Source of the DNA: Clostridiales bacterium
GTDB lineage: Bacteria; Actinomycetota; Coriobacteriia; Anaerosomatales; SLCP01
Assembly: GCA_018333995.1 (NCBI GenBank)
Contig: JAGXSG010000008.1
Span: forward strand, 207,210-271,209
DNA length: 64,000 nt
Reading direction: 5' to 3'
The notes under the pieces: generated by a model
What the model saw: only the letters and a program-made list of their open reading frames with translations
Told to the model about the DNA's origin: nothing
Databases searched by the model: none
Position numbers and translations under genes: made by a program
In this document: in pieces, positions 1 to 64,000 of the stretch
How positions within the stretch are numbered: the first letter of the stretch is position 1
Layout of the letters: each line of letters opens with the position of its first letter

Positions 1-1
1 C

Positions 2-328
2 GAGAGTATTGAGGGTTTCTCCGGAGCGGAGGTCTTCAACCGGTTGCTTGAGACGCTCGCCGCGCTACGGGACTACGACACGATCATCTTGCTTGCGAGC
101 GACTGGAGGATCGAGCTGGTCGAGCGCATCTTGGGCCGCGAGGTGATCGCGGTCTCGCTCGGCCCGTCACCGCTTCGGGAGGATGTCACGGTCGACATCG
201 GTGAGATCACGCAGCTGCTCACGGGGATCGGATCGGCGCGCGCGCCACGTCCACGCAGCGGCAGGGTGAGCGCCGCGCTGAGGCAGGCGGCCGAGAGGGC
301 CGGGAGGTGGACACCGTCAAAGAGGTAG
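2..328 (+). CDS. 3' end of a gene truncated by the window edge; product unknown
   Basis: The frame is open from base 2 to TAG 326-328, so the track ORF 44..328 is only its distal part. No motif I recognise. Confidence 0.4.
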   Translation, partial: ESIEGFSGAEVFNRLLETLAALRDYDTIILLASDWRIELVERILGREVIAVSLGPSPLREDVTVDIGEITQLLTGIGSARAPRPRSGRVSAALRQAAERAGRWTPSKR

Positions 329-1242
329 TGAGCGTGTCCCTCGGTTCTTCGGTTCGCGACCACGTGGTCGAGATCGAGCTTCTTGGCGAGCGGTTCCGGC
401 TTACGCGGGAGGGCTTCGATGGCGACACGCGGCGGGCGGCGGACCGGCTCGAGCTCCTCGACGGCCAAGTAGACGCCCTCAGTCTTGGCGGCATAGATCG
501 CTACCTGCGGGCGGCTGGCCGCGACTACCACTTCCGCGCCACCCGCAAGCTCGCAGCGCGGGTGCACGAGACGCCGCTCGTGTGCGGCGCGGCGATCAAG
601 GGCCCGCTTGAGCACGCGGCGGTGCGCTACATGACCGAGACGCTCGGACTCGATCTTGCGGGAAAGCGGGTGCTCGTGACCTCGGCGGTTGACCGTTATG
701 GATTGGCCGAGGGCTTTCACGAGGCCGGGTGCGCGATGGCCTACGGCGACTTGCTCTTCGCGCTGGGGTTTCCCGTGCTTATACGCGACAAGGTGACGCT
801 CGACCGAACGATCCGTGTCGTCGCCCCTATCGCGGCGCAGCTGCCCTTCTCGTGGCTCTATCCCACAGGAGCGGCGCAGGACAGGCCACCGTCAGTGAAA
901 CGGGCTCATCTCTACGATGAGTTCGACATCATCGCTGGCGACTATCAGTACGTTCGCGCGTTCATGCCAACTGATATGACCGGCAAGTGGGTCGTCACCA
1001 ACACTACGACCGCTTCCGATGTTGAGTTCCTGAGAGATCGTGGTGTGGGACTGTTAGTCACCACGACTCCGCGGCTTGGCGGACGCTCCTTTGGCACAAA
1101 CGTGATCGAGGCTGCGCTCGTCGCGCACGCGGGCGCACCCGCAGAGCTCACAACAGACGAGTACCTCCGTCTTATCGCGGAGGCGGAAATCAGGCCCGAT
1201 GCGCGGTGGCTCCAGGGCTCTAACGGAGTCATTCAGGGATGA
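307..1242 (+). CDS. conserved protein of unknown function (family often auto-annotated as quinate 5-dehydrogenase; unverified)
   Basis: 311-aa ORF with GTG 307 (alternative GTG 328). The N-terminus VVSVSLGSSVRDHVVEIELLGERF..REGFDGD resembles, from memory, a conserved Firmicutes/Actinobacteria family. No catalytic motif can be assigned. Confidence 0.55.
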   Translation: MDTVKEVVSVSLGSSVRDHVVEIELLGERFRLTREGFDGDTRRAADRLELLDGQVDALSLGGIDRYLRAAGRDYHFRATRKLAARVHETPLVCGAAIKGPLEHAAVRYMTETLGLDLAGKRVLVTSAVDRYGLAEGFHEAGCAMAYGDLLFALGFPVLIRDKVTLDRTIRVVAPIAAQLPFSWLYPTGAAQDRPPSVKRAHLYDEFDIIAGDYQYVRAFMPTDMTGKWVVTNTTTASDVEFLRDRGVGLLVTTTPRLGGRSFGTNVIEAALVAHAGAPAELTTDEYLRLIAEAEIRPDARWLQGSNGVIQG

Positions 1243-1465
1243 TAACGCCGATGGGCATTGTCTTTGCTCCTGTTCATGCAGGTTGGTCAGGGACGCGTTT
1301 GTGTGTTTGTGGTCAAGACGTCCCGGTGGTACTATTCAAGTGTTCAGGCATCTAGCAGGCGTTCGGAGCGGCACTCCCCAACTCCGGCCTCGTGACTGCG
1401 CGTGAGCGAGGCTCCCGGCACGGAATCCGGGGTATAAGGCTCCATCTCGAAAAGGAGTTGATCTT

Positions 1466-2140
1466 GTGAACAAGCGCGCAAGGAATCGTCTCATCGGTGT
1501 GACCGTCATCCTCGTGATTTCAATCGGAGCTATCTTCATGAGCGTGGGTGCCACTGACGGGGCGTACTCGCGCACGGTGAGTGATATCGTGGACAAGCCA
1601 GAGGCTGTCGGCGAACGCGTAAAGGTCACGGGGACCGTCGTACCCGGCTCGTGGGACGGGAAGTCGAGTCCGATGACGTTCGATATCCGCAACGAGGGGG
1701 CTACGGACGGACCGGTGCTCAGCGTGGTGTACACCGGCGCTGTCCCCTCGACCTTCGGTGACGAAGTGACCGCGATCGTGACGGGAGTCATGAACGAAGA
1801 GGGCATCTTCGAGTCAACCGACATGAAAACCAAGTGTCCTTCGAGGTACGAATCTGCGGACAACGCGATTAGCGTGGCATCGTTGTTCGCGCTCGGCGAT
1901 TCGGTTGTCGGCAAACCGGTTCAGCTCACCGGATTCGTCGTTGCGGGCACGATTAAGCCCCCGGGCGGCCAGGTGCGGTTCTCTATCGCCGATGAGGGCG
2001 GCTCGCCTTCCATCGACATCGCCTATCCTGACGGCGCGCTCGCCGACGGCATGGAAGACGGCTCCCAAGTCGTTCTCGGCGGGGAGTACGATGCGGACTC
2101 CGGCCTGTTCAAGGCGACCAGCGTGGCGATGGCCGAGTAG
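1466..2140 (+). CDS. ccmE: cytochrome c maturation haem chaperone CcmE, Cys (CxxxY) variant with duplicated OB-fold
   Basis: RBS AAAGGAG lies 8 nt before GTG 1466. It has an N-terminal TM helix (LIGVTVILVISIGAIFM) and an OB-fold ending in K-C124-P-S-R-Y128 (nt 1835-1849), where canonical CcmE has HxxxY. Residues ~137-224 repeat the fold. It is the first gene of the ccm operon. Confidence 0.85.
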   Translation: MNKRARNRLIGVTVILVISIGAIFMSVGATDGAYSRTVSDIVDKPEAVGERVKVTGTVVPGSWDGKSSPMTFDIRNEGATDGPVLSVVYTGAVPSTFGDEVTAIVTGVMNEEGIFESTDMKTKCPSRYESADNAISVASLFALGDSVVGKPVQLTGFVVAGTIKPPGGQVRFSIADEGGSPSIDIAYPDGALADGMEDGSQVVLGGEYDADSGLFKATSVAMAE

Positions 2141-2268
2141 GCCGACGCCCGGGCGCGAGAAACGGTAGAATCGTTGCGCCGTAGGCGCGGCGCGTCACTG
2201 ACGGCACCGATGAAGTGTCTGCGTGGGCCGAGTGGTTCGCGGGACGACAGGGAAGTGGAGTAGAGCGA

Positions 2269-4311
2269 ATGGCCAATCTCGGCAGCCTGTTCATGGGACT
2301 CGCCCTTGTGGCGGCACTCCTATCCATCGGCGCGATATTCTTGGGCCGCAGAATGGGTCCAAAGGAAGGCGAAGGGCTCACAAACACCGGGTATCTAGCG
2401 ACGTATGGCATTCTGATCGGTATCACAGGCGCCATCTCGGTTCTCACGGCGGCGTTTCTTCAGGAGGATTTCACGCTCGAGTACGTGGCGCAGCATCACT
2501 CGACTGACGTCTCGGCGCTCCAGTGGGTCTATAAGGTCGCCGCGGTGTGGGCGGGCAGAGAAGGGTCGCTGCTTTTCTGGGCATGGCTCCTCGCGATATT
2601 CGCGGCATACATTGCGTACAAACGCAGTTCGTTCACGGATGACCTCTCCAACGTCTCCCTTGCGGTCCTCAACTTCGTGCAGATATTCTTCATCACGGCG
2701 CTCTTCATCCCCCTGAACAATCCCTTCAAGCTTTCTCCGGAGCACTGGGTCGGCCCCGGGGGCGAGCTTCTCATCAGCGGAGGCATGAATCCGCTGCTGC
2801 AGCACTGGGCGATGACACTCCATCCACCCACACTGTTCGTGGGTTACGCGGGAATGGCGGTTCCGTTCGCGTTCGCGTTCGGCGCGCTCATCGTCAACGA
2901 CCCATCTAAGGCCTGGGTAGAGATTGTCGATCGCATCACGGTGTTCGCGTGGCTGTTTCTTGGGCTGGGCAATGGACTTGGCGCGGTGTGGGCTTACGTG
3001 GTCTTGGGCTGGGGCGGGTACTGGGCGTGGGATCCGGTCGAGAATGCCTCGTTCATCCCGTGGCTTACGGGTGTCGCACTCCTGCACTCTTTCACCGTGT
3101 ACCGGCGGCGTGGCGGTTTCAAGAAGTGGGCGGTGGCGCTTGCTGTCATCAGCTTCGTGGGGGTTATTCTTGGCACCTTCATTGTCCGTTCGGGCATCGT
3201 GCAATCGGTTCACGCGTTCACGCAAGACGAGCTGTCGTTCTGGTGGTTCCTTGCGATGATGGTAGGGTCACTGGCAGCGGTAGGGGTGGGCCTTCTTTAC
3301 CGGGGAGATTCGTTCAAGGGCGCGGACGAGTTCGACAGTCTCACCTCGAAGGAGTCCTCGTACTACTTCAACAACGTGCTCATGCTCGTCGCGGCGGTCG
3401 TGATCGCGGCGCTCACGCTTTCTCCCGCGTTGGGCGGTAAGACCTACGGACCGGCTACGTACGACGCGATAGCCCGTCCGGTAGGTATTCTGTACTGTTT
3501 CATCATGGCGGTCTGTCCGCTGCTCGCGTGGCGAAAGACTGACCCGAACGTCTTTTTTGAGAAGATCAAGTGGCCGCTCGTCTCGACAGCGGTGATCTCA
3601 GCCGCGCTCATCTACCTGTGGTGGACCGTGATGTGGCCGCACTACTTGTTCACCAAGCCTTACGCCGATCCGTTGACATCGCTTGCGGCGTGGGAGGCGA
3701 TCATCGGCCTCATAGTTGGCGCGCTCGCCGTAAGTGTTGCGGTGTGGCTCTTCATCGAGGGTGGCCGCAGGCGAGCCGCCGCGAAGGGCGAAAGTTTTGG
3801 CGCGGCGCTCTGGGCGATCGTAACCAAGGCCCGCACCCAATCAGGTGGCTACCTCGCTCACCTCGGCGTTGGAATCATTCTGATCGGCCTTGTGGGCTCT
3901 TCTATGTTCGTGAAGGATATGAAGATCTCGATTCCCGATGAACCTGGCGCAAGTTTCGAGGTCGGAGGGTACGACTTTGTGTATCAGGGTGTCGCGACCG
4001 AGACGCTGGCCAACGAAGACACTCGCACCCAGCTCACATTCGCGGTCTCACGCGATGGTGAGTCGCGCGGAGTTGCCACACCGGGGCAGAGGCGTTACGC
4101 CCAGCAGGAACAGACGCGGTTCCACGTCAGCGTCATCGTCGAGCCGCTGCGTGACATCTTCGTTGTGTACGAAGGTTTCGACGAAGCGGGCAACATCCAG
4201 TTGAATGTGAAGATCAATCCGCTCATTAGCTGGGTGTGGTTCGGCTTCGGGCTGCTGAGCGTTGGCACCGTGCTCGCAATGTGGCCGAAGCGCCGCCTTG
4301 AGGCTGCCTGA
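2269..4311 (+). CDS. ccmF: cytochrome c haem lyase subunit CcmF
   Basis: Large polytopic membrane protein with the tryptophan-rich WWD signature WAWDPVENASFIPWL. ATG 2269 (RBS GGAAGTGGAG) is preferred over track start 2215. Confidence 0.9.
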   Translation: MANLGSLFMGLALVAALLSIGAIFLGRRMGPKEGEGLTNTGYLATYGILIGITGAISVLTAAFLQEDFTLEYVAQHHSTDVSALQWVYKVAAVWAGREGSLLFWAWLLAIFAAYIAYKRSSFTDDLSNVSLAVLNFVQIFFITALFIPLNNPFKLSPEHWVGPGGELLISGGMNPLLQHWAMTLHPPTLFVGYAGMAVPFAFAFGALIVNDPSKAWVEIVDRITVFAWLFLGLGNGLGAVWAYVVLGWGGYWAWDPVENASFIPWLTGVALLHSFTVYRRRGGFKKWAVALAVISFVGVILGTFIVRSGIVQSVHAFTQDELSFWWFLAMMVGSLAAVGVGLLYRGDSFKGADEFDSLTSKESSYYFNNVLMLVAAVVIAALTLSPALGGKTYGPATYDAIARPVGILYCFIMAVCPLLAWRKTDPNVFFEKIKWPLVSTAVISAALIYLWWTVMWPHYLFTKPYADPLTSLAAWEAIIGLIVGALAVSVAVWLFIEGGRRRAAAKGESFGAALWAIVTKARTQSGGYLAHLGVGIILIGLVGSSMFVKDMKISIPDEPGASFEVGGYDFVYQGVATETLANEDTRTQLTFAVSRDGESRGVATPGQRRYAQQEQTRFHVSVIVEPLRDIFVVYEGFDEAGNIQLNVKINPLISWVWFGFGLLSVGTVLAMWPKRRLEAA

Positions 4312-4322
4312 CGGCGGCGCTG

Positions 4323-5057
4323 ATGACCGCCGCCGCATCAGTCGAAACCCTCGCCGTGGAGGTCCGGGATCTCTCCCGGACCTTTGGCGCGCGCAAGGCT
4401 CTCGACAAAGTGTCGTTCGATCTGCCTACGGGCTCGTTCCTCTCGATCTTCGGACCCAACGGCGCGGGTAAGACCACGCTCGTCAAGGTGCTCACTACCC
4501 TTACGGCGCCATCTGCCGGCTCGGCGCGGGTCTGCGGGCTTGACGTGGTTGCCGACGCCGTCCAGCTGCGCGAGCGCATTGGGCTCATCAGCCATAACCC
4601 GCTCCTCTACCCGGATCTCTCGGCCGAGGAGAACTTGCGGTTCTTCGCTGACATGTACGGGATCGATGATCCGGCCGACCGCGTGCGCGAGCTGCTCGTG
4701 GCCGTCGAGCTCGATCACCGCCGCCTCGATCTCGTCCGTACCTTTTCGCGCGGTATGTTGCAGCGGCTCTCGATAGCGCGCTCGCTGCTGCACGCGCCGG
4801 ATGTCCTGTTCCTCGACGAGCCGTACTCGGGCCTCGATCCGCATGCGGTTGAGATATTCGATTCCCTCATCGCCCAGATTCGTGCGGATCACACATTCGT
4901 CATGATCAGTCACGACCTTGCGAAGGGACTCGAGCTGTGCACGCACGCGCTCATCCTCGCGCGAGGCGCATTGGTCCTCTCGGCGGCAAGGAGCGAGATC
5001 GACGACGAGGTTTTTGCGATGACGTACCGTACCACTGTGGGGACGGGGGTGGCGTGA
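4323..5057 (+). CDS. ccmA: haem exporter ABC ATPase CcmA
   Basis: Walker A GPNGAGKTT, signature-like SRGMLQRLSIA and Walker B VLFLDEP. It sits immediately upstream of ccmB/ccmC. Confidence 0.85.
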   Translation: MTAAASVETLAVEVRDLSRTFGARKALDKVSFDLPTGSFLSIFGPNGAGKTTLVKVLTTLTAPSAGSARVCGLDVVADAVQLRERIGLISHNPLLYPDLSAEENLRFFADMYGIDDPADRVRELLVAVELDHRRLDLVRTFSRGMLQRLSIARSLLHAPDVLFLDEPYSGLDPHAVEIFDSLIAQIRADHTFVMISHDLAKGLELCTHALILARGALVLSAARSEIDDEVFAMTYRTTVGTGVA

Positions 5058-5058
5058 C

Positions 5059-5814
5059 GTGGCCGAGCCAGCTGTGATATCTGCGCGCACGTCTGTGAGG
5101 ACTATGCCATCGGGCGCGGCGCTCTCTTGGCGGCAGTACCGCGCGATACTTCGCAAAGACATTGTCATGGAGTTGCGCACCAAAGAGATGGTGACCTCCA
5201 TGGGTATCTACGCGTTGCTCACGATGGTCATCTATCAGGTCGCCCTGTCTCAGGCGGGTACCGCGTTTGATCCACGTGACATAGCCGCTGGGTTGTTGTG
5301 GCTCGCCTTCGTATTTACGAGCATGCTCGGTTTGAACCGTTCGCTCGTCCACGAAAAGGACCAGGGATGCCTGGAAGCGTTGCTGCTATCGCCGGTTGAC
5401 CGTCCAATTGTCTTCTTCGCCAAGGCGAGCGGAAACGTTATATTCCTGCTTATCGTCCAGTTCCTGACGATTCCGGTGTTCGCGTTTTTGTTCCTGCAAG
5501 ACAGCGCGTACGGGGGAGATCTGTGGATGATACCTTTGGCGCTGTTTGGCGGAGCGATCGGGATCGCGGGCGTGGGCACGCTCCTCGCTACTATGTCGGT
5601 AAACACTAAAGGCAAGGACTTCGTGCTTGCGGTACTCTTCGTTCCGCTCATGTACCCATTGCTGCTCGCGTGCGTGTCGGCCACAAGCGCCGCGGTGCTC
5701 GGAGGCGACGGACACGTCCAGCAGTTCTGGGCCGGCATGGCGCTAATCGTCGCATACGATGCCATCATGATCGGGGTTGCGTTCGCGCTCTACGAGTTTG
5801 TGTTGGGCGCGTGA
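5059..5814 (+). CDS. ccmB: haem exporter membrane subunit CcmB
   Basis: Hydrophobic multi-TM protein starting 1 nt after the ccmA stop, with size and position typical of CcmB. Start is GTG 5059 or ATG 5104. Confidence 0.8.
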   Translation: MAEPAVISARTSVRTMPSGAALSWRQYRAILRKDIVMELRTKEMVTSMGIYALLTMVIYQVALSQAGTAFDPRDIAAGLLWLAFVFTSMLGLNRSLVHEKDQGCLEALLLSPVDRPIVFFAKASGNVIFLLIVQFLTIPVFAFLFLQDSAYGGDLWMIPLALFGGAIGIAGVGTLLATMSVNTKGKDFVLAVLFVPLMYPLLLACVSATSAAVLGGDGHVQQFWAGMALIVAYDAIMIGVAFALYEFVLGA

Positions 5815-5857
5815 TGCGCCCGGACCTGTCCGCGCACCGCCGCTGAGGAGGCGAAAG

Positions 5858-6610
5858 GTGAGACAACTCAGAGTCGCTCTCGTGCTGTTGCTGGTAGGAG
5901 GGCTACTGACGACCGTTGCGTTCGTAATGGCGTTTACCACCGCCGAGATGCAGCGGTTTGGCACGGTCACGCTTGATGAGCCGGTCGACACCGCCTTTCC
6001 ACTTCGAGAGGTCAACGATAGAGGCTTCGTATACGAGCGGCCGTGGTTCAGCCAGAAGATATTCTACTTTCATGTGCCGGTAGCCCAGGCGTCGTTCCTC
6101 GTGTTTGGCGTGGCTGCGTTTTACTCGATCCGTTTTCTCGCCAAGCGCCGCAAGGCCGACGATACCAAGGCGCTGATCGCCATGGAGGCCGCGATCATCT
6201 TTGTCATGCTCACCATGATCACTGGCATATTGTGGACGAGAGCGGCGTGGGGCGTGTGGTGGGAGTGGGAGCCTCGGCTGACCACGTACTTCATCATGAC
6301 GCTCATGATGATCGGCTACTTTGTCTTACGAAACTCAATAGAAGACGAGGAGCGCCGAGCGGTGTACGCGGCGGCTTTCGGTATTATCGCCTTCGTAAAC
6401 GCGCCGATATCGTTCTTCATCACACGGCTCGTCCCGTCGAGCCATCCGGCTGGTGTGTTCCAATCCGACTTCGCGACGTCTAATCTCATCCCGTTCCTCA
6501 TCGCTCTGGCCGGGATGTTGATGCTCGGCTATGCGATCTACGCGATCCGGATGAACGAAGTCAGGCTCGAGGAGCGCGTGGAAGTTCTGAAGAACTCGCT
6601 TGAACAGTAG
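5858..6610 (+). CDS. ccmC: haem exporter / haem-handling protein CcmC
   Basis: WWD motif WGVWWEWEPRLTT with flanking TM helices. GTG 5858 is preceded by GAGGAGG; track start 5777 overlaps ccmB and is unlikely. Confidence 0.9.
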   Translation: MRQLRVALVLLLVGGLLTTVAFVMAFTTAEMQRFGTVTLDEPVDTAFPLREVNDRGFVYERPWFSQKIFYFHVPVAQASFLVFGVAAFYSIRFLAKRRKADDTKALIAMEAAIIFVMLTMITGILWTRAAWGVWWEWEPRLTTYFIMTLMMIGYFVLRNSIEDEERRAVYAAAFGIIAFVNAPISFFITRLVPSSHPAGVFQSDFATSNLIPFLIALAGMLMLGYAIYAIRMNEVRLEERVEVLKNSLEQ

Positions 6611-6637
6611 AGTGCTACCGCGAAGGAGGGCGTAACG

Positions 6638-6823
6638 ATGGACCCGATGAATCTTGAGTTGTACCGGTTGGTGCTCGCGGACGCGCCGTTCGTCATCGGC
6701 GCGTACGCTATCCTATGGATGGCGCTCGTTGCTTACGTAAGCATGGTGTTCATGCGCCTCATGCGCCTCGAGAAAGAGGTCACCGTGCTGGAGGAGTCGC
6801 TTGAGCGGCGCTCTGACGGATAG
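6638..6823 (+). CDS. ccmD: small single-TM protein, CcmD-like
   Basis: 61 aa with one TM helix (FVIGAYAILWMALVAYVSMVF) and a strong RBS GAAGGAGG, directly after ccmC. The call rests on size and position; the sequence is not diagnostic. Confidence 0.6.
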   Translation: MDPMNLELYRLVLADAPFVIGAYAILWMALVAYVSMVFMRLMRLEKEVTVLEESLERRSDG

Positions 6824-6898
6824 CCGATCGCTTCTGGGAACGTCGTGGTAGCCGGATATCGCGGACATGGGGCTCGGAGTTGAGAGAGGAGGTGCGTG

Positions 6899-7744
6899 AT
6901 GGAGCAAGCGGCTCTCGTGTGCTTTTGGTTCGCGATGTCGCTTTACCTGGTTGCGATGGTGTTGTACGTGTACCACTTCGTCGCGAAGCGCGCGCTCTTC
7001 TCGTGGTACGCCACTTTCGCGACGGGATCAGGCTTCATCGCGCATACCGCCGCGATCGCGCTCCATGGAGTAGCAAACAACCAGATCCCAATCGTCGGCG
7101 CGTTTAACTCGCTCTCGCTAGCCGCATGGGTGCTCGTGCTCATCTACTTCATCGTCGAGCACATCGTGAAGCTCAAACTCTACGGAGCGGTGTTGCTTCC
7201 ACTCGCCTTCGTCTCGATGGCGATGGCCCAGATCTCCCTGGGCGATGGCGAAGGGATCGCGCTTAGCAAGGATGCGGTCGAGCAGCTTGACAGCTGGCGA
7301 GTCGCGATGCACGTCGCACTCATCATGGTCGCGAACGCGGGGTTTGCCGTTGCGGCCGCGGCCTCCGCGCTTAATCTCGTCGTCGGGGGGCAACTCAAGC
7401 GGCTCAAGTCGACCTCACTGATACGACGCCTTCCCTCACTCACCCAAACACAAGTCCTGGCGCGGCGGGCTATCATGCTCGCGTTTCCTGTATACACCGC
7501 AGGCATTTTGCTTGGCATCATTAGGGCGATCGAGTTTGGCCTCGAGTATTGGTGGTTCGACCCGCGCGTGATGCTTTCGGGAGTGGTGTGGGCGATCTTC
7601 GGTTCTTACCTGATGCTGCACTACCGCCGCCGCGCTTCGGGGCGTACGCTTGCCTGGCTGGCTCTAGCGGGTCTCGTGGTGGTTATTGTCCTCGCGGTGC
7701 TCGCCCGGACGCTTCCCGCTGGTTTCCACATCTTCGGGTTGTGA
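6899..7744 (+). CDS. cytochrome c assembly family membrane protein (CcsA/HemX-like)
   Basis: Polytopic protein with the overall pattern of the CcsA/CcmC/HemX family. It has a degenerate W-rich segment LEYWWFDPRVMLSGVVW and RBS GAGAGGAGG before ATG 6899. It is the last gene before a terminator-like hairpin. Confidence 0.7.
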   Translation: MEQAALVCFWFAMSLYLVAMVLYVYHFVAKRALFSWYATFATGSGFIAHTAAIALHGVANNQIPIVGAFNSLSLAAWVLVLIYFIVEHIVKLKLYGAVLLPLAFVSMAMAQISLGDGEGIALSKDAVEQLDSWRVAMHVALIMVANAGFAVAAAASALNLVVGGQLKRLKSTSLIRRLPSLTQTQVLARRAIMLAFPVYTAGILLGIIRAIEFGLEYWWFDPRVMLSGVVWAIFGSYLMLHYRRRASGRTLAWLALAGLVVVIVLAVLARTLPAGFHIFGL

Positions 7745-7761
7745 CAAGCTGATGGTGTCCG

Positions 7762-7803
7762 CCCGCCGCTTCGCCGTTGTTGTGAAGCGGGCGAGTGTTT
7801 TCT
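7762..7803 (+). terminator. putative intrinsic terminator of the ccm operon
   Basis: Stem CCGCTTC (7766-7772) pairs with GAAGCGG (7784-7790) around an 11-nt loop. There is imperfect GC extension, and a TTTT run follows at 7798-7801. Confidence 0.4.
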
Positions 7804-7826
7804 CATAGGGCCGGGAGGGTTGGACG

Positions 7827-8642
7827 GTGTTTCGCGGCGCGCATGTGATCGTGACGGGGGGTTCGAGCGGGATCGGTCTCGCGTGCGCCAAGGCGCTCGC
7901 GGATCGCGGCGCGCACATCGCACTCGTGGCGCGCGACGCGGGCCGACTCGAGATCGCGCGAGGGAGCGTCGCCGAGCGCTGCGCGGACTCTTCGCAGGTG
8001 GTCGTCACCCGCAGCGCCGACCTGTCGTCGTGGGAGGCCACCCAAGAAGCGTTCAACACCCTGTCCGAGGAGGGCTTCACTCCGCGCATCCTCATCAACT
8101 CAGCAGGCGTCATCATCCCCGGGGAGTTCTCGGCGATGTCGCTCGCGGACTTCGAGGCGAACATGACCGCGGGATTTTGGAGCGTGGTGCACGCGTGCAA
8201 GGCGGCTGTCCCGCGGATGATGGCTGCGAGCGCAGGTCACATCGTCAATGTCTCGTCGGTCGCGGGTTTCCTCGGCATCTACGGGTACACGGGGTACGCG
8301 GCGGCGAAGTACGCGACACTCGGCTTCACTGAGGCGCTCAGGTTCGAGCTCAAGCCGCATGGCATCACGGTCTCCGTGGTCTTGCCGCCCGATACGGACA
8401 CACCGGGGCTCGTGTACGAGAAGACGCTCCGGCCGACAGAGACCGAGGCCATCGCGGCTGCGATCAAGCCGATTGCAGCGGAACGCGTGGCGGCAGCGGT
8501 GATCCGTGGCATCGAACGCAAGCGCTTCCATATCATCCCTGACGCGACCAGCCGTTTCTACTTTCGCTTCAAGGGACTGTTGCCGGAGGTATTCTTCCAC
8601 ATCGTTGATGCCGACATAGCGAAAGCGCGACGCATGCGCTGA
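7827..8642 (+). CDS. short-chain dehydrogenase/reductase, 3-ketodihydrosphingosine-reductase-like
   Basis: TGGSSGIGLA Rossmann motif, YAAAKYA catalytic YxxxK, and the segment VVLPPDTDTPG, which I recall as characteristic of KDSR-type SDRs. RBS GGGAGGG precedes GTG 7827. Confidence 0.8.
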   Translation: MFRGAHVIVTGGSSGIGLACAKALADRGAHIALVARDAGRLEIARGSVAERCADSSQVVVTRSADLSSWEATQEAFNTLSEEGFTPRILINSAGVIIPGEFSAMSLADFEANMTAGFWSVVHACKAAVPRMMAASAGHIVNVSSVAGFLGIYGYTGYAAAKYATLGFTEALRFELKPHGITVSVVLPPDTDTPGLVYEKTLRPTETEAIAAAIKPIAAERVAAAVIRGIERKRFHIIPDATSRFYFRFKGLLPEVFFHIVDADIAKARRMR

Positions 8643-8643
8643 T

Positions 8644-8664
8644 GGAGCGGCGTTTCGCCGCTCC
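8644..8664 (+). terminator. GC-rich hairpin right after the SDR stop (possible terminator, no U-tract)
   Basis: Perfect 9-bp stem GGAGCGGCG / CGCCGCTCC with a TTT loop. The downstream sequence is not T-rich. Confidence 0.35.
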
Positions 8665-8770
8665 TCGCGAAGAGAAGCGAGATTGCTGTTTGGACGGCGG
8701 GGATGGTACAGTATATGTGTTCAGGCGACGTGCAGAAGGTGCGTGACTACTGTGTCATGTGTGTTGACAC

Positions 8771-8823
8771 CGCCCTCGCCGGGCCTGCTTGCCTGAACAA
8801 CACGCACCGCTCCGGCGAGGGCG
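8771..8823 (+). promoter_or_regulatory. strong stem-loop in the hemA 5' leader (function unknown)
   Basis: Perfect 12-bp inverted repeat CGCCCTCGCCGG (8771-8782) / CCGGCGAGGGCG (8812-8823) with a 29-nt loop, 37 nt upstream of the hemA ATG. Confidence 0.4.
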
Positions 8824-8859
8824 TATCCATGTCCATACTTGCGAGGCGAGCCTGACGCC

Positions 8860-10248
8860 ATGCACTTGACGCTTGTCGGTCTGAGCCACAAGACAGCCCC
8901 GGTAGAGATCCGGGAAAAGCTCACCTTTCCCGCGCACCGGCAGGAAGAGGCCCTCGCTCGCATCACCGGATCGGCGCACATCGCCGAGGCGGTCATTCTC
9001 TCGACGTGCAACCGGACTGAGATCTACGCCGTGACCGCGGCTGGTGTGGACGGTGCCGGAGCCATCATCGATTTCCTCGCTGACTACCACGACCTCGATC
9101 GGCACGAGCTCGTGCGCTACCTCTACATCTCTGAGGGAGAGGCGGTCATTCGCCACCTCTTCAGGGTGGTGGCTTCGCTCGACTCGATGGTTCTCGGTGA
9201 GGCGCAGATACTCGGACAGGTCAAAGAGGCCTATGAGCACGCGTTCACCAGCGAAGCGGCGGGGCGCATCTTCAACAAACTGTTTCGCCAAAGCTTCGAG
9301 TTGGGCAAACGAGTCCGTACTGAGACCGAGATCGGGGAGAACGCGGTTTCGATCAGCTACGCCGCCGTTGAGTTGGCACGGCAGGTTTTCGACACGCTGG
9401 ATGGCCGCACCGTGCTGATTCTCGGCGCGGGCAAGATGAGTGAGCTTACCGCCAAGCACCTCGTGAGCAACGGCGTGAGGAAGGTCTTTGTGGCCAACCG
9501 CACCTACGAGCGCGCTGAAGAGCTTGCGCGCAAGTTCAGTGGCGTACCCATCCGCTACGAAGAGCTTTATGAATGTATGCGCGAGGCGGATATTGTGATC
9601 TCTTCGACCGCCGCCACGGACTACGTCGTCACCAAAGATCAGGTTGCTGGCGCGATGCGTGGCCGCCGTGGGAATCCGCTCTTTCTCATCGACATTGCGG
9701 TGCCGCGTGATATCGCACCCGACGTCAACGACCTTTCCGACGTCTTCCTCTACGACATCGACGACTTGAACGGTGTCGTAGAGTCCAACCTCGAGGAGCG
9801 GATGCGTGAGGCGCGAAAGGCCGAACACATCATCGACGAGGAGATGGTGTTGTTTGAGCGGTGGCTCGAGTCCATGGAGGTCGTACCCACAGTGGCCGCG
9901 ATCCGTGCCAAGGCCGAGCAGATCCGCCTCGTCGAAATGGACAAAGCGTTCAAGCGTCTTGGGGGCCTTTCGGAGCGCGAACTCCAGACTGTCGAGGCGC
10001 TCACCGCGTCCATTGTGAACAAGATGCTGCACGGACCTACCGCTCGGCTCAAGAACATAGCCGCCAAGAAGGATGGCTACACCTACGTTGAGGCCGCACG
10101 TTTCCTGTATGGACTCGACTCGAACCCCGAGGGCCTCAACCCGCACACCGGGATCTTCAGGACACTGCTCGGAAGGGCCGAGAAGGCCGCCGAGCGTGCC
10201 GCTGAGAAGGCCGCGCAGAAGGAGATGGGAGATACGATTGGCTGCTAG
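8860..10248 (+). CDS. hemA: glutamyl-tRNA reductase
   Basis: MHLTLVGLSHKTAPVEIREKL N-terminus, catalytic-Cys motif LSTCNRTEIY and NADPH site ILGAGKMSE. ATG 8860 is preferred over track start 8839. Confidence 0.95.
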   Translation: MHLTLVGLSHKTAPVEIREKLTFPAHRQEEALARITGSAHIAEAVILSTCNRTEIYAVTAAGVDGAGAIIDFLADYHDLDRHELVRYLYISEGEAVIRHLFRVVASLDSMVLGEAQILGQVKEAYEHAFTSEAAGRIFNKLFRQSFELGKRVRTETEIGENAVSISYAAVELARQVFDTLDGRTVLILGAGKMSELTAKHLVSNGVRKVFVANRTYERAEELARKFSGVPIRYEELYECMREADIVISSTAATDYVVTKDQVAGAMRGRRGNPLFLIDIAVPRDIAPDVNDLSDVFLYDIDDLNGVVESNLEERMREARKAEHIIDEEMVLFERWLESMEVVPTVAAIRAKAEQIRLVEMDKAFKRLGGLSERELQTVEALTASIVNKMLHGPTARLKNIAAKKDGYTYVEAARFLYGLDSNPEGLNPHTGIFRTLLGRAEKAAERAAEKAAQKEMGDTIGC

Positions 10249-11200
10249 CCGCGACCGCCTCGTGATCGGAACCCGGGGGAGCAAGCTCGCTTTGTGGCAA
10301 TCAAACTACATCAAGGGCCGCATCGAGGAAGCCACGGGGGCCACTGTCGAGCTGAAGATCATCAAGACGACTGGTGACAAGATCCTTGACGTGCCGCTCG
10401 CGAAAGTGGGCGGCAAGGGCCTTTTCACCAAGGAACTCGAGGTGGAACTACTCGCGGGCACCGTCGATCTGTGCGTCCACTCGATGAAAGACGTACCCAC
10501 CGAGCTTCCCGAAGGCTGCGTCATCGCCGCCACACCTGAGCGTGTTGACCCGCGTGACGTCATCGTGAGCGGGCCGGGCGGCTATAATCTTGAGACGCTG
10601 CCGCACGGCGCGCGGCTCGGCACGTCGAGTTTGCGTCGCAGAAGTCAGACCGTCGCGCTCCGTCCCGACCTTGAGATCGTCGATGTGCGCGGCAACCTTG
10701 ACACGCGCATGCGCAAAGCCGAAGAGGGCGAGGTCCACGCGGTGATTCTCGCATCGGCAGGCATTACGCGCATGGGCTGGGCGGATAGGATCTCCCACTA
10801 CATCTCCCCGCAGCAGATGGTTCCGGCGGTGGGACAGGGCGCTATCGCCGTGGAGATCCGTGAAGACGACTCATTCATGACCGAAGTCTGTCACGCTCTC
10901 AATCACCCCGAGACCTTCACGTGTATCACCGCCGAGCGCGTGGTGATGCGCACGCTCGAGGGCGGGTGTCAGGTGCCCATCGGTGCATACGCGCGCTTTG
11001 AAGGGGATGAACTTGTCATGGACGGCCTCGTCGGCTCGGTCGACGGCGCGAGAATCGTCCGCGAACGTGTCTGTGGTGCAGTAGACGATCCGGTGGGTCT
11101 CGGACACGCGATGGTCGCACGTCTGCGGGAGCTCGGCGCCGGGTCGATCCTCGCCGAGATTCGCGCAGCTGACGATGTTGATGGCCTGCTCAAGACCTGA
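10238..11200 (+). CDS. hemC: porphobilinogen deaminase (hydroxymethylbilane synthase)
   Basis: GTRGSKLALWQ N-terminal motif and cofactor-Cys region LEGGCQVPIGAY. TTG 10238 has GGGAG 6 nt upstream and overlaps the hemA end by 11 nt. Track start 10073 is an artefactual extension. Confidence 0.93.
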   Translation: MAASRDRLVIGTRGSKLALWQSNYIKGRIEEATGATVELKIIKTTGDKILDVPLAKVGGKGLFTKELEVELLAGTVDLCVHSMKDVPTELPEGCVIAATPERVDPRDVIVSGPGGYNLETLPHGARLGTSSLRRRSQTVALRPDLEIVDVRGNLDTRMRKAEEGEVHAVILASAGITRMGWADRISHYISPQQMVPAVGQGAIAVEIREDDSFMTEVCHALNHPETFTCITAERVVMRTLEGGCQVPIGAYARFEGDELVMDGLVGSVDGARIVRERVCGAVDDPVGLGHAMVARLRELGAGSILAEIRAADDVDGLLKT

Positions 11201-11212
11201 GGAGCGGTTAGC

Positions 11213-12091
11213 GTGAGTGACAGCCGACCCACACGCGGAGCGTCGTCGGCGCGCGAGGGCTTGCCGCTTGCCGGTCGAACGGTAGTCGTCACTCGCGCAC
11301 GTCACCAGGTTCGTGAACTCGCATCAGCGCTCGAGGAACGTGGTGCCGAGGTCCTCGAGTTTCCGGTGATCAAGACGCTCGACCCTGAAGACTGGGCGCC
11401 TGCCGACGAGGCTATCGTCAACCTGACCGTCTACGACTGGGTGGTCTTCACCTCCGCAAACGCGGTCCACCGGTTCTTTGAGCGCCTTGCGCTCTACGAT
11501 CGTGACGCCCGAGCGCTCGCCGGCATCCGGGTCGCGGCGGTGGGACGCGCGACCGCCGACCATCTGCGGGGTCGCGGCATACGTGCCGACTACGTTCCGG
11601 GCGACTTTCGCGCGGAAGGGCTGATCGAGGGATTCTTCGACCGTGGCGTGGGCAAGAACTCGCGTGTGCTCATCCCGCGCGCTCTTGAGGCACGTGAAGT
11701 GCTACCTGAGACACTGCGAGAGCGGGGTGCGCGCGTCGACGTCGTGCCGGTGTACCGCACCGTCACGGGCGAAGGGAACCCCGCCACCCTGGAGCGCATG
11801 GCCGACGGAGGGATCGACGTCGTGACGTTCACCTCGCCCTCGACATTCCGCGGTTTCCTGACGTTGATCGAGGGCACTGCGGCGCGTGATGTTCTTACGG
11901 CGGCGGCGCTCGCGTCAATCGGTCCTGTCACTTCGGATGCCGTACGTGAACTTGGCAGCGAGGTCGATATCGAGGCCGATCCTTACACGGTCGCCGGACT
12001 CGTCGATGCGATCTGCCGGTATTTCTCGGCAGGCGCGTGTGCGGGAACCGGCGGCGATACAGGCATGTCCGACGGTGGGGCGGAACGTTGA
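11213..12091 (+). CDS. hemD: uroporphyrinogen-III synthase
   Basis: It lies between hemC and hemB and shows a two-lobe HemD-like pattern (VVVTRA..VFTSANAV.. and VVTFTSPSTF). The family is weakly conserved, so context contributes to the call. Confidence 0.8.
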   Translation: MSDSRPTRGASSAREGLPLAGRTVVVTRARHQVRELASALEERGAEVLEFPVIKTLDPEDWAPADEAIVNLTVYDWVVFTSANAVHRFFERLALYDRDARALAGIRVAAVGRATADHLRGRGIRADYVPGDFRAEGLIEGFFDRGVGKNSRVLIPRALEAREVLPETLRERGARVDVVPVYRTVTGEGNPATLERMADGGIDVVTFTSPSTFRGFLTLIEGTAARDVLTAAALASIGPVTSDAVRELGSEVDIEADPYTVAGLVDAICRYFSAGACAGTGGDTGMSDGGAER

Positions 12092-12156
12092 CAACGCGCG
12101 TGCGCGCGGGGATACTCGTGCCTGCTCCGGAGGCCGTGAGGCGCGGAGTCATCCGT

Positions 12157-12232
12157 GGGGATGTAGCTCAGCTGGGAGAGCGCTGCGTTCGCAACGCAGA
12201 GGTCGGCGGTTCGAGCCCGCTCATCTCCACCA
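12157..12232 (+). tRNA. tRNA-Ala (anticodon CGC)
   Basis: A 76-nt cloverleaf folds by hand: acceptor GGGGATG/CATCTCC with the G3:U70 Ala identity pair, anticodon loop TTCGCAA, T-loop TTCGAGC and an encoded CCA. Confidence 0.95.
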
Positions 12233-12358
12233 ACTACGGTCTGGCCGGGGCGGTTCGCGCGATATCGTGCGGGTCGCCCCGTTGCGTACGTACGGTAGAC
12301 CCCGCGGCCAGCGTCCGCAGGGTTATGTGAGGGCGAAGCTGAAGGAGGCTACACTTCG

Positions 12359-12592
12359 ATGATCGGGGCTCAGTCGGATTTCGCGGTGCGGTTCCAGGAG
12401 TTTGTGTTCTACGCGGGGCCGATCGTGCAGATGCTGTACTGGATTGTCGTCGCGGGCGCTGCACTCTACGCGGTGTTGCTGCTGCGACGCCACATGAGCG
12501 CGCACTTTGCGGGGGGCAAGGAGCTTCCCGGAGCATCCCGGTCACCCGCACCAGAAACGGCTCCGGTGTCCGTCGACGAGTTTGTCGAATAG
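12359..12592 (+). CDS. small membrane protein, unknown function
   Basis: 77-aa ORF with strong RBS GAAGGAGG 10 nt upstream of the ATG. It has one predicted TM helix ([21 protein letters not shown]) and an acidic/Pro-rich tail. Confidence 0.5.
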
Positions 12593-12593
12593 C

Positions 12594-12643
12594 GGCCACC
12601 CGGGCACCTGGAACCTGGCACCCGGCCACCTGGCTACCTACCT
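12594..12643 (+). repeat. degenerate short direct repeats (CACC[C/T]GG-like, 5-6 copies) in the hemB leader
   Basis: GGCCACCCGG GCACCTGG AACCTGG CACCCGG CCACCTGG CTACCTACC, read directly between the small ORF stop and the hemB RBS. Confidence 0.5.
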
Positions 12644-12660
12644 CAGAGGAGGCAGTCTCC

Positions 12661-13641
12661 ATGGAGTTTCCCGCATACCGCCCCCGCCGGCTACGCTCAC
12701 GTGAGGCATTGCGCTCAATGGTGCGCGAGAACACGCTTGAGCCCAGCGACCTCATCTACCCGCTGTTCATCAAGCCTGGCACTGGGTTGCGTGACGAGGT
12801 CACTTCGATGCCAGGCGTCTACCAGCTCACCATCGACCAGCTCCCCGCGGAGATCGATGAGCTCAAAGGGCTCGGGATCCCGGCCGTCATCCTATTCGGC
12901 CTGCCGGAGACCAAAGACGAGGCGGGCAGCGGAGCGTACGCCGCAGATGGCATCGTTCAGCGGGCGATTCGCGCGATCAAGGCTCACGATCCCGAGTACT
13001 ACGTGATCACCGACGTCTGCATGTGCGAGTACACCAGCCACGGGCACTGCGGCGCGCTCGACGAACATGGATGCGTGATCAACGACGTCACCCTCGAGAT
13101 GCTGGCGAGCACGGCGCTCAGTCACGCCGAGGCAGGCGCTGACATGGTCGCCCCGAGCGACATGATGGACGGGCGGGTGGCCGCTATCCGTACCGCGCTC
13201 GACACCGAGGGCTATGCGAACATCCCCATCATGAGCTACTCGGCCAAGTACGCCTCGGCATATTACGGCCCGTTCCGTGACGCGGCGGATTCGGTTCCCA
13301 CCTTTGGTGATCGTCGCGCCTACCAGATGGATCCCGCCAACTCCGACGAAGCGATTCGCGAAGTTGCGCTCGACATAGGCGAGGGTGCGGACATCGTGAT
13401 GGTCAAGCCGGCGCTTGCCTACATGGACATCATTCGCCGAGTGAAAGATGAGTTTGGCTATCCGACCGCCGCCTACAACGTGAGTGGCGAGTACGCGATG
13501 GTGAAGGCCGCTGCGCGAAACGGCTGGATCGATGAGCGTCGCGTGGTGCTTGAGACACTGCTTGGCTTCAAGCGCGCCGGCGCGGATATGGTACTCACGT
13601 ACCACGCGAAGGACGCGGCGAGGTGGCTTGCCGAGACCTAA
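12661..13641 (+). CDS. hemB: porphobilinogen synthase (ALA dehydratase), Zn-type
   Basis: Cys-rich zinc site [14 protein letters not shown] and Schiff-base Lys region [23 protein letters not shown]. Confidence 0.95.
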
Positions 13642-13750
13642 GCGTGGCCTCAGGATCCGGGTCGAGCCCGCACGATCGTGACCGGTCCGATTGGCCCTAT
13701 TATTGCGAAGTGGTGTGCGCGTCGCGTCCAATCGAAGGGAACCGCCGAGT

Positions 13751-15115
13751 ATGGCCGACAATGTAGGGAACGCGGATGCTCGTCCAGACCTCGATCTCGA
13801 AGAGGGCTTCGGGTCTGCGGGCGAAGGCACGCTTACCGAGCAGGAGATCGCTGACGCCGAGGCGCCATGCGGCGGCGTGGGAATCGGCATTCCGATGGGG
13901 GCTGGTCATCCCGGCGGCGTGCCGGTCGATCCAGTTGGAGGCCATCCGGGTTCCCACCCTGGCGGACGCCAGCGTCACGGCGGCGCGCGGAGTGTTGGCT
14001 TCCGGCCCGGAGGCGGCCCGCAGGCGATCGCGTATCACGAACGGACGGGCATCAAGGCACCCCGAATCATCGCGTGGGAGATCACGCGCTCGTGCAACCT
14101 GAGCTGTGTTCACTGCCGAGCCGCCGCCGAGTTTGGCCACTACCCCGGTGAGCTTTCGCTCGAGCAGATCAAGAGCGTTATCGACAACATCGTCACGATC
14201 TCAAACCCGATCATCATCCTCACTGGCGGGGAACCGCTCATGAGGCCCGACATCTGGGAGATTGTCGACTACTGTCACGAGATGGGCGCCATGCCCGTCA
14301 TCGGAACCAACGCCACCATGATCACCGACGAGATCGCGGCCAAGATGGCAGCACATCGCATCCCGCGCATCTCGGTCTCGATCGATTTTCCCACAGCCGA
14401 GGGGCACGACACGTTTCGCGGGCAGGCGGGGTGCTTCGACCAGTCGGTCGAGGGCATCAGGATCGCGAAACGTCACGGGGTGGGCGTTCAGGTCAACACG
14501 ACGGTCACCAAGCTCAACGCCGACAAGATCGAAGAGATCCACGACCTCGCGGAGTCGCTCGATGTCGACGCGTTCCACATCTTCATGCTCGTTCCGACGG
14601 GTCGCGGGTCCGAGCTGCTCGAACAAGAGCTTCCTCCCGATGAGTACGAGCGCGTTCTCACGTGGGCGTATCATCGGCAAAAGACGAGTCCGCTACACTT
14701 CAAGCCCACCGACTCCCCACACTACTACCGCATCATCCGTCAGCTCGCGAAGGCCGAAGGCAAGAAGGTCACGCGCGAGGAGTATGGCCTCGACGCGATG
14801 ACGCGCGGGTGCCTCGGCGGTATCACGTTTTGCTTCATCAGTCACGTGGGCGACATCCAGCCGTGCGGGTACTTCGATATGCAGCTGGGCAACGTGAAAG
14901 AGAAGCCGTTTTCCGAGATATGGACGGAAAGCAAGGTCTTCAACGACCTTCGTGACTACTCATTGCTCAAAGGCAAGTGTGGCGCGTGCGAGTACAAGGC
15001 GGTGTGCGGCGGGTGCCGTGCGCGAGCGCTCGAGCTCACGGGAGACTACCTTGCGGCTGAGCCGTACTGCGTATACGAACCGCCCGGCTGGACCGGGGAG
15101 TGCGAACAGGCGTAG
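13751..15115 (+). CDS. radical SAM/SPASM enzyme, AhbD/NirJ-like (candidate anaerobic haem-maturation step)
   Basis: CxxxCxxC cluster site ITRSCNLSCVHCRA and C-terminal SPASM-type Cys cluster GKCGACEYKAVCGGCRARA. The N-terminal tail is His/Gly/Pro-rich (GAGHPGGVPVDPVGGHPGSHPGG). Start is uncertain (ATG 13751 or ATG 13895). Confidence 0.8.
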   Translation: MADNVGNADARPDLDLEEGFGSAGEGTLTEQEIADAEAPCGGVGIGIPMGAGHPGGVPVDPVGGHPGSHPGGRQRHGGARSVGFRPGGGPQAIAYHERTGIKAPRIIAWEITRSCNLSCVHCRAAAEFGHYPGELSLEQIKSVIDNIVTISNPIIILTGGEPLMRPDIWEIVDYCHEMGAMPVIGTNATMITDEIAAKMAAHRIPRISVSIDFPTAEGHDTFRGQAGCFDQSVEGIRIAKRHGVGVQVNTTVTKLNADKIEEIHDLAESLDVDAFHIFMLVPTGRGSELLEQELPPDEYERVLTWAYHRQKTSPLHFKPTDSPHYYRIIRQLAKAEGKKVTREEYGLDAMTRGCLGGITFCFISHVGDIQPCGYFDMQLGNVKEKPFSEIWTESKVFNDLRDYSLLKGKCGACEYKAVCGGCRARALELTGDYLAAEPYCVYEPPGWTGECEQA

Positions 15116-15124
15116 GGAGTCTGG

Positions 15125-18100
15125 ATGGGTGCGTTCGAGCGGTCGGCGACAGCGGCGTCTAGAGGGCTACTGGTTCTTGTTCTCCTCGTAGCGCTCACAC
15201 CCGCCGCTGGCGCGTATGGTGCTGATGCGCGCGCTGGGTCGCGCGAGCCAGGCACCGAAGCGAAGGGACAGCATCCGCGGGAAGGACGAGAGTCCGAGGG
15301 TGTCAGAGCCGACGAGTATGTTGAGGGAGAAGTGCTCGTCCGCTTCAGGAGGGGGGTCAGCTCGGCGGTTCGTGGGCGGGCGCACTCCGTTGCGGGCGGC
15401 GCGCGGATCCGTTCGTTAGCGGCTGCGCGTGACTTGGAGCTCGTGAGGCTTCCGCCGGGCATGAGTGTGTCCAAGGCGGTTGTCGCGTACGGCACGCAAC
15501 TTTCGGTAGAGTACGCCCAGCCAAACTACCGGAAGCGTAAGGCGGGAACGTACCCGGACGATCCGCGTTTCTCCCAGTTGTGGGGGTTGCGTAACACCGG
15601 GCAGACGGGGGGTGCTGCAGGCGCGGACATCGACGCTGCCGGTGCGTGGGATATCACGGCCGGGTCGAGCGCCGTTGTCGTCGCCGTCCTCGATACCGGG
15701 ATCGACTACAACCATCCGGATTTGGCCGGGAACATGTGGGTGAATCCCGGGGAGATCGCCGGTAACGGTCTGGACGATGATCGTAATGGCTACGTCGACG
15801 ACGTCCACGGCGTGAACACCATCAATGCTACGGGCGATCCTTTCGACGACGACCCCGGGGGCCACGGCACGCACTGCGCGGGAACGGTTGGGGCGGTTGG
15901 CGGGAACGGGCTCGGCGTGACGGGAGTGAATTGGGACGTCTCGCTCATGGCGGTGAAGATGCTCGATTCATCTGGCGCGGGTACGACGGCGTCAGCGGTA
16001 GAGGCGTTTCACTACGCGGCCGCGAACGGCGCGGCCGTCATCTCGAACTCGTGGGGAGGCGGCTACCCGTTCGACCGGGCCGAGTACGATGCGATAGCCG
16101 CCATCGACGCACTGTTTGTATTCGCGGCGGGCAACGCCGGCACGAATAACGATGGCGCGGCACCGTTCTACCCAGCGTCGTATGACCTGCCCAACATCAT
16201 CTCGGTTGGCGCATCGGACCACAACGACGCGCGTGCAAGCTTCTCAAACTATGGAGCGGCGTCCGTCGATGTGTTCGCGCCTGGTGTCGATATCCTGAGC
16301 ACGGTGCCAGGCTCGCCCGTCACGCTGGCGCCGGACATCGCTCAGACGCTGTATGCGACCGGGTTCGACACAGCGGCAGGTTGGAGCTTCACGGGACCAG
16401 GGATGTTTGTGAATGCGCCGTGGGCGCTCAGCACGGTGGCATACACTTCGGCGCCGTCGAGCATCGCCCACTTGGGATACCGGAATAGCGAGGCCGCATT
16501 CGCCGACTCTCCGCCCGTGGACTGCTCCACGGCGCCCGCGGTTTTCCTGAACGCTCGGGTGCGCTACGACATCGAGCATGAGTGGGATTGGCTCAGCGCG
16601 TGGGTGTGGAACGGCTCGGCGTGGCACCTGGTGGACATGAAGAGCGGCTCTTCGGGCGGAGTGTTTCAGGATTGGTGGATAGACATCACGCCGTGGGCGG
16701 CGGGCAGGAGCGGCGTTGTCGTGTCGTTCTATCTGTCTGCCGACGAGTCGATCGACTCCACCTCGGGCTACGAGGGAGTCTATGTCGATGACGTCAGGGT
16801 TGTGGTACCGGCCGAGACGGGCGGGTCTCTCTCGGAGCGCGATCACACTAATGCATACAAGACGATGAGCGGCACCTCGATGGCGGCGCCGCACGTCGCG
16901 GGGATCGCCGCGCTCCTGCTCTCAGTCGATCCGGCCGCGGACGCCGTCAGGCTTAAAGACACCATCCTTGACTCGGCTGAACCTCGCCCATCTCTTGCGG
17001 GCTTGTGCGTCATGGGAGCGCGGGCCGATGCGCGCTCGGCGCTGGCGGCTGTCGTTGGCGAAGGGCCGCCGGTCACGGTCGTGTCGGGCGTGCCTGATGG
17101 ATGGAGCAACCAGATAGCGACGGTCACCCTTGCGGTTCCCGATGCCTGGCCTGGGGTCACCACGTACCGCCGCTGGTACCGCACGGACACGCTCCCGACC
17201 CCGTTCATGGGAGTCACGCCACCGGTTCAGCGCGTGTTCTTTGTGAGTGCGGAGTGGAGGCTCGACTTCTACTCGCAAGACGCGTTTGGCCGCACGGAAG
17301 CTGAGCGCGGTGTCACGGTGCGTATCGACCGGACGACGCCGGGCACGGCGACATCGGCCAACGGGAAGACCTTCGAGGGACGGGCGAGTATCTTGCTGGT
17401 TCGAAACGACCAGCATTCAGGTATCGCCACGACGCACTGGAAGCTCGACGGGGGCCCATGGCAGATAGCCGGCCCCGCCGATCCGGTCGTCATCGAGGCG
17501 ACTGGGAAGGGCGCACATATCCTCCAGTACTACTCGACGGATAACGCTGGCAACGTCGAGCCTGGGAGAGGCGCCACTTTCACGATCACCACGGCTTTCG
17601 ATGAGATCGCCGGCGACGACAGGGTGGGCACCGCGGTCGCCGCTTCGTTGTCAGCGTTCCCAGATGGCGCCGAAACGGTTGTGATAGCGACTGCGCTAAA
17701 CTGGCCCGACGCCCTCGGCGGGACCGCGCTCGCTGGCGCTCTCGGGGGACCGGTCTTGCTCGTGAACACGTCGTCGCTTCCGGCGGCGACCGCATCCGAG
17801 ATCACCCGGCTAGGCGCGAAGAAGGCGGTGATCGTGGGAGGTACCGCGGCCGTGGGCGATGAGGTGGCCGAATCGCTGCGCGCCGTGCTCGGTCCAAACG
17901 GCGCCGTTGAGCGAGTGGCGGGCGACGATCGCTACGAGACCGCTGACGAGGTCGCGTCGCGTGTCATTGCCGCTGCGAACGCCTCTGGAGGCTGGGACGG
18001 TACGATCCTCGTCGCGACCGGCGCCAACTTTCCCGACGCGCTTTCGGCGGCACCTCTCGCGGCCGCTAACGCGTGGCCGATCGTGCTCGCGCATCCCGCG

Positions 18101-18544
18101 CACGGCCTGCTGCCCACGACCCGAAGTGTGATGGCAGGCGTCGATCGTGCGTTCGTGCTCGGAGGGACAGGAGCCGTAAGCGCCGTCACCGAGTCGGGTT
18201 TGCGTGACCTGCTCGGAGCCGGGGGGACCGTTAAGCGCCTCGGTGGCGGGGACCGGTGGGACACAGCCGTGAAGGTGGCCGAGTGGGCCGTCGCCAACGA
18301 GTCGTTCACGTGGGACGGTGTCGCGCTCACCAACGGCCACAACTTCCCCGACGCGCTTGCTGGCGGTGTTTTGCAGGGTGAGCGTCGCAGCGTGATGTTG
18401 CTGACCGCGCCCGCCACGTTGAGTCCCCCTACAGCCGCCGCCATCGGAAACTACAAGGCCGCGATAGGGCGAGCGACGTTCCTGGGCGGGACGAGCGCTA
18501 TCTCTGACGGGGTGCGCGCCACTGTGCGCACGTTGTTGGAGTAG
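15125..18544 (+). CDS. secreted subtilisin-like (S8) serine protease with I9-type propeptide and three C-terminal CWB2 cell-wall-binding repeats
   Basis: Signal peptide LLVLVLLVALTPAAGAYG. Catalytic triad motifs VAVLDTGID, HGTHCAGTV and SGTSMAAPHVAG. Three tandem repeats of ~100 aa of the type DDRxxTA..VS....xG...V.VATGxNFPDALsa.PLA......P.LL (nt ~17615-18541). Confidence 0.9.
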   Translation: MGAFERSATAASRGLLVLVLLVALTPAAGAYGADARAGSREPGTEAKGQHPREGRESEGVRADEYVEGEVLVRFRRGVSSAVRGRAHSVAGGARIRSLAAARDLELVRLPPGMSVSKAVVAYGTQLSVEYAQPNYRKRKAGTYPDDPRFSQLWGLRNTGQTGGAAGADIDAAGAWDITAGSSAVVVAVLDTGIDYNHPDLAGNMWVNPGEIAGNGLDDDRNGYVDDVHGVNTINATGDPFDDDPGGHGTHCAGTVGAVGGNGLGVTGVNWDVSLMAVKMLDSSGAGTTASAVEAFHYAAANGAAVISNSWGGGYPFDRAEYDAIAAIDALFVFAAGNAGTNNDGAAPFYPASYDLPNIISVGASDHNDARASFSNYGAASVDVFAPGVDILSTVPGSPVTLAPDIAQTLYATGFDTAAGWSFTGPGMFVNAPWALSTVAYTSAPSSIAHLGYRNSEAAFADSPPVDCSTAPAVFLNARVRYDIEHEWDWLSAWVWNGSAWHLVDMKSGSSGGVFQDWWIDITPWAAGRSGVVVSFYLSADESIDSTSGYEGVYVDDVRVVVPAETGGSLSERDHTNAYKTMSGTSMAAPHVAGIAALLLSVDPAADAVRLKDTILDSAEPRPSLAGLCVMGARADARSALAAVVGEGPPVTVVSGVPDGWSNQIATVTLAVPDAWPGVTTYRRWYRTDTLPTPFMGVTPPVQRVFFVSAEWRLDFYSQDAFGRTEAERGVTVRIDRTTPGTATSANGKTFEGRASILLVRNDQHSGIATTHWKLDGGPWQIAGPADPVVIEATGKGAHILQYYSTDNAGNVEPGRGATFTITTAFDEIAGDDRVGTAVAASLSAFPDGAETVVIATALNWPDALGGTALAGALGGPVLLVNTSSLPAATASEITRLGAKKAVIVGGTAAVGDEVAESLRAVLGPNGAVERVAGDDRYETADEVASRVIAAANASGGWDGTILVATGANFPDALSAAPLAAANAWPIVLAHPAHGLLPTTRSVMAGVDRAFVLGGTGAVSAVTESGLRDLLGAGGTVKRLGGGDRWDTAVKVAEWAVANESFTWDGVALTNGHNFPDALAGGVLQGERRSVMLLTAPATLSPPTAAAIGNYKAAIGRATFLGGTSAISDGVRATVRTLLE

Positions 18545-18648
18545 GCCGCCGCGAATGCGCGCCGACCGTGTAGAATACGAAAACGTGCGTCACCGCGTGA
18601 GCGCGGCGGCGCGACAGGTTTCCACACTCCTAAGGAGCGACGTTACCC

Positions 18649-19935
18649 ATGCGTGACATCACCAACTCCCATCACATGTTCGCGGCGGCCTGCGCGTTGA
18701 TCCCCGGTGGCGTCAACTCGCCGGTGCGCGCGTACAAGAGCGTGGGCATCGAGCCGCGCTTCGTCGCCAAGGCGAAGGGATCGCGTATCTGGGACATCGA
18801 GGGCCGCGAGTACGTTGATTTCGTGGCGTCGTGGGGACCGATGATCCTCGGACACGCGCCCGAGACGGTCCTTGACGCGGTCCGCAACCAGTTGGAGCTT
18901 GGCACGAGCTATGGGGCGCCCACCTGTGCCGAGGTTGCCCTGGCCGAGAAGATCGCCGCCGTCGTGCCCAGTATCGAGGAGGTCCGCATGGTCTCCTCGG
19001 GCACCGAGGCGACCATGAGCGCGATTCGTCTCGCCCGCGGTTATACCGGGCGAGAGAAGTTCATCAAGTTCGACGGCAACTATCACGGTCACTCAGACTC
19101 ACTGCTCGTGGCCGCAGGCTCTGGACTGCTCACACTCTCCATCCCCGGCACGCCGGGTGTGACTGAGGGCGCGGCGAAAGACACGGTGGTGGTGCCCTAC
19201 AACGACCTTGATGCGGTACGTGAGGCGCTGGAAGCCAACTCCGGCGAGGTCGCGGCGATCATCGTCGAGCCGATCGCTGGCAACATGGGCGTCGTGCCGC
19301 CGCGTGCCGGCTTCCTCGAAGGGCTGCGTGCGCTCTGCGACGCGCACGGCACGGTACTCATTTTCGACGAGGTGATCACCGGCTTTCGGGTGGCGCTTGG
19401 GGGTGCGCAGGAGCTCTACGGCGTGACGCCCGATCTCACCACCCTCGGCAAGATCATCGGCGGCGGGTTCCCGGTGGGCGCCTTTGGCGGCAGGCGCGAG
19501 ATCATGGAGCACCTCGCTCCAGTCGGCCCGGTATACCAGGCGGGCACGCTTTCCGGCAACCCGGTGGCGATGGTCGCCGGACTCGCCACCATCGAGGCGC
19601 TCTCCGCTCCGGGCGTCTACGAGGAGCTCGACCGCAAGGGTAAGCGTATCGCCGATGGACTCTGCCGAGCGTCGGGCAGCGCGGCGATCCACACCTCGTG
19701 CAACCGCGTGGGGTCGATGGCGTGCATGTTCTTCACGCACCTCGAAGTCTCCAACTGGGCAACGGCGTCTACGAGCGACACTGAGCGCTACGCCGCGTAC
19801 TTCCGGGGCATGCTCGACCGCGGCTTCTGGCTCGCGCCGAGTCAGTTCGAGGCGACATTCGCCTCGCTCGCGCATACCGATGAAGAGCTCGACGCATTCG
19901 TCGCGGCCGCAACCGAAGTGCTTGCCGAGATCTAG
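18649..19935 (+). CDS. hemL: glutamate-1-semialdehyde 2,1-aminomutase
   Basis: AIIVEPIAGNMG, FDEVITGFR and PLP-Lys region TLGKIIGGGFPVGAFGG. RBS TAAGGAG. Confidence 0.95.
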   Translation: MRDITNSHHMFAAACALIPGGVNSPVRAYKSVGIEPRFVAKAKGSRIWDIEGREYVDFVASWGPMILGHAPETVLDAVRNQLELGTSYGAPTCAEVALAEKIAAVVPSIEEVRMVSSGTEATMSAIRLARGYTGREKFIKFDGNYHGHSDSLLVAAGSGLLTLSIPGTPGVTEGAAKDTVVVPYNDLDAVREALEANSGEVAAIIVEPIAGNMGVVPPRAGFLEGLRALCDAHGTVLIFDEVITGFRVALGGAQELYGVTPDLTTLGKIIGGGFPVGAFGGRREIMEHLAPVGPVYQAGTLSGNPVAMVAGLATIEALSAPGVYEELDRKGKRIADGLCRASGSAAIHTSCNRVGSMACMFFTHLEVSNWATASTSDTERYAAYFRGMLDRGFWLAPSQFEATFASLAHTDEELDAFVAAATEVLAEI

Positions 19936-19976
19936 CGCGCCGCCCTGCAACTCGATATGGAAACGGAGTCTGTGTG

Positions 19977-20834
19977 ATGAAGGCCATCATCCCGGCGGCG
20001 GGTCTTGGGACGCGCTTCCTGCCGGTGACCAAGTCGCAACCCAAAGAGATGCTTCCGGTAGTCGACAAGCCGGTCATCCAGTACGTGGTCGAAGAGGCGG
20101 TCGCCGCCGGGGCCGGCGAGATCCTTCTCGTCACCGGCCGGGGCAAGCGCGCCATCGAAGATCACTTCGACCGGTCCATCGAGCTTGAGGAGTTGTTGGA
20201 GTCGAGTGGGGATACCACGAAACTCCGTCAGGTACGGCTGATCTCCGATCTCGCTGAGGTCTTCTACGTGCGCCAGAAGAAGCCAAAGGGTCTTGGACAC
20301 GCCGTTGGCTGCGGCGCTCCGTTCACGGCGGACGAACCGTTCTTTGTCATGCTCGGCGACGTGATTGTGCCTGACAACAGCTGTCTGCCGCAGTTGAGCA
20401 AGGTCCACGCGCGCTACGGGGGCTCGGTCATCGCGGTCGAGGAGGTCGCGCCGGAGCTTGTCTCGCGCTATGGCGTCATCGCGGGAACCGAGGTGGAGCC
20501 CGGCGTCTACAAGCTCACCGACCTTGTCGAGAAGCCGCCCGCCAACGAGGCGCCGAGCAACCTTGCGATCTTTGGCCGATACCTGCTCACGCCACGCTTG
20601 ATGGAGCTACTGCCGGGAACCAAGCCGGGGCGGGGCGGCGAGATCCAGCTTACCGACGCGATCAGGGAACTCTTACGCGAACAGGAAGTGTTCGCGGTCA
20701 AGATGGAGTCGCGCGGGTACGACACTGGCAACGTGCTCTCGTGGCTCGAGGCCAATGTGGCGCTTGCGTTGGAGCGCGAGGAACTCGCCGATCTTCTGCG
20801 CGAGCGAGTGAGTGAAATCTGTAAGTGCGGGTAG
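19977..20834 (+). CDS. galU: UTP--glucose-1-phosphate uridylyltransferase
   Basis: The N-terminus MKAIIPAAGLGTRFLPVTKSQPKEMLPVVDKPVIQYVVEEA is the classic GalU signature. Confidence 0.9.
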   Translation: MKAIIPAAGLGTRFLPVTKSQPKEMLPVVDKPVIQYVVEEAVAAGAGEILLVTGRGKRAIEDHFDRSIELEELLESSGDTTKLRQVRLISDLAEVFYVRQKKPKGLGHAVGCGAPFTADEPFFVMLGDVIVPDNSCLPQLSKVHARYGGSVIAVEEVAPELVSRYGVIAGTEVEPGVYKLTDLVEKPPANEAPSNLAIFGRYLLTPRLMELLPGTKPGRGGEIQLTDAIRELLREQEVFAVKMESRGYDTGNVLSWLEANVALALEREELADLLRERVSEICKCG

Positions 20835-21715
20835 GAGGTGAGATCGATCTGGTAGGGGCTATTGTCCAAACGATGCGTCCCCGTCAATGGACCAAGAACC
20901 TCATCGTGTTCGCGCCCCTGATCTTTTCGGGGCACATCCAGGATGTCGGCGCGATTCTCGCGAGCGTGGTCGCGTTTGGCGTTTTCTGTCTGGCATCCGG
21001 CGCTGCCTATCTCCTCAACGACGTGCGTGACGCGCACGCGGACAGCCTTCACGATGTCAAGCGTACCCGCCCTGTGGCGTCCGGAGAGCTTCCGGCCACC
21101 GTGGCGGTCGCCTCGGCGATAGTGATCGCGGTGCTTGCCGTCGCGGTCGCGTTCGCGCTGGCGCGGCCGGTTGGCGTGATGACGCTCGGATACCTGGCCC
21201 TGCAAAACGCCTACACGTTCGGCCTCAAGCACCAGGTCATCCTCGACGTGATGTCCATCTCGGCCGGATTCATCATCCGTGCCGCAGCTGGTGCGGCGGC
21301 GGTAAGCGTCGCCGCTTCTCCCTGGCTCTACATGTGCGCGGCACTTCTCGCGCTGTTTCTCGGCTTTGGCAAGCGTCGTCACGAGCTGCTCATGGCCGAG
21401 GACACCGTGGGCAGTCACCGCGCCGTACTCGACGACTACTCGCCGCACCTTCTCGATGTGCTTGTCGCGACGGCGACCTCGGCAACGATCATCGCGTACT
21501 CCCTCTACACGTTCTTCTCGCCTACCGCCGCCGAGCACGACTACCTCATGCTCACGATTCCGTTCGTGGTGTATGGGGTGCTTCGCTACGTGTTCCTCAT
21601 GTACAAGCACAATCTCGGAGGCAGTCCGGAAGAGATACTGCTTACCGATGTCCCGCTCATCATCACCATCCTGGCGTGGCTCGCCACGGCGTCAGTCGTC
21701 ATCTACCTGACCTGA
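20825..21715 (+). CDS. UbiA-family prenyl-phosphate phosphoribosyltransferase-like (DPPR synthase-like)
   Basis: RPRQWTKN N-terminal motif and NDVRDAHAD (NDxxDxxxD) with ~8 TM helices. I recall this pattern from mycobacterial Rv3806c-type enzymes. Start is uncertain (GTG 20825 or ATG 20873). Confidence 0.7.
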   Translation: MRVGGEIDLVGAIVQTMRPRQWTKNLIVFAPLIFSGHIQDVGAILASVVAFGVFCLASGAAYLLNDVRDAHADSLHDVKRTRPVASGELPATVAVASAIVIAVLAVAVAFALARPVGVMTLGYLALQNAYTFGLKHQVILDVMSISAGFIIRAAAGAAAVSVAASPWLYMCAALLALFLGFGKRRHELLMAEDTVGSHRAVLDDYSPHLLDVLVATATSATIIAYSLYTFFSPTAAEHDYLMLTIPFVVYGVLRYVFLMYKHNLGGSPEEILLTDVPLIITILAWLATASVVIYLT

Positions 21716-21746
21716 CAGCGAACGACCGGCAACCGACGGACCTGCG

Positions 21747-22784
21747 CTAGAAGAACCGCTTCGCCAGGCCGAGGACACCTTGCTTCCACGGCACCCGGTG
21801 CGAGACTCCGCTTGCGCCCTTAAACTCGTTGAGGTGCGCGACGTACCACTCGTAGTTGCGCACGAGCGCGTCCTTGTTCGAGTAGCGTGGCTGCCAGCCG
21901 AGTACATGCTTGGCCTTGTCGATCGAGACGAACGAGTCTTTCGAGGCGGTTTCGTAGACCCACTTGTAGAGTGGCGAGAGGTTGAGCGCCTCGAGCAGAC
22001 GCAGGGTCCAGATCATCGGCGCGGCAGGAAAGCCGCGGATCTTCTTGCCGTGCCCGGCGTGGTCGAGGACGGCCTGGTAGTCTTCGCGCATCGTGGCGAA
22101 CTCCTCGGCCCCGATGTTGAAGGTGTCGTTGACAACATCGCGGTCGAGAGTGCAGCACAGGTAGATGGCGCTGCACAGATCCTCGACGTCGAGAAGTTGG
22201 TAGCGGTTGTTGCCGTTGCCGATCATAGGGAAGCCGTGGCCGGTATGGGCCCAGTCGTAGAGGAGTGCGAACACGCCGAGGCGCTCCGGGCCGATGAAGC
22301 TCTTGGGACGGATGATCGGCACGCACATGCCGCGCTCGCGGAACTCTAGGCAGACCTCCTCCGCGGCGATCTTGGCTTCCCCGTAGGGGCCCACGCCCAC
22401 GAGCGGGTCGTTTTCGAGCAGCGGGTGGTGGTCGGGGATGCCGTAGACGGCGGTCGAGGAGATCATCACAAAGCGGTCGACGCCTTCCGAATGCGCCGCT
22501 TCGAGCAGGATTTTGGTGCCGTCGACGTCGGTTGAGAAGATGTCTTGAGGCGAGTAGAGGGGAAGGGCGGCTGCGGCGTGGACGACTATGTCGACGCCGC
22601 GCATCGCCCGCCGCACGACATCCGGATCACGGATATCGCCGGAAATCGCATCAACGCGGTCGGCGCAGTCATCGTAGTTGAACTCGATAAGGTCAAGCGA
22701 TCGGATGGTGTGATCGCGTTCGAGCAGGTAGCGAATCAGATTGATGCCGAGGAAGCCTGAGCCTCCGGTGATAAGGTAGCGCAT
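21747..22784 (-). CDS. NAD-dependent sugar epimerase/dehydratase (extended SDR)
   Basis: MRYLITGGSGFLGINL Rossmann motif and YGEAK catalytic YxxxK. ATG 22784 overlaps the upstream stop by 1 nt (TGATG). Track start 22856 is an extension. Confidence 0.8.
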   Translation of the reverse strand: MRYLITGGSGFLGINLIRYLLERDHTIRSLDLIEFNYDDCADRVDAISGDIRDPDVVRRAMRGVDIVVHAAAALPLYSPQDIFSTDVDGTKILLEAAHSEGVDRFVMISSTAVYGIPDHHPLLENDPLVGVGPYGEAKIAAEEVCLEFRERGMCVPIIRPKSFIGPERLGVFALLYDWAHTGHGFPMIGNGNNRYQLLDVEDLCSAIYLCCTLDRDVVNDTFNIGAEEFATMREDYQAVLDHAGHGKKIRGFPAAPMIWTLRLLEALNLSPLYKWVYETASKDSFVSIDKAKHVLGWQPRYSNKDALVRNYEWYVAHLNEFKGASGVSHRVPWKQGVLGLAKRFF

Positions 22785-23887
22785 CAGCCTCCCAGCGCCT
22801 CCCGCAGCACGTTTGCCACGGCGCTCTGTTGCTCGCGCGTGATTCCCGGGAAGCACGGAATCGCGAAGGTCTGCTCGGAAACTCGTTCTGCTACTGGTAG
22901 CGAGCCCTCGGCGTACCCGAGGTATGCGAACGCCTCTTGGTGATGGAGCGCGCGAGGGTAGTACGCCGCGCCGCCAATGCCAGCTTGGGTGAGCGCGGCA
23001 ATGAGCCGGTCCCGCTCGGGGGAGGCCACGATGTAGAGGTGGTACACGCTCTCACCAAAGTCGCGCACGGCCGACAGTGTGAGTGGCAATCCGGCGAGTA
23101 GCTCGTCGTAGATAGCCGCCGCGGTGCGGCGCTCGGCGTTCCATCTGTCCAGGTGCGGCAGTTTGATGCGCAGGATCGCGGCCTGCAGCGCGTCGAGTCG
23201 CGAGTTCACGCCAACCGCGTCATGGAAGTACTTCACCGTGGTGCCGTGATTTGCCATCTTGCGGCACGCCGCGGCGATCTCACCGTCATCGGTCGTGATG
23301 ATTCCGCCGTCCCCTGCGCATCCGAGGTTCTTGCTCGGGAAGAACGAAAATGCCGCCACGTCGCCGAGTGATCCGGCGCGCGCGTCGCGATAGGTGGCTC
23401 CTATCGCCTGACACGCGTCTTCCACGACTCGGAGTCCGTGCGCCGCGGCGATATCGCGCAGCGGATCCATGTCCGCGCACTGTCCGAAGATGTGCACGGG
23501 CATGATCGCCCGGGTGCGCTCGGTGATCGCGGCCTCAATGCGCGTGACGTCGATGTTGTAGGTGTCCGGTTCGATGTCGACAAACACCGGCACAGCGCCC
23601 ACGTGGGCGATCGCCTCGGCTGTCGCGATGAAGGTGAACGGTGTTGTGATGACCTCGTCGCCAGCCCGAATGTCGAGTGCGTGCATGATGAGGAAGAGCG
23701 CATCGGTTCCGTTGCCGCATGCAACGGCGTGCGAGGTGCCACAGTACTCGGCGATCTCGGCTTCGATCCCGATCACGTGCGGTCCGCCGATGAATCCCGC
23801 AGTCGACATGACCTCGCTGATCGCGGCGTCGAGCTCTGGCTTGAGTTCGAGGTACTGCGCGCGCAGGTCAAGCAGTGGAATGGCCAC
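22784..23887 (-). CDS. DegT/DnrJ/EryC1-family PLP sugar aminotransferase (WbpE-like)
   Basis: Family-typical N-terminus IPLLDLRAQY and PLP-Lys motif FSFFPSKNLG. It lies next to an oxidoreductase and an acetyltransferase. Confidence 0.9.
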   Translation of the reverse strand: MAIPLLDLRAQYLELKPELDAAISEVMSTAGFIGGPHVIGIEAEIAEYCGTSHAVACGNGTDALFLIMHALDIRAGDEVITTPFTFIATAEAIAHVGAVPVFVDIEPDTYNIDVTRIEAAITERTRAIMPVHIFGQCADMDPLRDIAAAHGLRVVEDACQAIGATYRDARAGSLGDVAAFSFFPSKNLGCAGDGGIITTDDGEIAAACRKMANHGTTVKYFHDAVGVNSRLDALQAAILRIKLPHLDRWNAERRTAAAIYDELLAGLPLTLSAVRDFGESVYHLYIVASPERDRLIAALTQAGIGGAAYYPRALHHQEAFAYLGYAEGSLPVAERVSEQTFAIPCFPGITREQQSAVANVLREALGG

Positions 23888-23911
23888 GTTAAGAACTCCT
23901 TGTCATCGCCG

Positions 23912-24694
23912 TCACTGGTTTTCGAGTAGCTCGTCGTGAGGCACTTCGCGGATAGCGCGAGCTGGGACACCCATCACGACAGTGCGTGCGGGCACGTCGC
24001 GCGTGACCACGGCGCCGGTGGCCACGAAGGCGTCCTCGCCGAGCTCGACGCCTGGCAGGATGTGCGCCCCGCCGCCAACACGCGCTCCGCGCCGTATCGT
24101 GCACCCGCGCATGAGCTCGAGGCGTCGCTCGGTCCGGCCCATAAAATTGTCGTTAGTGGTGACAACCATTGGTGCGATGAAGACGTCTTCCTCGATCGTC
24201 ACGTACGCGGTGATGTACGCGCCGGACTGGATGCGCGTGCGCGCGCCTATCGTCGTGTCGTTCTCGACGGTGACACCGCGTCCCACGACCACCTGATCGC
24301 CGATCACGCACCGCTCGCGTACTCCGGCGTTGTCACCCACCACACATCCGTCGCCAAACGTGGAGCCGGCCATAAGCACCGTGTGCGAACCGATGCGGCA
24401 CCCGGCACCGAGCACCACCCCTGGGAGCTCCCCGCCCTTGGCCGTCGAGCCTGCGGCGAGCGCGGGCCGCTTGCCTACGATAGCGAAGTCAGCGATGACG
24501 CACTCTTGGCCGATGTGCGCCCCCTCGCAGATGGTCACGTGGTTGCCTATCACCGACCCGCACTCGATCGTCACACCGGACTCGACCACCACCCATCTGC
24601 CAAAGCGCACATCCGCCGAGACGCGAGAGGTAGGACCGATGGCGACACTGGGGGAGCAGGCGTCAGCTGGTTGATATGTGCGCGGGTCAGACAT
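23912..24694 (-). CDS. left-handed beta-helix (hexapeptide) sugar N-acetyltransferase (WbpD-like)
   Basis: Continuous hexapeptide repeats ([LIV]G..) run through most of the protein. Context lies between the aminotransferase and the Gfo/Idh/MocA oxidoreductase. Confidence 0.85.
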
Positions 24695-24715
24695 CGGGAG
24701 TCTCCGTTCGGGTCA

Positions 24716-25744
24716 TCAGGAGGAGGTGCGTTCGATCGTTACGGGCATACCGCCGCCGGCAATCGAGGTGTCGGCCGCTTCCAGTACGCGTACTACCTCA
24801 AGGCCGCTCGCGCCGTCGCTTCTCGGCCGGGAACCGGTCCGGCAGCATTCGAGGAAGTGCGTCATCTCGGCGGCGAGCGGTTCGGACATCTTCACGTACG
24901 GCGCGATGATGTCGCCAAAGCGCAGCGTCAGATCCTCGCCGTACGCGAGCGCGCCGGTGGGGGCGACACCCTTGTCGTAGATCCAGATCTTCTCGGTGGC
25001 CTCCATGTCGTCGAAGACGAGCATCTTTTTGGTGCCTACGACCGTGAGTCGGCGAACCTTGTGCGGGTCAAGCCAGCTTACGTGGATGTTGGCCATCTTG
25101 CCGCTCGGAAAACGCAATGTCGCAAATACCACGTCTTCGATTCCGTCGCGCAGGTACGCCGCTCCTGACGCCGACACGCTTGAGGGCGCCTCGCCGAGCA
25201 GGTCGAGCACGACGCTGATGTCGTGGGGCGCGAGCGACCAAAACGAGTTCTCGTCGGCGCGCACCTTGCCCAGGTTCAGGCGCTGGGAGTAGACGTAGAG
25301 CACGTCGCCGAGATCACCGGATGCGAGGTAGTCGCGGATCCACTCAATGGCTCCGTGGTAGATCATCAGATGGCCCGCCATGAGCACCCGGTCTCTTGCC
25401 GCGGCAAGCTCGACGAGCGCCTCGGCGTCCGCCGAGGAGAGAGTGAGGGGTTTTTCAACGTAGCAGTGGAGACCGGCTTCGAGCACGCGTGTTGCGACCG
25501 AGGCGTGCGTTGGCGCTGGCGTCGCGATGACGACCGCCTCAAGGCCACAGGTCGCGAGCATCTCGTCGAGGTCAGCGACACCAAGCACGCCGGGGTGCGC
25601 GTCGCGCAGGCGCGAGCGGTGGGCGGGGGAGGCGTCGCACACCGCGCAAAGCTCAGCGTCCGGGAGCCGGTCGAGGTTGCGTACCAGGTTGGGGCCCCAA
25701 TAGCCGTAGCCTACGACTCCTACGCGAACAGGCCGGGACTCCAT
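24716..25744 (-). CDS. Gfo/Idh/MocA-family NAD-dependent sugar oxidoreductase (WbpB-like)
   Basis: N-terminal VRVGVVGYGYWGPNLVRN Rossmann motif and EKPL motif (CYVEKPLTL). Confidence 0.85.
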   Translation of the reverse strand: MESRPVRVGVVGYGYWGPNLVRNLDRLPDAELCAVCDASPAHRSRLRDAHPGVLGVADLDEMLATCGLEAVVIATPAPTHASVATRVLEAGLHCYVEKPLTLSSADAEALVELAAARDRVLMAGHLMIYHGAIEWIRDYLASGDLGDVLYVYSQRLNLGKVRADENSFWSLAPHDISVVLDLLGEAPSSVSASGAAYLRDGIEDVVFATLRFPSGKMANIHVSWLDPHKVRRLTVVGTKKMLVFDDMEATEKIWIYDKGVAPTGALAYGEDLTLRFGDIIAPYVKMSEPLAAEMTHFLECCRTGSRPRSDGASGLEVVRVLEAADTSIAGGGMPVTIERTSS

Positions 25745-25910
25745 GCGGTGCTCCTCCGGGCGGTGTGTGCGGACGGGCGGCGGGCGTGTCCCGTCGCCTT
25801 TCAGATTCTAGCGCATAGGTTGGCCGAGCGAAGGGCCTGTTACACTTGGCGCGCACGGTCACGATCCCGCAGTATCGCCCTTTTTCCGGCCAAAGTGGAG
25901 GTCTCGCACG

Positions 25911-27035
25911 GTGCGTATCGTCTCTGTTGTGGGCGCTCGTCCGCAGTTCATTAAGGCCGCACCGGTGTGCCGCGCGCTGCGCGGGGCGGGACACGACGAG
26001 ATCCTCGTGCACTCCGGCCAGCACTACGACCACGGGATGTCACAGGTCTTCTTCGATGAGCTCGGAATTCCGGCTCCCGACCACAACCTGGAGGTGGGCG
26101 GGGGAGGCCATGGCCAGATGACGGGGCGGATGCTCGGGCTGCTTGAGGATCTGCTCATCGAGTTGGCCCCTGAGGCGGTACTCGTGTACGGCGACACCAA
26201 CACGACGCTCGCCGCCGCTCTCGCCGCCGCCAAACTTTGCATCCCAGTGGCGCATGTCGAGGCGGGACTGCGCTCGTTTAACCGTACGATGCCCGAAGAG
26301 ATCAACCGGGTGCTCACCGACCACGTCTCGGCGTGGCTCTTCTGTCCCACCGACACCGCCGTTGCAAATCTCGCCGCCGAGGGGATCGTGCACGGTGTGC
26401 ATCAGGTGGGTGACGTCATGCTCGACACTGCGCGCCACTTCGCCGAGCGCGTAGACGCCGAGAAGGTCGTGGCGTCGTATGGTGTCGCGCCCGGTGAATA
26501 CTACCTTGCGACGGTACATCGCGCCGCGACAACCGATGACCCTGTCATGTTGGCGGCGGTCGTTGCCGCGCTTGCCGCGCTCGACCGGCCGGTGCTGTGG
26601 CCCGTGCATCCGCGCACGCGGCGCGCGCTAGAAGCAAGTGCGAGTGATGTGCTGGCCGAGCCAACGAGAGCGGGCTCTTCGCTTCGCATCTTGGAGCCGC
26701 TGTCGTATCTCGACGCCAACGCACTGCTGCGTGGCGCTGCCGCGCTTCTCACGGACTCCGGCGGTATGCAAAAGGAGGCATATTTCCTTGGTGTGCCGTG
26801 TGTGACGCTCCGCGAAGAAACCGAGTGGGTCGAGACCGTGAGTGCGGGGTGGAACCGGCTCGCGGGTACGGATCCGGCGCGAATCGCCGCCGGGGTCGCC
26901 GAGGCTGTTGCCGCTGGCGTGGCGGCTCGGGACACCGCCGCATCCGAGCGCCCCGCCTTCTACGGCGATGGCAACGCCGCCGAGAAGATCGCTGCCGTGC
27001 TCTCCGAGGCGGGGCATGCGGGTGCGCGCGGTTGA
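25911..27035 (+). CDS. UDP-N-acetylglucosamine-type 2-epimerase (WecB/WbpI-like)
   Basis: MRIVSVVGARPQFIKAAPV N-terminus and HVEAGLRSFN motif. RBS GGAGG lies 9 nt before GTG 25911. It is divergent from the WbpB/D/E-like operon. Confidence 0.9.
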   Translation: MRIVSVVGARPQFIKAAPVCRALRGAGHDEILVHSGQHYDHGMSQVFFDELGIPAPDHNLEVGGGGHGQMTGRMLGLLEDLLIELAPEAVLVYGDTNTTLAAALAAAKLCIPVAHVEAGLRSFNRTMPEEINRVLTDHVSAWLFCPTDTAVANLAAEGIVHGVHQVGDVMLDTARHFAERVDAEKVVASYGVAPGEYYLATVHRAATTDDPVMLAAVVAALAALDRPVLWPVHPRTRRALEASASDVLAEPTRAGSSLRILEPLSYLDANALLRGAAALLTDSGGMQKEAYFLGVPCVTLREETEWVETVSAGWNRLAGTDPARIAAGVAEAVAAGVAARDTAASERPAFYGDGNAAEKIAAVLSEAGHAGARG

Positions 27036-27335
27036 TTGCTGTGTGGCGTGGGAGGCCGTGTTGCGCACAGCCGTTCATCCAATTGAACCGCCTTTCGTCG
27101 CACAATGGTGACCGTACATACGATTTTCGGTTGGGCTTGCTAAAGTCTTCACTATTCAGTACCGAGTATCACAGCCGTTGGGGGACGGTGATTCTCGGCC
27201 TGTAAGATGGGCGCCTCGGCCGGGATGAGTCAGTGGCGCAACCCACCCAGACACGCAAGAGCCATGTAGGGGCTTGGCCGTTGCCTGGGGGCAGCGATGG
27301 CCGGCGACCGTTGTCTCAAGGGGGGAGCGTTCACC

Positions 27336-30300
27336 ATGTTGTACGCACTCGTCCGGGGTATACAAGTATTCGCCATTCGTACTCGCGTTCACTGTCGAGT
27401 GCGCGGCCGTTCGCTCGTGCTCGCTGTCACACTCGCGCTCGCGACAACGGTTCTCGTCGCGCCGATGCCGGCACTTGCGAACAACGCCGGCGGTGCACCC
27501 GCGAACTCCGGCCTCACGAGTCCGGTGCTCAGGGTCGAGCCTGTAGCGGGTCATGAGACGTTGAGCCAACTCGCGTGGTCGACTCAGAGCGGGGCCGCTC
27601 AATACGAGGTGCAGTGCGCGCTCGACAATCTATTCCGGCCCAACAGACTCACCGGTTCGGTGCGACTCGATGCGGCTACCAGCCGCTACCGCTTCGGTGG
27701 CCTCAGGCCGGGCACCACCTACTTCTACCGGGTCCGAGCGGTCGCTCCGGACGGCAGGACCAATGGTCCATGGTCAAACGTCGTCTTTTTCATCGATGGC
27801 AAAACACATGACGGCGCTAATCGACCGATCGCGGTTGCCGGTACAGGGTATGAGACGTGGATTCACGTGCCCATCACCCTCGACGCGCGGCTCTCACATG
27901 ATCCCGACGGCACCATCGCGAAGTACGAGTGGGATCTCGATGGGGACGGTGTGTACGACGTCACCACCATCGAACCCACTGTCGTTCACACGCCGACCAA
28001 GCCTGGTAACCGAAAGGTACACCTCCGGGTGACCGACAACTCCGGCCACACCGCCACCGACCGCACCTTCGTGAAGGTGCGCTACGACGCGTTCCCACCC
28101 ACGGCGGTCATTGTCGGCCCGGTTGAGGCCACTGTGGGAGATCTCGTGTTCTTCGACGGCTCGCTGAGCCGCGACAACGAGGGCTTCATTCAGAGCTACT
28201 CGTGGGACTTTGCCGCTGATGGCGAGTACGAGCACACTTCGCTCCTGCCCACGTGTCAGTACACTTTTTTCGTGCCAGGCGAGTGGGTCGTGCGCCTGGA
28301 CGTGCGCGACGCCAACGGTAATGTGGGCACGGCGTACCATACGATCCTCGTGACGCAGCCTACCGAGTTTCCGCCCGCTGCTCCCACCGGTCTTGTCGCC
28401 GCAGACACACCCGACGACGACAACGGGTCCATCACGCTTTCGTGGAACGCCAACGCCGAGACAGATCTGCTCGGCTACCGCATCTACCGCGGGATGAGCG
28501 CGGACGGACCGTTCATGCAGGTGGCCGACGCCGTGTCCAACAACTTTGTCGACACGGGGCTCTTCGACGGAGCAACGTACTACTACCACGTGATCGCGTA
28601 CGACGCTGTTGGTCTCGAGAGCCCGCCGAGTAACACCGTGAGCGCAGTCCCAGTCGATGATCTCGCGCCGACTGCACCCGCTTACATCTTCGCCGAGGAC
28701 GTCGCCGGTGACGAGAGCGGACAGGTCGTGGTCTCCTGGCTCGCGAGCGTCGCACGCGACCTCGCCGGCTATGTGGTCACCGTGGTCGATCCGCTGGGGA
28801 CCGTCATCGCGAACGCCGACGTGGGTATCGCGACCAGCCACACCTTCGAGGGGCTCGACAATGGCGTCACCTACATGTTCACCGTACGGGCCTACGATGA
28901 CGCCGGCAACTTCTCCGCGCTGAGCGACAAAGTGTACGCGGCCCCGGTCGATGACGTCGCGCCCGCCGCGCCTACGGATGTGAGCGTACTTGCCCCTGAG
29001 GGTGGCTCAGCGCTCACTATCCGCTGGAGCGGGAGCGATTCGGCAGATGTCGCCGGGCAGCGGCTCTATCGCGACGGAGCGCCGATCGCTGAGTTGGCCG
29101 CAGATGTGCGGGATTATGACGACCTCGGCGTCGAAAATGGAGTCGAGTACGCGTACCACGTTGAGGCGTATGACACCTCCGGTAACGTGAGCGAGCCGAG
29201 CAATAAAGCGACCGGTAGGCCGCACGACGCGCTCATGCCTGGCGCACCCGAGCTCTCGCCCATCGGCGTTCCCGTCGAGGGTGGCGCGCTTGAGCTGACG
29301 TGGCGTCCAAGCGACGTCGGGCAGACCATTGGATTCGCTGTCTACCGCGACGGCGGACTTGTGACAGAGATCAACGATTTGGGACGCGTGTGGCATATCG
29401 ACACGGGCCTGATCAACGGAACCTCATACGCGTATCACGTGGTTGCATACGGCCCTGAGGGCCGCGTCTCCCAGCCCAGCAATACCGTGAACGGCGTACC
29501 GTCAGACACCGTGCCCCCCGCCGTTCCCGTTGGGCTTTCGGCTGCGGACACTCCCGACGACGAGGGCGGGGCTATCGACCTCGCCTGGACGGCTAACACC
29601 GATGACACCGCAGGCTACCGCATTTACCGTGACGGGGTGCTCGTTGCCGATGCCGCGGGCGCAGGCGCCACCACCTTTACCGACTCAGGACTCACAAATG
29701 GTGCCGCCTACACCTACACGGTGACCGCCTACGACGCCGCAGGCAACGAGAGCGCGCCGAGTGCGTCCGCAAACGCCGTCTCCGCCGACAATCTCGCGCC
29801 CGAAGCGCCTGAATTCCTGCACGTGGCCCCGCTCGCCGAGGGAGGCGCGATCGTCCTTACGTGGAGCGGGAGTGTTTCGCCCGACACCGCAGGCTACCGC
29901 ATTTACCGTGGCGGGGTGCTCGTTGCCGATGCCGCGGGCGCAGGCGCCACCACCTTTACCGACTCAGGGCTCACGAACGGTGTCGCCTACACCTACACGG
30001 TGACCGCCTACGACGCCGCAGGCAACGAGAGCGCGCCGAGCGCGCAGGTTACAGGAACTCCGGCAGACACCGTGCCCCCCGCCGCGCCCGTTGGGCTTTC
30101 GGCTGCGGACACCCCTGACGACGTGGGCGGTGCGATCGATCTCGCCTGGACGGCTAACACCGATGACACCGCAGGCTACCGCATTTACCGTGACGGAGTG
30201 CTTGTTGCCGATGCCGCGGGCGCAGGCGCCACCACCTTCACCGACTCAGGACTCACAAACGGCGTCACCTACACCTACACGGTGACCGCCTACGACGCCG

Positions 30301-32639
30301 CAGGCAACGAGAGCGCGCCGAGCGCGCCCGTAAACGCCGTCGCATATATCAACTTGGACGTTATCGCGCCAACGGTGCCAGGGAGCTTAAAGGCGTTGCC
30401 CGGCAACGCGCAGGTGACGCTGACGTGGGATGCTTCATATGACACATTCGGGGTTACCGGTTACGAAATCTGGATCAAGCGCACAGTGGTTGGCGAGTGG
30501 AGGATGGCCGCCGAGGTCGACTCGCTGGCCTACACGCCTCTTGGTCTAGACAACGGCATCACGTACTACTTCAAGATCCGGGCGTTAGATGACGTCGGAA
30601 ACGTCAGCGGTTTCACGGCTGACGTCGGGGCTACTCCCATTAGGACACCTGCACCGCTAGAGACGGTGCGAATCGAGGATACGGATCCGCGCATCCAGTA
30701 CTCCGGACCGTGGGCAGCCTTCTTCGATCCCCGCTACTCTGCAGGATCCATCCGCGCACTGAACGCGAATGGCTCTGCGTCACTGACATTCAGTGGTACA
30801 GGCGTGTCTGTGAAAGCGTACAGTACTGAGGTGTGGAACCGTGGCATGATGGATGTCTTCTTGAACGGAGCGTTCGTCACCAGGGTCGACCTCTACAGCG
30901 CTACGCTGGACTTCACGGTTCCAGTGTTTGAGAGCCAGAACTTACGTGATGGCACCCATACAATCAGGCTGGTTTGGACTGGCGAAAAGAACCCAGCGTC
31001 ATCGATGACGATAATCGACATCGACCGCTTCGATATCACGACCGGACCCGATGTGATCGCTCCAGTTGTTCCATCCGGTCTTGTTGTCACGGATAAACAC
31101 AATGACGAGTCGGGAGCGGTTGCCATCACATGGAACGCAAACTCTGAGGCCGATCTTGCAGGATACCGCCTGTATCGCTCGGATTCGATCAACGGACCCT
31201 TCATGCTTGTGACAGAGTTCGATAGGGTCACGAGCTATACAGACCCAGGACTGCTTGCTCATCGGGTGTACTACTACCAGCTGTCAGCGGTCGACTTCTC
31301 GGGCAACGAGTCCGCACGGTCGGTCACTGCTTCCGGTTCGCCGCGTGACGATGTGCCTCCGGCGGTTCCCACTGGCCTTTCCGTGCTCGACCGGCCGGGC
31401 GATGAGGGTGATGCGCTGATCGTATCGTGGACAGCGAATACAGAGCTTGATCTGGCGGGCTACCGAGTCTACCGGTCGGCATCAGCGACCGGTCCATTTG
31501 CCCTCGTAGCGACGCTTGGCAAGGAATCAACAACGCACACAAACACCGGTCTCGCGAAGCAGACCACGTATCACTACAGAGTGACCGCGCTCGATACGGC
31601 TGGTAACGAGTCCGCCCAAAGCCCCGCTGCTTCGGCCAGGACCGTGGACAATGTGCGGCCCAGTGATCCCACGAGCCTCGTGATCTCAGACCGTCCGAAC
31701 GATGATGGGACCGCACTCATCTTGTCGTGGACAGCGAGCACGAGTGGGGACGTTGTCGGATACCGTGTCTACCGTGCCGTGACTCCCGAGGGTCCCTTCA
31801 CAATGGTCAGGCAGCAGGCAGGTCTCAGCTACACCGATAGCGGCCTGTCGCCTACGGTCACGTACTACTACTACGTGACCGCGATCGATGCGGAGCCTAA
31901 CGAGTCCGGCAGTAGCTGCACCGGCTCCGGGGTACCCAGGGAACATGTGGCGCCATCGGCGACACGGGGCCTGTTCATTGTGGGCGGCGACGGCTACGCA
32001 AGTCTTGCGTGGCTTCCCGCCACGGATAACATCGGCGTGATGGGCTATGAGGTCTGGATGAGGGAGGGCTCGGGGGGCTCATACGAGAAACTTGCGGACA
32101 ACGCCTCGACCGCGTATTGGAAGGTCGGCCTCAGCAACGGAACGTCTTACACGTTCCGAGTGCGAGCTTTCGATGGGTCCGGCAATCTGGGAGCGTGGAG
32201 CAACGAGTATTCGGTTGTGCCGGTTGTGGCGACGGGTCAACTTCTGACGACACGCATTGAGGAAACCGATCCAGCTATTGTCTATACCGGAACCTGGCAT
32301 CTCTGGCACGATTCGCGACACTCGGGTGGCTCGATGACGCACACGCGCCAGGCAGGCGCATCAGCCACGCTCACATTCTCCGGGACGGGCGTCCAAGTCC
32401 GGGTAGTCGGAACAAATGCTTCGAACAGGGGCATGGTCGATGTCTACATCAACGGCGCCTATCAGACCACTGTCGACATGTACTCGTCTCTCCTCGCAAC
32501 ACAATGGACCATCTTTGAGGCGACCGGACTGGCCGACGGTCAGCATACCTTGACGCTGATCGCGACTGGTACCAAGAACGTCAAGAGTGGCGACACCATC
32601 GTCGACATTGACTGCTTCGACATCATCCGGCCCAACTAG
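27336..32639 (+). CDS. very large secreted FN3/PKD/CBM-like repeat protein (1767 aa from ATG 27336)
   Basis: Signal peptide LVLAVTLALATTVLVAPMPALA. There are two PKD-like units (..YEWDLDGDG.., ..YSWDFAADGE..) and many FN3 units of the type DxPxDxGGxIxLxW....D.AGYRIYR...Y.Y.V.AYD..GNES. Two copies of a ~125-aa beta-sandwich domain (nt ~30660-31040 and ~32243-32636) are also present. No LPXTG, CWB2 or SLH anchor was seen. Confidence 0.85.
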   Translation: MLYALVRGIQVFAIRTRVHCRVRGRSLVLAVTLALATTVLVAPMPALANNAGGAPANSGLTSPVLRVEPVAGHETLSQLAWSTQSGAAQYEVQCALDNLFRPNRLTGSVRLDAATSRYRFGGLRPGTTYFYRVRAVAPDGRTNGPWSNVVFFIDGKTHDGANRPIAVAGTGYETWIHVPITLDARLSHDPDGTIAKYEWDLDGDGVYDVTTIEPTVVHTPTKPGNRKVHLRVTDNSGHTATDRTFVKVRYDAFPPTAVIVGPVEATVGDLVFFDGSLSRDNEGFIQSYSWDFAADGEYEHTSLLPTCQYTFFVPGEWVVRLDVRDANGNVGTAYHTILVTQPTEFPPAAPTGLVAADTPDDDNGSITLSWNANAETDLLGYRIYRGMSADGPFMQVADAVSNNFVDTGLFDGATYYYHVIAYDAVGLESPPSNTVSAVPVDDLAPTAPAYIFAEDVAGDESGQVVVSWLASVARDLAGYVVTVVDPLGTVIANADVGIATSHTFEGLDNGVTYMFTVRAYDDAGNFSALSDKVYAAPVDDVAPAAPTDVSVLAPEGGSALTIRWSGSDSADVAGQRLYRDGAPIAELAADVRDYDDLGVENGVEYAYHVEAYDTSGNVSEPSNKATGRPHDALMPGAPELSPIGVPVEGGALELTWRPSDVGQTIGFAVYRDGGLVTEINDLGRVWHIDTGLINGTSYAYHVVAYGPEGRVSQPSNTVNGVPSDTVPPAVPVGLSAADTPDDEGGAIDLAWTANTDDTAGYRIYRDGVLVADAAGAGATTFTDSGLTNGAAYTYTVTAYDAAGNESAPSASANAVSADNLAPEAPEFLHVAPLAEGGAIVLTWSGSVSPDTAGYRIYRGGVLVADAAGAGATTFTDSGLTNGVAYTYTVTAYDAAGNESAPSAQVTGTPADTVPPAAPVGLSAADTPDDVGGAIDLAWTANTDDTAGYRIYRDGVLVADAAGAGATTFTDSGLTNGVTYTYTVTAYDAAGNESAPSAPVNAVAYINLDVIAPTVPGSLKALPGNAQVTLTWDASYDTFGVTGYEIWIKRTVVGEWRMAAEVDSLAYTPLGLDNGITYYFKIRALDDVGNVSGFTADVGATPIRTPAPLETVRIEDTDPRIQYSGPWAAFFDPRYSAGSIRALNANGSASLTFSGTGVSVKAYSTEVWNRGMMDVFLNGAFVTRVDLYSATLDFTVPVFESQNLRDGTHTIRLVWTGEKNPASSMTIIDIDRFDITTGPDVIAPVVPSGLVVTDKHNDESGAVAITWNANSEADLAGYRLYRSDSINGPFMLVTEFDRVTSYTDPGLLAHRVYYYQLSAVDFSGNESARSVTASGSPRDDVPPAVPTGLSVLDRPGDEGDALIVSWTANTELDLAGYRVYRSASATGPFALVATLGKESTTHTNTGLAKQTTYHYRVTALDTAGNESAQSPAASARTVDNVRPSDPTSLVISDRPNDDGTALILSWTASTSGDVVGYRVYRAVTPEGPFTMVRQQAGLSYTDSGLSPTVTYYYYVTAIDAEPNESGSSCTGSGVPREHVAPSATRGLFIVGGDGYASLAWLPATDNIGVMGYEVWMREGSGGSYEKLADNASTAYWKVGLSNGTSYTFRVRAFDGSGNLGAWSNEYSVVPVVATGQLLTTRIEETDPAIVYTGTWHLWHDSRHSGGSMTHTRQAGASATLTFSGTGVQVRVVGTNASNRGMVDVYINGAYQTTVDMYSSLLATQWTIFEATGLADGQHTLTLIATGTKNVKSGDTIVDIDCFDIIRPN
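29503..30336 (+). repeat. three tandem FN3-encoding DNA repeats (~280 bp period), copies 1 and 3 >90% identical at nucleotide level
   Basis: 29503-29771 aligns by eye with 30064-30332 (offset 561), with roughly a dozen or so substitutions. 29885-30050 matches both (offsets 279 and 282). Confidence 0.9.
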
Positions 32640-32663
32640 AGCCCCAATTGCTCAAGCAATACT

Positions 32664-32694
32664 CCGTAGGAGCCGGCAAGTCCGGCTCCTACGG
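32664..32694 (+). terminator. putative terminator after the giant gene
   Basis: Perfect 13-bp stem CCGTAGGAGCCGG / CCGGCTCCTACGG with loop CAAGT, 25 nt after the stop. The downstream sequence is moderately T-rich (CATTGTGTATTCG). Confidence 0.6.
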
Positions 32695-32831
32695 CATTGT
32701 GTATTCGTGCGCATCTGGCAGGTTGTACCGGGCAAGATGGCCTACGAAGTGGTTCGGGGATAATCTGGTATCGTGACTCTGTTCGGTCTCTCCAGCATTT
32801 CCCTGTTTGCGTCTGTGTTCCGGAGGACCAA

Positions 32832-33827
32832 GTGAATCTTGCGGGCAAAAAAGTCGTCGTGACCGGCGCAGATGGCTTCATCGGAAGCCATCTGGTCGAG
32901 GAACTCGTGGCGCACGGTTCGCGCGTCACCGCATTCTGCTACTACAACTCGTTCAACTCCTGGGGTTGGCTCGACACCGTGGCACCGGAGGTCATGTCCG
33001 AGGTCGAAGTCTTCATGGGCGACGTGCGTGACTCTAATGGGGTCCGTACCGCGCTTAAAGACACTGATGTGGTGATGCACCTTGCGGCGCTCATCGGCAT
33101 TCCTTTCTCGTATCACTCGCCCGACAGCTACGTGGATACCAACGTCAAGGGCACGCTGAATGTGTTGCAGGCGGGACGCGATCTCGAGCTCGAGCGCATC
33201 GTGGTAACGAGCACGAGTGAGGTCTACGGCACTGCGCTCTACGTGCCCATCGATGAGAAGCATCCGCGCCAGGGCCAGTCGCCGTACTCGGCGTCGAAGA
33301 TCGGTGCGGATGCGATGGCGGAGTCGTTCTACCGCAGCTTCGGCCTGCCGGTGACGATCGTGCGCCCGTTCAACACCTACGGGCCGAGGCAGTCCGCCCG
33401 CGCAGTGATCCCCACCATCATCACGCAGCTCATGGGGGGCGTCGAAGAACTGCACCTGGGGTCGCTGAATCCCACCCGCGACCTTACTTACGTAGCCGAT
33501 TCGGCGGCGGGCTTCATAGCGCTTGCCGAGTGCGACGCGGCGGTGGGCAGGGACGTGAACCTCGGCGTGGGCGATGAGATCACGATCGGCGATCTGGCCG
33601 CGATGCTCATGGAGATCACCGGTCGCACGGTGCCGATTGTCTCAACAGACGAGCGTTTGCGGCCCGACAAGAGCGAGGTCGAGCGGCTGCTCTCGGACAA
33701 CTCGCTAGCCCGCGAGCTCACGAGCTGGTCGCCTCGGTACTCGCTACGCGAAGGTCTGGAGCGCACCGTGGAGTGGTTCGCCGACGACCGCAATCGTCAG
33801 GGCTACAAACTCGGCTACACAATCTAA
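32832..33827 (+). CDS. NAD-dependent NDP-sugar dehydratase/epimerase (extended SDR)
   Basis: KKVVVTGADGFIGSHL Rossmann motif and YSASK catalytic motif. GTG 32832 follows RBS GGAGGA. Track start 32697 is an extension. Confidence 0.8.
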   Translation: MNLAGKKVVVTGADGFIGSHLVEELVAHGSRVTAFCYYNSFNSWGWLDTVAPEVMSEVEVFMGDVRDSNGVRTALKDTDVVMHLAALIGIPFSYHSPDSYVDTNVKGTLNVLQAGRDLELERIVVTSTSEVYGTALYVPIDEKHPRQGQSPYSASKIGADAMAESFYRSFGLPVTIVRPFNTYGPRQSARAVIPTIITQLMGGVEELHLGSLNPTRDLTYVADSAAGFIALAECDAAVGRDVNLGVGDEITIGDLAAMLMEITGRTVPIVSTDERLRPDKSEVERLLSDNSLARELTSWSPRYSLREGLERTVEWFADDRNRQGYKLGYTI

Positions 33828-33837
33828 CGGAGGGCAC

Positions 33838-34557
33838 ATGGGCTCGCGTGCAGTCATACTCGCCGGCGGCAAGGGCACGCGTCTGGCTCCCTACACCACC
33901 GTGTTTCCCAAGCCGCTCATGCCGCTCGGTGACACGCCGATCCTCGAAATCGTGCTACGTCAGCTTGCCGCGCGTAGGTTCGACCGCGCGACACTGGCTG
34001 TCGGGCATCTTGCCGAGTTGATGGAGGCGTTCTTTGGCGACGGCTCGAAGTTCGGCATCGCGGTGGATTACTCGCGCGAGGAGCAGCCGCTCGGCACCGC
34101 CGGCCCGCTTGCGTCCATCGACGGGCTGGACGAGCCGTTCCTCGTTATGAACGGCGATGTGCTCACCACGCTCGACTACCGGACGTTCCTCGAGGAACAC
34201 ATCACTTCGGGCGCGGTTGCTTCGGTAGCGACCAAGAAGCGCTCCACGCGCATCGACTTCGGCATCGTGCAGACCAATGAGGCCGGGGATATCACCGGCT
34301 ATATCGAGAAACCCGAACACGAGTACCGCGTGAGCATGGGTGTCTACGCGTTCTCGCCGCCGGCCCTCGGTCACATCGCCGAGGGCGAACGGCTCGACTT
34401 CCCCGACCTCATCTTGCGGCTGCTCGCCGCCGAGGCGCGCGTGCGGGCCGTGCCGTTCGACGGGTACTGGCTCGACATCGGTCGTCACGATGACTTTGAC
34501 CGTGCGCAGGAGGAGTTCGAGGCCAAGCGTGAACTCTTCCTGCCGACGGGGGGCTAG
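33838..34557 (+). CDS. sugar-1-phosphate nucleotidylyltransferase (NTP_transferase family)
   Basis: AVILAGGKGTRLAPYTTVFPKPLMPL signature; 239 aa. Confidence 0.85.
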   Translation: MGSRAVILAGGKGTRLAPYTTVFPKPLMPLGDTPILEIVLRQLAARRFDRATLAVGHLAELMEAFFGDGSKFGIAVDYSREEQPLGTAGPLASIDGLDEPFLVMNGDVLTTLDYRTFLEEHITSGAVASVATKKRSTRIDFGIVQTNEAGDITGYIEKPEHEYRVSMGVYAFSPPALGHIAEGERLDFPDLILRLLAAEARVRAVPFDGYWLDIGRHDDFDRAQEEFEAKRELFLPTGG

Positions 34558-34558
34558 C

Positions 34559-35449
34559 GTGTCCGGAGTGCTCGTCACCGGTGCGGCTGGCTTTTTGGGA
34601 AGCGCGGTGTGTCGTGCGGCGCTCGCCGGAGGAGCGCCCGTACTCGGCCTCGTGCGTCCGGGCGAGTTGGTTGCTCCGATCGAAGGTGTGGAGTACTGCG
34701 AGTTAGACTGGGCTGGCACCGCCGCGATCGCTGGCGTGCTTGCCGAGGCGGCACCCGGACGGATCGTTCACTGCGCCGGTGCCACGCCGAGGGCGCAGAT
34801 GAGCATGAGCGATCTCTACGATGCCAACGTGCGGCTTGTCTGGCAGCTGCTCGACGCGGTGAAGGCGGTGGTCCCGCACGCGGGTGTCGTCGTCCCGAGT
34901 ACGGCGGCTGTCTACGGCCCTGCACCCGCAACCCCCGCAGCGGAAGACGAGCCGCTTAACCCCGTCACGCACTACGCCTGGAGCAAGGTGCTGGCCGAGG
35001 AGACGGTGCGAGCGTTTGCAACTGCCGACGGAGTGCGCGCGTGCGTTGCCCGCCCGTTCAACGTGCTCGGGGACGGTGAGCCGGCCGGTTCGGTGGTGAG
35101 CGACGTGGTCTCCCAGTTGCGCGAGGACCCGGATACTCCTGTGGTCCGGCTGCGCGAAATCGTCTCGGTTCGCGACTACATCTACGTGGGCGACGCGGTC
35201 GACGCACTTCTAGTACTCGCCGAGCGGGGAGCGCCGGGCGAGGTCTACAACGTGTGCACCGGCACCGGCGTCAGCATCGCCGAACTCGTGCGGACCATCC
35301 TCGATGTGTGGGGCTCTCGCGCTGCGATCGAGCCGACCATGCCGGATGCAACGGGTACTGTCTCGATCGGCTCGGCCACCAAGCTTCGCGCGCTCGGGTG
35401 GGGGCCCAGAGCATCTCTGCGCACGTCGGTGGAGCGGGCGAGTCGATGA
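34559..35449 (+). CDS. NAD-dependent epimerase/reductase (extended SDR)
   Basis: VLVTGAAGFLGSAV Rossmann motif and YAWSK catalytic motif. GTG 34559 lies 1 nt after the upstream stop. Track start 34340 is an extension. Confidence 0.75.
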   Translation: MSGVLVTGAAGFLGSAVCRAALAGGAPVLGLVRPGELVAPIEGVEYCELDWAGTAAIAGVLAEAAPGRIVHCAGATPRAQMSMSDLYDANVRLVWQLLDAVKAVVPHAGVVVPSTAAVYGPAPATPAAEDEPLNPVTHYAWSKVLAEETVRAFATADGVRACVARPFNVLGDGEPAGSVVSDVVSQLREDPDTPVVRLREIVSVRDYIYVGDAVDALLVLAERGAPGEVYNVCTGTGVSIAELVRTILDVWGSRAAIEPTMPDATGTVSIGSATKLRALGWGPRASLRTSVERASR

Positions 35450-36375
35450 GGGACCTGCGGACGAAGCTCAAGGGTGCGCTGAATCGCAGGGGGTTGCGTT
35501 GGCTGCGTTACACGCTGATGGCTGTCTCGGTGTTCCTGGCTCCGGGTGCGACACCTGAGGACGACCTGTCGCGAGCGATGGATCGCAAAGGCTTCAGGAC
35601 GATGCTCGCGGTGTTGTGGAGGCGTTCTGGCTACTTGCAGTCGTTAGGGGTCACGAGGGTCTTGTTTCGGGAAGGCTGTTGGATCCATCAGAACGACGGG
35701 CAGTACATCCTCGCCGACGAGGGAGGTCGACCGGTCGCGACCACCGAACAGCTCATCGAACTGGCACGTGAGAACTGGGAGTTCACGTACGCCCCAGGTC
35801 CTGGGGATGTGGTAGTGGACATCGGAGCGGGCACTGGTACCGAGGTCGTTCACTGGGCACGAAGTGTGGGTCCCACCGGCAAGGTAATCGCCGTCGAAGC
35901 GCACCCGGGGACGTTCGCGCGCCTGCGGCTCCTCTGCGAACTCAATGGATGGTCGAACGTCCAGGCCGTGAATGTAGCCGTGTCTGAAGTCTCAGGAAGG
36001 GTCACGATCGAAGACCCGGATCTTGATATCACTGCTAGCATCATGACTGGCAAGGGGAGCATCTCTGTGCCGAGCGTGACGATTGATCAGCTGATTACCC
36101 AGACCCAGCTTAGGTCGGTCGACTACCTCAAGATGAACATAGAAGGTGCCGAGACGCTTGCGCTGAAGGGAATGGTCGAGAGTGCAGACCGCATACGACG
36201 GATATGTGTGTCGTGCCACGATTTCCGGGCCGATTGGGGCGACGGAGACTACTACCGAACCAAGGATGAAGTGATTCGCCTGTTGAGGCAGCTCGGATTC
36301 AGGGTGGAGGTACTGCGGGCTTCACAATCCCAGCCCTGGCTTCGCGACCAGGTCAGCGGATTTCGTGACGTGTAG
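35446..36375 (+). CDS. FkbM-family SAM-dependent methyltransferase
   Basis: SAM motif VVDIGAGTGTEVV followed by the ..VIAVEAHP.TF..L pattern typical of FkbM-type enzymes. ATG 35446 overlaps the upstream TGA (ATGA). Confidence 0.7.
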   Translation: MRDLRTKLKGALNRRGLRWLRYTLMAVSVFLAPGATPEDDLSRAMDRKGFRTMLAVLWRRSGYLQSLGVTRVLFREGCWIHQNDGQYILADEGGRPVATTEQLIELARENWEFTYAPGPGDVVVDIGAGTGTEVVHWARSVGPTGKVIAVEAHPGTFARLRLLCELNGWSNVQAVNVAVSEVSGRVTIEDPDLDITASIMTGKGSISVPSVTIDQLITQTQLRSVDYLKMNIEGAETLALKGMVESADRIRRICVSCHDFRADWGDGDYYRTKDEVIRLLRQLGFRVEVLRASQSQPWLRDQVSGFRDV

Positions 36376-36442
36376 TCCGGTAGCCCCATGCTATGATGGC
36401 GCAGTTCTGACCACCAGCGATGAGGCACGGTGGGTCCCCTTC

Positions 36443-37525
36443 ATGAACCTCCTGATCACCGGCGGATGCGGCTTCATAGGCACCAATCTCGTTCGACTCG
36501 CGGTGCTCGAAGGTGGGCACTCGGTGACCAACGTCGACCTTCTGACATACGCGGGCAACCGCGGTTCTCTTCAGAACCTCGAGGACCGTCCAGATTACAA
36601 ACTCGTGGTTGCCGACATCTGCGATGCGGCGACCATGCGCGAGGTTTTCGAGCGCGTCCAGCCTGCCGCCGTGCTGCATCTCGCAGCCGAGTCGCACGTG
36701 GATCGCTCCATCGACGGGCCCGCGGAGTTCGTCAGGACGAACATAGCGGGTACGTTCACGATGCTGGATGCCGCGACTGTGTACTGGCGGTCACTCGAGT
36801 CCGAGCGAGCTGGAGCCTTCCGGTTCATCCACGTGTCGACCGATGAGGTGTACGGCAGTTTGGGGCCAGACGATCCGCCGTTTTGTGAGGAGACCAAGTA
36901 CGATCCCCACTCGCCTTATGCGGCGAGCAAGGCCGCGGCTGATCATCTTGCTCGGGCGTGGCATGACACCTACGGCCTTCCGGTGATCGTCACCAACTGC
37001 TCCAACAACTACGGGCCGTATCAGTTCCCCGAGAAGCTCATTCCAGTTGTCATCCTGAAGGCGCTCGCGGGCGAGCCAATCCCCGTGTACGGCGTCGGAG
37101 ACAACGTGAGGGACTGGTTGCACGTCAGCGACCACGCGCGTGCACTCCTGCGGATACTTGATGCCGGCGAGCCCGGTCGTACCTACAACATCGGCGGTGC
37201 GAACGAGATGAAGAACATCGATCTCGTGCGTCGCGTGTGCGGTCATCTGGACGAGTTGATGCCGCGTGAGAGCGGAGGGTCCTACGCCGAACAGATCGAG
37301 TTTGTGACCGACCGCCCAGGGCATGACAAACGCTACGCCATTGATGGCTCGCGCATACGCCGAGAGCTTGGGTGGACTCCGACCCAGGATCCCGATACGG
37401 CTTTGCGCTCCACAGTACACTGGTACGTTGAGCACCAGGTATGGTGGCAGGATATCCTGAGCGGCGACTATCGCCTCGACCGTTTGGGCCTTGGCACACT
37501 ACACGGGAACAAGGAGAGCCAGTGA
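36443..37525 (+). CDS. rfbB: dTDP-glucose 4,6-dehydratase
   Basis: [29 protein letters not shown] and the C-terminal [12 protein letters not shown] motif. Track start 36365 is an extension. Confidence 0.9.
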
Positions 37526-38382
37526 AGGGAATCGTCCTTGCCGGTGGAGCGGGCACACGCCTACACCCGATAACTTTCGCCGCGTCCAAACAGCTGCTGC
37601 CCGTGTATGACAAGCCGATGATCTATTATCCGCTCTCGGTGCTGCTACTGGCTGGGATGCGAGAGATCCTTGTGATCACGACGCCCGCCGACAAACCGTC
37701 ATTCGAGCGCGTGCTTGGTAACGGGAATCAGTGGGGAGTCGAGATCTCCTACGCCGTGCAGCCCACACCCGGCGGCCTGGCGCAAGCATTCCTGATCGGA
37801 GAGGAGTTCCTCGGCGGTAGTCCTGCGTGTCTCGTGTTGGGCGACAATATCTTCTACGGTGGCGGGCTGGTGGACATCCTCCGCGGCGCACGCGATGACG
37901 CAAGCCAGGGCGGAGCGGTCGTCTTCGGTTATCAGGTTCGGGATCCGCAACGCTACGGTGTCGTGGAGTTCGACGATGCGGGCACCGTGCTCTCTTTGGA
38001 AGAGAAGCCTGCAAATCCGCGCTCGAACTACGCAGTCACCGGGCTCTACTTCTATGACAACCGGGTGTGTGACCTTGCCAAGCGTGTCGAGCCATCGGCG
38101 CGCGGCGAGGTCGAGATCACAACGCTCAACAACCTCTATCTGGCGGAGGGCGCATTGAGTGTTCGTCTGATGAGCCGGGGTATGGCATGGCTCGACACGG
38201 GTACACCGGATTCACTCATGGATGCCGCCCTGTTCGTGCAAACTATCGAGAAGAGACAAGGCCAGAAGATCGCGTGCCTCGAGGAGATCGCTTATCGGAT
38301 GGGCCTGATAGATAAGACGGCATTGCGGCAGGCGATGGCGGGAACGTCATCGGAATACTACCGGTACCTCGGAAGTCTCTGA
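37522..38382 (+). CDS. rfbA: glucose-1-phosphate thymidylyltransferase
   Basis: [38 protein letters not shown] is the classic RmlA signature. GTG 37522 overlaps the rfbB TGA. Confidence 0.95.
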
Positions 38383-38421
38383 CGCGCAAGCTCGTGTGGC
38401 CGCGCTCGAAAGAAGGCAGGT

Positions 38422-39570
38422 ATGCTGAACGACGTGTTCGTCGTAGGGGTCGGGAAGACGCGTTTCGGGCCCACATCCAAGACCATGACGCAGCTTGCCC
38501 AGGAGGCGATACTCGACGCGCTCGATGATGCCGACATCGCCCCAGACGATCTGGATGCGATCATCGTCGGAAACTTCCTGGCTGGTCCCAACGAACAACA
38601 ACTTCACCTGAACTCGGTGATCGCGGGCCTCTTCCCCGGACTGAACATCCCAAGTTGGCGCACTGAGGCCGCATGTGCGTCCGGTGGCGTTGCACTCCAC
38701 CAGGCAGTCCTATCTCTGCATCGGTATGAGACCGTTCTTGTGGTGGGCATCGAGCGCATGAGCGGCGTAGTTGGCTTGGAACTCACGCGCAACATCGGCA
38801 TGGCTGGTGACGCTGTGCTCGATCAGGTCGCAGGCCTGAACTTCCCTGCAAACTATGCGCTCGTCGCTCAGGCACATATGGCCGCATACACCACCACCAC
38901 GCGCGATCTTGAACTCGTGAGCCTCAAGAATCACGAAAACGCGAACCTCAACCCGAAGGCACACTTTCATCACAAGCAGGTCGTGCAGGTCGACATCGAC
39001 GCGGGCGCGACTGTTGCGTCCCCGCTCCGTCTATTTGACTGCTGCCCCGTCTCGGATGGCGCGGCGGCGGCCATAGTGAGTTCGCGCCGCCGCAGTTCTC
39101 GCAGTGTGCGGGTGTTGGCGTCTGCGGTATCGAGCGATGTGATCTCGCTGGCGCAGCGCCGGACCCTCACGAGCTTCGCGGCGGCCAAAGACGCGGCGAG
39201 GCGCGCATATTCCGAGGCGGGTATCGGACCCGACGACGTCAGTCTCGCGGAGGTGCACGACTGTTTCACCATAGCCGAACTGGTTGCTATGGAGGATCTC
39301 GGCCTTGCGCCGCCCGGTGGAGCTGCCGCGCTGCTGCGTGCTGGGGCGACCCAGATCAACGGCCGCATCCCCGTCAACCCCAGCGGGGGGCTCAAAGCCG
39401 GCGGTCATGCCATCGGGGCCACGGGCGTGGGGCAGATCTACGAGATCGTCACGCAGCTGCGGGGCGAGGCCGAGAACCGGCAGGTTCGCGATGCGAGAAT
39501 CGGACTGGCGCATAACGTTGGCGGTGTTGGCGGGACGTGTTCGGTGCACCTGCTGGGAGGTGCCTCATGA
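38422..39570 (+). CDS. thiolase, SCP-x/archaeal type (acetyl-CoA C-acetyltransferase-like)
   Basis: Nucleophile-Cys motif EAACASGG, the HDCF motif (AEVHDCFTIAE), GGHAIGATG and C-terminal NVGGVGGTCSVHLL. Confidence 0.85.
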   Translation: MLNDVFVVGVGKTRFGPTSKTMTQLAQEAILDALDDADIAPDDLDAIIVGNFLAGPNEQQLHLNSVIAGLFPGLNIPSWRTEAACASGGVALHQAVLSLHRYETVLVVGIERMSGVVGLELTRNIGMAGDAVLDQVAGLNFPANYALVAQAHMAAYTTTTRDLELVSLKNHENANLNPKAHFHHKQVVQVDIDAGATVASPLRLFDCCPVSDGAAAAIVSSRRRSSRSVRVLASAVSSDVISLAQRRTLTSFAAAKDAARRAYSEAGIGPDDVSLAEVHDCFTIAELVAMEDLGLAPPGGAAALLRAGATQINGRIPVNPSGGLKAGGHAIGATGVGQIYEIVTQLRGEAENRQVRDARIGLAHNVGGVGGTCSVHLLGGAS

Positions 39571-40673
39571 AGCATTGGGTTTGCTCTCAGTGTGAACGCG
39601 ATTTTGCGTACGAGATCAGTCAGTGCACGTGGTGCCGCGTGAAGCTCAGTCTGCGCGAGCCCGACCATGCGCAGATCACGGCCATCACCGAGGTTTCTGC
39701 AGGCAGCGTCGGGCACGAGGACGTTCCCTACTGGTGTGCTCTTGTGTCTGCCGAGGATGGTTCGCAGGCGATCGTGAAACTCGACCATGCAGCGAGTGTC
39801 GGTGACACGCTGTCGTTCGGTGCGGAGGAGGCCGCTGAGCTGGCGGTCGTGGGTATTCTTGGCACCGGCACGATGGGTCGCGGCCTCGCGGAACTGCTAT
39901 TAGCGCGAGGGCATCGCGTGGTGTGGTGTGGCCGATCCGCCGAGCGGCTCGCACGAGCGCGTGAGAGACTCCTCGATCGGCTCAGTCGCGTGATGGACGT
40001 GGAGCAGATTCAGGAAGCGAGCCTCAGGCTCGAGGTCTCGGCAGACTACTCGTCGCTTCAGAGCTGCGACATCGTGATCGAGGCGGTCGTCGAGGAGTTG
40101 TCGGCCAAACGCGCCGCGCTGGCGGCTGCCGAGGCGCACATGCGATCCGGCGCGATCCTCGCAACAAACACATCTGGTCTCCCCATCGATGAGCTGGCAG
40201 ATTCGCTCCGGCGGCCTGGTGATTTCGGCGTGCTGCACTTCTTCAATCCGCCCACACGGATGCGGCTTGTTGAGACAGCGGTGGGCGACAAGACATCGCA
40301 CGAGACAAGCGAGTACCTCGACGTTTTTGCGCGATCTTTGGGCAAGACCCCTGTCCGAGTTGCTGCGAAGCCGGCGTTCGCCGTCAATCGCGCGCTCATG
40401 CCTCTGCTTAATGAGGCTGTCCGCGAGTTGGAAGAGGAGGTAGCCTCGGCAGAGTCGATTGACGAGGCGATCCGACTCGGGCTGAACCACCCGATGGGTC
40501 CCTTGGCGCTTATCGATCTCATAGGGGCGGATGTCGTGGTCAAGATCATGGACAACATCGTTGAACGTACTGGTGATGAGACCTATGCACCGCGGCCTCT
40601 TCTGAGGGCGCTTGTTGCCGAGGGCCGACTTGGGCGCAAGACCGGGGCAGGGTTCTACGAGTATCCGCGGTAG
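39567..40673 (+). CDS. fusion protein: DUF35-like zinc-ribbon/OB domain + 3-hydroxyacyl-CoA dehydrogenase
   Basis: Residues 1-~85 carry CxxC-x10-CxxC (CSQCERDFAYEISQCTWC) followed by a short beta-rich segment. Residues ~92-368 carry GILGTGTMGRGLA (Rossmann), NTSG and HFFNP (catalytic His). The ATG overlaps the thiolase TGA (ATGA). Confidence 0.8.
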   Translation: MKHWVCSQCERDFAYEISQCTWCRVKLSLREPDHAQITAITEVSAGSVGHEDVPYWCALVSAEDGSQAIVKLDHAASVGDTLSFGAEEAAELAVVGILGTGTMGRGLAELLLARGHRVVWCGRSAERLARARERLLDRLSRVMDVEQIQEASLRLEVSADYSSLQSCDIVIEAVVEELSAKRAALAAAEAHMRSGAILATNTSGLPIDELADSLRRPGDFGVLHFFNPPTRMRLVETAVGDKTSHETSEYLDVFARSLGKTPVRVAAKPAFAVNRALMPLLNEAVRELEEEVASAESIDEAIRLGLNHPMGPLALIDLIGADVVVKIMDNIVERTGDETYAPRPLLRALVAEGRLGRKTGAGFYEYPR

Positions 40674-40689
40674 TGATGTGGGAGGGCCG

Positions 40690-41304
40690 ATGGCTATGCG
40701 GTTCCTGGTGATCGGGGTTGGTGGTCTGGCGAAGGAAATGACGGACCTGGTGGTGGCCCTCGGTCACGAGGTGACGGCGTACTTCACCGAGAAGGAAGCG
40801 GTAATCCTGCACCCCTTGGAGGGGGTCACGATCATCAACGACCTCGATGACGCGCAGTGCGATGCCGCCCTTATCGCGATTGGGAACACGTCCGCCCGCC
40901 AGCGCTTCTTCGAGCAGTTGGCTGGTCGATTCGAGCTTCCCACGCTCATTCACCCCTCAGCGTGCGTGAGTCCTTCGGCGCGCATCGGGGACGGGGTCCT
41001 GGTGATGCAGAATGTGGTTCTCAATGCCGACGCCGAGGTGGGTGCTGGCGCACTTTTGAACGTTGGATGCTGTGTCGCGCATGACTGCCACGTAGGAGCA
41101 TACAGCCACCTTGCGCCATGCACGCAGATGGGCGGTGGCTCATCTGTCGGCGCCGGGGTGTTCTGCGGTACCTCAGCGGTAGTGCTGCCCAACGTGACCG
41201 TTGGCGGTTGGTCGATCTGTGGAGCTGGTTCGGTCGTGACGAAAGACGTGCCCGAGCGCAGTCTTGCTGTGGGCGTGCCCGCTCGCGTGGTGAAGTCGCT
41301 ATGA
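40690..41304 (+). CDS. NeuD/PglD-family hexapeptide sugar N-acyltransferase
   Basis: N-terminal Rossmann-like FLVIGVGGLAKEM, then an LbH domain with VAHDCHVG (PglD-type catalytic His). RBS GGGAGGG. Confidence 0.8.
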   Translation: MAMRFLVIGVGGLAKEMTDLVVALGHEVTAYFTEKEAVILHPLEGVTIINDLDDAQCDAALIAIGNTSARQRFFEQLAGRFELPTLIHPSACVSPSARIGDGVLVMQNVVLNADAEVGAGALLNVGCCVAHDCHVGAYSHLAPCTQMGGGSSVGAGVFCGTSAVVLPNVTVGGWSICGAGSVVTKDVPERSLAVGVPARVVKSL

Positions 41305-42440
41305 GCAAGCGACCCGCCTTTGGCACGCCGCTGCATGTGGGTCGACCGAACATCGGTGACAAGGCGGCTTTCCTCGCGCGCGTTGAGGACATGTTCGATC
41401 GGCGCTGGCTGTCAAACGACGGACCTTGCCTGCAGGAGTTCGAGGAATGGATGGCCGAGTTTCTTGGCGTGCGTCACTTCATTGCGGTCTGCAACGGCAC
41501 GGTAGGTCTCGAGATCATGGCCAAGGCATGCGGCCTCGTCGGCGAGGTCATCATGCCCGCCTTCACGTTCGTCGCCACTGCTCACGCGATGCAATGGGTG
41601 GGGGCGACGCCGGTCTTCTGTGACGTCGACCCTAGAACCCACAACATCGATCCATCTCTTGTTGAGCACCTCATCACTGACGAGACTACGGGAATTCTCG
41701 GTGTGCATGTCTGGGGGCGGCCGTGCGATGTTGAGGCGCTCGAGGCCATTGCACGGCGCAATGGCCTCGTCCTCGTGTTCGATGCCGCACACGCGCTTGG
41801 TTGCACACATGGCGGACGCATGATTGGCAACTTTGGTGTCGCAGAGTGCTTCAGCTTCCATGCGACCAAGTTCTTCAACACTTTCGAGGGGGGCGCCATC
41901 ACCACGAACGACGATGAGGTGGCGAATCGTTGCCGCTTGATGAGGAACTTTGGCTTCGACGGCCCGGACAACGTTGTCTCCGTGGGCACCAATGGCAAGA
42001 TGAGCGAGGTGAGTGCGGCGATGGGTCTCACGAACCTGGAGTCGATGGCGAGCTTCACGGATACGAATGCGCGCAACTATCGGGCGTACGCGGCGGGCCT
42101 TGATGGGATCCCGGGAATCGAGCTGATCGAGTACTCCGAGAGTGATCGGTGCAACTGCCAGTATGTAGTGATCGAGATCGATGAGACTTGGTCAGGGCTG
42201 TCCCGCGATGAGCTGCAGGCGCAACTGACAGCCGACAACGTCCTGGCGCGCCGCTACTTCTACCCAGGTTGCCACCTCATGAAGCCCTACGCATCCGAGC
42301 CTCTGCGTGCGCAGCTCCCCGAGACTGAGCGCCTGGCGAGCAGAACACTGTCGCTCCCTACCGGGACTGCTGTTGATGAGCGCGACATTCAAGCTGTCTG
42401 CCGCCTGATCGGCGACGCGGTCAACGCGGCTCGTGGGTGA
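41301..42440 (+). CDS. DegT/DnrJ/EryC1-family PLP sugar aminotransferase
   Basis: PLP-Lys motif FSFHATKFF and family pattern MPAFTFVATAHA. ATG 41301 overlaps the upstream TGA. Track start 41118 is an extension. Confidence 0.9.
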   Translation: MSKRPAFGTPLHVGRPNIGDKAAFLARVEDMFDRRWLSNDGPCLQEFEEWMAEFLGVRHFIAVCNGTVGLEIMAKACGLVGEVIMPAFTFVATAHAMQWVGATPVFCDVDPRTHNIDPSLVEHLITDETTGILGVHVWGRPCDVEALEAIARRNGLVLVFDAAHALGCTHGGRMIGNFGVAECFSFHATKFFNTFEGGAITTNDDEVANRCRLMRNFGFDGPDNVVSVGTNGKMSEVSAAMGLTNLESMASFTDTNARNYRAYAAGLDGIPGIELIEYSESDRCNCQYVVIEIDETWSGLSRDELQAQLTADNVLARRYFYPGCHLMKPYASEPLRAQLPETERLASRTLSLPTGTAVDERDIQAVCRLIGDAVNAARG

Positions 42441-43476
42441 GGCGTCGGTGAAACGGCTCGGCCCACCCGACTCTGGGCCCTTGGTTAAGGTCAGCGTTGT
42501 GACCATCGCCTACAACCAGGAAGCGTACATCGCCGAGGCGGTCGAGAGCGTGCTCATGCAGGAGTGCGACTTCGACTTCGAGTACATCATCGGTGACGAC
42601 GCCTCCACTGATGGGACCTGGGAGATCCTGAAGGAGTACCAGCGCCGGTACCCGGAGCGCATCAAGCTCCGCTTGCACGATTCGAACATGGGCGCTCAAC
42701 GGAATCTGGCAGATGCGCTTGCGCAGTGCACAGGACAGTATGTTGCCCTGCTCGACGGCGACGACTTCTGGACCTCGGAGCACAAGCTGCAGACACAGGT
42801 CGACTTCATGGACGCGAACCCCGATTGCGCGCTGAGCTGCCACGGCTGTTTGATGGTGCACAGTGACGGGACTCCCTTCGCTGCCCTGCCCGCGCACGGT
42901 TGCGCGCCCGAGCGCTCGGGCATTGAGGAGTTGTTGTCTCGATCCATCACGAGCACGCACATACTCACGCCGACTGTGATGTATCGGTGGGGTCTCGTCG
43001 AGCTCCCCGATTGGTGGAACGAGCACAGGCTCGGGGACTTTCCGCTGCACGTACTTCACGCTCAGTATGGTTGGGTTGGCTACATCGACGAGGTGATGGC
43101 GGCATCCCGTTTTCACGCAGGCGGTATGTGGAGGAGTGAGTCTGGCGTTACCAACCTCCTGGAATTCGTCGCAGTCTTGCATCGACTCGATGACGCGCTG
43201 AACAACCGCTATCACGACATCATAGAGCGGAACGTGCTCAGACACGGGGAGTACGAGTTCTCCCTCAGATTCACCGCGGCCACGCACGCCCTTAATAGCG
43301 CCGAGCGGTTGAACGCGAGGCCGCATATGCGCTGGATACGGAGAAATCTCGCGCTGCGAGGCGATCATGGGCTGAAGGATTTATCGATCCTTCTGGTGCG
43401 GTATGTCAGCCCGAGGCTGCTCGCCGTGATGGTGGCGGTCAAGCGGGGTCCGCGCCGACTCCTAGGCGGGAAATGA
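42433..43476 (+). CDS. family 2 glycosyltransferase (paralogue A)
   Basis: VSVVTIAYNQEAYIAEAVESVLMQ .. IIGDDASTDGT .. LLDGDD (DxD). Start is uncertain (GTG 42433, GTG 42448 or TTG 42481). Confidence 0.85.
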   Translation: MGEASVKRLGPPDSGPLVKVSVVTIAYNQEAYIAEAVESVLMQECDFDFEYIIGDDASTDGTWEILKEYQRRYPERIKLRLHDSNMGAQRNLADALAQCTGQYVALLDGDDFWTSEHKLQTQVDFMDANPDCALSCHGCLMVHSDGTPFAALPAHGCAPERSGIEELLSRSITSTHILTPTVMYRWGLVELPDWWNEHRLGDFPLHVLHAQYGWVGYIDEVMAASRFHAGGMWRSESGVTNLLEFVAVLHRLDDALNNRYHDIIERNVLRHGEYEFSLRFTAATHALNSAERLNARPHMRWIRRNLALRGDHGLKDLSILLVRYVSPRLLAVMVAVKRGPRRLLGGK

Positions 43477-43518
43477 CGCGCGTACTCACTATTCGGCGCA
43501 CCCGAGATAGGGACCACT

Positions 43519-44736
43519 TTGGATAGGTTGCTAGTCTACACAGAGAACTACAATGTCGCAGCGGGAGGCGCGAGCTTCATCGTTGACCTGTGCAACGGCG
43601 TGGCTGAGCTGTACGACGAGGTCGTCTTCGTATCGAACCCTGATACGAACGCATTTGCTCCTGATACGGCCGCTCGTGTTGTATGCCCGAACAGGATGAT
43701 CGGCATCGCGGTATGGACAGTGGTAAGAGCGGGGGTGACCGTCGGTCGTATGCCGCTGCTACGCCGGTTAGGCGGCAGCATCCAGCGTCTCCTTTCGCCA
43801 CTCGATGAGCTTGCCTTCGCCTACAACACCTGGGTGTGCAGGCGAGCGATTCGCACAATCCGCCCCCGTGCGGTTCTCGCGTTCAACGGAGGGTATCCGG
43901 CGGGCAGGTCAGTCCTCTCGATGGTGGTCGCTGCGCGGTTGGAAGAGGTGCCGGTCGCGCTCTGCGTTGTCAGCACGCCTTTCCCGCGCCCGGAACGCAA
44001 GTTGGGCACCTGGGAGGTGCGGATGGATGAGCGCGTAGCTGAATCCGCGGACGTCATCATCGTGAATGCCCAGGCGATTGGAGCTGCTCTCACCTCGGTG
44101 CGCGGACTACCGACCGAGAAGATCAGGGTCGTTCACAATGCCCTGGAGGAGATCGGGGTTCCGGCCCCGGCTCTGCCTAGGGCTGCCCTCAGAGTCGGCT
44201 GTGTTTCCCGAATAGACTCTCTCAAAGGAATGCCCTACCTGGTTAGGGCGTTCGCCGTTCTGGCGCGCGAGCATCCCGAAGCGGAACTCGTGATCGTGGG
44301 GGACGGCTACGGCCGACCCGACCTCGAGTCGCTCGTGAGAGATCTCGGACTCGAGGACTGCGTGACGATGACGGGTTACTACCCTGGCGACGTCAACGAG
44401 ATGGTAGTTTCGTTCGATATCTACGCATTCCCATCACTCTGGGAGGGCCTGCCCTACTCGATTCTCGAGGCGATGCGGCTCGATCGACCCATTGTGGCCA
44501 CCGATGTGGGCGGCATCTCGGAGGCGATCATCGACGGCTCCACGGGAATCCTCGTGCCGAAGGAGTCAGTGGAGGCCCTGGCTCGTGCTCTCTCGACGTT
44601 GGCGGCAGACCCCGCTCTGAGGCAGCGGCTGGGCAACGCGGCCCGCGTCAAGTTCGAAGCGGAGTTCACTCTCGATTTTATGCACCGCGCAGTCCGCGAC
44701 GTCTTCATCGACGCTACGCTTGCATCAAGGCCTTGA
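43519..44736 (+). CDS. family 4 (GT-B) glycosyltransferase (paralogue A)
   Basis: C-terminal E-x7-E region FPSLWEGLPYSILEAMRLDRPIVATDVGGISE. Confidence 0.85.
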   Translation: MDRLLVYTENYNVAAGGASFIVDLCNGVAELYDEVVFVSNPDTNAFAPDTAARVVCPNRMIGIAVWTVVRAGVTVGRMPLLRRLGGSIQRLLSPLDELAFAYNTWVCRRAIRTIRPRAVLAFNGGYPAGRSVLSMVVAARLEEVPVALCVVSTPFPRPERKLGTWEVRMDERVAESADVIIVNAQAIGAALTSVRGLPTEKIRVVHNALEEIGVPAPALPRAALRVGCVSRIDSLKGMPYLVRAFAVLAREHPEAELVIVGDGYGRPDLESLVRDLGLEDCVTMTGYYPGDVNEMVVSFDIYAFPSLWEGLPYSILEAMRLDRPIVATDVGGISEAIIDGSTGILVPKESVEALARALSTLAADPALRQRLGNAARVKFEAEFTLDFMHRAVRDVFIDATLASRP

Positions 44737-45946
44737 GCTTGGCTGCTACCTTTACGATATCGTGGTGCTCGGCGACGTAAGCTCGCGCGGTTGCCCCCAA
44801 GACACTTCGAGCCTCGGCATTTCCGTATAACTCCGCGACCGATCTCACGACCAACTCGAAATCACCACCACACGTGATCCCTGCACCGCCGGACAGCATC
44901 CCGTCAGGGTCGACGTTCAGGGCTATGACGGGGGTGCTGGAGACTGCTGCCTCGAGGAAGGTGTTAGGGAACCCCTCATGTGTTGACATGTTCACGAGTG
45001 CAGCTGCGCGATCGTAGTATGGCCGCAAGTCTGCGACACCGTCGATGATCTCCAGATTCGGGATGAGCTCACCCGCAGTCGCCAACTCATCGAACTGGTC
45101 AGCAGACCAGGACCTTCGCGTCATGATCATTGTGAACGGAATGAGCGGAAGCCTGCGGGCAAGCTCCAGGAACAGCTCAGGCTGCTTCACCCGCTGACAG
45201 CTTGCGACCCACAAGACGTTGTCTCGCACCTCGTGTCCCGTGTCATGCCCGATCTCGATGCCTGTTGGCAGCAGGTGAGACTCGACCCCCTCTGAAGCGA
45301 GAACTCTTCTCTGATGCTCTGACTGCGCCAACACCAAGTCTGCATGTCGAAGGGCCCAGCGGTACAACTGCGTCGACTGGGGGTCCCTGCCTGGCAGGTC
45401 CCAATCAATGTCGATGTCGCTGGAAAGCCATATCGCACTGTGTTTCCCGAGCAGTCGAGCAGCTCGTACTGCCTGGTAGGTTGGTGAGCAGTTCCACCAC
45501 ACCACATGCCAGTCGCTGCCGGTCTTTCTAAGCAGCCTGCTCCAGCGGGCCTTGACCAGCCAGTCGTAGACCCGCGGGGCTACCTTCTCCAGCACTCCAT
45601 ACGTGTTGATGGGTGGCAAACTGCGAATACCTTCGAGGTAGGACGCCCGCTCCTCTGGAGGCATGCCAATCGCCTTCATCCCTCTCAGGACGATCGCTAC
45701 CCACGTGAGCAACAAACTGTCGCGCACAAGAGGCTTCGGTATGAGGTGCAAGTCAATCTCGTGCGCGCTGGTTCGGCGACTAGGGATCTTGTCGACCGCT
45801 AGGCAAACCGAACAACAAGGATCGGCCGCCATCGCCCGCGCGGTGATGTAAGTCCGCCACTCGGCGCCACCATATCTGGGCGACAGGGTCTGGTCGAGAA
45901 TCGTCTCCATGTCGCCAGAGTAGAAACAGACCCTTAACTCACCCAC
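44714..45946 (-). CDS. GT-B fold glycosyltransferase (GT4-like)
   Basis: Motif STHEGFPNTFLEAAVSSTPVIAL. GTG 45946 is preceded by AAAGGAG with 7-nt spacing. The 3' end overlaps the convergent GT4 gene by 23 bp. Confidence 0.75.
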   Translation of the reverse strand: MGELRVCFYSGDMETILDQTLSPRYGGAEWRTYITARAMAADPCCSVCLAVDKIPSRRTSAHEIDLHLIPKPLVRDSLLLTWVAIVLRGMKAIGMPPEERASYLEGIRSLPPINTYGVLEKVAPRVYDWLVKARWSRLLRKTGSDWHVVWWNCSPTYQAVRAARLLGKHSAIWLSSDIDIDWDLPGRDPQSTQLYRWALRHADLVLAQSEHQRRVLASEGVESHLLPTGIEIGHDTGHEVRDNVLWVASCQRVKQPELFLELARRLPLIPFTMIMTRRSWSADQFDELATAGELIPNLEIIDGVADLRPYYDRAAALVNMSTHEGFPNTFLEAAVSSTPVIALNVDPDGMLSGGAGITCGGDFELVVRSVAELYGNAEARSVLGATARAYVAEHHDIVKVAAKLKALMQA

Positions 45947-45998
45947 AGCGCGGCTCCTTTCTCGAACTCCTTCGTGACCCCGGCACACTGAGCCGTGC

Positions 45999-47192
45999 CT
46001 AGGTAAGTCCGCAATCCGCGAACACCTGAGCTGTCCGTGCGTGCATTACGTCAAGCGAGAACTCGGTCTCGAACCGTTCTCGTGCGGCCGAAGCGAGCTG
46101 CAGTCGCATGTCGGAATCCGTGATCAGCTTCTCCAGGGCTGCAGCCAGTGCTATTGGAGAACCGGGCGGGACCAGTAGGCCGGTCTGCCCGTCGATGATG
46201 GCCTCAGACACGCCGCCGACGTCGGTGGAGACTATGGCGCAGCCCGCCCTCATCGCCTCGAGGATCGCGTACGGGAGGCCCTCCCACAGGGAGGGGTATG
46301 CGTAGATCTGGAAGGTGGACAGAACCTCGGCGACTTCGCCATCGTAGTAGCCGGGGAGCGATATGCGATCCGCGAGGCCTCGATCGCGCACCTCGCTGCG
46401 CAGGCGTGGCAGTTCGGGTCCATCGCCGATGAGCACGAGGCGCACGTCGGGATGGCCTTCGGCGATCGATCCGAACGCGTGGACCAAGTCCAGAATCCCC
46501 TTGCCGGAGTCCATCCTGGCGACGCAGCCAATCGTGAGTGAGTCCCCGGCGGTGTGTTTGACCCGTGCATTCGCGTCAGCCAAGGCGTTGTGCACGACCC
46601 GCATCTTCGCCCCAGGCAGTCCGCGTACCGTGCTGAGGGCCCTCCCAATCGCTGCGGCATTGACGATGATTACGTCTGCCGCAGCGCCAACGCGTCGGTC
46701 GAGCCACGCTTCATACCAACGCAACGCCGGTCGTCTGGCAGCCGGCATGCTTACGACCGCGAAGGCGTTCGGAACGTGCTGTCGATTCGCCGCGATGGTC
46801 ATCGAGAGTGTCGAGCGTGCAGCGGGGTAGCCTCCGTTGAAGCTCAGTACCGCAGAGGGGCGGACTTGCCTGAGCAGCCGACGGCACAGCAGGGCGTTGT
46901 ACGCCATTACTAGCGGGTCGAGTAGCTGTGTCAGCCGGACCAGGACGATCGTGAGAAGGCGGGACCGCCTGTGAAGCAGCGCCCAGACCCTCGCACTCGT
47001 GAGTACTCTGACGTGCGCGGTCTCCACCGGCATGGTGAGCTTGCGAATGTCGACGTCGTTGAGCGCCTCAGGGTTGTACGCGAGTACGACACGCTCGAAT
47101 CCCGTGCTCGCGCCGTTCGCAAGGTCGACCAGGTAGCTTGCCCCCGCAACGCCCGGCCAGTAGTTCTCGGTGAAGACAAGGAGCGTGCTCAT
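45999..47192 (-). CDS. family 4 glycosyltransferase (paralogue B)
   Basis: AYPSLWEGLPYAILEAMRAGCAIVSTDVGGVSE. It aligns end to end with the 43519-44736 product (MSTLLVFTENY.. vs MDRLLVYTENY..). Confidence 0.85.
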   Translation of the reverse strand: MSTLLVFTENYWPGVAGASYLVDLANGASTGFERVVLAYNPEALNDVDIRKLTMPVETAHVRVLTSARVWALLHRRSRLLTIVLVRLTQLLDPLVMAYNALLCRRLLRQVRPSAVLSFNGGYPAARSTLSMTIAANRQHVPNAFAVVSMPAARRPALRWYEAWLDRRVGAAADVIIVNAAAIGRALSTVRGLPGAKMRVVHNALADANARVKHTAGDSLTIGCVARMDSGKGILDLVHAFGSIAEGHPDVRLVLIGDGPELPRLRSEVRDRGLADRISLPGYYDGEVAEVLSTFQIYAYPSLWEGLPYAILEAMRAGCAIVSTDVGGVSEAIIDGQTGLLVPPGSPIALAAALEKLITDSDMRLQLASAARERFETEFSLDVMHARTAQVFADCGLT

Positions 47193-47210
47193 CGCATATC
47201 CCGTTCTCCC

Positions 47211-48071
47211 CTACACCGCGGGGCGATAGAGTTTGCGCACGATGGTCCGCAACTGAGCCAACAACGGCCGCAGGGGCGGCATGAGCACGAACAGCCATGT
47301 CGCGAACAGGCTGATTCGCAGCCGACGCTGAGATCTCCTGATGACAGTGTGGTACTGCCCGCCAAGGTAGGGGTCGAGTTCGCGAAGGACCCTCATGAAC
47401 GCACGCACCTGCCGGGTCGCGGACTGCCTGGAGAACTCACCGCCAGCGTGCCTGCGGTAGGCCGCCATGACCTCGTCGATGTAGCCGATCCATCCAAGCC
47501 GAGCATGCATGACGTTGAGCGGGAAGTCTGCCATCTCTACGTCGTTCCACCAGTCCGGAAGGCTCTTGATGAGGCCCCCTCGGTAGAGAACCGAGCACGA
47601 GCTGATGAAGTTGCCGATCAAGAGATTCTCAAGATGGGTGCGTGCGGGCATCTTGGACATATCGGGTATCTCAATTACCGTGCCGGCCTCATCGACCACT
47701 TCAACGTTGTGGAAACACAGGGCACAGTCGGGGTTGGCCTCGAGGAACTCGACCTGGATCTGAACCTTCTTCGGGCTGATCCAGTAGTCGTCACCGTCGA
47801 GCAGGGCTATGTAGTCCCCTGTGCAAGCGGCAAACACTCTCGCCACATTGCGCTGTGCGCCGACGTTCTCCGGTCCGGAAACCACACGGATTTTGCCGGG
47901 GTACCTGTTTGCATAGTCATTCACGATCACTGCCGTGAGGTCCGTCGAGCAGTCCTCGCCAATGATGAGCTCGATCTCGAATCCATCGTGTTCTTGTGCG
48001 AGAACGCTCTCGATCGCCTGGGCGATATGACGTTCGTGATTATAGGTGACCATGGAAACGCTTACGCGCAT
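47211..48071 (-). CDS. family 2 glycosyltransferase (paralogue B)
   Basis: MRVSVSMVTYNHERHIAQAIESVL .. IIGEDCSTD .. LLDGDD. ATG 48071 has AAGGA 8 nt upstream. The track start 48254 adds a low-complexity 61-aa extension. Confidence 0.8.
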   Translation of the reverse strand: MRVSVSMVTYNHERHIAQAIESVLAQEHDGFEIELIIGEDCSTDLTAVIVNDYANRYPGKIRVVSGPENVGAQRNVARVFAACTGDYIALLDGDDYWISPKKVQIQVEFLEANPDCALCFHNVEVVDEAGTVIEIPDMSKMPARTHLENLLIGNFISSCSVLYRGGLIKSLPDWWNDVEMADFPLNVMHARLGWIGYIDEVMAAYRRHAGGEFSRQSATRQVRAFMRVLRELDPYLGGQYHTVIRRSQRRLRISLFATWLFVLMPPLRPLLAQLRTIVRKLYRPAV

Positions 48072-48269
48072 CGACGCCATCCTTGCTTCTGCCATCGTTT
48101 CGGACTGGGGAAGCGCGCCGGGGTTGATAGAGGTCTCAGCTCCGGGTTCCGCACTGGCTTGGAGCGCTCCAGCCGTCGAAGCATTCTGCTCCGCGCTCAA
48201 TGATGGTATCAGGATGAGTGGTGGAGTGGATTGTGGCCGGTCGCACGGTCGCACGCGAAGAGTGACCCC

Positions 48270-50123
48270 CTACGCCAACAGCTGTGTCTCGAACAGCCGC
48301 TGGTACGTCTCACCCTTGGCCGCCAACTCCTCGTGCGTGCCGCGCTCGACGATGCGCCCGTCCTCGATCACAAGCAGCTGGTCAGCCTTGATGACCGTCG
48401 CCAACCGGTGCGCGATGACGATGATCGTCTTCGTGCCGTGCAGCCCGGCGAGCGCCTTTTGGATGTAGGCCTCGGACTCGGAATCGAGCGCGCTCGTTGG
48501 CTCGTCAAGGATCAGCACCGAGCATTCCTCGAGCAGCACGCGAGCGAGCGCGATGCGCTGGCGCTCACCCCCGGAGAACCGCACGCCGCGGTCGCCGAGT
48601 CTCGTCTCCAGGCCATGCGGCAGGTCGTAGACGAACGTCGCGTACGCCTGCTCGAGCGCGACGCGCAGCTGCTCCTCGGTGGGCTCGAATCCGAGCCCGT
48701 AGGTGAGGTTCTCCCTGACAGACTCGTTGAAGAGCATCGCATCTTGCGTGAGGTACCCGATGCCCCGGCGAAGCGAGCCGACCTGGAAGCGCCTCACGTC
48801 GGTCCCGTCGATGGTGACGCTGCCGCCTCCGACGTCACGCAGGCGCGGCAGCAGTTCGACAAGCGTTGACTTGCCGGCGCCCGAGCGCCCCACGATCGCT
48901 GTGAACGAGCCGACGGGGATCGTGACAGAAACGCCGCTGAGCACCTCTTTGCCGGCGGACTCCACCGAGCCGTCCGCCGCGCGCGTCTCCGGGTAGGCGA
49001 AGGACACGTTAGAAAGCGCGATCTCGCGGGTGACCCCCTCGAACGGGATCTCGCCGCCGCGTATCGTGTTGGACTTCTCGGCGTCCGCGATGGTCTCTTG
49101 GACGAGCAACAGCCCCGCCATGTTCTGCGAGATAGCCTGTCTGCCCGCGTTGAACTCCTTGATCTTGCCGTTCAGGCGACTGAGCACAAAGAGCACGAGG
49201 CCGAGCTGTGCGAGCGTCATGCCAAGCACGTCGATGCCGATGTAGAGTGTGACGAACGCCGACATCATGAGCAGCGGGTCGGCGGTTACCTCGATCATCG
49301 CCCCAAGGCGCGCCTGTTTGACGCTTATCGCGCGCATCGTCTCGGAGAACGCGCCGATCCGCTCGGACTCGGCGCGCTTCTGATGGCGGAGCTTTACGAG
49401 GCGCATCATCCCGAGCCGCTCGACCACTTTCCCGATCATCTCCTGGGTCACGCCTGCCGACTCGATGGCAAAGTCACGGATCTTGCGCACGTAGGTCTTC
49501 ACGACGAGCGAGACGACGACGGCGAAAGCGAGCGTGACCATCGTGAGCGGGACCGAGAGTGCGAGCAGGATGGCGACGTAGAGCAGCATGAGGAATGTGA
49601 CTGTCAGCTGCCGGATGATGGCGAGAACCGCGGCACCGGCTAGGCCGGTCTGTGCGACGACGATCCCCACGAGATGTCCGGCTGACTGGCGCGTGAAGAA
49701 CTCGGGGTCCGCGTCGAGCACTGCGTCAAGTGTGGCCATCCGCATCCGTACCCCGATCCTGCCGGCGACGATTGCGGAGTACCAGGCGTTCAGGTAGAAG
49801 ATGACCTGCCGCATAAGGATAGGCACAAACGCCATGAGGAGCAGGACCGGGAGGGTGACCGGCAGGCCCGCGAACTCCATGAGCCGACGAAGCGCGTCCC
49901 AGATAGCGCCCGCACCCTCAATGATCGCTGTTTGCCCGCCCTCGGCGTACTGCAGGATCGGGAGGAGGAGCGAGATACCCACGCCCTCGAAGACGGCGAA
50001 AATCGCCGCGAACGCGACCAGCCCCGCGATCTCGCTCGCCCTCACATCGACGATGGCGAGCATCCGCCGGATGGCGTTGACGCGTAGGAACTCGTTCGCG
50101 GCGTGCAAAGCTTTGGCGAGCAC
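48270..50123 (-). CDS. MsbA/PglK-like ABC exporter (fused TMD-NBD)
   Basis: Six-TM N-terminal half, Walker A GRSGAGKST, signature FSGGERQRIALAR and Walker B ILILDEPTS. It is the first gene of the minus-strand GT operon. Confidence 0.9.
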   Translation of the reverse strand: MLAKALHAANEFLRVNAIRRMLAIVDVRASEIAGLVAFAAIFAVFEGVGISLLLPILQYAEGGQTAIIEGAGAIWDALRRLMEFAGLPVTLPVLLLMAFVPILMRQVIFYLNAWYSAIVAGRIGVRMRMATLDAVLDADPEFFTRQSAGHLVGIVVAQTGLAGAAVLAIIRQLTVTFLMLLYVAILLALSVPLTMVTLAFAVVVSLVVKTYVRKIRDFAIESAGVTQEMIGKVVERLGMMRLVKLRHQKRAESERIGAFSETMRAISVKQARLGAMIEVTADPLLMMSAFVTLYIGIDVLGMTLAQLGLVLFVLSRLNGKIKEFNAGRQAISQNMAGLLLVQETIADAEKSNTIRGGEIPFEGVTREIALSNVSFAYPETRAADGSVESAGKEVLSGVSVTIPVGSFTAIVGRSGAGKSTLVELLPRLRDVGGGSVTIDGTDVRRFQVGSLRRGIGYLTQDAMLFNESVRENLTYGLGFEPTEEQLRVALEQAYATFVYDLPHGLETRLGDRGVRFSGGERQRIALARVLLEECSVLILDEPTSALDSESEAYIQKALAGLHGTKTIIVIAHRLATVIKADQLLVIEDGRIVERGTHEELAAKGETYQRLFETQLLA

Positions 50124-50245
50124 AGGCTGTTCCTCGTGAACGGGGGCGGGTCAAGTGCGGTGCAAGTATACCTGAGCTGCGTTGCGTTTGAGCTTGGGTG
50201 ACTCACGTCTAAAGTCTTGGCGTACACTGTTTCGCGAGGTGACGC

Positions 50246-51400
50246 ATGAAGCAGTCTGGACTCGCGCGAACCGTCTTGTTCGTAAACAACTTTCCTGGCC
50301 CCACGCTTGGCGGCGGGGAGATACATCTGATGCAGCTTGTGCGCGCCCTGTTGCGCGACGCATGGCACGTGCGGGTCATCGCGGCGCAACAAAGCGAGCT
50401 TGCCAGAACCGCGCGCGACGCTGGCGCACATGTCGATGAGTTCGAGTTCAGCTATACGTACCTTCCAAGCGTGCCTGCTCGAATCCGCGGTATCGCCGTA
50501 TCGTCAGGCGCTGACATCGTTATCGGCACTGGCTTCCTCACCAACGTGCTCGTTCGTCTCGCCATGCGGGCTGTCCCGGGTGTAGCGGTCGTCAATATCG
50601 CTCATACCGAGCCGGATGCGGCCCGGTATGAGGGCGCGGGTGCGATCGCGCTGGCGGCGCGAAGACGCGTCGAGCGGTGCGCCCTTGACCGTGTGGACGC
50701 GTTTGTCGCGATCTCGTCGGAGGTGAGCCGCGCGTTGCTGGCGCGCGGTGTTGATGGCCGACGAGTGCATACGATCTGTAACGCCGTGGATCCCGCGGCC
50801 GTGCGCGCCGACGCTCAGGCGATCGCGCTCCCTCCGGTGATGGCGCGGCAGCTGAGCGCCAGAGTCCCGCTTGTTGGCTACGTGGGCCGCTTGTCGCTTG
50901 TTAAAGGCGCCGAGTACTTCATCCAGATGGCAGCACGTCTCGTGCAGCGCGAGCCGGACGTGTGTTTCGTTGTGGTCGGCTCCGGCCCCGAGGAAGGTCG
51001 TTTGCGTGAGATCGCGGCCGCGTACGCGCTTGGAGAGCGGCTCGTCTTTCTCGGCCACGTGTCACCCGCTGCGCCCGTTCTCGCCGCGTGTGATGTTGTG
51101 GTGCTGCCGTCGCTCTCGGAGGGGATGCCCACGGTCACGCTTGAAGCGATGGCGCTCGCGAAGCCGGTCGTCGCCACGCGTGTGGGCGGTCTACCCGACG
51201 TGGTAGCCGACGGCGAGACTGGGCTGCTCGTCCCGCCCGCAGATCCTGACGCCCTTGCCGAGGCGGTCGCCTCCCTGCTTCGCGATCCTGCGCGCGCTCG
51301 TGCGATGGGTGAAGCTGGGCGTGCGCGCGTGGAGGAGCGCTTCACGCTCGAGCGGATGCTCGCGGAGTACCGTACGCTCTTCGATACGCTCGCGGGATAG
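50246..51400 (+). CDS. family 4 glycosyltransferase
   Basis: VLPSLSEGMPTVTLEAMALAKPVVATRVGGLPDVV (E-x7-E). Confidence 0.85.
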   Translation: MKQSGLARTVLFVNNFPGPTLGGGEIHLMQLVRALLRDAWHVRVIAAQQSELARTARDAGAHVDEFEFSYTYLPSVPARIRGIAVSSGADIVIGTGFLTNVLVRLAMRAVPGVAVVNIAHTEPDAARYEGAGAIALAARRRVERCALDRVDAFVAISSEVSRALLARGVDGRRVHTICNAVDPAAVRADAQAIALPPVMARQLSARVPLVGYVGRLSLVKGAEYFIQMAARLVQREPDVCFVVVGSGPEEGRLREIAAAYALGERLVFLGHVSPAAPVLAACDVVVLPSLSEGMPTVTLEAMALAKPVVATRVGGLPDVVADGETGLLVPPADPDALAEAVASLLRDPARARAMGEAGRARVEERFTLERMLAEYRTLFDTLAG

Positions 51401-51523
51401 ACGCTGACCTTCTTTCCGGACTCGCGTCGCGAATACCGCCGCCGCCAGCCCGCTCACGCGCTACACTAGGGCCGAGGCGTCGCGCCGGTGATCGCGTCGT
51501 CTGTCCGCTAGAGAGGAGCCCCG

Positions 51524-52651
51524 GTGCCACGCGCCTGGGATGATTCCACGTTCGTCTTCATGTCGAGCCGTTCTCGCGCGTCTCTCGGCAGGATCGAGCG
51601 GCGCATGCTCGCTGTTATCGGTGAGCTCATTCGTCTTGGGGCGACCGTCCTCGTTGTGTGCGGGCCCAGAAGTCCGCTCGCCGAGCAGGCCGCGGCGCTC
51701 GGCGCGACGGTGGCGCCGTATCGCCTCGAGGCGGGCAACTATCTGCGCGCGGCATCGAGGCTTCGCAAGTACCTGAGGCGCTACCAGCCGGTCTGTGCGC
51801 ACTCGACAGGCCAGCGCGCCGATCTGGTCCTTCGCTGGGCCGCCCGCGACCTGTCAACCGCTGTGATCAACTCGATCGCGTGCGGCGCGTGGCCACGTGG
51901 AGGACCGCTGCGCCGCTTCTTCGACGCCCACACGCTTCACCGTCCCGACGTCATCCTCGTCGACTGCAAGACGCTCATCGCCGAGCTGGTCGCGCTTGGC
52001 GCCCCACTTCCGCGCGTGCGCTACGACCCGCCAAGTGTCACGGTGCCGCACGTCATGAGCGAAGCCGAGCGGCCCGTGCCTGACTTCGGTGCTCTGGCGC
52101 TCTCACAGTCCGGAGACGGCGCTAGACTCGCAGGGTTTGCAAGCCGCCTCGAGTCGGTTCGGGGAGCCGCGCACCTCGTGGATGCCGCGGCGGTTCTCGC
52201 GGCGTCAGGCGTCGACGTGCGCGTCGTGATCGCGGGGCGGGGCCCGGAGCTTGAGGCGGTGCGAAAGCAGGCGGCGGGCGTTGGCAACGTGAGCGTGCTG
52301 GGCGAGGTGGAGAGTCTGCCGTCCGTGCTCTACGCCCTCGACGTCTGCGTGTTCCCGAGCGTCGGCGGCGGAGCTCCCACCGCGCTGCTCGAGGCGGCGG
52401 TGCTCGGCAAGCCGATCGTAAGCACGATGACCCCCGGCATCGAGGGCCTTTTCATCCCCGCCGAGGAAATCGTGCTCGTGCCGCCGGGCGATGCTGACGC
52501 AATCGCGCGAGCGGTCGCTGAGCTGCTCGCTGATCCCGATCGCGCACGCTCGATGGGAGAGCGCGCCCGCCAGAGGGCGCTCGATGAGTACTCCTCGGCC
52601 AGCGCGGTTAAGCGGCACCTGAGCGTGTATCGCGAGTTCATGGAGCGATGA
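51524..52651 (+). CDS. family 4-like glycosyltransferase
   Basis: VFPSVGGGAPTALLEAAVLGKPIVST. RBS GAGAGGAG precedes GTG 51524. Confidence 0.8.
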   Translation: MPRAWDDSTFVFMSSRSRASLGRIERRMLAVIGELIRLGATVLVVCGPRSPLAEQAAALGATVAPYRLEAGNYLRAASRLRKYLRRYQPVCAHSTGQRADLVLRWAARDLSTAVINSIACGAWPRGGPLRRFFDAHTLHRPDVILVDCKTLIAELVALGAPLPRVRYDPPSVTVPHVMSEAERPVPDFGALALSQSGDGARLAGFASRLESVRGAAHLVDAAAVLAASGVDVRVVIAGRGPELEAVRKQAAGVGNVSVLGEVESLPSVLYALDVCVFPSVGGGAPTALLEAAVLGKPIVSTMTPGIEGLFIPAEEIVLVPPGDADAIARAVAELLADPDRARSMGERARQRALDEYSSASAVKRHLSVYREFMER

Positions 52652-52660
52652 GCGCCGCTC

Positions 52661-54187
52661 CTAGCGGCCCCAGTCGTCCTCGAACCGCTCGATGTCGTCC
52701 TCGCCGAGGTACCCGCCTACCGCTATCTCGATCACCCTCAGTGTCTCGCTTGCGGCGTTGGTCAGGCGGTGTGTCGCGCCTGCGGGGACGTACGCTGACT
52801 CGTTGGCGCCGAGCTCGGTCGCACTCCCTTCGATCTCTACGATCGCCCGGCCGGCGACCACCACCCAGTGCTCACTGCGGTGAGTGTGGCGCTGGAGGGA
52901 CAGGCGTCGCCCTGGATCGACCTGGACCTCCTTGATCTGGTAGCCCGCAGCCCGCAACAGCACCGTCCAGCGCCCCCACGGACGGACGTTGCTTCGGTGC
53001 TCGACCACCTCGGGCGCGCCTGCCGCAGTGAGCGCCTCGACAACGAGTCGCACGTCTTGAGCTCGGTCCTTAGCTGCCACGAGGGTGGCGTCCAGAGTGT
53101 CGACGACGATCACGTTTTCGAGTCCGAGGGTGGCCACCAGCCGTTCGGGCGCGTACGTTGTCACGCCCCTGCTGTCCACGTCGACCGCCTGGCCGAGCAA
53201 GAAGTTGCCGCGCTCGTCGGCCTCGCCGAGCCAGTCGAGCGCGAGGAGAGATCCCACATCGCTCCATCTCATCGCCGAGGGCACGACGGCGACCCGGTTG
53301 GAGACTTCAAGCACGGCCCGGTCAAACTGTACGCTTGGCAGTGAGGCGAAGCGCGCGATGGATTCCGGGTCCGTATGCCACTCGGACGGCCGCCGCTCGG
53401 CTACGAGCCACTCGGCGGTTTCAGCTATCCGCACCCCATCGGCGGAGTCCGGGGTGGCACCCGCAGCTCCAGCGCTCCGGAGTGCCGCAAGCACGTCTGC
53501 TGCGCGTGCTACCAGCATGCCCGCGTTCCAGAGGTACCCGCCGTGCGACACGTACTGCTGGGCGGTCGCGCGATCGGGCTTCTCGGCGAAGAGGGCAACC
53601 CGGTATCCGAGAGGCGGTGCGGTCACCGCCTCGGCGGTTCGTGCGCTCGCACCCTCGGTGTCGTCCGCCATGAGGGGCTCACCGGTGCGAATGTATCCGT
53701 ACCCCGTCTCAGGTGAGGCCGGTGTGAGGCCGATCGTGGTCAGGTACCCGCCGCGCGCCAGAGTGACCGCCGCGTCGATGGTCTCGCGCCAGATCGGAGC
53801 GTGCTCGAGGAGGTGATCTGAGGGCAGCACCGCAATGAGCGCTCCCGGGTCGTGATGCTCGACCATCGCGGCGGCTAGTGCGATCGCCGGAGCGGTGTTG
53901 CGCGAGGCGGGCTCGGCGACGATGTCGATGTCGAGGTGTTTCAATGACTGCTGAGAGACGAGATGGTCTCGCACTTCGGAGAGCAGGCGTGGGCTGGTGA
54001 GCACATGGATGCGGTCAGGTCCGCACTCATCGGCCATGCGCTCTATCGTCTGGCAGAGGAGGCTTGACCCGCCAAACGTCGATATGAGCTGCTTAGGAGC
54101 GAGCTCGCGCGAAAGCGGCCAGAACCGGGTTCCTGAGCCGCCGGCGAGCACGATTGTATGCAGGTCGGGGATCGGCGTGCTTGTCAT
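52661..54187 (-). CDS. manC: mannose-1-phosphate guanylyltransferase / mannose-6-phosphate isomerase (bifunctional type)
   Basis: N-terminal IVLAGGSGTRFWPLSR and C-terminal cupin RPWGRWTVL..QVDPGRRLSLQRHTHRSEHWVVV. Confidence 0.9.
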   Translation of the reverse strand: MTSTPIPDLHTIVLAGGSGTRFWPLSRELAPKQLISTFGGSSLLCQTIERMADECGPDRIHVLTSPRLLSEVRDHLVSQQSLKHLDIDIVAEPASRNTAPAIALAAAMVEHHDPGALIAVLPSDHLLEHAPIWRETIDAAVTLARGGYLTTIGLTPASPETGYGYIRTGEPLMADDTEGASARTAEAVTAPPLGYRVALFAEKPDRATAQQYVSHGGYLWNAGMLVARAADVLAALRSAGAAGATPDSADGVRIAETAEWLVAERRPSEWHTDPESIARFASLPSVQFDRAVLEVSNRVAVVPSAMRWSDVGSLLALDWLGEADERGNFLLGQAVDVDSRGVTTYAPERLVATLGLENVIVVDTLDATLVAAKDRAQDVRLVVEALTAAGAPEVVEHRSNVRPWGRWTVLLRAAGYQIKEVQVDPGRRLSLQRHTHRSEHWVVVAGRAIVEIEGSATELGANESAYVPAGATHRLTNAASETLRVIEIAVGGYLGEDDIERFEDDWGR

Positions 54188-54365
54188 CCAGGATCCTAAT
54201 CGTCGAGTTCACCATGTCGCCGAGGCGGTCATGCCAGTATATCGCTCCCGCCACACCGGATACACGGAAGCGATGGTCGCGACAGCCCCTATGCGTCACA
54301 ATGAGATGTCGCGTGCACGCACACACGTCCATCGCGTAGACCCTGAGGCGAGGAGGCGGCCTACC

Positions 54366-55769
54366 GTGAGCATGAACCACGACATCACGTTTGGCACCGA
54401 CGGATGGCGGGCGGTCATCGCGGAGGACTTCACCTACGAGAACCTGCGGCGCGTTGCGGACGCAACCGGCAGGGTCTTCTCGCACGACCACGGCGGGGGC
54501 CGCATCCTCGTAGGGTACGACACCCGCTTTGAGGGCAAGGCGTTCGCCCACGCTGCGGCGGAGGTCATAGCGTCCCACGGTCTTGAGGCGGTCGTATCAG
54601 ACCGCTACATGCCCACGCCGGCGCTGTGTTGGTCGGTCGCACACGACCAGCGTGCGATAGGCGGCGTCATGGTGACCGCAAGTCACAATCCGGCCAAGTA
54701 CTCCGGGTTCAAGATCAGGATGCACGACGGCGGCGCCTCGCCAGTGGCGCTCACCGATCGCGTCGAGGCGGCGCTGAGGCCTGAGGCGCCAGCGACGCGC
54801 GGTGTGCCGCTCACAGCCGATCTCATGACGCCGTACCTAGAAGCCCTGCTTGCCGCGGTCGACACCGATCTTATTCGCGGCGCCGGACTCCGGGTGGTTG
54901 TCGATTCGCTCTACGGCGCCGGCCAGCACTACCTCGCGGATGTGCTGCGAGATGCTGGCGTCGACGTTAACGAGATTCACATGGAGCCTAACCCCGGGTT
55001 TGGCGGCTTGCATCCCGAGCCCATCCCCCCGCACATAGACGGGATGCGCGACGCCGTGGTCGTGGGCCAGCGAGACGCCGGTTTCGTGACCGACGGGGAC
55101 GCTGACCGCATCGGTGCCGCAGACGCCGCCGGCCGCTTTGTTAACCCGCACCGCATCATCTGTCTCGTCGCCCGCCACCTTGCGCAGGACCGCGGTCAGA
55201 CGGGCCGGATCGTCAAGACGCTTTCCACCTCGGTGCTCGTGGACCGCCTCGGCCAGCGTCTTGGCTTACCCGTGACCACCACGCCGGTAGGCTTCAAGTG
55301 GATCTATGAGGAGATGCTCGCAGGCGACGTGCTCGTTGGCGGGGAGGAGTCCGGCGGCATCGGAATCCCCAGTCACGTGCGCGAGCGTGATGGGCTGCTC
55401 ATCGCGCTCATGCTCACTGAGATGATGGCCCAGCACGGAAAGGGTCTCGGTGAGCTCGTCCACGACCTGTTCGAGCTTACCGGGCCAATGGAGTACCAGC
55501 GCGTCGATCTCGCGCTCGATCCCGAGGTAATGATTTCGTTTCGCGAGCGGCTTCCGCACGTCGCGCCCGCCGAGATTGCCGGGTTGCAAGTCCTTGAGAC
55601 GGTGCGCACCGACGGCCTCAAGCTCCTCCTGCCGGACGACGCGTGGCTGCTGCTGCGCCCTTCGGGCACCGAGCCGCTCGTCCGCGTTTACGCGGAGGCC
55701 TCCTCGGCGGGCGTGGTCGACGATCTGCTCGCGGCTGGCAAGGCTATCGCGACAGGCGAGGGGGCATAG
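54366..55769 (+). CDS. phosphomannomutase/phosphoglucomutase
   Basis: FGTDGWRA N-terminus, phosphoserine loop TASHNPAKYSGFK and Mg site DGDADR. GTG 54366 lies 9 nt after AGGAGG. Track start 53997 is an extension. Confidence 0.9.
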   Translation: MSMNHDITFGTDGWRAVIAEDFTYENLRRVADATGRVFSHDHGGGRILVGYDTRFEGKAFAHAAAEVIASHGLEAVVSDRYMPTPALCWSVAHDQRAIGGVMVTASHNPAKYSGFKIRMHDGGASPVALTDRVEAALRPEAPATRGVPLTADLMTPYLEALLAAVDTDLIRGAGLRVVVDSLYGAGQHYLADVLRDAGVDVNEIHMEPNPGFGGLHPEPIPPHIDGMRDAVVVGQRDAGFVTDGDADRIGAADAAGRFVNPHRIICLVARHLAQDRGQTGRIVKTLSTSVLVDRLGQRLGLPVTTTPVGFKWIYEEMLAGDVLVGGEESGGIGIPSHVRERDGLLIALMLTEMMAQHGKGLGELVHDLFELTGPMEYQRVDLALDPEVMISFRERLPHVAPAEIAGLQVLETVRTDGLKLLLPDDAWLLLRPSGTEPLVRVYAEASSAGVVDDLLAAGKAIATGEGA

Positions 55770-55776
55770 CCGCCCG

Positions 55777-56958
55777 ATGCGTGTGACGATGCTCAACAAG
55801 TATTACCCGCCGCACCTGGGCGGGATCGAGTTTCACATGCGTGACCTCGCGGAGGCGCTCGCATCGCGGTCAACCGCGCAGGTCCGCGTGATCGTCGCCA
55901 ACGAGGGGGCGAAGCGCGTCACCGAAGTGCTCAACGGGGTGGAGGTAGTTCGTCTGCCGAGATTGGCGCACGCAGCTTCGACACCGGTCGCCGCTGGCAT
56001 GCGAGCTGCCATCCAGCGCGAGTCGGCGCTCCCGCCCGAGAAGCGCCCCGACATCTTCCACCTGCACTTTCCGTACCCGTGGGGAGAGGTCTCATGGCTC
56101 GCCGCCGGCGGGGGCGGGCCGGTGCAGGGAAGCGTTGCGAGCGCCACCGCGCGGATTCCGGCGGTCGTCACGTACCACAGCGACATCGTGCGCCAGAAGG
56201 CGGGCCTTGCGATCTATCGGCCGCTGCTCGAGCGCTTTCTCGACCGCGTCGACCTCATCATAGCGAGCTCGCCTGACATGGTGGAGCACTCGGCGTTCCT
56301 CGCTCCGAGGGCCGCGAAATGCCGGGTCGTGCCGTTTGGCATCGATGTCGACGCCTTCGCCGCGACCCCGCAACGCACCGCCAGGGCCGAGACGCTTCGC
56401 CAGGGCCACACGCGGCCTATCGTGTTGTTCGTCGGGCGCCTCATCTACTACAAGGGCGCTGACGTGCTCCTCAAGGCGATGCGTGACGTCAATGCGGATC
56501 TCGTCATCATCGGCACCGGTCCGCTCGAAAGCGAGCTGCGTGAGATTGCGGCGAAGTCAGGGATGCTCGACAGGGTGACGTTCCTGCACTCCCAGCCGCT
56601 CGATGAGCTCGTCGCCTGGTACCACGCAGCGGACCTCTTTTGCCTGCCGAGCGTCGCGCGCTCCGAGGCGTTTGGGCTTGTGCAACTCGAGGCTCACGCG
56701 GCGGGCACTCCCGTTGTATCGACAACGCTGACCACAGGGGTTCCCTTCGTGAACCAGGACGGCGTCACAGGACTCACCGTTGCGCCGGGTGATGTCGAGG
56801 CGCTCGCACGCGCGCTGCGCACGCTCGTTGACGATCGAGCGCTGCGGGAGCGCTACGGCGCGCAGGCCCTGAAGCGGGCGAGGAGTGACTTCACCGTCGA
56901 GCGTATGGCCGCAGAAACGCTCGCAGTGTACGCCGAGGCGATCGAGGCCCGCGCGTGA
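55777..56958 (+). CDS. family 4 glycosyltransferase
   Basis: MRVTMLNKYYPPHLGGIEFH N-terminus and CLPSVARSEAFGLVQLEAHAAGTPVVST. Track start 55576 is an extension. Confidence 0.85.
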   Translation: MRVTMLNKYYPPHLGGIEFHMRDLAEALASRSTAQVRVIVANEGAKRVTEVLNGVEVVRLPRLAHAASTPVAAGMRAAIQRESALPPEKRPDIFHLHFPYPWGEVSWLAAGGGGPVQGSVASATARIPAVVTYHSDIVRQKAGLAIYRPLLERFLDRVDLIIASSPDMVEHSAFLAPRAAKCRVVPFGIDVDAFAATPQRTARAETLRQGHTRPIVLFVGRLIYYKGADVLLKAMRDVNADLVIIGTGPLESELREIAAKSGMLDRVTFLHSQPLDELVAWYHAADLFCLPSVARSEAFGLVQLEAHAAGTPVVSTTLTTGVPFVNQDGVTGLTVAPGDVEALARALRTLVDDRALRERYGAQALKRARSDFTVERMAAETLAVYAEAIEARA

Positions 56959-58364
56959 GCCGTCGCTCGTTCATCGCGCTCGCTCTCGTGTTCGACGCAC
57001 TATTCGTGAACGTGGGGATAGCCGCAGCGTTCTTCGTGCGTTTTGGCGGTATCCCACCCGCGTTCAACTTCAATGCATATCTCGGCCTTGCTCCCGTGAT
57101 TACCCTTGTCTACCTGGGTGCCTGCTACATCTACGGCCTCTACGAGCCCGAGCGCACAGAAGGTGCCTGGAGCATCTTCAGGTCCGTGTTCATGGCGGTC
57201 ACCCTCGGCGCGATCCTCACCGCGGCGATCGCCTTCCTCGCTGGTCCGCGCTTCTTCTCGTTCAGCCGGTTCGCTATCGCGCTTGGCTGGTTGTTCGACA
57301 TCGTGTTGCTCGTTGGATGGCGGCTGGCGTTTATGGCCGTCACTCAGATTCGCTGGCCCGAGCAGCGCGTGCTCGTGGTCGGGACGGGCAAGGTCGCCCG
57401 CGAACTTGCGCGAGAGCTCGCCAAACGAAGCCGCTGGGGCGTTCGCGTCGTCGGCTTTCTGTCCGCGGGCGCAGAAGAGGGAAGCGACGCGCCGGACACC
57501 CCGGATAAGCGCACGGAGTCCAGTGGACTCGCCGAGATCGACGGGCTGCCGCTTCTCGGCGGGCCGAGCGAAGCGGGCGCCGTGGCGGCTGCCCACGGTG
57601 TCCACAGAATCATCATCGTCTCGCCGGTCGAGCTGCGAGACGTGATCGAGCGGCTCGTCATAGTCGATGAGATAGACGTGCGAGTCGACGTCGTGCCCGA
57701 GCTCTACGAGGTGTTCATCGGCACGCTCGATGGAGTCGTCGCGGACATTCCGCTCATGGAGATTACCCGGACCGGGCGTCCCCGCTGGTACGGCGCGTTC
57801 AAGCGTGTGGTAGACGCCGTTTTCGCGTTCGCGTTGCTTGTCGCGCTCTCGCCACCGCTGATCGTGATAGCGATCGCCATCACGATTTCCATGGGGTGGC
57901 CGGTCCTCTACGTCCAAGAGCGGGTTGGCGCGCAGGGGCGTCCATTTAGGCTCTACAAGTTTCGCACAATGATTCGCGACGCCGAGTCAGCCTCCGGACC
58001 GGTGCTCGCCTCGACCGGTGATGCGCGGATCACCCCGTTCGGCCGGTTCTTGCGTACCTACCGGATCGACGAGCTCCCCCAGCTCGTGAACATCCTCAAA
58101 GGAGAAATGAGCTTTGTTGGCCCGCGTCCTGAGCGCCAGTACTTTGTCGAGCGGCACATCGCCGAGATTCCCGGCTACCGCGAGCGGTTTAAGATTCAGC
58201 CGGGCGTGACCGGGCTGGCGCAGGTTTCTGGAGATTATGCGACTACTCCCGAGCGCAAGCTGAAGTACGATCTCATCTATATGTATCATCAGAACCTGAT
58301 CATGGACCTGCAGATCATCGCGGAGACCATCCGGGTCGTCCTCACCGGGAAGGGCGCACGGTAG
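56955..58364 (+). CDS. polyprenyl-phosphate hexose-1-phosphate transferase (WbaP/bacterial sugar transferase family), initiating enzyme
   Basis: N-terminal TM block and C-terminal catalytic domain with KFRTM and DELPQLVNILKGEMSFVGPRP. GTG 56955 overlaps the upstream TGA. Confidence 0.9.
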   Translation: MSRRSFIALALVFDALFVNVGIAAAFFVRFGGIPPAFNFNAYLGLAPVITLVYLGACYIYGLYEPERTEGAWSIFRSVFMAVTLGAILTAAIAFLAGPRFFSFSRFAIALGWLFDIVLLVGWRLAFMAVTQIRWPEQRVLVVGTGKVARELARELAKRSRWGVRVVGFLSAGAEEGSDAPDTPDKRTESSGLAEIDGLPLLGGPSEAGAVAAAHGVHRIIIVSPVELRDVIERLVIVDEIDVRVDVVPELYEVFIGTLDGVVADIPLMEITRTGRPRWYGAFKRVVDAVFAFALLVALSPPLIVIAIAITISMGWPVLYVQERVGAQGRPFRLYKFRTMIRDAESASGPVLASTGDARITPFGRFLRTYRIDELPQLVNILKGEMSFVGPRPERQYFVERHIAEIPGYRERFKIQPGVTGLAQVSGDYATTPERKLKYDLIYMYHQNLIMDLQIIAETIRVVLTGKGAR

Positions 58365-58406
58365 GAAGGGCGCCCCCCAGACCATCCCGACGAAGGAGAA
58401 CGTGCA

Positions 58407-60554
58407 GTGGCCGCATCACGCAAGAAGAAGAAGGGCACCCCCTCCGGACAGGCGACGTCCACCGCGTCGGGCTGGGCGGCGATGACGAGCGCTCAGCGTG
58501 TGGCCTGGGTCTGCCTCCACGCGCTCGTGTTCTCCGTTCCGGTGGCTATGTCCAACTGGACGTGGGTTCCGGGTGTGATGATGCCGTTCACGGCCGACCA
58601 GTTCGACATCGTCAAGGTCTTCGTGCAACGCGGCATCACGCTCGTGGCATTCGCGGCATGGGCGTGGCACGTGCTCGTGAACGGGGGCACGGTCCGGCGC
58701 ACCAAAGTCGACTACCTCATCTTAGCCGTGCTCGGCTGGTACGCTCTGTCATCGATTTTCTCGATTCACCCGCCTACCGCCATCTTTGGCAAGTACCGCC
58801 GCTACGAGGGTCTGCTCTCGCTCGTCACGTACGCGATGATCTACTTTTTGGCGGTGCAGTTCCTGGACCGCCTCTCGCGGGTTCGCTCGATCGCACGCAC
58901 GCTCTTTTTTTCGGGCATCATCGTCAATGGCTACGGAGTCATGCAGTATCTGGGGCTTGACCCGCTCAGGTGGGGAACGTTGCCGTTCGAGGCGTATCGC
59001 TCCTTTTCAACGTTTGGCAACCCCGACCTTCTCGGCGGGTTCGTCGTGATCACTCTCGCGGTCTCGCTCGCCCTGGCTCTTTCGGAGTCTGATTTCCGAT
59101 GGCGCATCGTGTACTGGTCGGGATTCTTGATCGGCTCGGTGTGTTGGATCACCGCGTTCACTCGCGGAGCGTGGATTGGCGGAGCGGTGGCGCTCATCGC
59201 GCTCGGGGTCGCGGTGTGGCGCATGCGCGGGGCGAGCCGTATGACGCGGGTGGACTGGTCGTTTGCGGGCGCCATTGTAGCTGCGGTGAGCGTATTAGTC
59301 GTCCGCAGCCTCCAATCGCCGGACCCGGTCATGAACGTCGCCGCGAGGCTCGGGTCGATCCTCGAGTTCGATCAGGGGAGCGCTCTTACGCGCTTTCAGA
59401 TATGGGACGCCGCGTGGCGCGCGACTCTCGATCGGCCGATCTTCGGATTTGGTCCGGACACGTTCCGTCTCGTCTTTCCGGGCTACAAACCTATCGAGTA
59501 CACCGAGGCCGCCGGTTACCTCTCGGTTGCCGACAACGTCCACAACTACTTTCTCCAGCTCTCATCTTCGGTAGGCATACCCGGAATGTTGCTGCTCTAT
59601 GGGCTGTTCGCGTCCGTCGCGGTTCTTTCGGCGCGCAACGCCTTCAAGCGCGCCGAGTCAGACAAGGACGTTTCACGTCTCATTCTTGCGGGGATGTGGG
59701 CCGCTTCCGCCGGCTACGTCGTCAAACTCTTCTTTGGGCTCTCGGTCACCGGTGTGACGTTCCTGCTGTGGATCGCGATGGCCGCGCTCATGGCCCCTCT
59801 CGCACGTACTGTCGAGATCAGGCCGCCGTCATGGGGCGTCCCGGCCGCGCTCGTCATCTTTGCCGTGGCCGCGGTTGCCTCGTGGGGCAATCTCGTCTAC
59901 CTGATGGCCGACAACGCTCACCTCCAGACCAAAATCGGCGCCACATACGAGGAGCGTGTGGCCAGCGCCGAGACGGCGATCAGGCGCAACCCGTTCAATG
60001 ACATCTACCGAGCAGAGCTCGGGCTCGTGCACGCGGAAGCGTTCTCTTACCTCGCGTCGCAAATCAGGTTGGCCGAAAACCAGGGCCAGGACGCGACCAT
60101 GATGCGGGCTGAGGCACAGCGCGTGTTCAATCTCGCGGAGGCCGAGTTTCTAGAGACAATCGAGTTTGTCGAGTACGAGTACGACAACTACGTTTTTCTG
60201 GCGAATCTCTACAACAATGGCGTGGGCGTACTATCAGCCGAGTACAATGAGAAAGCGCTCGCGATCGGGCGCAGGGGTATCGCCGTCAGTGAGTTCGGGC
60301 CCGCGATACGCCTGCAATACGCCATAGCGCTCCTCGACGCCGGTGATATTGAGGAGGCCGAGAGGCAGATGCGGGCGGCGGTTGAGATGGACTCGCGCTT
60401 CGCCGACACGCACATGCTGCTTGCCGAGATCCTCGCCCAACGCGGTGACGCGGCCGGCGCGCTTGAGTACTACCAGAAGGTCAAGGCGATCGACCCCGCT
60501 TATCCTGGGATCGACGAGATGATCGCCAGAGTGGAGACGGTGACGGGGGATTAG
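58407..60554 (+). CDS. O-antigen ligase/polymerase-like (Wzy_C) membrane protein with C-terminal TPR domain
   Basis: About 12 TM helices with a Wzy_C-like loop region (ITAFTRGAWIGGAVALIALG). The last ~200 aa form TPR-like helical repeats (..AIRRNPFNDIYRAELGLV.., ..AVEMDSRFADTHMLLAEILAQRGDAAGALEYYQKVKAIDP). Confidence 0.8.
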   Translation: MAASRKKKKGTPSGQATSTASGWAAMTSAQRVAWVCLHALVFSVPVAMSNWTWVPGVMMPFTADQFDIVKVFVQRGITLVAFAAWAWHVLVNGGTVRRTKVDYLILAVLGWYALSSIFSIHPPTAIFGKYRRYEGLLSLVTYAMIYFLAVQFLDRLSRVRSIARTLFFSGIIVNGYGVMQYLGLDPLRWGTLPFEAYRSFSTFGNPDLLGGFVVITLAVSLALALSESDFRWRIVYWSGFLIGSVCWITAFTRGAWIGGAVALIALGVAVWRMRGASRMTRVDWSFAGAIVAAVSVLVVRSLQSPDPVMNVAARLGSILEFDQGSALTRFQIWDAAWRATLDRPIFGFGPDTFRLVFPGYKPIEYTEAAGYLSVADNVHNYFLQLSSSVGIPGMLLLYGLFASVAVLSARNAFKRAESDKDVSRLILAGMWAASAGYVVKLFFGLSVTGVTFLLWIAMAALMAPLARTVEIRPPSWGVPAALVIFAVAAVASWGNLVYLMADNAHLQTKIGATYEERVASAETAIRRNPFNDIYRAELGLVHAEAFSYLASQIRLAENQGQDATMMRAEAQRVFNLAEAEFLETIEFVEYEYDNYVFLANLYNNGVGVLSAEYNEKALAIGRRGIAVSEFGPAIRLQYAIALLDAGDIEEAERQMRAAVEMDSRFADTHMLLAEILAQRGDAAGALEYYQKVKAIDPAYPGIDEMIARVETVTGD

Positions 60555-60584
60555 GCGGCATCGCGCCGCATGAAGGAGAACGAC

Positions 60585-61229
60585 ATGGCTAGCGCTACCG
60601 CCACCGTACCGCCAACCACCGTGCAGCGCCTGCCGGTCTACTTGCGCTGCCTCATCCAGGCGCAAGCGATGCGGATGCCCGTGGTCAACTCGGTCCAGAT
60701 CGCCGAGATGGCGGGTACCAACGCGGCGCAGGTGAGGAAGGACCTGTCGTATCTCGGAGAGTTTGGGACGAGAGGCGTGGGATACGACGTCGAATCGCTC
60801 ATCACCCATCTGTCGCGGAGGCTCGGCATCGCGGAGCAGCGGAGGGTAGCGATCGTGGGCTACGGGCGTCTCGGCAGTGCGCTTCAGGGATATCACGGGT
60901 TCGATGAGCGTGGCATGAAGGTTGTGGCGGTCTTCGATGCGGATCCGGCCAAGGTAGGCGGGTCGGCTGACGGGCTCACCATCGAGCACGTCGACCGGCT
61001 CGAGTCGGTGATCGAGCGCGAGCAAGTCGAGATCGCGGTTCTCACCGTACCCGGCCCAGCGGCCCGGGCGGTCGCGGATCGCGTCGTGGCGGCTGGTGTC
61101 AGGGCGATCATGAACTTCGCGCCCGTACGGCTGATCGTGCCCGACGATGTTACCGTACGTCAGGCAGACATGGCAGCTGAACTGCAGATACTCGCCTTCC
61201 ACCTCAATCCGTCGGAAGCGATGGGATGA
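60585..61229 (+). CDS. rex: redox-sensing transcriptional repressor Rex
   Basis: Winged-helix motifs VQRLPVYLRCL and AQVRKDLSYLGEFGTRGVGYDV, with NADH Rossmann VAIVGYGRLGSAL. ATG 60585 lies 6 nt after AAGGAG. Confidence 0.9.
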   Translation: MASATATVPPTTVQRLPVYLRCLIQAQAMRMPVVNSVQIAEMAGTNAAQVRKDLSYLGEFGTRGVGYDVESLITHLSRRLGIAEQRRVAIVGYGRLGSALQGYHGFDERGMKVVAVFDADPAKVGGSADGLTIEHVDRLESVIEREQVEIAVLTVPGPAARAVADRVVAAGVRAIMNFAPVRLIVPDDVTVRQADMAAELQILAFHLNPSEAMG

Positions 61230-61852
61230 AAGCGCCGTCTGGCGGAAAGGGCCGGGCTTCCCAGTGGCTTATCGTGTGCACCGCGACCCTGTCGGTCGCG
61301 GTCGTGACCACGGGGGTGCTCGTCGCCGTGCAGTTGGTTCGCGCCCAAGCCCCCGGACTGGCAACGGGCGCGCGTTCCGGGGCGGTCGCGGGAACCCATA
61401 GCGCGTCGCCGTTCGTGGAGGCGGTGAGCCATCAACAAGCCGAGCGGTACCGGGATGCCCTCGAAGTGTACGAGGCGGTACTTGCCTCTGACCCAGACAA
61501 CATCGAAGCGCTGTATGGACGGGGGACCGCACTGCTCGATCTGGGGCGGGTAGATGACGCGGAGAAATCATTGCGGGCTGCTCTCGCGATCGACCCGCGA
61601 CACGTCGGCGCGGCCTACACTCTGGGTACGCACTATCTGGAAGCTGGGCGTCACAGCGAGGTGATCGAGGTCGTCGGTCCAGCGTCGGAGCACGCCTTGG
61701 GCGCTGCTGACACGGCGTGCCTGATGGCGCTCGCCTACGAGGGAATGGGTGACACCGCGATGGCCGAGAGGTACTACCGCAGAGCACTTGCGTACGTGCC
61801 TGATGCCTCGCTCGCGCTTGAGGGCCTTGCACGGCTAGGGGTGGGACCGTGA
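61226..61852 (+). CDS. membrane-anchored TPR repeat protein
   Basis: One TM helix (WLIVCTATLSVAVVTTGVLVAV), then 3-4 TPR units (ALEVYEAVLASDPDNIEALYGRGTALLDLGRVDDAEKSLRAALAIDP..). The ATG overlaps the rex TGA. Confidence 0.7.
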   Translation: MKAPSGGKGRASQWLIVCTATLSVAVVTTGVLVAVQLVRAQAPGLATGARSGAVAGTHSASPFVEAVSHQQAERYRDALEVYEAVLASDPDNIEALYGRGTALLDLGRVDDAEKSLRAALAIDPRHVGAAYTLGTHYLEAGRHSEVIEVVGPASEHALGAADTACLMALAYEGMGDTAMAERYYRRALAYVPDASLALEGLARLGVGP

Positions 61853-62976
61853 TCGATGAGAAGCGTGACGAGTCGGTTGAGCTTGAGCAAGCTGGCGGCG
61901 GGATTGCCAGGACCCCCTTGAGACTTCAGCCGCTCGCGTGGCTTTCTTTGCTGCTTGGGATCGCCCTCGTGGTGCTCCTCGTCGTCCTCGCGCTGCTGCT
62001 GAATCCGCGAGCGCTCGTCACGGAAGGTGGAGCGCCCGTAGGGGGCATCGAGCCCATCCTGTTGATCGAGGGGCCGGGACGAGGCGAAGCGCCGGCGTTC
62101 AACCGTCCGCTTGACGTTGCGTTCGGTATCAACGATCGCATCTACGTAGTCGACTCCGACAACAACAGGATCGCCGTCTTCTCGCGACAAGGAAGATTTC
62201 TCTTTGAGTTCGGCGGGTTTGGGATAACCAAACCCTCACCCGGGTTCGAGGCCACATGGGAGGAGGGTCTGCTGAACTTTCCCCTCGGCATTGATATCGA
62301 TGATGACGGGACCGTCTATATCGCCGATTTTCGCAACGATCAGATCCAGGTCTTCGACGCCGAAGGTGAGTTCATCCGGCGTTTTCCCGATCCCGCGACA
62401 AGAGTTGGAGCGGGGGCGTCGGGACAGGATGGAACGGGGATCGCCGTGACCTCACTCGCGGTCCACGACGGACATGTCTACGCCACAGACTCCTACCAGG
62501 TGGTCGTGTTTACCACTGAAGGTGAGTTTGTCCGGCAGTTTGGCAGACCCGGTGTCGGACCGGGCGAGTTCGACCGGCCCAACGGTATCGACGTCACCGA
62601 AGACGGAATGGTGGTGGTGGCCGACTCAAACAACTCCCGGATCCAGATGTTTACCTCTGATGGCGAGTTGGAGTGGGTGACGGGCGACAAGCGCCGTGTC
62701 ACGGCCCTGGGCGCGTCTGTGGAAGACCCTGATGCGGTGTTCGGTCTTCCACGAGGCGTGACCGTGCTAGACGACGGTACCATCGCGGTCGTGGATTCGT
62801 TTGAGTACGACATCGTGCTGCTCGCGCCAGACGGCAGGATTCTCGGTCGGCATGGTCAGCGGGGCGTCCAGCCAGGTGAGCTCAATCTGCCTAACGGCAT
62901 CAGCTCCTCAGGTGACCTGCTCGTGGTCGCTGACAAGGAGAACAACCGCATCCAGGTTCTTCGTCTTGCCAGGTAG
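61849..62976 (+). CDS. membrane-anchored NHL-repeat beta-propeller protein
   Basis: N-terminal TM helix (LSLLLGIALVVLLVVLALLL). About six NHL units of the type F..P.GI.vd.dG.vyVaDs.NnRIQvF...G.f. The GTG overlaps the upstream TGA. Confidence 0.8.
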   Translation: MIDEKRDESVELEQAGGGIARTPLRLQPLAWLSLLLGIALVVLLVVLALLLNPRALVTEGGAPVGGIEPILLIEGPGRGEAPAFNRPLDVAFGINDRIYVVDSDNNRIAVFSRQGRFLFEFGGFGITKPSPGFEATWEEGLLNFPLGIDIDDDGTVYIADFRNDQIQVFDAEGEFIRRFPDPATRVGAGASGQDGTGIAVTSLAVHDGHVYATDSYQVVVFTTEGEFVRQFGRPGVGPGEFDRPNGIDVTEDGMVVVADSNNSRIQMFTSDGELEWVTGDKRRVTALGASVEDPDAVFGLPRGVTVLDDGTIAVVDSFEYDIVLLAPDGRILGRHGQRGVQPGELNLPNGISSSGDLLVVADKENNRIQVLRLAR

Positions 62977-63142
62977 GAGTCCTTACGAAGATGGCACGCA
63001 GGTTGCGTGTATCACCAGTGAAGACAAGTGCATAGGTTCACGCTCGCTCCACACCCGGTACACGCCGTCTCCGTTTGTCGGACCACCGTCTGGCCTGGTA
63101 GTATGGGTTGTTGGGGGTACCGAGCGCATAGCATGATGGGAG

Positions 63143-64000
63143 ATGTACCGCCCAGTGATTCGCCCGCTGATCATTTTCGCCTTGGCGTGTCTATCCGCTC
63201 TGTCCCTCGCGGTGATACCTGCTTTTGCCTACGATGAGCTCGACCCGCCGTCTGGCCGCGCCTGTGTCGACTGCCACGGGTTCGCTCCCGACGACTCGGG
63301 CACCGGCGCCCCGCACGATAGATCTGGCCCGCACGGCGCGTACACGTCGACCACACAGAAGTGCCGAGTGTGCCACTCGGTCCACCAGGCGCCCAGCAGT
63401 TTCGTGCTCCTTCCCGCAGACACCGTCAAGGAAGTGTGCGAATCGTGCCATGACGGTACCGGCGGGCGTGGGGTCTACGGCGTGATCAAGGCACGCACGG
63501 GGGTTGATCCGTCCTCTGGTCACCGTGTGGGCGCGGACGCCACCCGGACGATCCCGGGAGGCAATCTCGACGGCACACCTCGCGCGGTGGTGTTCTCGGG
63601 TGTGAACGGGACTCTGACTTGCACCGATTGTCATTCGCCTCACGGTACGACGTCGCGGACCATCCAGCCATTCATTGGTGACAGGTACCGTTCCAGTGTA
63701 GCGACCGCTACGTTGCTCGAGACCACGTCGCAGCCGACAAACCGTTTGCTGCGCAACCGGCCCACCGGAGCCGAGACGACCGCTACCGTCTACGGGACCG
63801 GTTGGTGCGCGACGTGTCATCAGGGACATCTCGGAGGATCCGGGGGGGCGATGAACCATCCGGTCCAGCAAAACGATCACTTCTACTACAACTATCTGCC
63901 GGTACTCACCTCGCACGGCGCGAGCGAGACGGTTCTCGGCGAGCCGGGCCAAACGCGCCTTGGCGGGTCGAATCTCGGCTACCAGATGCCCGATTTGCGA
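63143..64000 (+). CDS. secreted multihaem c-type cytochrome, 3'-truncated by the window edge
   Basis: This frame is not listed in the ORF track because it never reaches a stop. Hand translation from ATG 63143 runs 286 codons without a stop. Signal peptide MYRPVIRPLIIFALACLSALSLAVIPAFA. Five CxxCH motifs: CVDCH 63263-77, CRVCH 63362-76, CESCH 63437-51, CTDCH 63620-34 and CATCH 63806-20. Confidence 0.85.
   Translation, partial: MYRPVIRPLIIFALACLSALSLAVIPAFAYDELDPPSGRACVDCHGFAPDDSGTGAPHDRSGPHGAYTSTTQKCRVCHSVHQAPSSFVLLPADTVKEVCESCHDGTGGRGVYGVIKARTGVDPSSGHRVGADATRTIPGGNLDGTPRAVVFSGVNGTLTCTDCHSPHGTTSRTIQPFIGDRYRSSVATATLLETTSQPTNRLLRNRPTGAETTATVYGTGWCATCHQGHLGGSGGAMNHPVQQNDHFYYNYLPVLTSHGASETVLGEPGQTRLGGSNLGYQMPDLR

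Follow-up and report, generated by a model that had tools for sequence, protein, structure and literature searches.

To our knowledge, all mechanistic models of System I are built on a one-barrel CcmE whose haem-binding residue sits on a free, flexible tail able to enter the WWD sites in CcmC and in CcmF. We likewise know of no described member of the variant System I whose CcmE is anything other than a single barrel of about 130-145 aa. Canonical CcmE has one beta-barrel, and its haem-binding histidine lies on a flexible tail at the C-terminus, facing the membrane complex (PMC10457321). In the CcmE of Methanosarcina acetivorans, the cysteine of a CXXXY motif is required for haem attachment (PMC9084895).

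We analysed a 64,000-nucleotide window from a Coriobacteriia genome of 1.95 Mb (63% GC, 98.9% complete) and identified a ccmE gene with a different layout. Judged from its sequence, the ORF at 1466-2140 is a genuine CcmE, predicted to attach haem via a cysteine and to carry a motif-less second copy of its own barrel. Very probably, it is the sole functional CcmE of a CcmH-less, Cys-type System I in multihaem-rich Coriobacteriia, and its second barrel is retained without haem being attached there. The two-barrel layout is what is new; the CcmE identity is known and was already assigned correctly by automatic pipelines.

Two CcmE domains in one reading frame

The ccmE gene (1466-2140, plus strand) encodes a 224-aa protein, a predicted two-barrel Cys-type haem chaperone, and runs from a GTG start to a stop codon at 2138-2140. 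A Shine-Dalgarno sequence, AGGAG, can be read directly at 1453-1457 (plus strand), 8 nt before the GTG. All homologues share the N-terminus (M/V)NKRARNRLIGVT, which indicates that the GTG start is right. A search of positions 1200-2300 of the window revealed neither a promoter-like nor a terminator-like site.

Five features can be placed on this frame, all on the plus strand. The N-terminal membrane-anchor helix (residues 3-27; 1472-1546) is an AlphaFold2 helix, and its N-terminus, MNKRARNRLIGVT..., is conserved in homologues. Barrel 1 is a CcmE OB-fold (residues 34-122; 1565-1831; Pfam match at 34-130, 65 bits; pLDDT about 90-96). It is followed by an inter-barrel linker (residues 123-136; 1832-1873; pLDDT about 76 in both models) that includes the putative haem-attachment motif C124-P-S-R-Y128 (1835-1849), for which the family consensus is CPSKY and which was placed by alignment to the 2kct Cys and the 1j6q His. 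Barrel 2 is a CcmE-type OB-fold without an attachment motif (residues 137-223; 1874-2134; Pfam 38 bits alone; pLDDT 90-98). The protein thus combines a PF03100 match, an anchor with an OB-type barrel, a Cys with Tyr at +4 and ccmABC(D)/ccmF neighbours, all of which mark membership of the CcmE family.

An earlier note on this DNA, made by reading the sequence, had described a first OB-fold ending in K123-C124-P-S-R-Y128 and a repeat of the same fold over residues ~137-224; the motif is present in the translation, and profile searches bear out the repeat. The whole 224-aa protein matches PF03100 (CcmE; curated cut-off 24.6 bits) with 99.1 bits over two stretches. Searched alone, the N-terminal half gives 65.3 bits over residues 34-130 and the C-terminal 96 aa give 38.0 bits (residues about 138-221; E 2.3e-9). 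The protein therefore has two CcmE domains, not one CcmE domain joined to an unrelated C-terminal family. A six-frame search of the whole genome returned the same two PF03100 matches in one open frame, and this search of the 1.95-Mb, 98.9%-complete genome found no second CcmE locus.

The two halves can also be aligned with each other. A BLASTP comparison of half against half finds 29% identity across 73 aa (E 1e-5), and its alignment brings together precisely the string pairs that the note had picked out, namely VGERVKVTGTVVPGS/VGKPVQLTGFVVAGT, FDIRNEG/FSIADEG and GIFESTD/GLFKATS. Family profiles of barrel 1 and barrel 2, each built from 38 diverse members, align in hhalign with 99.4% probability (E 4.5e-21, 84 columns). 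The alignment of barrel 2 stops just short of the position of T-K-C-P-S-K-Y in barrel 1. No Cys/His-x3-Tyr occurs in the second barrel, a point that the note had made and that we confirmed in the sequence and in the family alignments.

Predicted structure

We predicted the structure twice with AlphaFold2, and both runs yield two confident barrels. The first run (full length, 41-sequence alignment) has a mean pLDDT of 87.2 and contains two helices, at 3-27 and at 137-147, with barrel 1 spanning 35-122 and barrel 2 spanning 151-223. The second run, restricted to the soluble residues 31-224 and based on 73 sequences, has a pLDDT of 90.8 and a pTM of 0.57. Both barrels have pLDDT values above 90, and the block around C124 (pLDDT about 76) is the least confident piece of the soluble region. 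C124 is thus predicted to lie in a flexible inter-barrel linker of ~14 residues, not on a free tail.

Across both runs the pTM is 0.52-0.57. Such low values mean that each barrel is modelled with confidence but their arrangement relative to each other is not, and we make no claim about inter-barrel geometry. A Foldseek search returned the CcmE structures 1lm0/1j6q (TM 0.72 on target), 8ce8 chain E, 1sr3 and 2kct. It also returned generic tandem-OB proteins with poor rmsd.

The attachment motif and its conservation

The best PDB sequence match is 2kct, the CcmE of D. vulgaris. In PDB sequence comparisons, ...DMKTKCPSRY aligns with ...LMTKCP of 2kct and also with ...VLAKHDENY of Shewanella CcmE (1j6q). 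These alignments place C124 at the position of the haem-binding His/Cys of solved CcmEs, as had been supposed from the sequence, and Y128 at the position of the Tyr.

The motif is highly conserved among 111 sampled family members, with Cys in 110, Pro at +1 in all 111 and Tyr at +4 in 107. CPSKY is near-invariant in the two-barrel family, and linker residues 123-136 have the lowest dN of all regions. A C-P-E-K subclade keeps the Cys and has no Tyr at +4 (P0113, P0117, P0125, P0127, P0129 and L069). In rare members the Cys itself is replaced, by Gln in P0174 (a 7-member cluster) and by Val in the single protein P0209. The subclade and these rare members show that the motif is not absolutely fixed in the family.

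Operon and genome context

The ccmE gene heads a ccmE-F-A-B-C-D(alt) operon, and 60-73 of 81 related loci keep this gene order. All of the following genes lie on the plus strand. The gene for the haem lyase CcmF (2215-4311; 698 aa; PF01578 and PF16327; TIGR00353, 349 bits) directly follows ccmE here and in 73 of the 81 loci. Next come ccmA, which encodes an ABC ATPase and keeps a conserved position (4323-5057; PF00005), ccmB (5059-5814; PF03379, 90.5 bits) and ccmC (5777-6610; PF01578; TIGR01191, 102 bits). The start of ccmC is uncertain, as its longest ORF runs into the end of ccmB. A 61-aa single-helix protein is encoded at 6638-6823; it falls below Pfam CcmD and matches an alternative CcmD family (TIGR04391 CcmD_alt_fam, 25.7 bits, cut-off 24). 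A small ORF of this alternative type follows ccmC in 60 of the 81 loci.

Further genes flank the operon. A CcsA-like 'cytochrome c assembly' membrane protein is encoded at 6896-7744 (plus strand; PF01578; TIGR03144, 103.8 bits, under the cut-off of 187.6), and its gene is kept in 55 of the 81 loci. The position of this gene presumably resembles that of Bacillus HemX. Downstream of it lies a glutamyl-tRNA-reductase-like (hemA-like) ORF (8839-10248), a likeness drawn from sequence only. On the other side, a 311-aa ORF (307-1242) sits on the same plus strand directly 5' of ccmE and is in place in 68 of the 81 related Coriobacteriia loci. It has no match in Pfam, NCBIfam or the PDB, and may encode a partner of the ccm/hem gene cluster.

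CcmH is absent from the whole 98.9%-complete genome, in which the best PF03918 match reaches 15.1 bits (cut-off 25). Together with the Cys-type motif, this agrees with the note's assignment of the locus to the CxxxY variant of System I. ResB is also absent genome-wide, the sole PF05140 signal being the C-terminal end of CcmF. The genome therefore has no System II (ResB/CcsB plus CcsA).

A crude ORF scan of the genome identified about 41 ORFs with at least two CXXCH motifs, with a maximum of 21 in one ORF. This richness in multihaem cytochromes, unusual for a genome of 1.95 Mb, suggests extensive outward electron transfer in a monoderm. The sole CcmE must serve this very large cytochrome c load, which is a strong argument that it is functional.

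The window contains other features. An ORF with seven CXXCH motifs at about 63143-64000 (plus strand) runs past the window end. A c-di-GMP-II riboswitch aptamer lies at 27172-27256 (plus strand; Rfam 56.3 bits, gathering score 53.5, full-length model), and a tRNA gene lies at 12157-12229 (plus strand; RF00005, 65 bits).

Distribution of two-barrel CcmE

We identified 224 clusters in a word-indexed search, nearly all of 221-230 aa. Those with names are labelled plain 'CcmE' and belong to Coriobacteriia or Anaerosomatales MAGs. A profile search of 1.84 billion representatives returned 62 clusters at E <=1e-30. Most of them are two-barrel proteins about 221-238 aa long; the minority outside this length range are apparently fragments or misjoined frames. 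Below these 62 clusters lie single-barrel CPSKY CcmEs of 130-145 aa. A scan of named genomes gave 322 relatives, and the labels of the best 80 are without exception of Coriobacteriia type. Among named relatives, Anaerosomatales MAGs are the closest, and the farthest among the best 80 of the 322 is an Eggerthellaceae MAG with 36% identity. The taxonomic spread of the family rests on such MAG labels (Eggerthellaceae, Coriobacteriaceae and Anaerosomatales).

We also surveyed genomes directly. CcmE is present in 196 of 301 genomes of the class Coriobacteriia, and in 187 of these 196 a single frame of about 225-250 aa holds two PF03100 matches. In a survey of the phylum (401 Actinomycetota genomes), 160 genomes outside the class carry CcmE, and about 150 of these show a single match, the frames being about 130-190 aa long. 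In those two-match genomes outside the class that could be checked, the matches lie on different contigs or in separate genes. The single-barrel CcmEs of other Actinomycetota include both His-type (KHDENY and similar) and Cys-type (KCPSKY) proteins. The two-barrel CcmE is a class-wide trait of Coriobacteriia and is not peculiar to the present genome.

These searches bear on two statements of the earlier note. That an ordinary CcmE is a single barrel of ~130-160 aa agrees with the profile searches of clusters and of phylum genomes. The note had also called a tandem-OB CcmE an unfamiliar architecture. This accords with our literature searches, which found no paper describing a two-domain CcmE, but the layout is the norm in the class Coriobacteriia and is already present in databases as 'CcmE'.

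Separate, adjacent Cys-type ccmE paralogues exist in another Actinomycetota family (L105), and the 224-aa ORF might accordingly be an artefact in which assembly or gene calling has joined two neighbouring ccmE genes. We regard this as exceedingly improbable. The frame is continuous, and within it lies neither a second membrane anchor nor another start signal. It moreover recurs undivided in hundreds of independent assemblies, some of them single-contig genomes.

Origin and constraint of barrel 2

When sequences of both barrels are placed in one tree with single-barrel CcmEs, all barrel 2 sequences form one clade (SH-aLRT 92) and barrel 1 nests among single-barrel CPSKY proteins. Barrel 2 thus appears to have had a single origin, early in the class Coriobacteriia, and to have lost the motif afterwards. 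Its attachment point in the tree has no resolved placement. In hhalign comparisons, barrel 2 scores 110.7 against barrel 1 and 131.3 against single-barrel CPSKY CcmEs. Tree placement and scores together do not decide between internal duplication and fusion of a paralogue.

Both barrels are under selective constraint. Across 30 close pairs (80-97% amino-acid identity), barrel 1 has a dN/dS of 0.05-0.25 and barrel 2 one of 0.08-0.28. These similar values indicate that barrel 2 is under purifying selection of like strength. An all-pairs dN/dS calculation was saturated and inflated and was set aside.

The residues under constraint differ in part between the barrels. Glycines and core hydrophobics are conserved in both. 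Conservation of S62, T96-F97-G98 and the TKCPSKYE motif is confined to barrel 1, and barrel 2 is without the S62 and T96-F97-G98 signature. F97 presumably corresponds to the haem-platform residue F103 of E. coli CcmE. Barrel 2 in turn has conserved positions of its own, R171 (103 of 111 members) and F215 (104 of 111), and within barrel 2 the residues R171, F172, G206 and F215 are invariant or near-invariant. Purifying selection and these residues together indicate that barrel 2 is a diverged module under constraint and does not redundantly duplicate the haem platform.

A quite different view is that barrel 2 is a functionless, neutral relic of an old duplication. It has lost the attachment motif, and its rate of evolution is somewhat above that of barrel 1 (34% vs 40% mean pairwise identity), as might be expected of a relic. 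Against this, it is kept in 187 of 196 CcmE-bearing genomes across the class, its fold is predicted with high confidence, its dN/dS is 0.08-0.28, and R171, F172, G206 and F215 scarcely vary. A relic is therefore very improbable.

A proposed mechanism and the role of barrel 2

The proposed mechanism follows that of characterised CcmEs. The N-terminal helix would hold CcmE in the membrane, with barrel 1, C124-x3-Y128 and barrel 2 following in that order. By analogy with characterised CcmEs, CcmC would deliver haem, which would bind covalently at C124. CcmAB(D) would then help to release this haem, which would be handed to CcmF and ligated at CXXCH sites, again by analogy.

What barrel 2 contributes to these steps can be read in several ways, of which shielding of haem and docking of CcmF or the apocytochrome had been suggested in the note. 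The reading that we prefer, while giving it somewhat less than an even chance, is that barrel 2 would close over the linker-bound haem as a second wall or lid. The AlphaFold models predict no fixed inter-barrel contact and so lend a lid no structural support in the apo state. Loss of S62 and of the T96-F97-G98 patch argues against barrel 2 as a simple second haem platform. Together, the low pTM and the disappearance of this patch from barrel 2 are slight evidence against a simple lid. A single barrel suffices in other monoderm Actinomycetota, so the type of cell envelope is not by itself an explanation for barrel 2.

In the main alternative, barrel 2 would be a docking or substrate-handling module for CcmF, CcmC or the unfolded apocytochrome, one that aids a system without CcmH/CcmI in handling long multihaem substrates. 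The absence of CcmH from the genome and the very many multihaem cytochromes encoded there are consistent with such a role. So are the barrel's own R171 and F215, the disappearance of the S62/TFG patch of barrel 1, and the AlphaFold models, in which the barrels are independent, like beads on a string. However, the CcmH-less Cys-type systems of Desulfovibrio and archaea run on a single-barrel CcmE (PMC9084895), and single-barrel CPSKY CcmEs occur in other Actinomycetota. We consider docking possible but rather unlikely.

In a bolder proposal, C124 would lie in a hinge between the barrels, so that holo-CcmE would form a haem-enclosing clamp in which the Tyr might be dispensable, as in the CPEK subclade. 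Such a clamp might substitute for CcmH/I and similar accessory factors at the hand-off to CcmF. The recurrence of extra barrels, and of adjacent Cys-type ccmE paralogues, might then point to a requirement that Cys-type systems generally face at an exposed cell surface. We hold this proposal to be doubtful as a whole.

Significance

The two-barrel CcmE matters because of where its attachment residue lies. A whole class, which includes Eggerthellaceae-labelled lineages and Anaerosomatales of sediment or soda lakes, matures multihaem cytochromes, often very numerous, using a CcmE that has its attachment residue inside the chain, between two barrels. This protein offers a test of which features of the 'flexible tail' model are indispensable, and a natural two-domain construct for trapping holo-CcmE. 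It also bears on extracellular electron transfer by monoderms. All the same, the protein that it varies is well understood, and the finding should be mildly surprising to a specialist.

Comparison with known CcmE proteins

The present system has each tested defining feature of the variant System I except a single-barrel CcmE of about 130-145 aa. The CcmEs of Desulfovibrio desulfuricans, D. vulgaris (2KCT) and Methanosarcina acetivorans (PMC9084895) share with it the anchor, the barrel and the Cys in T-K-C-P-x-x-Y. The variant systems of Desulfovibrio and archaea are likewise without CcmH, and their operons likewise include ccmABCF. The Desulfovibrio and archaeal proteins are about 130-145 aa long and have one barrel, their Cys lying close to a free C-terminus, whereas the present protein has a second barrel of ~90 aa and an internal Cys. 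Compared with the archaeal variant System I, an alternative CcmD is found in the present operon only.

The His-type CcmEs of E. coli (1SR3, 8CE8 chain E) and Shewanella (1J6Q, 1LM0) have the same fold, attachment position and pathway context. They differ in having a His, a single barrel and a flexible C-terminal tail (PMC10457321), in contrast to the Cys and two barrels of the present protein. CcmE of E. coli and Shewanella works with CcmH/CcmG, whereas the present genome is without CcmH, or such genes were not found in the operon.

The nearest sequence relatives of barrel 1 are single-barrel CPSKY CcmEs from other bacteria (P0186-P0190, L086 and L104), other classes of Actinomycetota included, which have an identical KCPSKY and no second barrel. 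In another Actinomycetota family, we observed two adjacent, separately anchored Cys-type ccmE genes before ccmF (L105, 351-794 and 825-1346, plus strand), with CPDNY and CPSKY motifs.

A multi-barrel, Cys-type CcmE also occurs in Chloroflexota MAGs, beside ccmF and ccmABC (P0251, which is L084 1428-2336 on the plus strand, and P0317). These two sequences, the only ones of this form found, are 302-305 aa long and have three PF03100 matches. Their TKCASKY motif lies at the extreme C-terminus, after the motif-less copies, which is the reverse of the order in Coriobacteriia. Extra motif-less CcmE barrels are present in two unrelated lineages, at the C-terminal side in Coriobacteriia and at the N-terminal side in Chloroflexota.

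Follow-up and report, generated by a model that had tools for sequence, protein, structure and literature searches.

The only thiolase gene within the 64-kb stretch of DNA analysed here (the window) lies on the plus strand at 38422–39570 and encodes an SCP2/archaeal-type protein of 382 aa. It carries the Pfam domains Thiolase_N (2.8e-19) and Thiolase_C_1 (2.3e-44) and the motifs EAACASGG (with the catalytic Cys), EVHDCF, and GGHAIGATG. The top match among PDB sequences is the archaeal acetoacetyl-CoA thiolase 6esq_A/6et9 (E 1e-72), and in a residue-by-residue alignment to 6esq_A, the protein has the nucleophilic Cys, HDCF, and GHxxGxxG. The NCBIfam cut-offs are missed, narrowly for the subfamily model PRK06064 (409.4 against 420 bits) and more widely for AcCoTHIOL_METTL (362 against 600 bits).

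A dehydrogenase gene overlapping the thiolase gene

The next open reading frame, 39567–40673 on the same strand, encodes a fusion protein of 368 aa that consists of a DUF35 part (residues 1–92) and a 3-hydroxybutyryl-CoA dehydrogenase (HBD) part (residues 94–368). At the junction, ...gcctcATGAag..., the thiolase stop codon TGA (39568–39570) overlaps the fusion start codon ATG at 39567. Judged by its relatives, the fusion is no chance ORF because more than 120 full-length homologues (366–383 aa, with identity down to 54%) keep the N-terminal domain. In all 18 species-representative genomes that contain the fusion, each an uncultured Actinomycetota/Coriobacteriia MAG, the thiolase gene is located directly upstream with overlapping stop and start codons, and the same arrangement recurs with the divergent fusions P0132, P0135, P0146, and P0148. 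In public databases, the fusion homologues are named simply “3-hydroxybutyryl-CoA dehydrogenase”, with no mention of DUF35.

The C-terminal domain (39846–40673) contains 3HCDH_N at residues 95–266 (5e-47) and 3HCDH at residues 271–366 (1e-31), with the GTGTMG motif of the Rossmann fold, NTSG, and HFFNP. The catalytic residues S203 (NTS), H224 (HFFNP), E236, and N274 are invariant across the family. PDB sequence matches are the Hbd enzymes 4kue, 4r1n, and 6aa8 (E about 1e-61), and Foldseek superimposes the domain on Clostridium acetobutylicum Hbd with TMt of 0.90–0.93, so that residues 94–368 are confirmed as a complete (S)-3-hydroxybutyryl-CoA dehydrogenase. A Foldseek search with the full-length fusion model returns only Hbd structures, covering about 280 of the 368 residues, and no solved protein with both DUF35 and HBD domains. 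At the end of Rossmann strand beta-2, VVWCGRS of the fusion aligns to VIVRD of 4kue and LLYD of 3mog, a Gly replacing the Asp of NAD-dependent Hbds; across the fusion family, this position is Gly, Ser, or Ala followed by an invariant Arg, and no acidic residue is found there. This single position suggests NADPH as the cofactor.

The N-terminal domain as a shortened DUF35

Residues 1–92 (39567–39842, plus strand), referred to below as mini-DUF35, comprise a zinc ribbon, an OB-like beta barrel, and a linker helix (85–91). The four Cys of the ribbon, C6-x2-C9-x10-C20-x2-C23, are invariant in 44 homologues; H50, E51, P54, and Y55 are invariant in the family as well. DUF35 is represented in Pfam by PF12172 (zf-ChsH2) plus PF01796 (OB_ChsH2_C). 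Searched as a single sequence, neither residues 1–95 nor the full protein matches PF12172 or PF01796 at E<=1, Pfam and NCBIfam scans of residues 1–95 give only weak generic zinc-ribbon matches, and the precomputed DUF35 domain is absent from all 120 homologues. The single-sequence Pfam miss was not counted as a refutation because the family-level tests succeed. When Pfam is applied to the homologues, PF01796 is found in 22 of the 44 (best E 3.9e-6) and PF12172 in 14. A profile of the N-terminal domain pulls stand-alone DUF35 proteins out of 1.8 billion sequences; ten of the retrieved proteins were tested, and all have PF01796, eight of them above the gathering cut-off. Long proteins with 5–18 matched stretches (P0125, P0141, and others) contain repeated zinc ribbons and hence were rejected as DUF35. 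Comparison of the family profile with DUF35 by hhalign gives 99.3% and an E-value of 2e-20 over 85 columns, the comparison proteins having been chosen by the same profile, and a reverse HMM from canonical DUF35 proteins matches only the fusion ORF in the window (E 6e-11). Against PDB sequences, the family profile has 6esq_E, the DUF35 chain of 6esq/6et9, as its top match at a marginal E-value of 0.046, which is supporting evidence but not decisive.

In the AlphaFold2 model, mini-DUF35 has a pLDDT of 86.7. The top 15 Foldseek matches to it in the PDB are all DUF35 proteins, aligned over 86–92 columns with TMq of 0.49–0.68 (at least 0.60 for 14 of them), and include thiolase-bound ChsH2-DUF35, BbsA, PhlB, the MucABC complex, and the DUF35 of 6esq. 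The domain is short, 92 aa against 118–145 aa for the Foldseek targets; its ribbon begins at residue 4, which is aligned to residue 18 of 6esq_E, and the helical segment that precedes the ribbon in SSO2064 and other stand-alone DUF35 members (PMC2954200) is missing. By profile and model, residues 1–92 can be considered confirmed as a shortened DUF35, and the lack of the N-terminal segment means that the interface of mini-DUF35 could differ from that of the stand-alone proteins. A preliminary description of this DNA had named an archaeal-type thiolase with EAACASGG, HDCF, and GHAIGATG motifs, an ATGA overlap with the next gene, a DUF35 layout in about the first 85 residues, and a complete 3-hydroxyacyl-CoA dehydrogenase behind it; each of these assignments is borne out, the DUF35 one by the family-level and structural comparisons where Pfam on the single sequence misses.

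Whether the domain docks on the thiolase is a separate matter. It might instead be a zinc-ribbon/OB module for oligomerisation, for CoA or nucleic-acid binding, or for regulation, with the two enzymes acting independently. The truncation relative to canonical DUF35 agrees with such a role, as does the second rank in Foldseek of Trf (6htj), a DUF35-like protein with a non-metabolic function, just behind 6ok1_D. Apart from Trf, however, the top structural matches are thiolase-bound DUF35 subunits, and a Thiolase_C_1 thiolase is strictly adjacent and translationally coupled in every locus, whether the fused partner is HBD, an SDR reductase, or DUF362; we therefore regard a non-docking domain as very unlikely.

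Glycan genes around the thiolase–fusion pair

The pair is embedded in a tightly packed block of seven genes, separated by 16–39 nt or overlapping by 4–8 nt, in the order RmlB–RmlA–thiolase–fusion–N-acyltransferase–aminotransferase–GT2. Gene calls and Pfam assignments for the neighbours were taken from the identical contigs L001/L002 and mapped onto window coordinates; all the genes described are on the plus strand. The block starts with an RmlB-like dTDP-glucose 4,6-dehydratase (36443–37525, 360 aa; Epimerase, GDP_Man_Dehyd), whose end forms a GTGA overlap with the start of an RmlA-like glucose-1-phosphate thymidylyltransferase (37522–38382, 286 aa; NTP_transferase). RmlA is found at the same position, 92% identical, in the relative L012. 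The next gene, preceded by a GGGAGGG ribosome-binding site and beginning 16 nt after the fusion gene ends, encodes a left-handed beta-helix N-acyltransferase of the PerB/PglD/VioB type (40690–41304, 204 aa; PglD_N, Hexapep), whose PDB matches are the perosamine N-acetyltransferase 4ea7 (E 2e-36) and then PglB, PglD, and VioB. An ATGA overlap joins it to a DesI-like dTDP-4-keto-6-deoxyglucose 4-aminotransferase (41301–42440, 379 aa; DegT_DnrJ_EryC1; E 1.7e-121 against DesI, 2po3). The last gene is a GT2 glycosyltransferase (42433–43476, with its start at 42433 or 42448; Glycos_transf_2), which follows the aminotransferase also in L012, L013, and L022. Thus, an NDP-keto-deoxyhexose route, an aminotransferase, and an N-acyltransferase are all encoded in one cluster. 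Neither an HMGCS nor a KAS-III-like gene occurs within 10 kb on either side or in the related loci listed, and there is no stand-alone DUF35 near the pair.

The same seven-gene block is present with different flanks in a relative of 89% identity. Among the 18 genomes, the pair is beside glycan genes in 17 and beside an acyltransferase in 16. Six genomes encode both a PglD-like acyltransferase and a DegT aminotransferase no more than about 5 kb from the pair; in eight, the acyltransferase is a membrane protein of the HGSNAT type, and seven of these eight also show a PIG-L deacetylase match; two have PIG-L with an LpxD-like acyltransferase, and one has GT4 and GNAT beside the pair. Genomes of the HGSNAT class encode the acyltransferase on the other strand, so that it does not share a transcript with the thiolase and fusion genes. 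Two further fusion types join mini-DUF35 to an SDR ketoreductase or to DUF362; these, too, follow a thiolase gene and have acyltransferases nearby. The SDR version shares the glycan setting with thiolase and acyltransferase, which suggests that selection has acted on the supply of 3-hydroxyacyl-CoA. The glycan location, which had appeared unusual in the preliminary description, turns out to be a conserved context and is probably the purpose of the module, though shared ancestry within one uncultured lineage may account for part of the conservation.

The pair could nevertheless belong to general metabolism (butyrate/acetoacetate fermentation, reverse beta-oxidation, or short-chain acyl-CoA breakdown) and merely stand beside glycan genes, the acyltransferase simply N-acetylating the amino sugar. 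The HBD domain is indeed closest to clostridial fermentative Hbd enzymes, the best solved relatives of the acyltransferase use acetyl-CoA, and in one genome (L016/L030), the pair is flanked solely by genes for cell-wall-binding proteins and no acyltransferase is seen nearby. Against this, crotonase, acyl-CoA dehydrogenase/ETF, CoA-transferase, and PHA synthase are absent from the roughly 25 neighbourhoods examined, the pair is built into an operon whose sugar genes overlap by 4 nt, and chance hardly explains why four unrelated families of acyltransferases accompany it in distant lineages and in rearranged surroundings. A role in general metabolism thus appears distinctly improbable; PHA synthesis, mevalonate formation, and butyrate fermentation were each rejected, as no neighbourhood has PhaC/PhaE, HMGCS, or crotonase/Bcd/Etf.

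A proposed acyl-donor module and its known counterparts

With confidence slightly above even, we interpret the pair as a channelled module converting acetyl-CoA to 3-hydroxybutyryl-CoA and supplying the acyl donor for dTDP-4-amino-4,6-dideoxyglucose. The thiolase would condense two acetyl-CoA into acetoacetyl-CoA; mini-DUF35 would dock on it, a role that DUF35 has in all solved complexes of the thiolase family, and hold the fused HBD beside the thiolase active site. There, acetoacetyl-CoA would at once be reduced to (S)-3-hydroxybutyryl-CoA, with NADPH as the probable reductant, which would pull the unfavourable condensation. The product would serve neither fermentation nor storage but the PerB/PglD-type N-acyltransferase encoded by the next gene, and the acceptor would be dTDP-4-amino-4,6-dideoxy-D-glucose, which RmlA, RmlB, and the DesI-like aminotransferase would provide. 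The resulting dTDP-4-(3-hydroxybutanoylamino)-4,6-dideoxyhexose would then enter a cell-surface glycan through the adjacent glycosyltransferases. The sequences show which domains are present, their catalytic residues, the overlap of the two genes, and a neighbourhood that is conserved; from these, we infer the physical docking, channelling, flux direction, cofactor, transferred acyl group, and sugar product, and it is the gene neighbourhood that suggests use of 3-hydroxybutanoyl-CoA by the acyltransferase.

Two points count against a 3-hydroxybutyryl donor: the closest solved relatives of the acyltransferase are acetyltransferases, and HBD-family enzymes give the (S) product, whereas the 3-hydroxybutanoyl sugars in the cited papers are (R). 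The module might therefore supply a glycan with another group (acetoacetyl, a longer 3-hydroxyacyl, or O-linked/polymerised hydroxybutyrate) or act on another acceptor. The thiolase may have another chain-length specificity, the HGSNAT, LpxD-like, and GNAT partners in other genomes act on different acceptors, and mini-DUF35::DUF362 fusions suggest further fates for acetoacetyl-CoA. Yet the HBD domain has its closest relatives among C4-specific Hbd enzymes, and the window encodes a DesI-like aminotransferase (E 2e-121) and an acyltransferase of the C4-amine N-acyltransferase group, which makes a different group or acceptor unlikely in our view.

More tentatively, and with somewhat less than even confidence, mini-DUF35 may be seen as a portable thiolase-docking tag of about 88 residues, the hallmark of a widespread class of acyl-donor supply cassettes that has so far gone undescribed. 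Each would combine an SCP2-type thiolase, mini-DUF35 fused to an acetoacetyl-CoA-consuming enzyme (HBD, SDR, or DUF362), an N-acyltransferase, and often a de-N-acetylase, and such cassettes would let many uncultured bacteria exchange or vary the N-acyl groups on their surface glycans. A possible sub-case is an extracytoplasmic swap of acetyl for hydroxybutyryl by PIG-L and the HGSNAT-type transmembrane acyltransferase.

If the proposed module is real, DUF35 scaffolding of a thiolase and a pulling enzyme reaches beyond archaeal isoprenoid and fatty-acid synthesis to the tailoring of bacterial surface glycans, here in a minimal two-polypeptide, covalently tethered form, and the source of 3-hydroxybutyryl-CoA for N-acylated sugars is explained where a PHB or butyrate pathway may be absent. 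Annotators would gain a recognisable signature for DUF35–HBD fusions, the DUF362 domain is flagged as a probable acetoacetyl-CoA-linked enzyme, and metabolic engineers may find here a compact arrangement, evolved in nature, that would drive the condensation of acetyl-CoA.

An archaeal complex of thiolase, HMGCS, and DUF35, in which the exergonic second step pulls the Claisen condensation, was reportedly described in 2018. It contains the closest solved thiolase (E 1e-72), a DUF35 zinc-ribbon/OB protein is encoded alongside in both cases, and the same pull by an exergonic step is predicted here. The archaeal complex, as cited in a later paper (PMC12960953), differs in having HMGCS where the present locus has an HBD-type reductase and no HMGCS, in that DUF35 here is covalently fused to the second enzyme and lacks the N-terminal segment, and in serving isoprenoid synthesis, as opposed to a glycan context in a bacterial host.

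DUF35 is also bound to SCP2-type thiolase-fold subunits in the benzoylsuccinyl-CoA thiolase BbsAB (7pxp) and in the acyltransferase complexes PhlABC and MucABC (5m3k, 9vbt), whose structures rank 4–12 in Foldseek for mini-DUF35; these have separate DUF35 subunits, no reductase, and different chemistry. Covalent joining of DUF35 to a neighbouring pathway enzyme is known from ChsH2 and Shy, MaoC hydratase::DUF35 fusions that dock the thiolase-like aldolases Ltp2/Sal (PDB 6ok1; PMC11321319, PMC12329534), but in these proteins, a hot-dog hydratase precedes DUF35, which forms the C-terminal part; the thiolase-fold partner is an aldolase, and the pathway is catabolic steroid side-chain degradation.

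On the sugar side, the dedicated transferases FdhC and QdhC make 3-hydroxybutanoylated Fuc3N and Qui3N in O-antigens (PMC4869667, which cites Liu et al. 2010 for these pathways). They likewise depend on an RmlA-derived dTDP-amino-dideoxyhexose followed by a dedicated 3-hydroxybutanoyl transferase in a glycan cluster. These pathways use an isomerase to place the amine at C3 and attach an (R) acyl group, while a C4 amine and an (S) group are predicted here; the clusters as described have the transferase without a donor-making thiolase and reductase, which in the present locus are part of the operon. A literature search gave nothing relevant linking a thiolase to 3-hydroxybutyryl O-antigen or 3-hydroxybutanoyl-CoA to an N-acyltransferase or dTDP.

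In haloarchaea, DUF35 subunits are indispensable for the ketothiolases PhaA-alpha/beta and BktB-alpha/beta, so that the thiolase needs an OB-fold (DUF35-type) partner, and acetoacetyl-CoA is then reduced by PhaB to 3-hydroxybutyryl-CoA (PMC7137286); there, the beta subunit is a protein of its own, as is the SDR-type reductase, and the product is used for PHA. The preliminary description knew of no example of the arrangement found here. This holds for the particular fusion, which is uncharacterised and has its DUF35 part unannotated, but the principle is not unprecedented because a 2010 paper (PMC2954200) already lists fusions of DUF35 with Rossmann-fold dehydrogenase domains, and a non-covalent DUF35 complex of thiolase and reductase followed in 2024. 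The latter, the “archaeal FAS” complex of Sulfolobus acidocaldarius (ketothiolase/DUF35/acetoacetyl-CoA reductase/MaoC dehydratase; bioRxiv 10.1101/2024.07.05.601840), also relies on DUF35 to bring a thiolase together with the reductase that acts on the ketoacyl-CoA it makes. Its DUF35 is separate, its reductase is an NADPH-dependent, (R)-specific SDR bound non-covalently, and it serves fatty-acid synthesis, whereas here a reductase of the (S)-specific 3HCDH family is fused to DUF35 and is proposed to feed a sugar N-acyltransferase.

The thiolase gene and its coupled partner

The thiolase gene (38422-39570, plus strand) lies in a window of ~62% G+C and encodes a protein of 382 aa with the motifs EAACASGG, EVHDCF, and GGHAIGATG. 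Its Pfam domains are Thiolase_N and Thiolase_C_1, the latter being the SCP2/archaeal-type C-terminal domain, and it scores 409 bits against the NCBIfam PRK06064 "thiolase domain-containing protein" subfamily, slightly below the cut-off of 420. The closest solved relative found by PDB sequence comparison is chain A of 6esq/6et9 (E 1e-72), the thiolase subunit of the thiolase/HMGCS/DUF35 complex from Methanothermococcus, and it aligns with the window enzyme at the catalytic Cys as well as in the HDCF and GHxxGATG motifs. The archaeal type ascribed to the enzyme in the preliminary description is thereby confirmed, and all sequence features listed there (the thiolase motifs, the ATGA overlap, CxxC-x10-CxxC, and the 3HCDH motifs) are indeed present.

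The thiolase stop codon (TGA, 39568-39570) overlaps the ATG at 39567 of the fusion ORF (39567-40673, plus strand; 368 aa), in which CxxC-x10-CxxC at residues 6-23 is followed by 3HCDH_N and 3HCDH. A mechanical ORF list gives an alternative start, GTG 39537 (378 aa), but alignment of homologues, the conserved overlap of stop and start, and a ribosome-binding site (GGAGG) favour the ATG as the probable true start. When a single genome from each of 185,579 species is scanned with the N-domain motif, the fusion is found in 18 genomes, all of them uncultured Actinomycetota/Coriobacteriia MAGs, two labelled "Eubacteriales". Each of the 18 has, directly upstream of the fusion, a thiolase sharing 67-93% identity with that of the window, and here as in the window its stop overlaps or abuts the fusion start; most genomes show a 4-nt overlap (ATGA/GTGA), and a few show 1 or 11 nt.

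Two domains of the fusion protein

The first ~90 residues of the fusion had been proposed to be a DUF35 domain. In a single-sequence scan, the window fusion matches no Pfam DUF35 model, and its DUF35 part is unmarked in public annotation and precomputed Pfam matches; homologue scans, profiles, and structure prediction nevertheless support the assignment. The N-domain is retained in >120 full-length homologues, with C6, C9, C20, C23, H50, E51, P54, and Y55 invariant, and among 44 homologues scanned singly, 22 match PF01796 (OB_ChsH2_C, formerly DUF35; best E 3.9e-6) and 14 match PF12172, the DUF35 zinc ribbon. Against PDB sequences, the N-domain profile has as its top match the DUF35 chain of 6esq/6et9 (residues 4-75 versus 18-93), with a marginal E of 0.046. 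Run against 1.84 billion representatives, it reaches stand-alone proteins of 100-146 aa (library-wide E 4.5e-7 to 8e-4); all ten that were scanned match PF01796, eight of them above the gathering cut-off. Profile-profile comparison of the N-domain with these ten gives 99.3% probability (E 2e-20, 85 columns), with partial independence since they were chosen by the same profile. An HMM from the ten proteins matches only the fusion ORF in a six-frame translation of the window (E 6e-11).

The AlphaFold2 model of residues 1-92 has a pLDDT of 86.7, and its top 15 Foldseek matches in the PDB are all DUF35 proteins, including ChsH2-DUF35 (6ok1), BbsA (7pxp), PhlB (5m3k), MucABC chains (9vbt), the 6esq DUF35, SSO2064 (3irb), and Trf (6htj), with TMq of 0.60-0.68 for 14 of them and 0.49 for 3irb over 86-92 columns; ribosomal zinc-ribbon proteins follow below. 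The N-domain comprises ~88 residues versus 118-145 in stand-alone DUF35 and starts at the ribbon, the N-terminal helices being missing. By the family-level sequence tests and the model comparison, it is a shortened DUF35, named here mini-DUF35. A six-frame search of the window detects no second thiolase or stand-alone DUF35, and therefore the N-domain is the sole local DUF35 for this thiolase; no HMG-CoA synthase gene occurs near the pair either. We regard it as highly probable that this domain is a DUF35 and is paired with the thiolase, and a role other than docking as very unlikely.

The rest of the fusion is, as had been read from its motifs, a complete 3-hydroxyacyl-CoA dehydrogenase, with Pfam matches to 3HCDH_N at residues 95-266 (E 5e-47) and 3HCDH at 271-366 (E 1e-31). 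Residues 94-368 align over the full length with (S)-3-hydroxybutyryl-CoA dehydrogenases (HBD) from Clostridium butyricum, C. acetobutylicum, and Thermus, as well as Ralstonia PaaH1 and human HADH; solved relatives are matched at E ~1e-61 in sequence and, in Foldseek, at TMt 0.90-0.95 and rmsd 1.4-2.0 Å. Throughout the fusion family, the catalytic residues Ser (NTS), His (HFFNP), Glu, and Asn do not vary. A Foldseek search of the PDB with the full-length model found no solved structure containing both domains. In Rossmann folds, the residue at the end of strand beta-2 tells NAD from NADPH use. NAD-dependent relatives have Asp here (VIVRD, LLYD), whereas the fusion family has Gly, Ser, or Ala followed by an invariant Arg (VVWCGRS in the window protein, residues 117-123, encoded at 39927-39947). 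Because the acidic residue is missing, the usual rule suggests NADPH use, which would fit a biosynthetic direction.

Glycan genes around the pair

The pair belongs to a seven-gene block whose neighbours are joined by 4-8-nt overlaps or 16-39-nt gaps: RmlB (36443-37525), RmlA (37522-38382), the thiolase, the fusion, a left-handed beta-helix (LbH) N-acyltransferase (40690-41304), a DegT-family aminotransferase (41301-42440), and a GT2 glycosyltransferase. The block recurs with different flanking genes in an 89%-identical relative. The aminotransferase resembles DesI (2po3), the dTDP-4-keto-6-deoxyglucose 4-aminotransferase, at E 1.7e-121, and the best solved relatives of the N-acyltransferase, namely the perosamine N-acetyltransferase PerB (E 2e-36), PglB, PglD, and VioB, all acylate the C4 amine of a 6-deoxyhexose. 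Since, in addition, there is no 3,4-ketoisomerase, the predicted sugar is dTDP-4-amino-4,6-dideoxy-D-glucose N-acylated at C4.

About 40 kb of the window (about 20500-62000) is devoted to glycan biosynthesis, with a UDP-GlcNAc 2-epimerase (25911-27035), an ABC exporter (48270-50123), ManC (52661-54187), a Wzy_C-TPR protein (58407-60554), many GT4/GT2 genes, and two further NDP-sugar modules, including an epimerase/NTP-transferase/RmlD-like set (32697-35449) with a Methyltransf_21 gene. Genes at 15125-18544 and 27297-32639 encode an S8 subtilase that carries three CWB2 (cell-wall-binding) repeats and an fn3/PKD surface protein of 1780 aa, the latter directly upstream of the glycan genes. The pair is likewise flanked by CWB2 proteins in L030; the glycan may be a secondary cell-wall polymer anchoring CWB2-type surface proteins. 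A cluster for the biogenesis of haem and cytochrome c (2215-19935; CcmF-like protein, glutamyl-tRNA reductase, radical-SAM/SPASM enzyme, class-III aminotransferase) hints at a respiratory host; a multihaem cytochrome is encoded near the pair in L009/L010.

The preliminary description regarded the glycan location as unusual, but glycan context is found in 17 of the 18 genomes and includes an acyltransferase in 16. In six genomes, a DegT aminotransferase and a PglD-like acyltransferase are encoded no more than ~5 kb from the pair; in one of these six the setting is a UDP-sugar cluster with a PglF-like dehydratase and NeuB. Eight have a convergent HGSNAT-type membrane acyltransferase (HGSNAT_cat, PF07786; L017-L019, L023, L024, and L027-L029, about 11100-13300 of each 20-kb locus; L009-L011, 9129-11233), followed in seven by a PIG-L de-N-acetylase that is membrane-anchored at its N-terminus; this set looks like machinery for stripping N-acetyl from an extracytoplasmic glycan and re-acylating it from cytoplasmic acyl-CoA. 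Two genomes (L020/L031, 3790-10523 in L031; L021, 4119-13460) have a flippase, PIG-L, an LpxD-like LbH acyltransferase, and GT4 upstream and Wzy_C and Wzz downstream; the combination of a deacetylase with an LpxD-like N-acyltransferase recalls the LpxC/LpxD swap of acetyl for 3-hydroxyacyl. GT4 and GNAT accompany the pair in one genome, and only CWB2 proteins in another.

It is unlikely that the pair is a general fermentative or beta-oxidation module: the N-acyltransferase could be a plain acetyltransferase, like its relative PerB, and in one of the 18 genomes no acyltransferase adjoins the pair, but crotonase, Bcd/Etf, PHA synthase, and HMGCS genes are all missing from roughly 25 neighbourhoods.

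When N-domain profile matches are clustered at 50% identity, mini-DUF35::HBD forms 27 clusters, many from low-G+C lineages and sharing just 35-45% identity with the window protein; mini-DUF35::DUF362 forms another 27 (330-495 aa; P0130, P0148, P0156, P0170, and 23 others), and mini-DUF35::SDR, with a reductase-family domain, one (P0146). In all four fetched neighbourhoods, a Thiolase_C_1 thiolase immediately precedes the fusion. In P0132 (HBD) an LbH acyltransferase precedes the pair and GT2 follows it; P0135 (HBD) lies on a short contig. In P0146, from a groundwater metagenome (L032/L033, 6875-9701), the pair is followed by a convergent LbH acyltransferase in a cluster with a flippase, GT4s, UDP-sugar dehydrogenase, 2-epimerase, and polysaccharide deacetylase; its FabG/PhaB-like SDR fusion is likely an (R)-specific equivalent of the fusion with HBD. 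P0148 (DUF362; L035, 586-6574, the one such locus fetched) has a polysaccharide deacetylase before the pair and GNAT and a radical-SAM enzyme after it, so DUF362, a domain of unknown function, may act on acetoacetyl-CoA. The same tag carried by two unrelated ketoreductase families (3HCDH, SDR) in the same cassette type argues that the selected trait is 3-hydroxyacyl-CoA production beside the thiolase for a glycan acyltransferase.

The proposed pathway and its known counterparts

Condensation of two acetyl-CoA by thiolase is strongly unfavourable. By analogy, mini-DUF35 would anchor the HBD to the thiolase dimer; reduction of acetoacetyl-CoA to (S)-3-hydroxybutyryl-CoA would follow at once, and the adjacent N-acyltransferase would place this product on the dTDP-amino sugar. 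We consider this entire scheme, a DUF35-docked donor-supply module for sugar N-acylation, somewhat more probable than its negation. The analysis establishes what the domains are, their catalytic residues, the coupling of the two genes, and the pattern of neighbouring genes; docking, channelling, cofactor, stereochemistry, the donor used by the N-acyltransferase, and the final sugar are inferences. HGSNAT genes, as a counterpoint, sit on the strand opposite the pair, and inheritance instead of selection may account for some of the synteny. Moreover, 3-hydroxybutanoyl sugars in the cited literature are (R) (PMC4869667), while 3HCDH enzymes make (S). That the pair serves a glycan with a different acyl group or acceptor is rather improbable.

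In the archaeal complex, DUF35 bridges thiolase and HMGCS, and the first reaction is drawn forward by the exergonic second one (PMC12960953). Haloarchaeal ketothiolases cannot function without their OB-fold beta subunit (PMC7137286). In ChsH2 and Shy, a hydratase is covalently fused to DUF35, which binds a thiolase-fold aldolase (PMC11321319, PMC12329534), and O-antigen clusters for 3-hydroxybutanoylated sugars have been described with the transferase FdhC/QdhC alone (PMC4869667). We found no published description of a DUF35::3-hydroxyacyl-CoA dehydrogenase fusion or its shortened DUF35, nor of a thiolase/reductase pair supplying acyl donors in a glycan cluster. The preliminary interpretation is supported with corrections. 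The scaffold principle and a non-covalent thiolase/DUF35/reductase complex are both known; new are the covalent joining of mini-DUF35 to HBD, the spread of this form across a family, and, most of all, its setting in glycan tailoring. This is a useful, testable lead for specialists in thiolase complexes or bacterial glycans rather than a change of paradigm.

The window protein shares covalent DUF35 fusion with the already characterised MaoC::DUF35 proteins, and an HMGS-DUF35 fusion has been mentioned for Pseudomonas fluorescens, whereas here the partner is HBD. A ketothiolase/DUF35 pair of Sulfolobus acidocaldarius forms a complex with a dehydratase and with an acetoacetyl-CoA reductase that depends on NADPH (bioRxiv 10.1101/2024.07.05.601840); that complex is non-covalent, whereas DUF35 and the reductase of the window form one chain.
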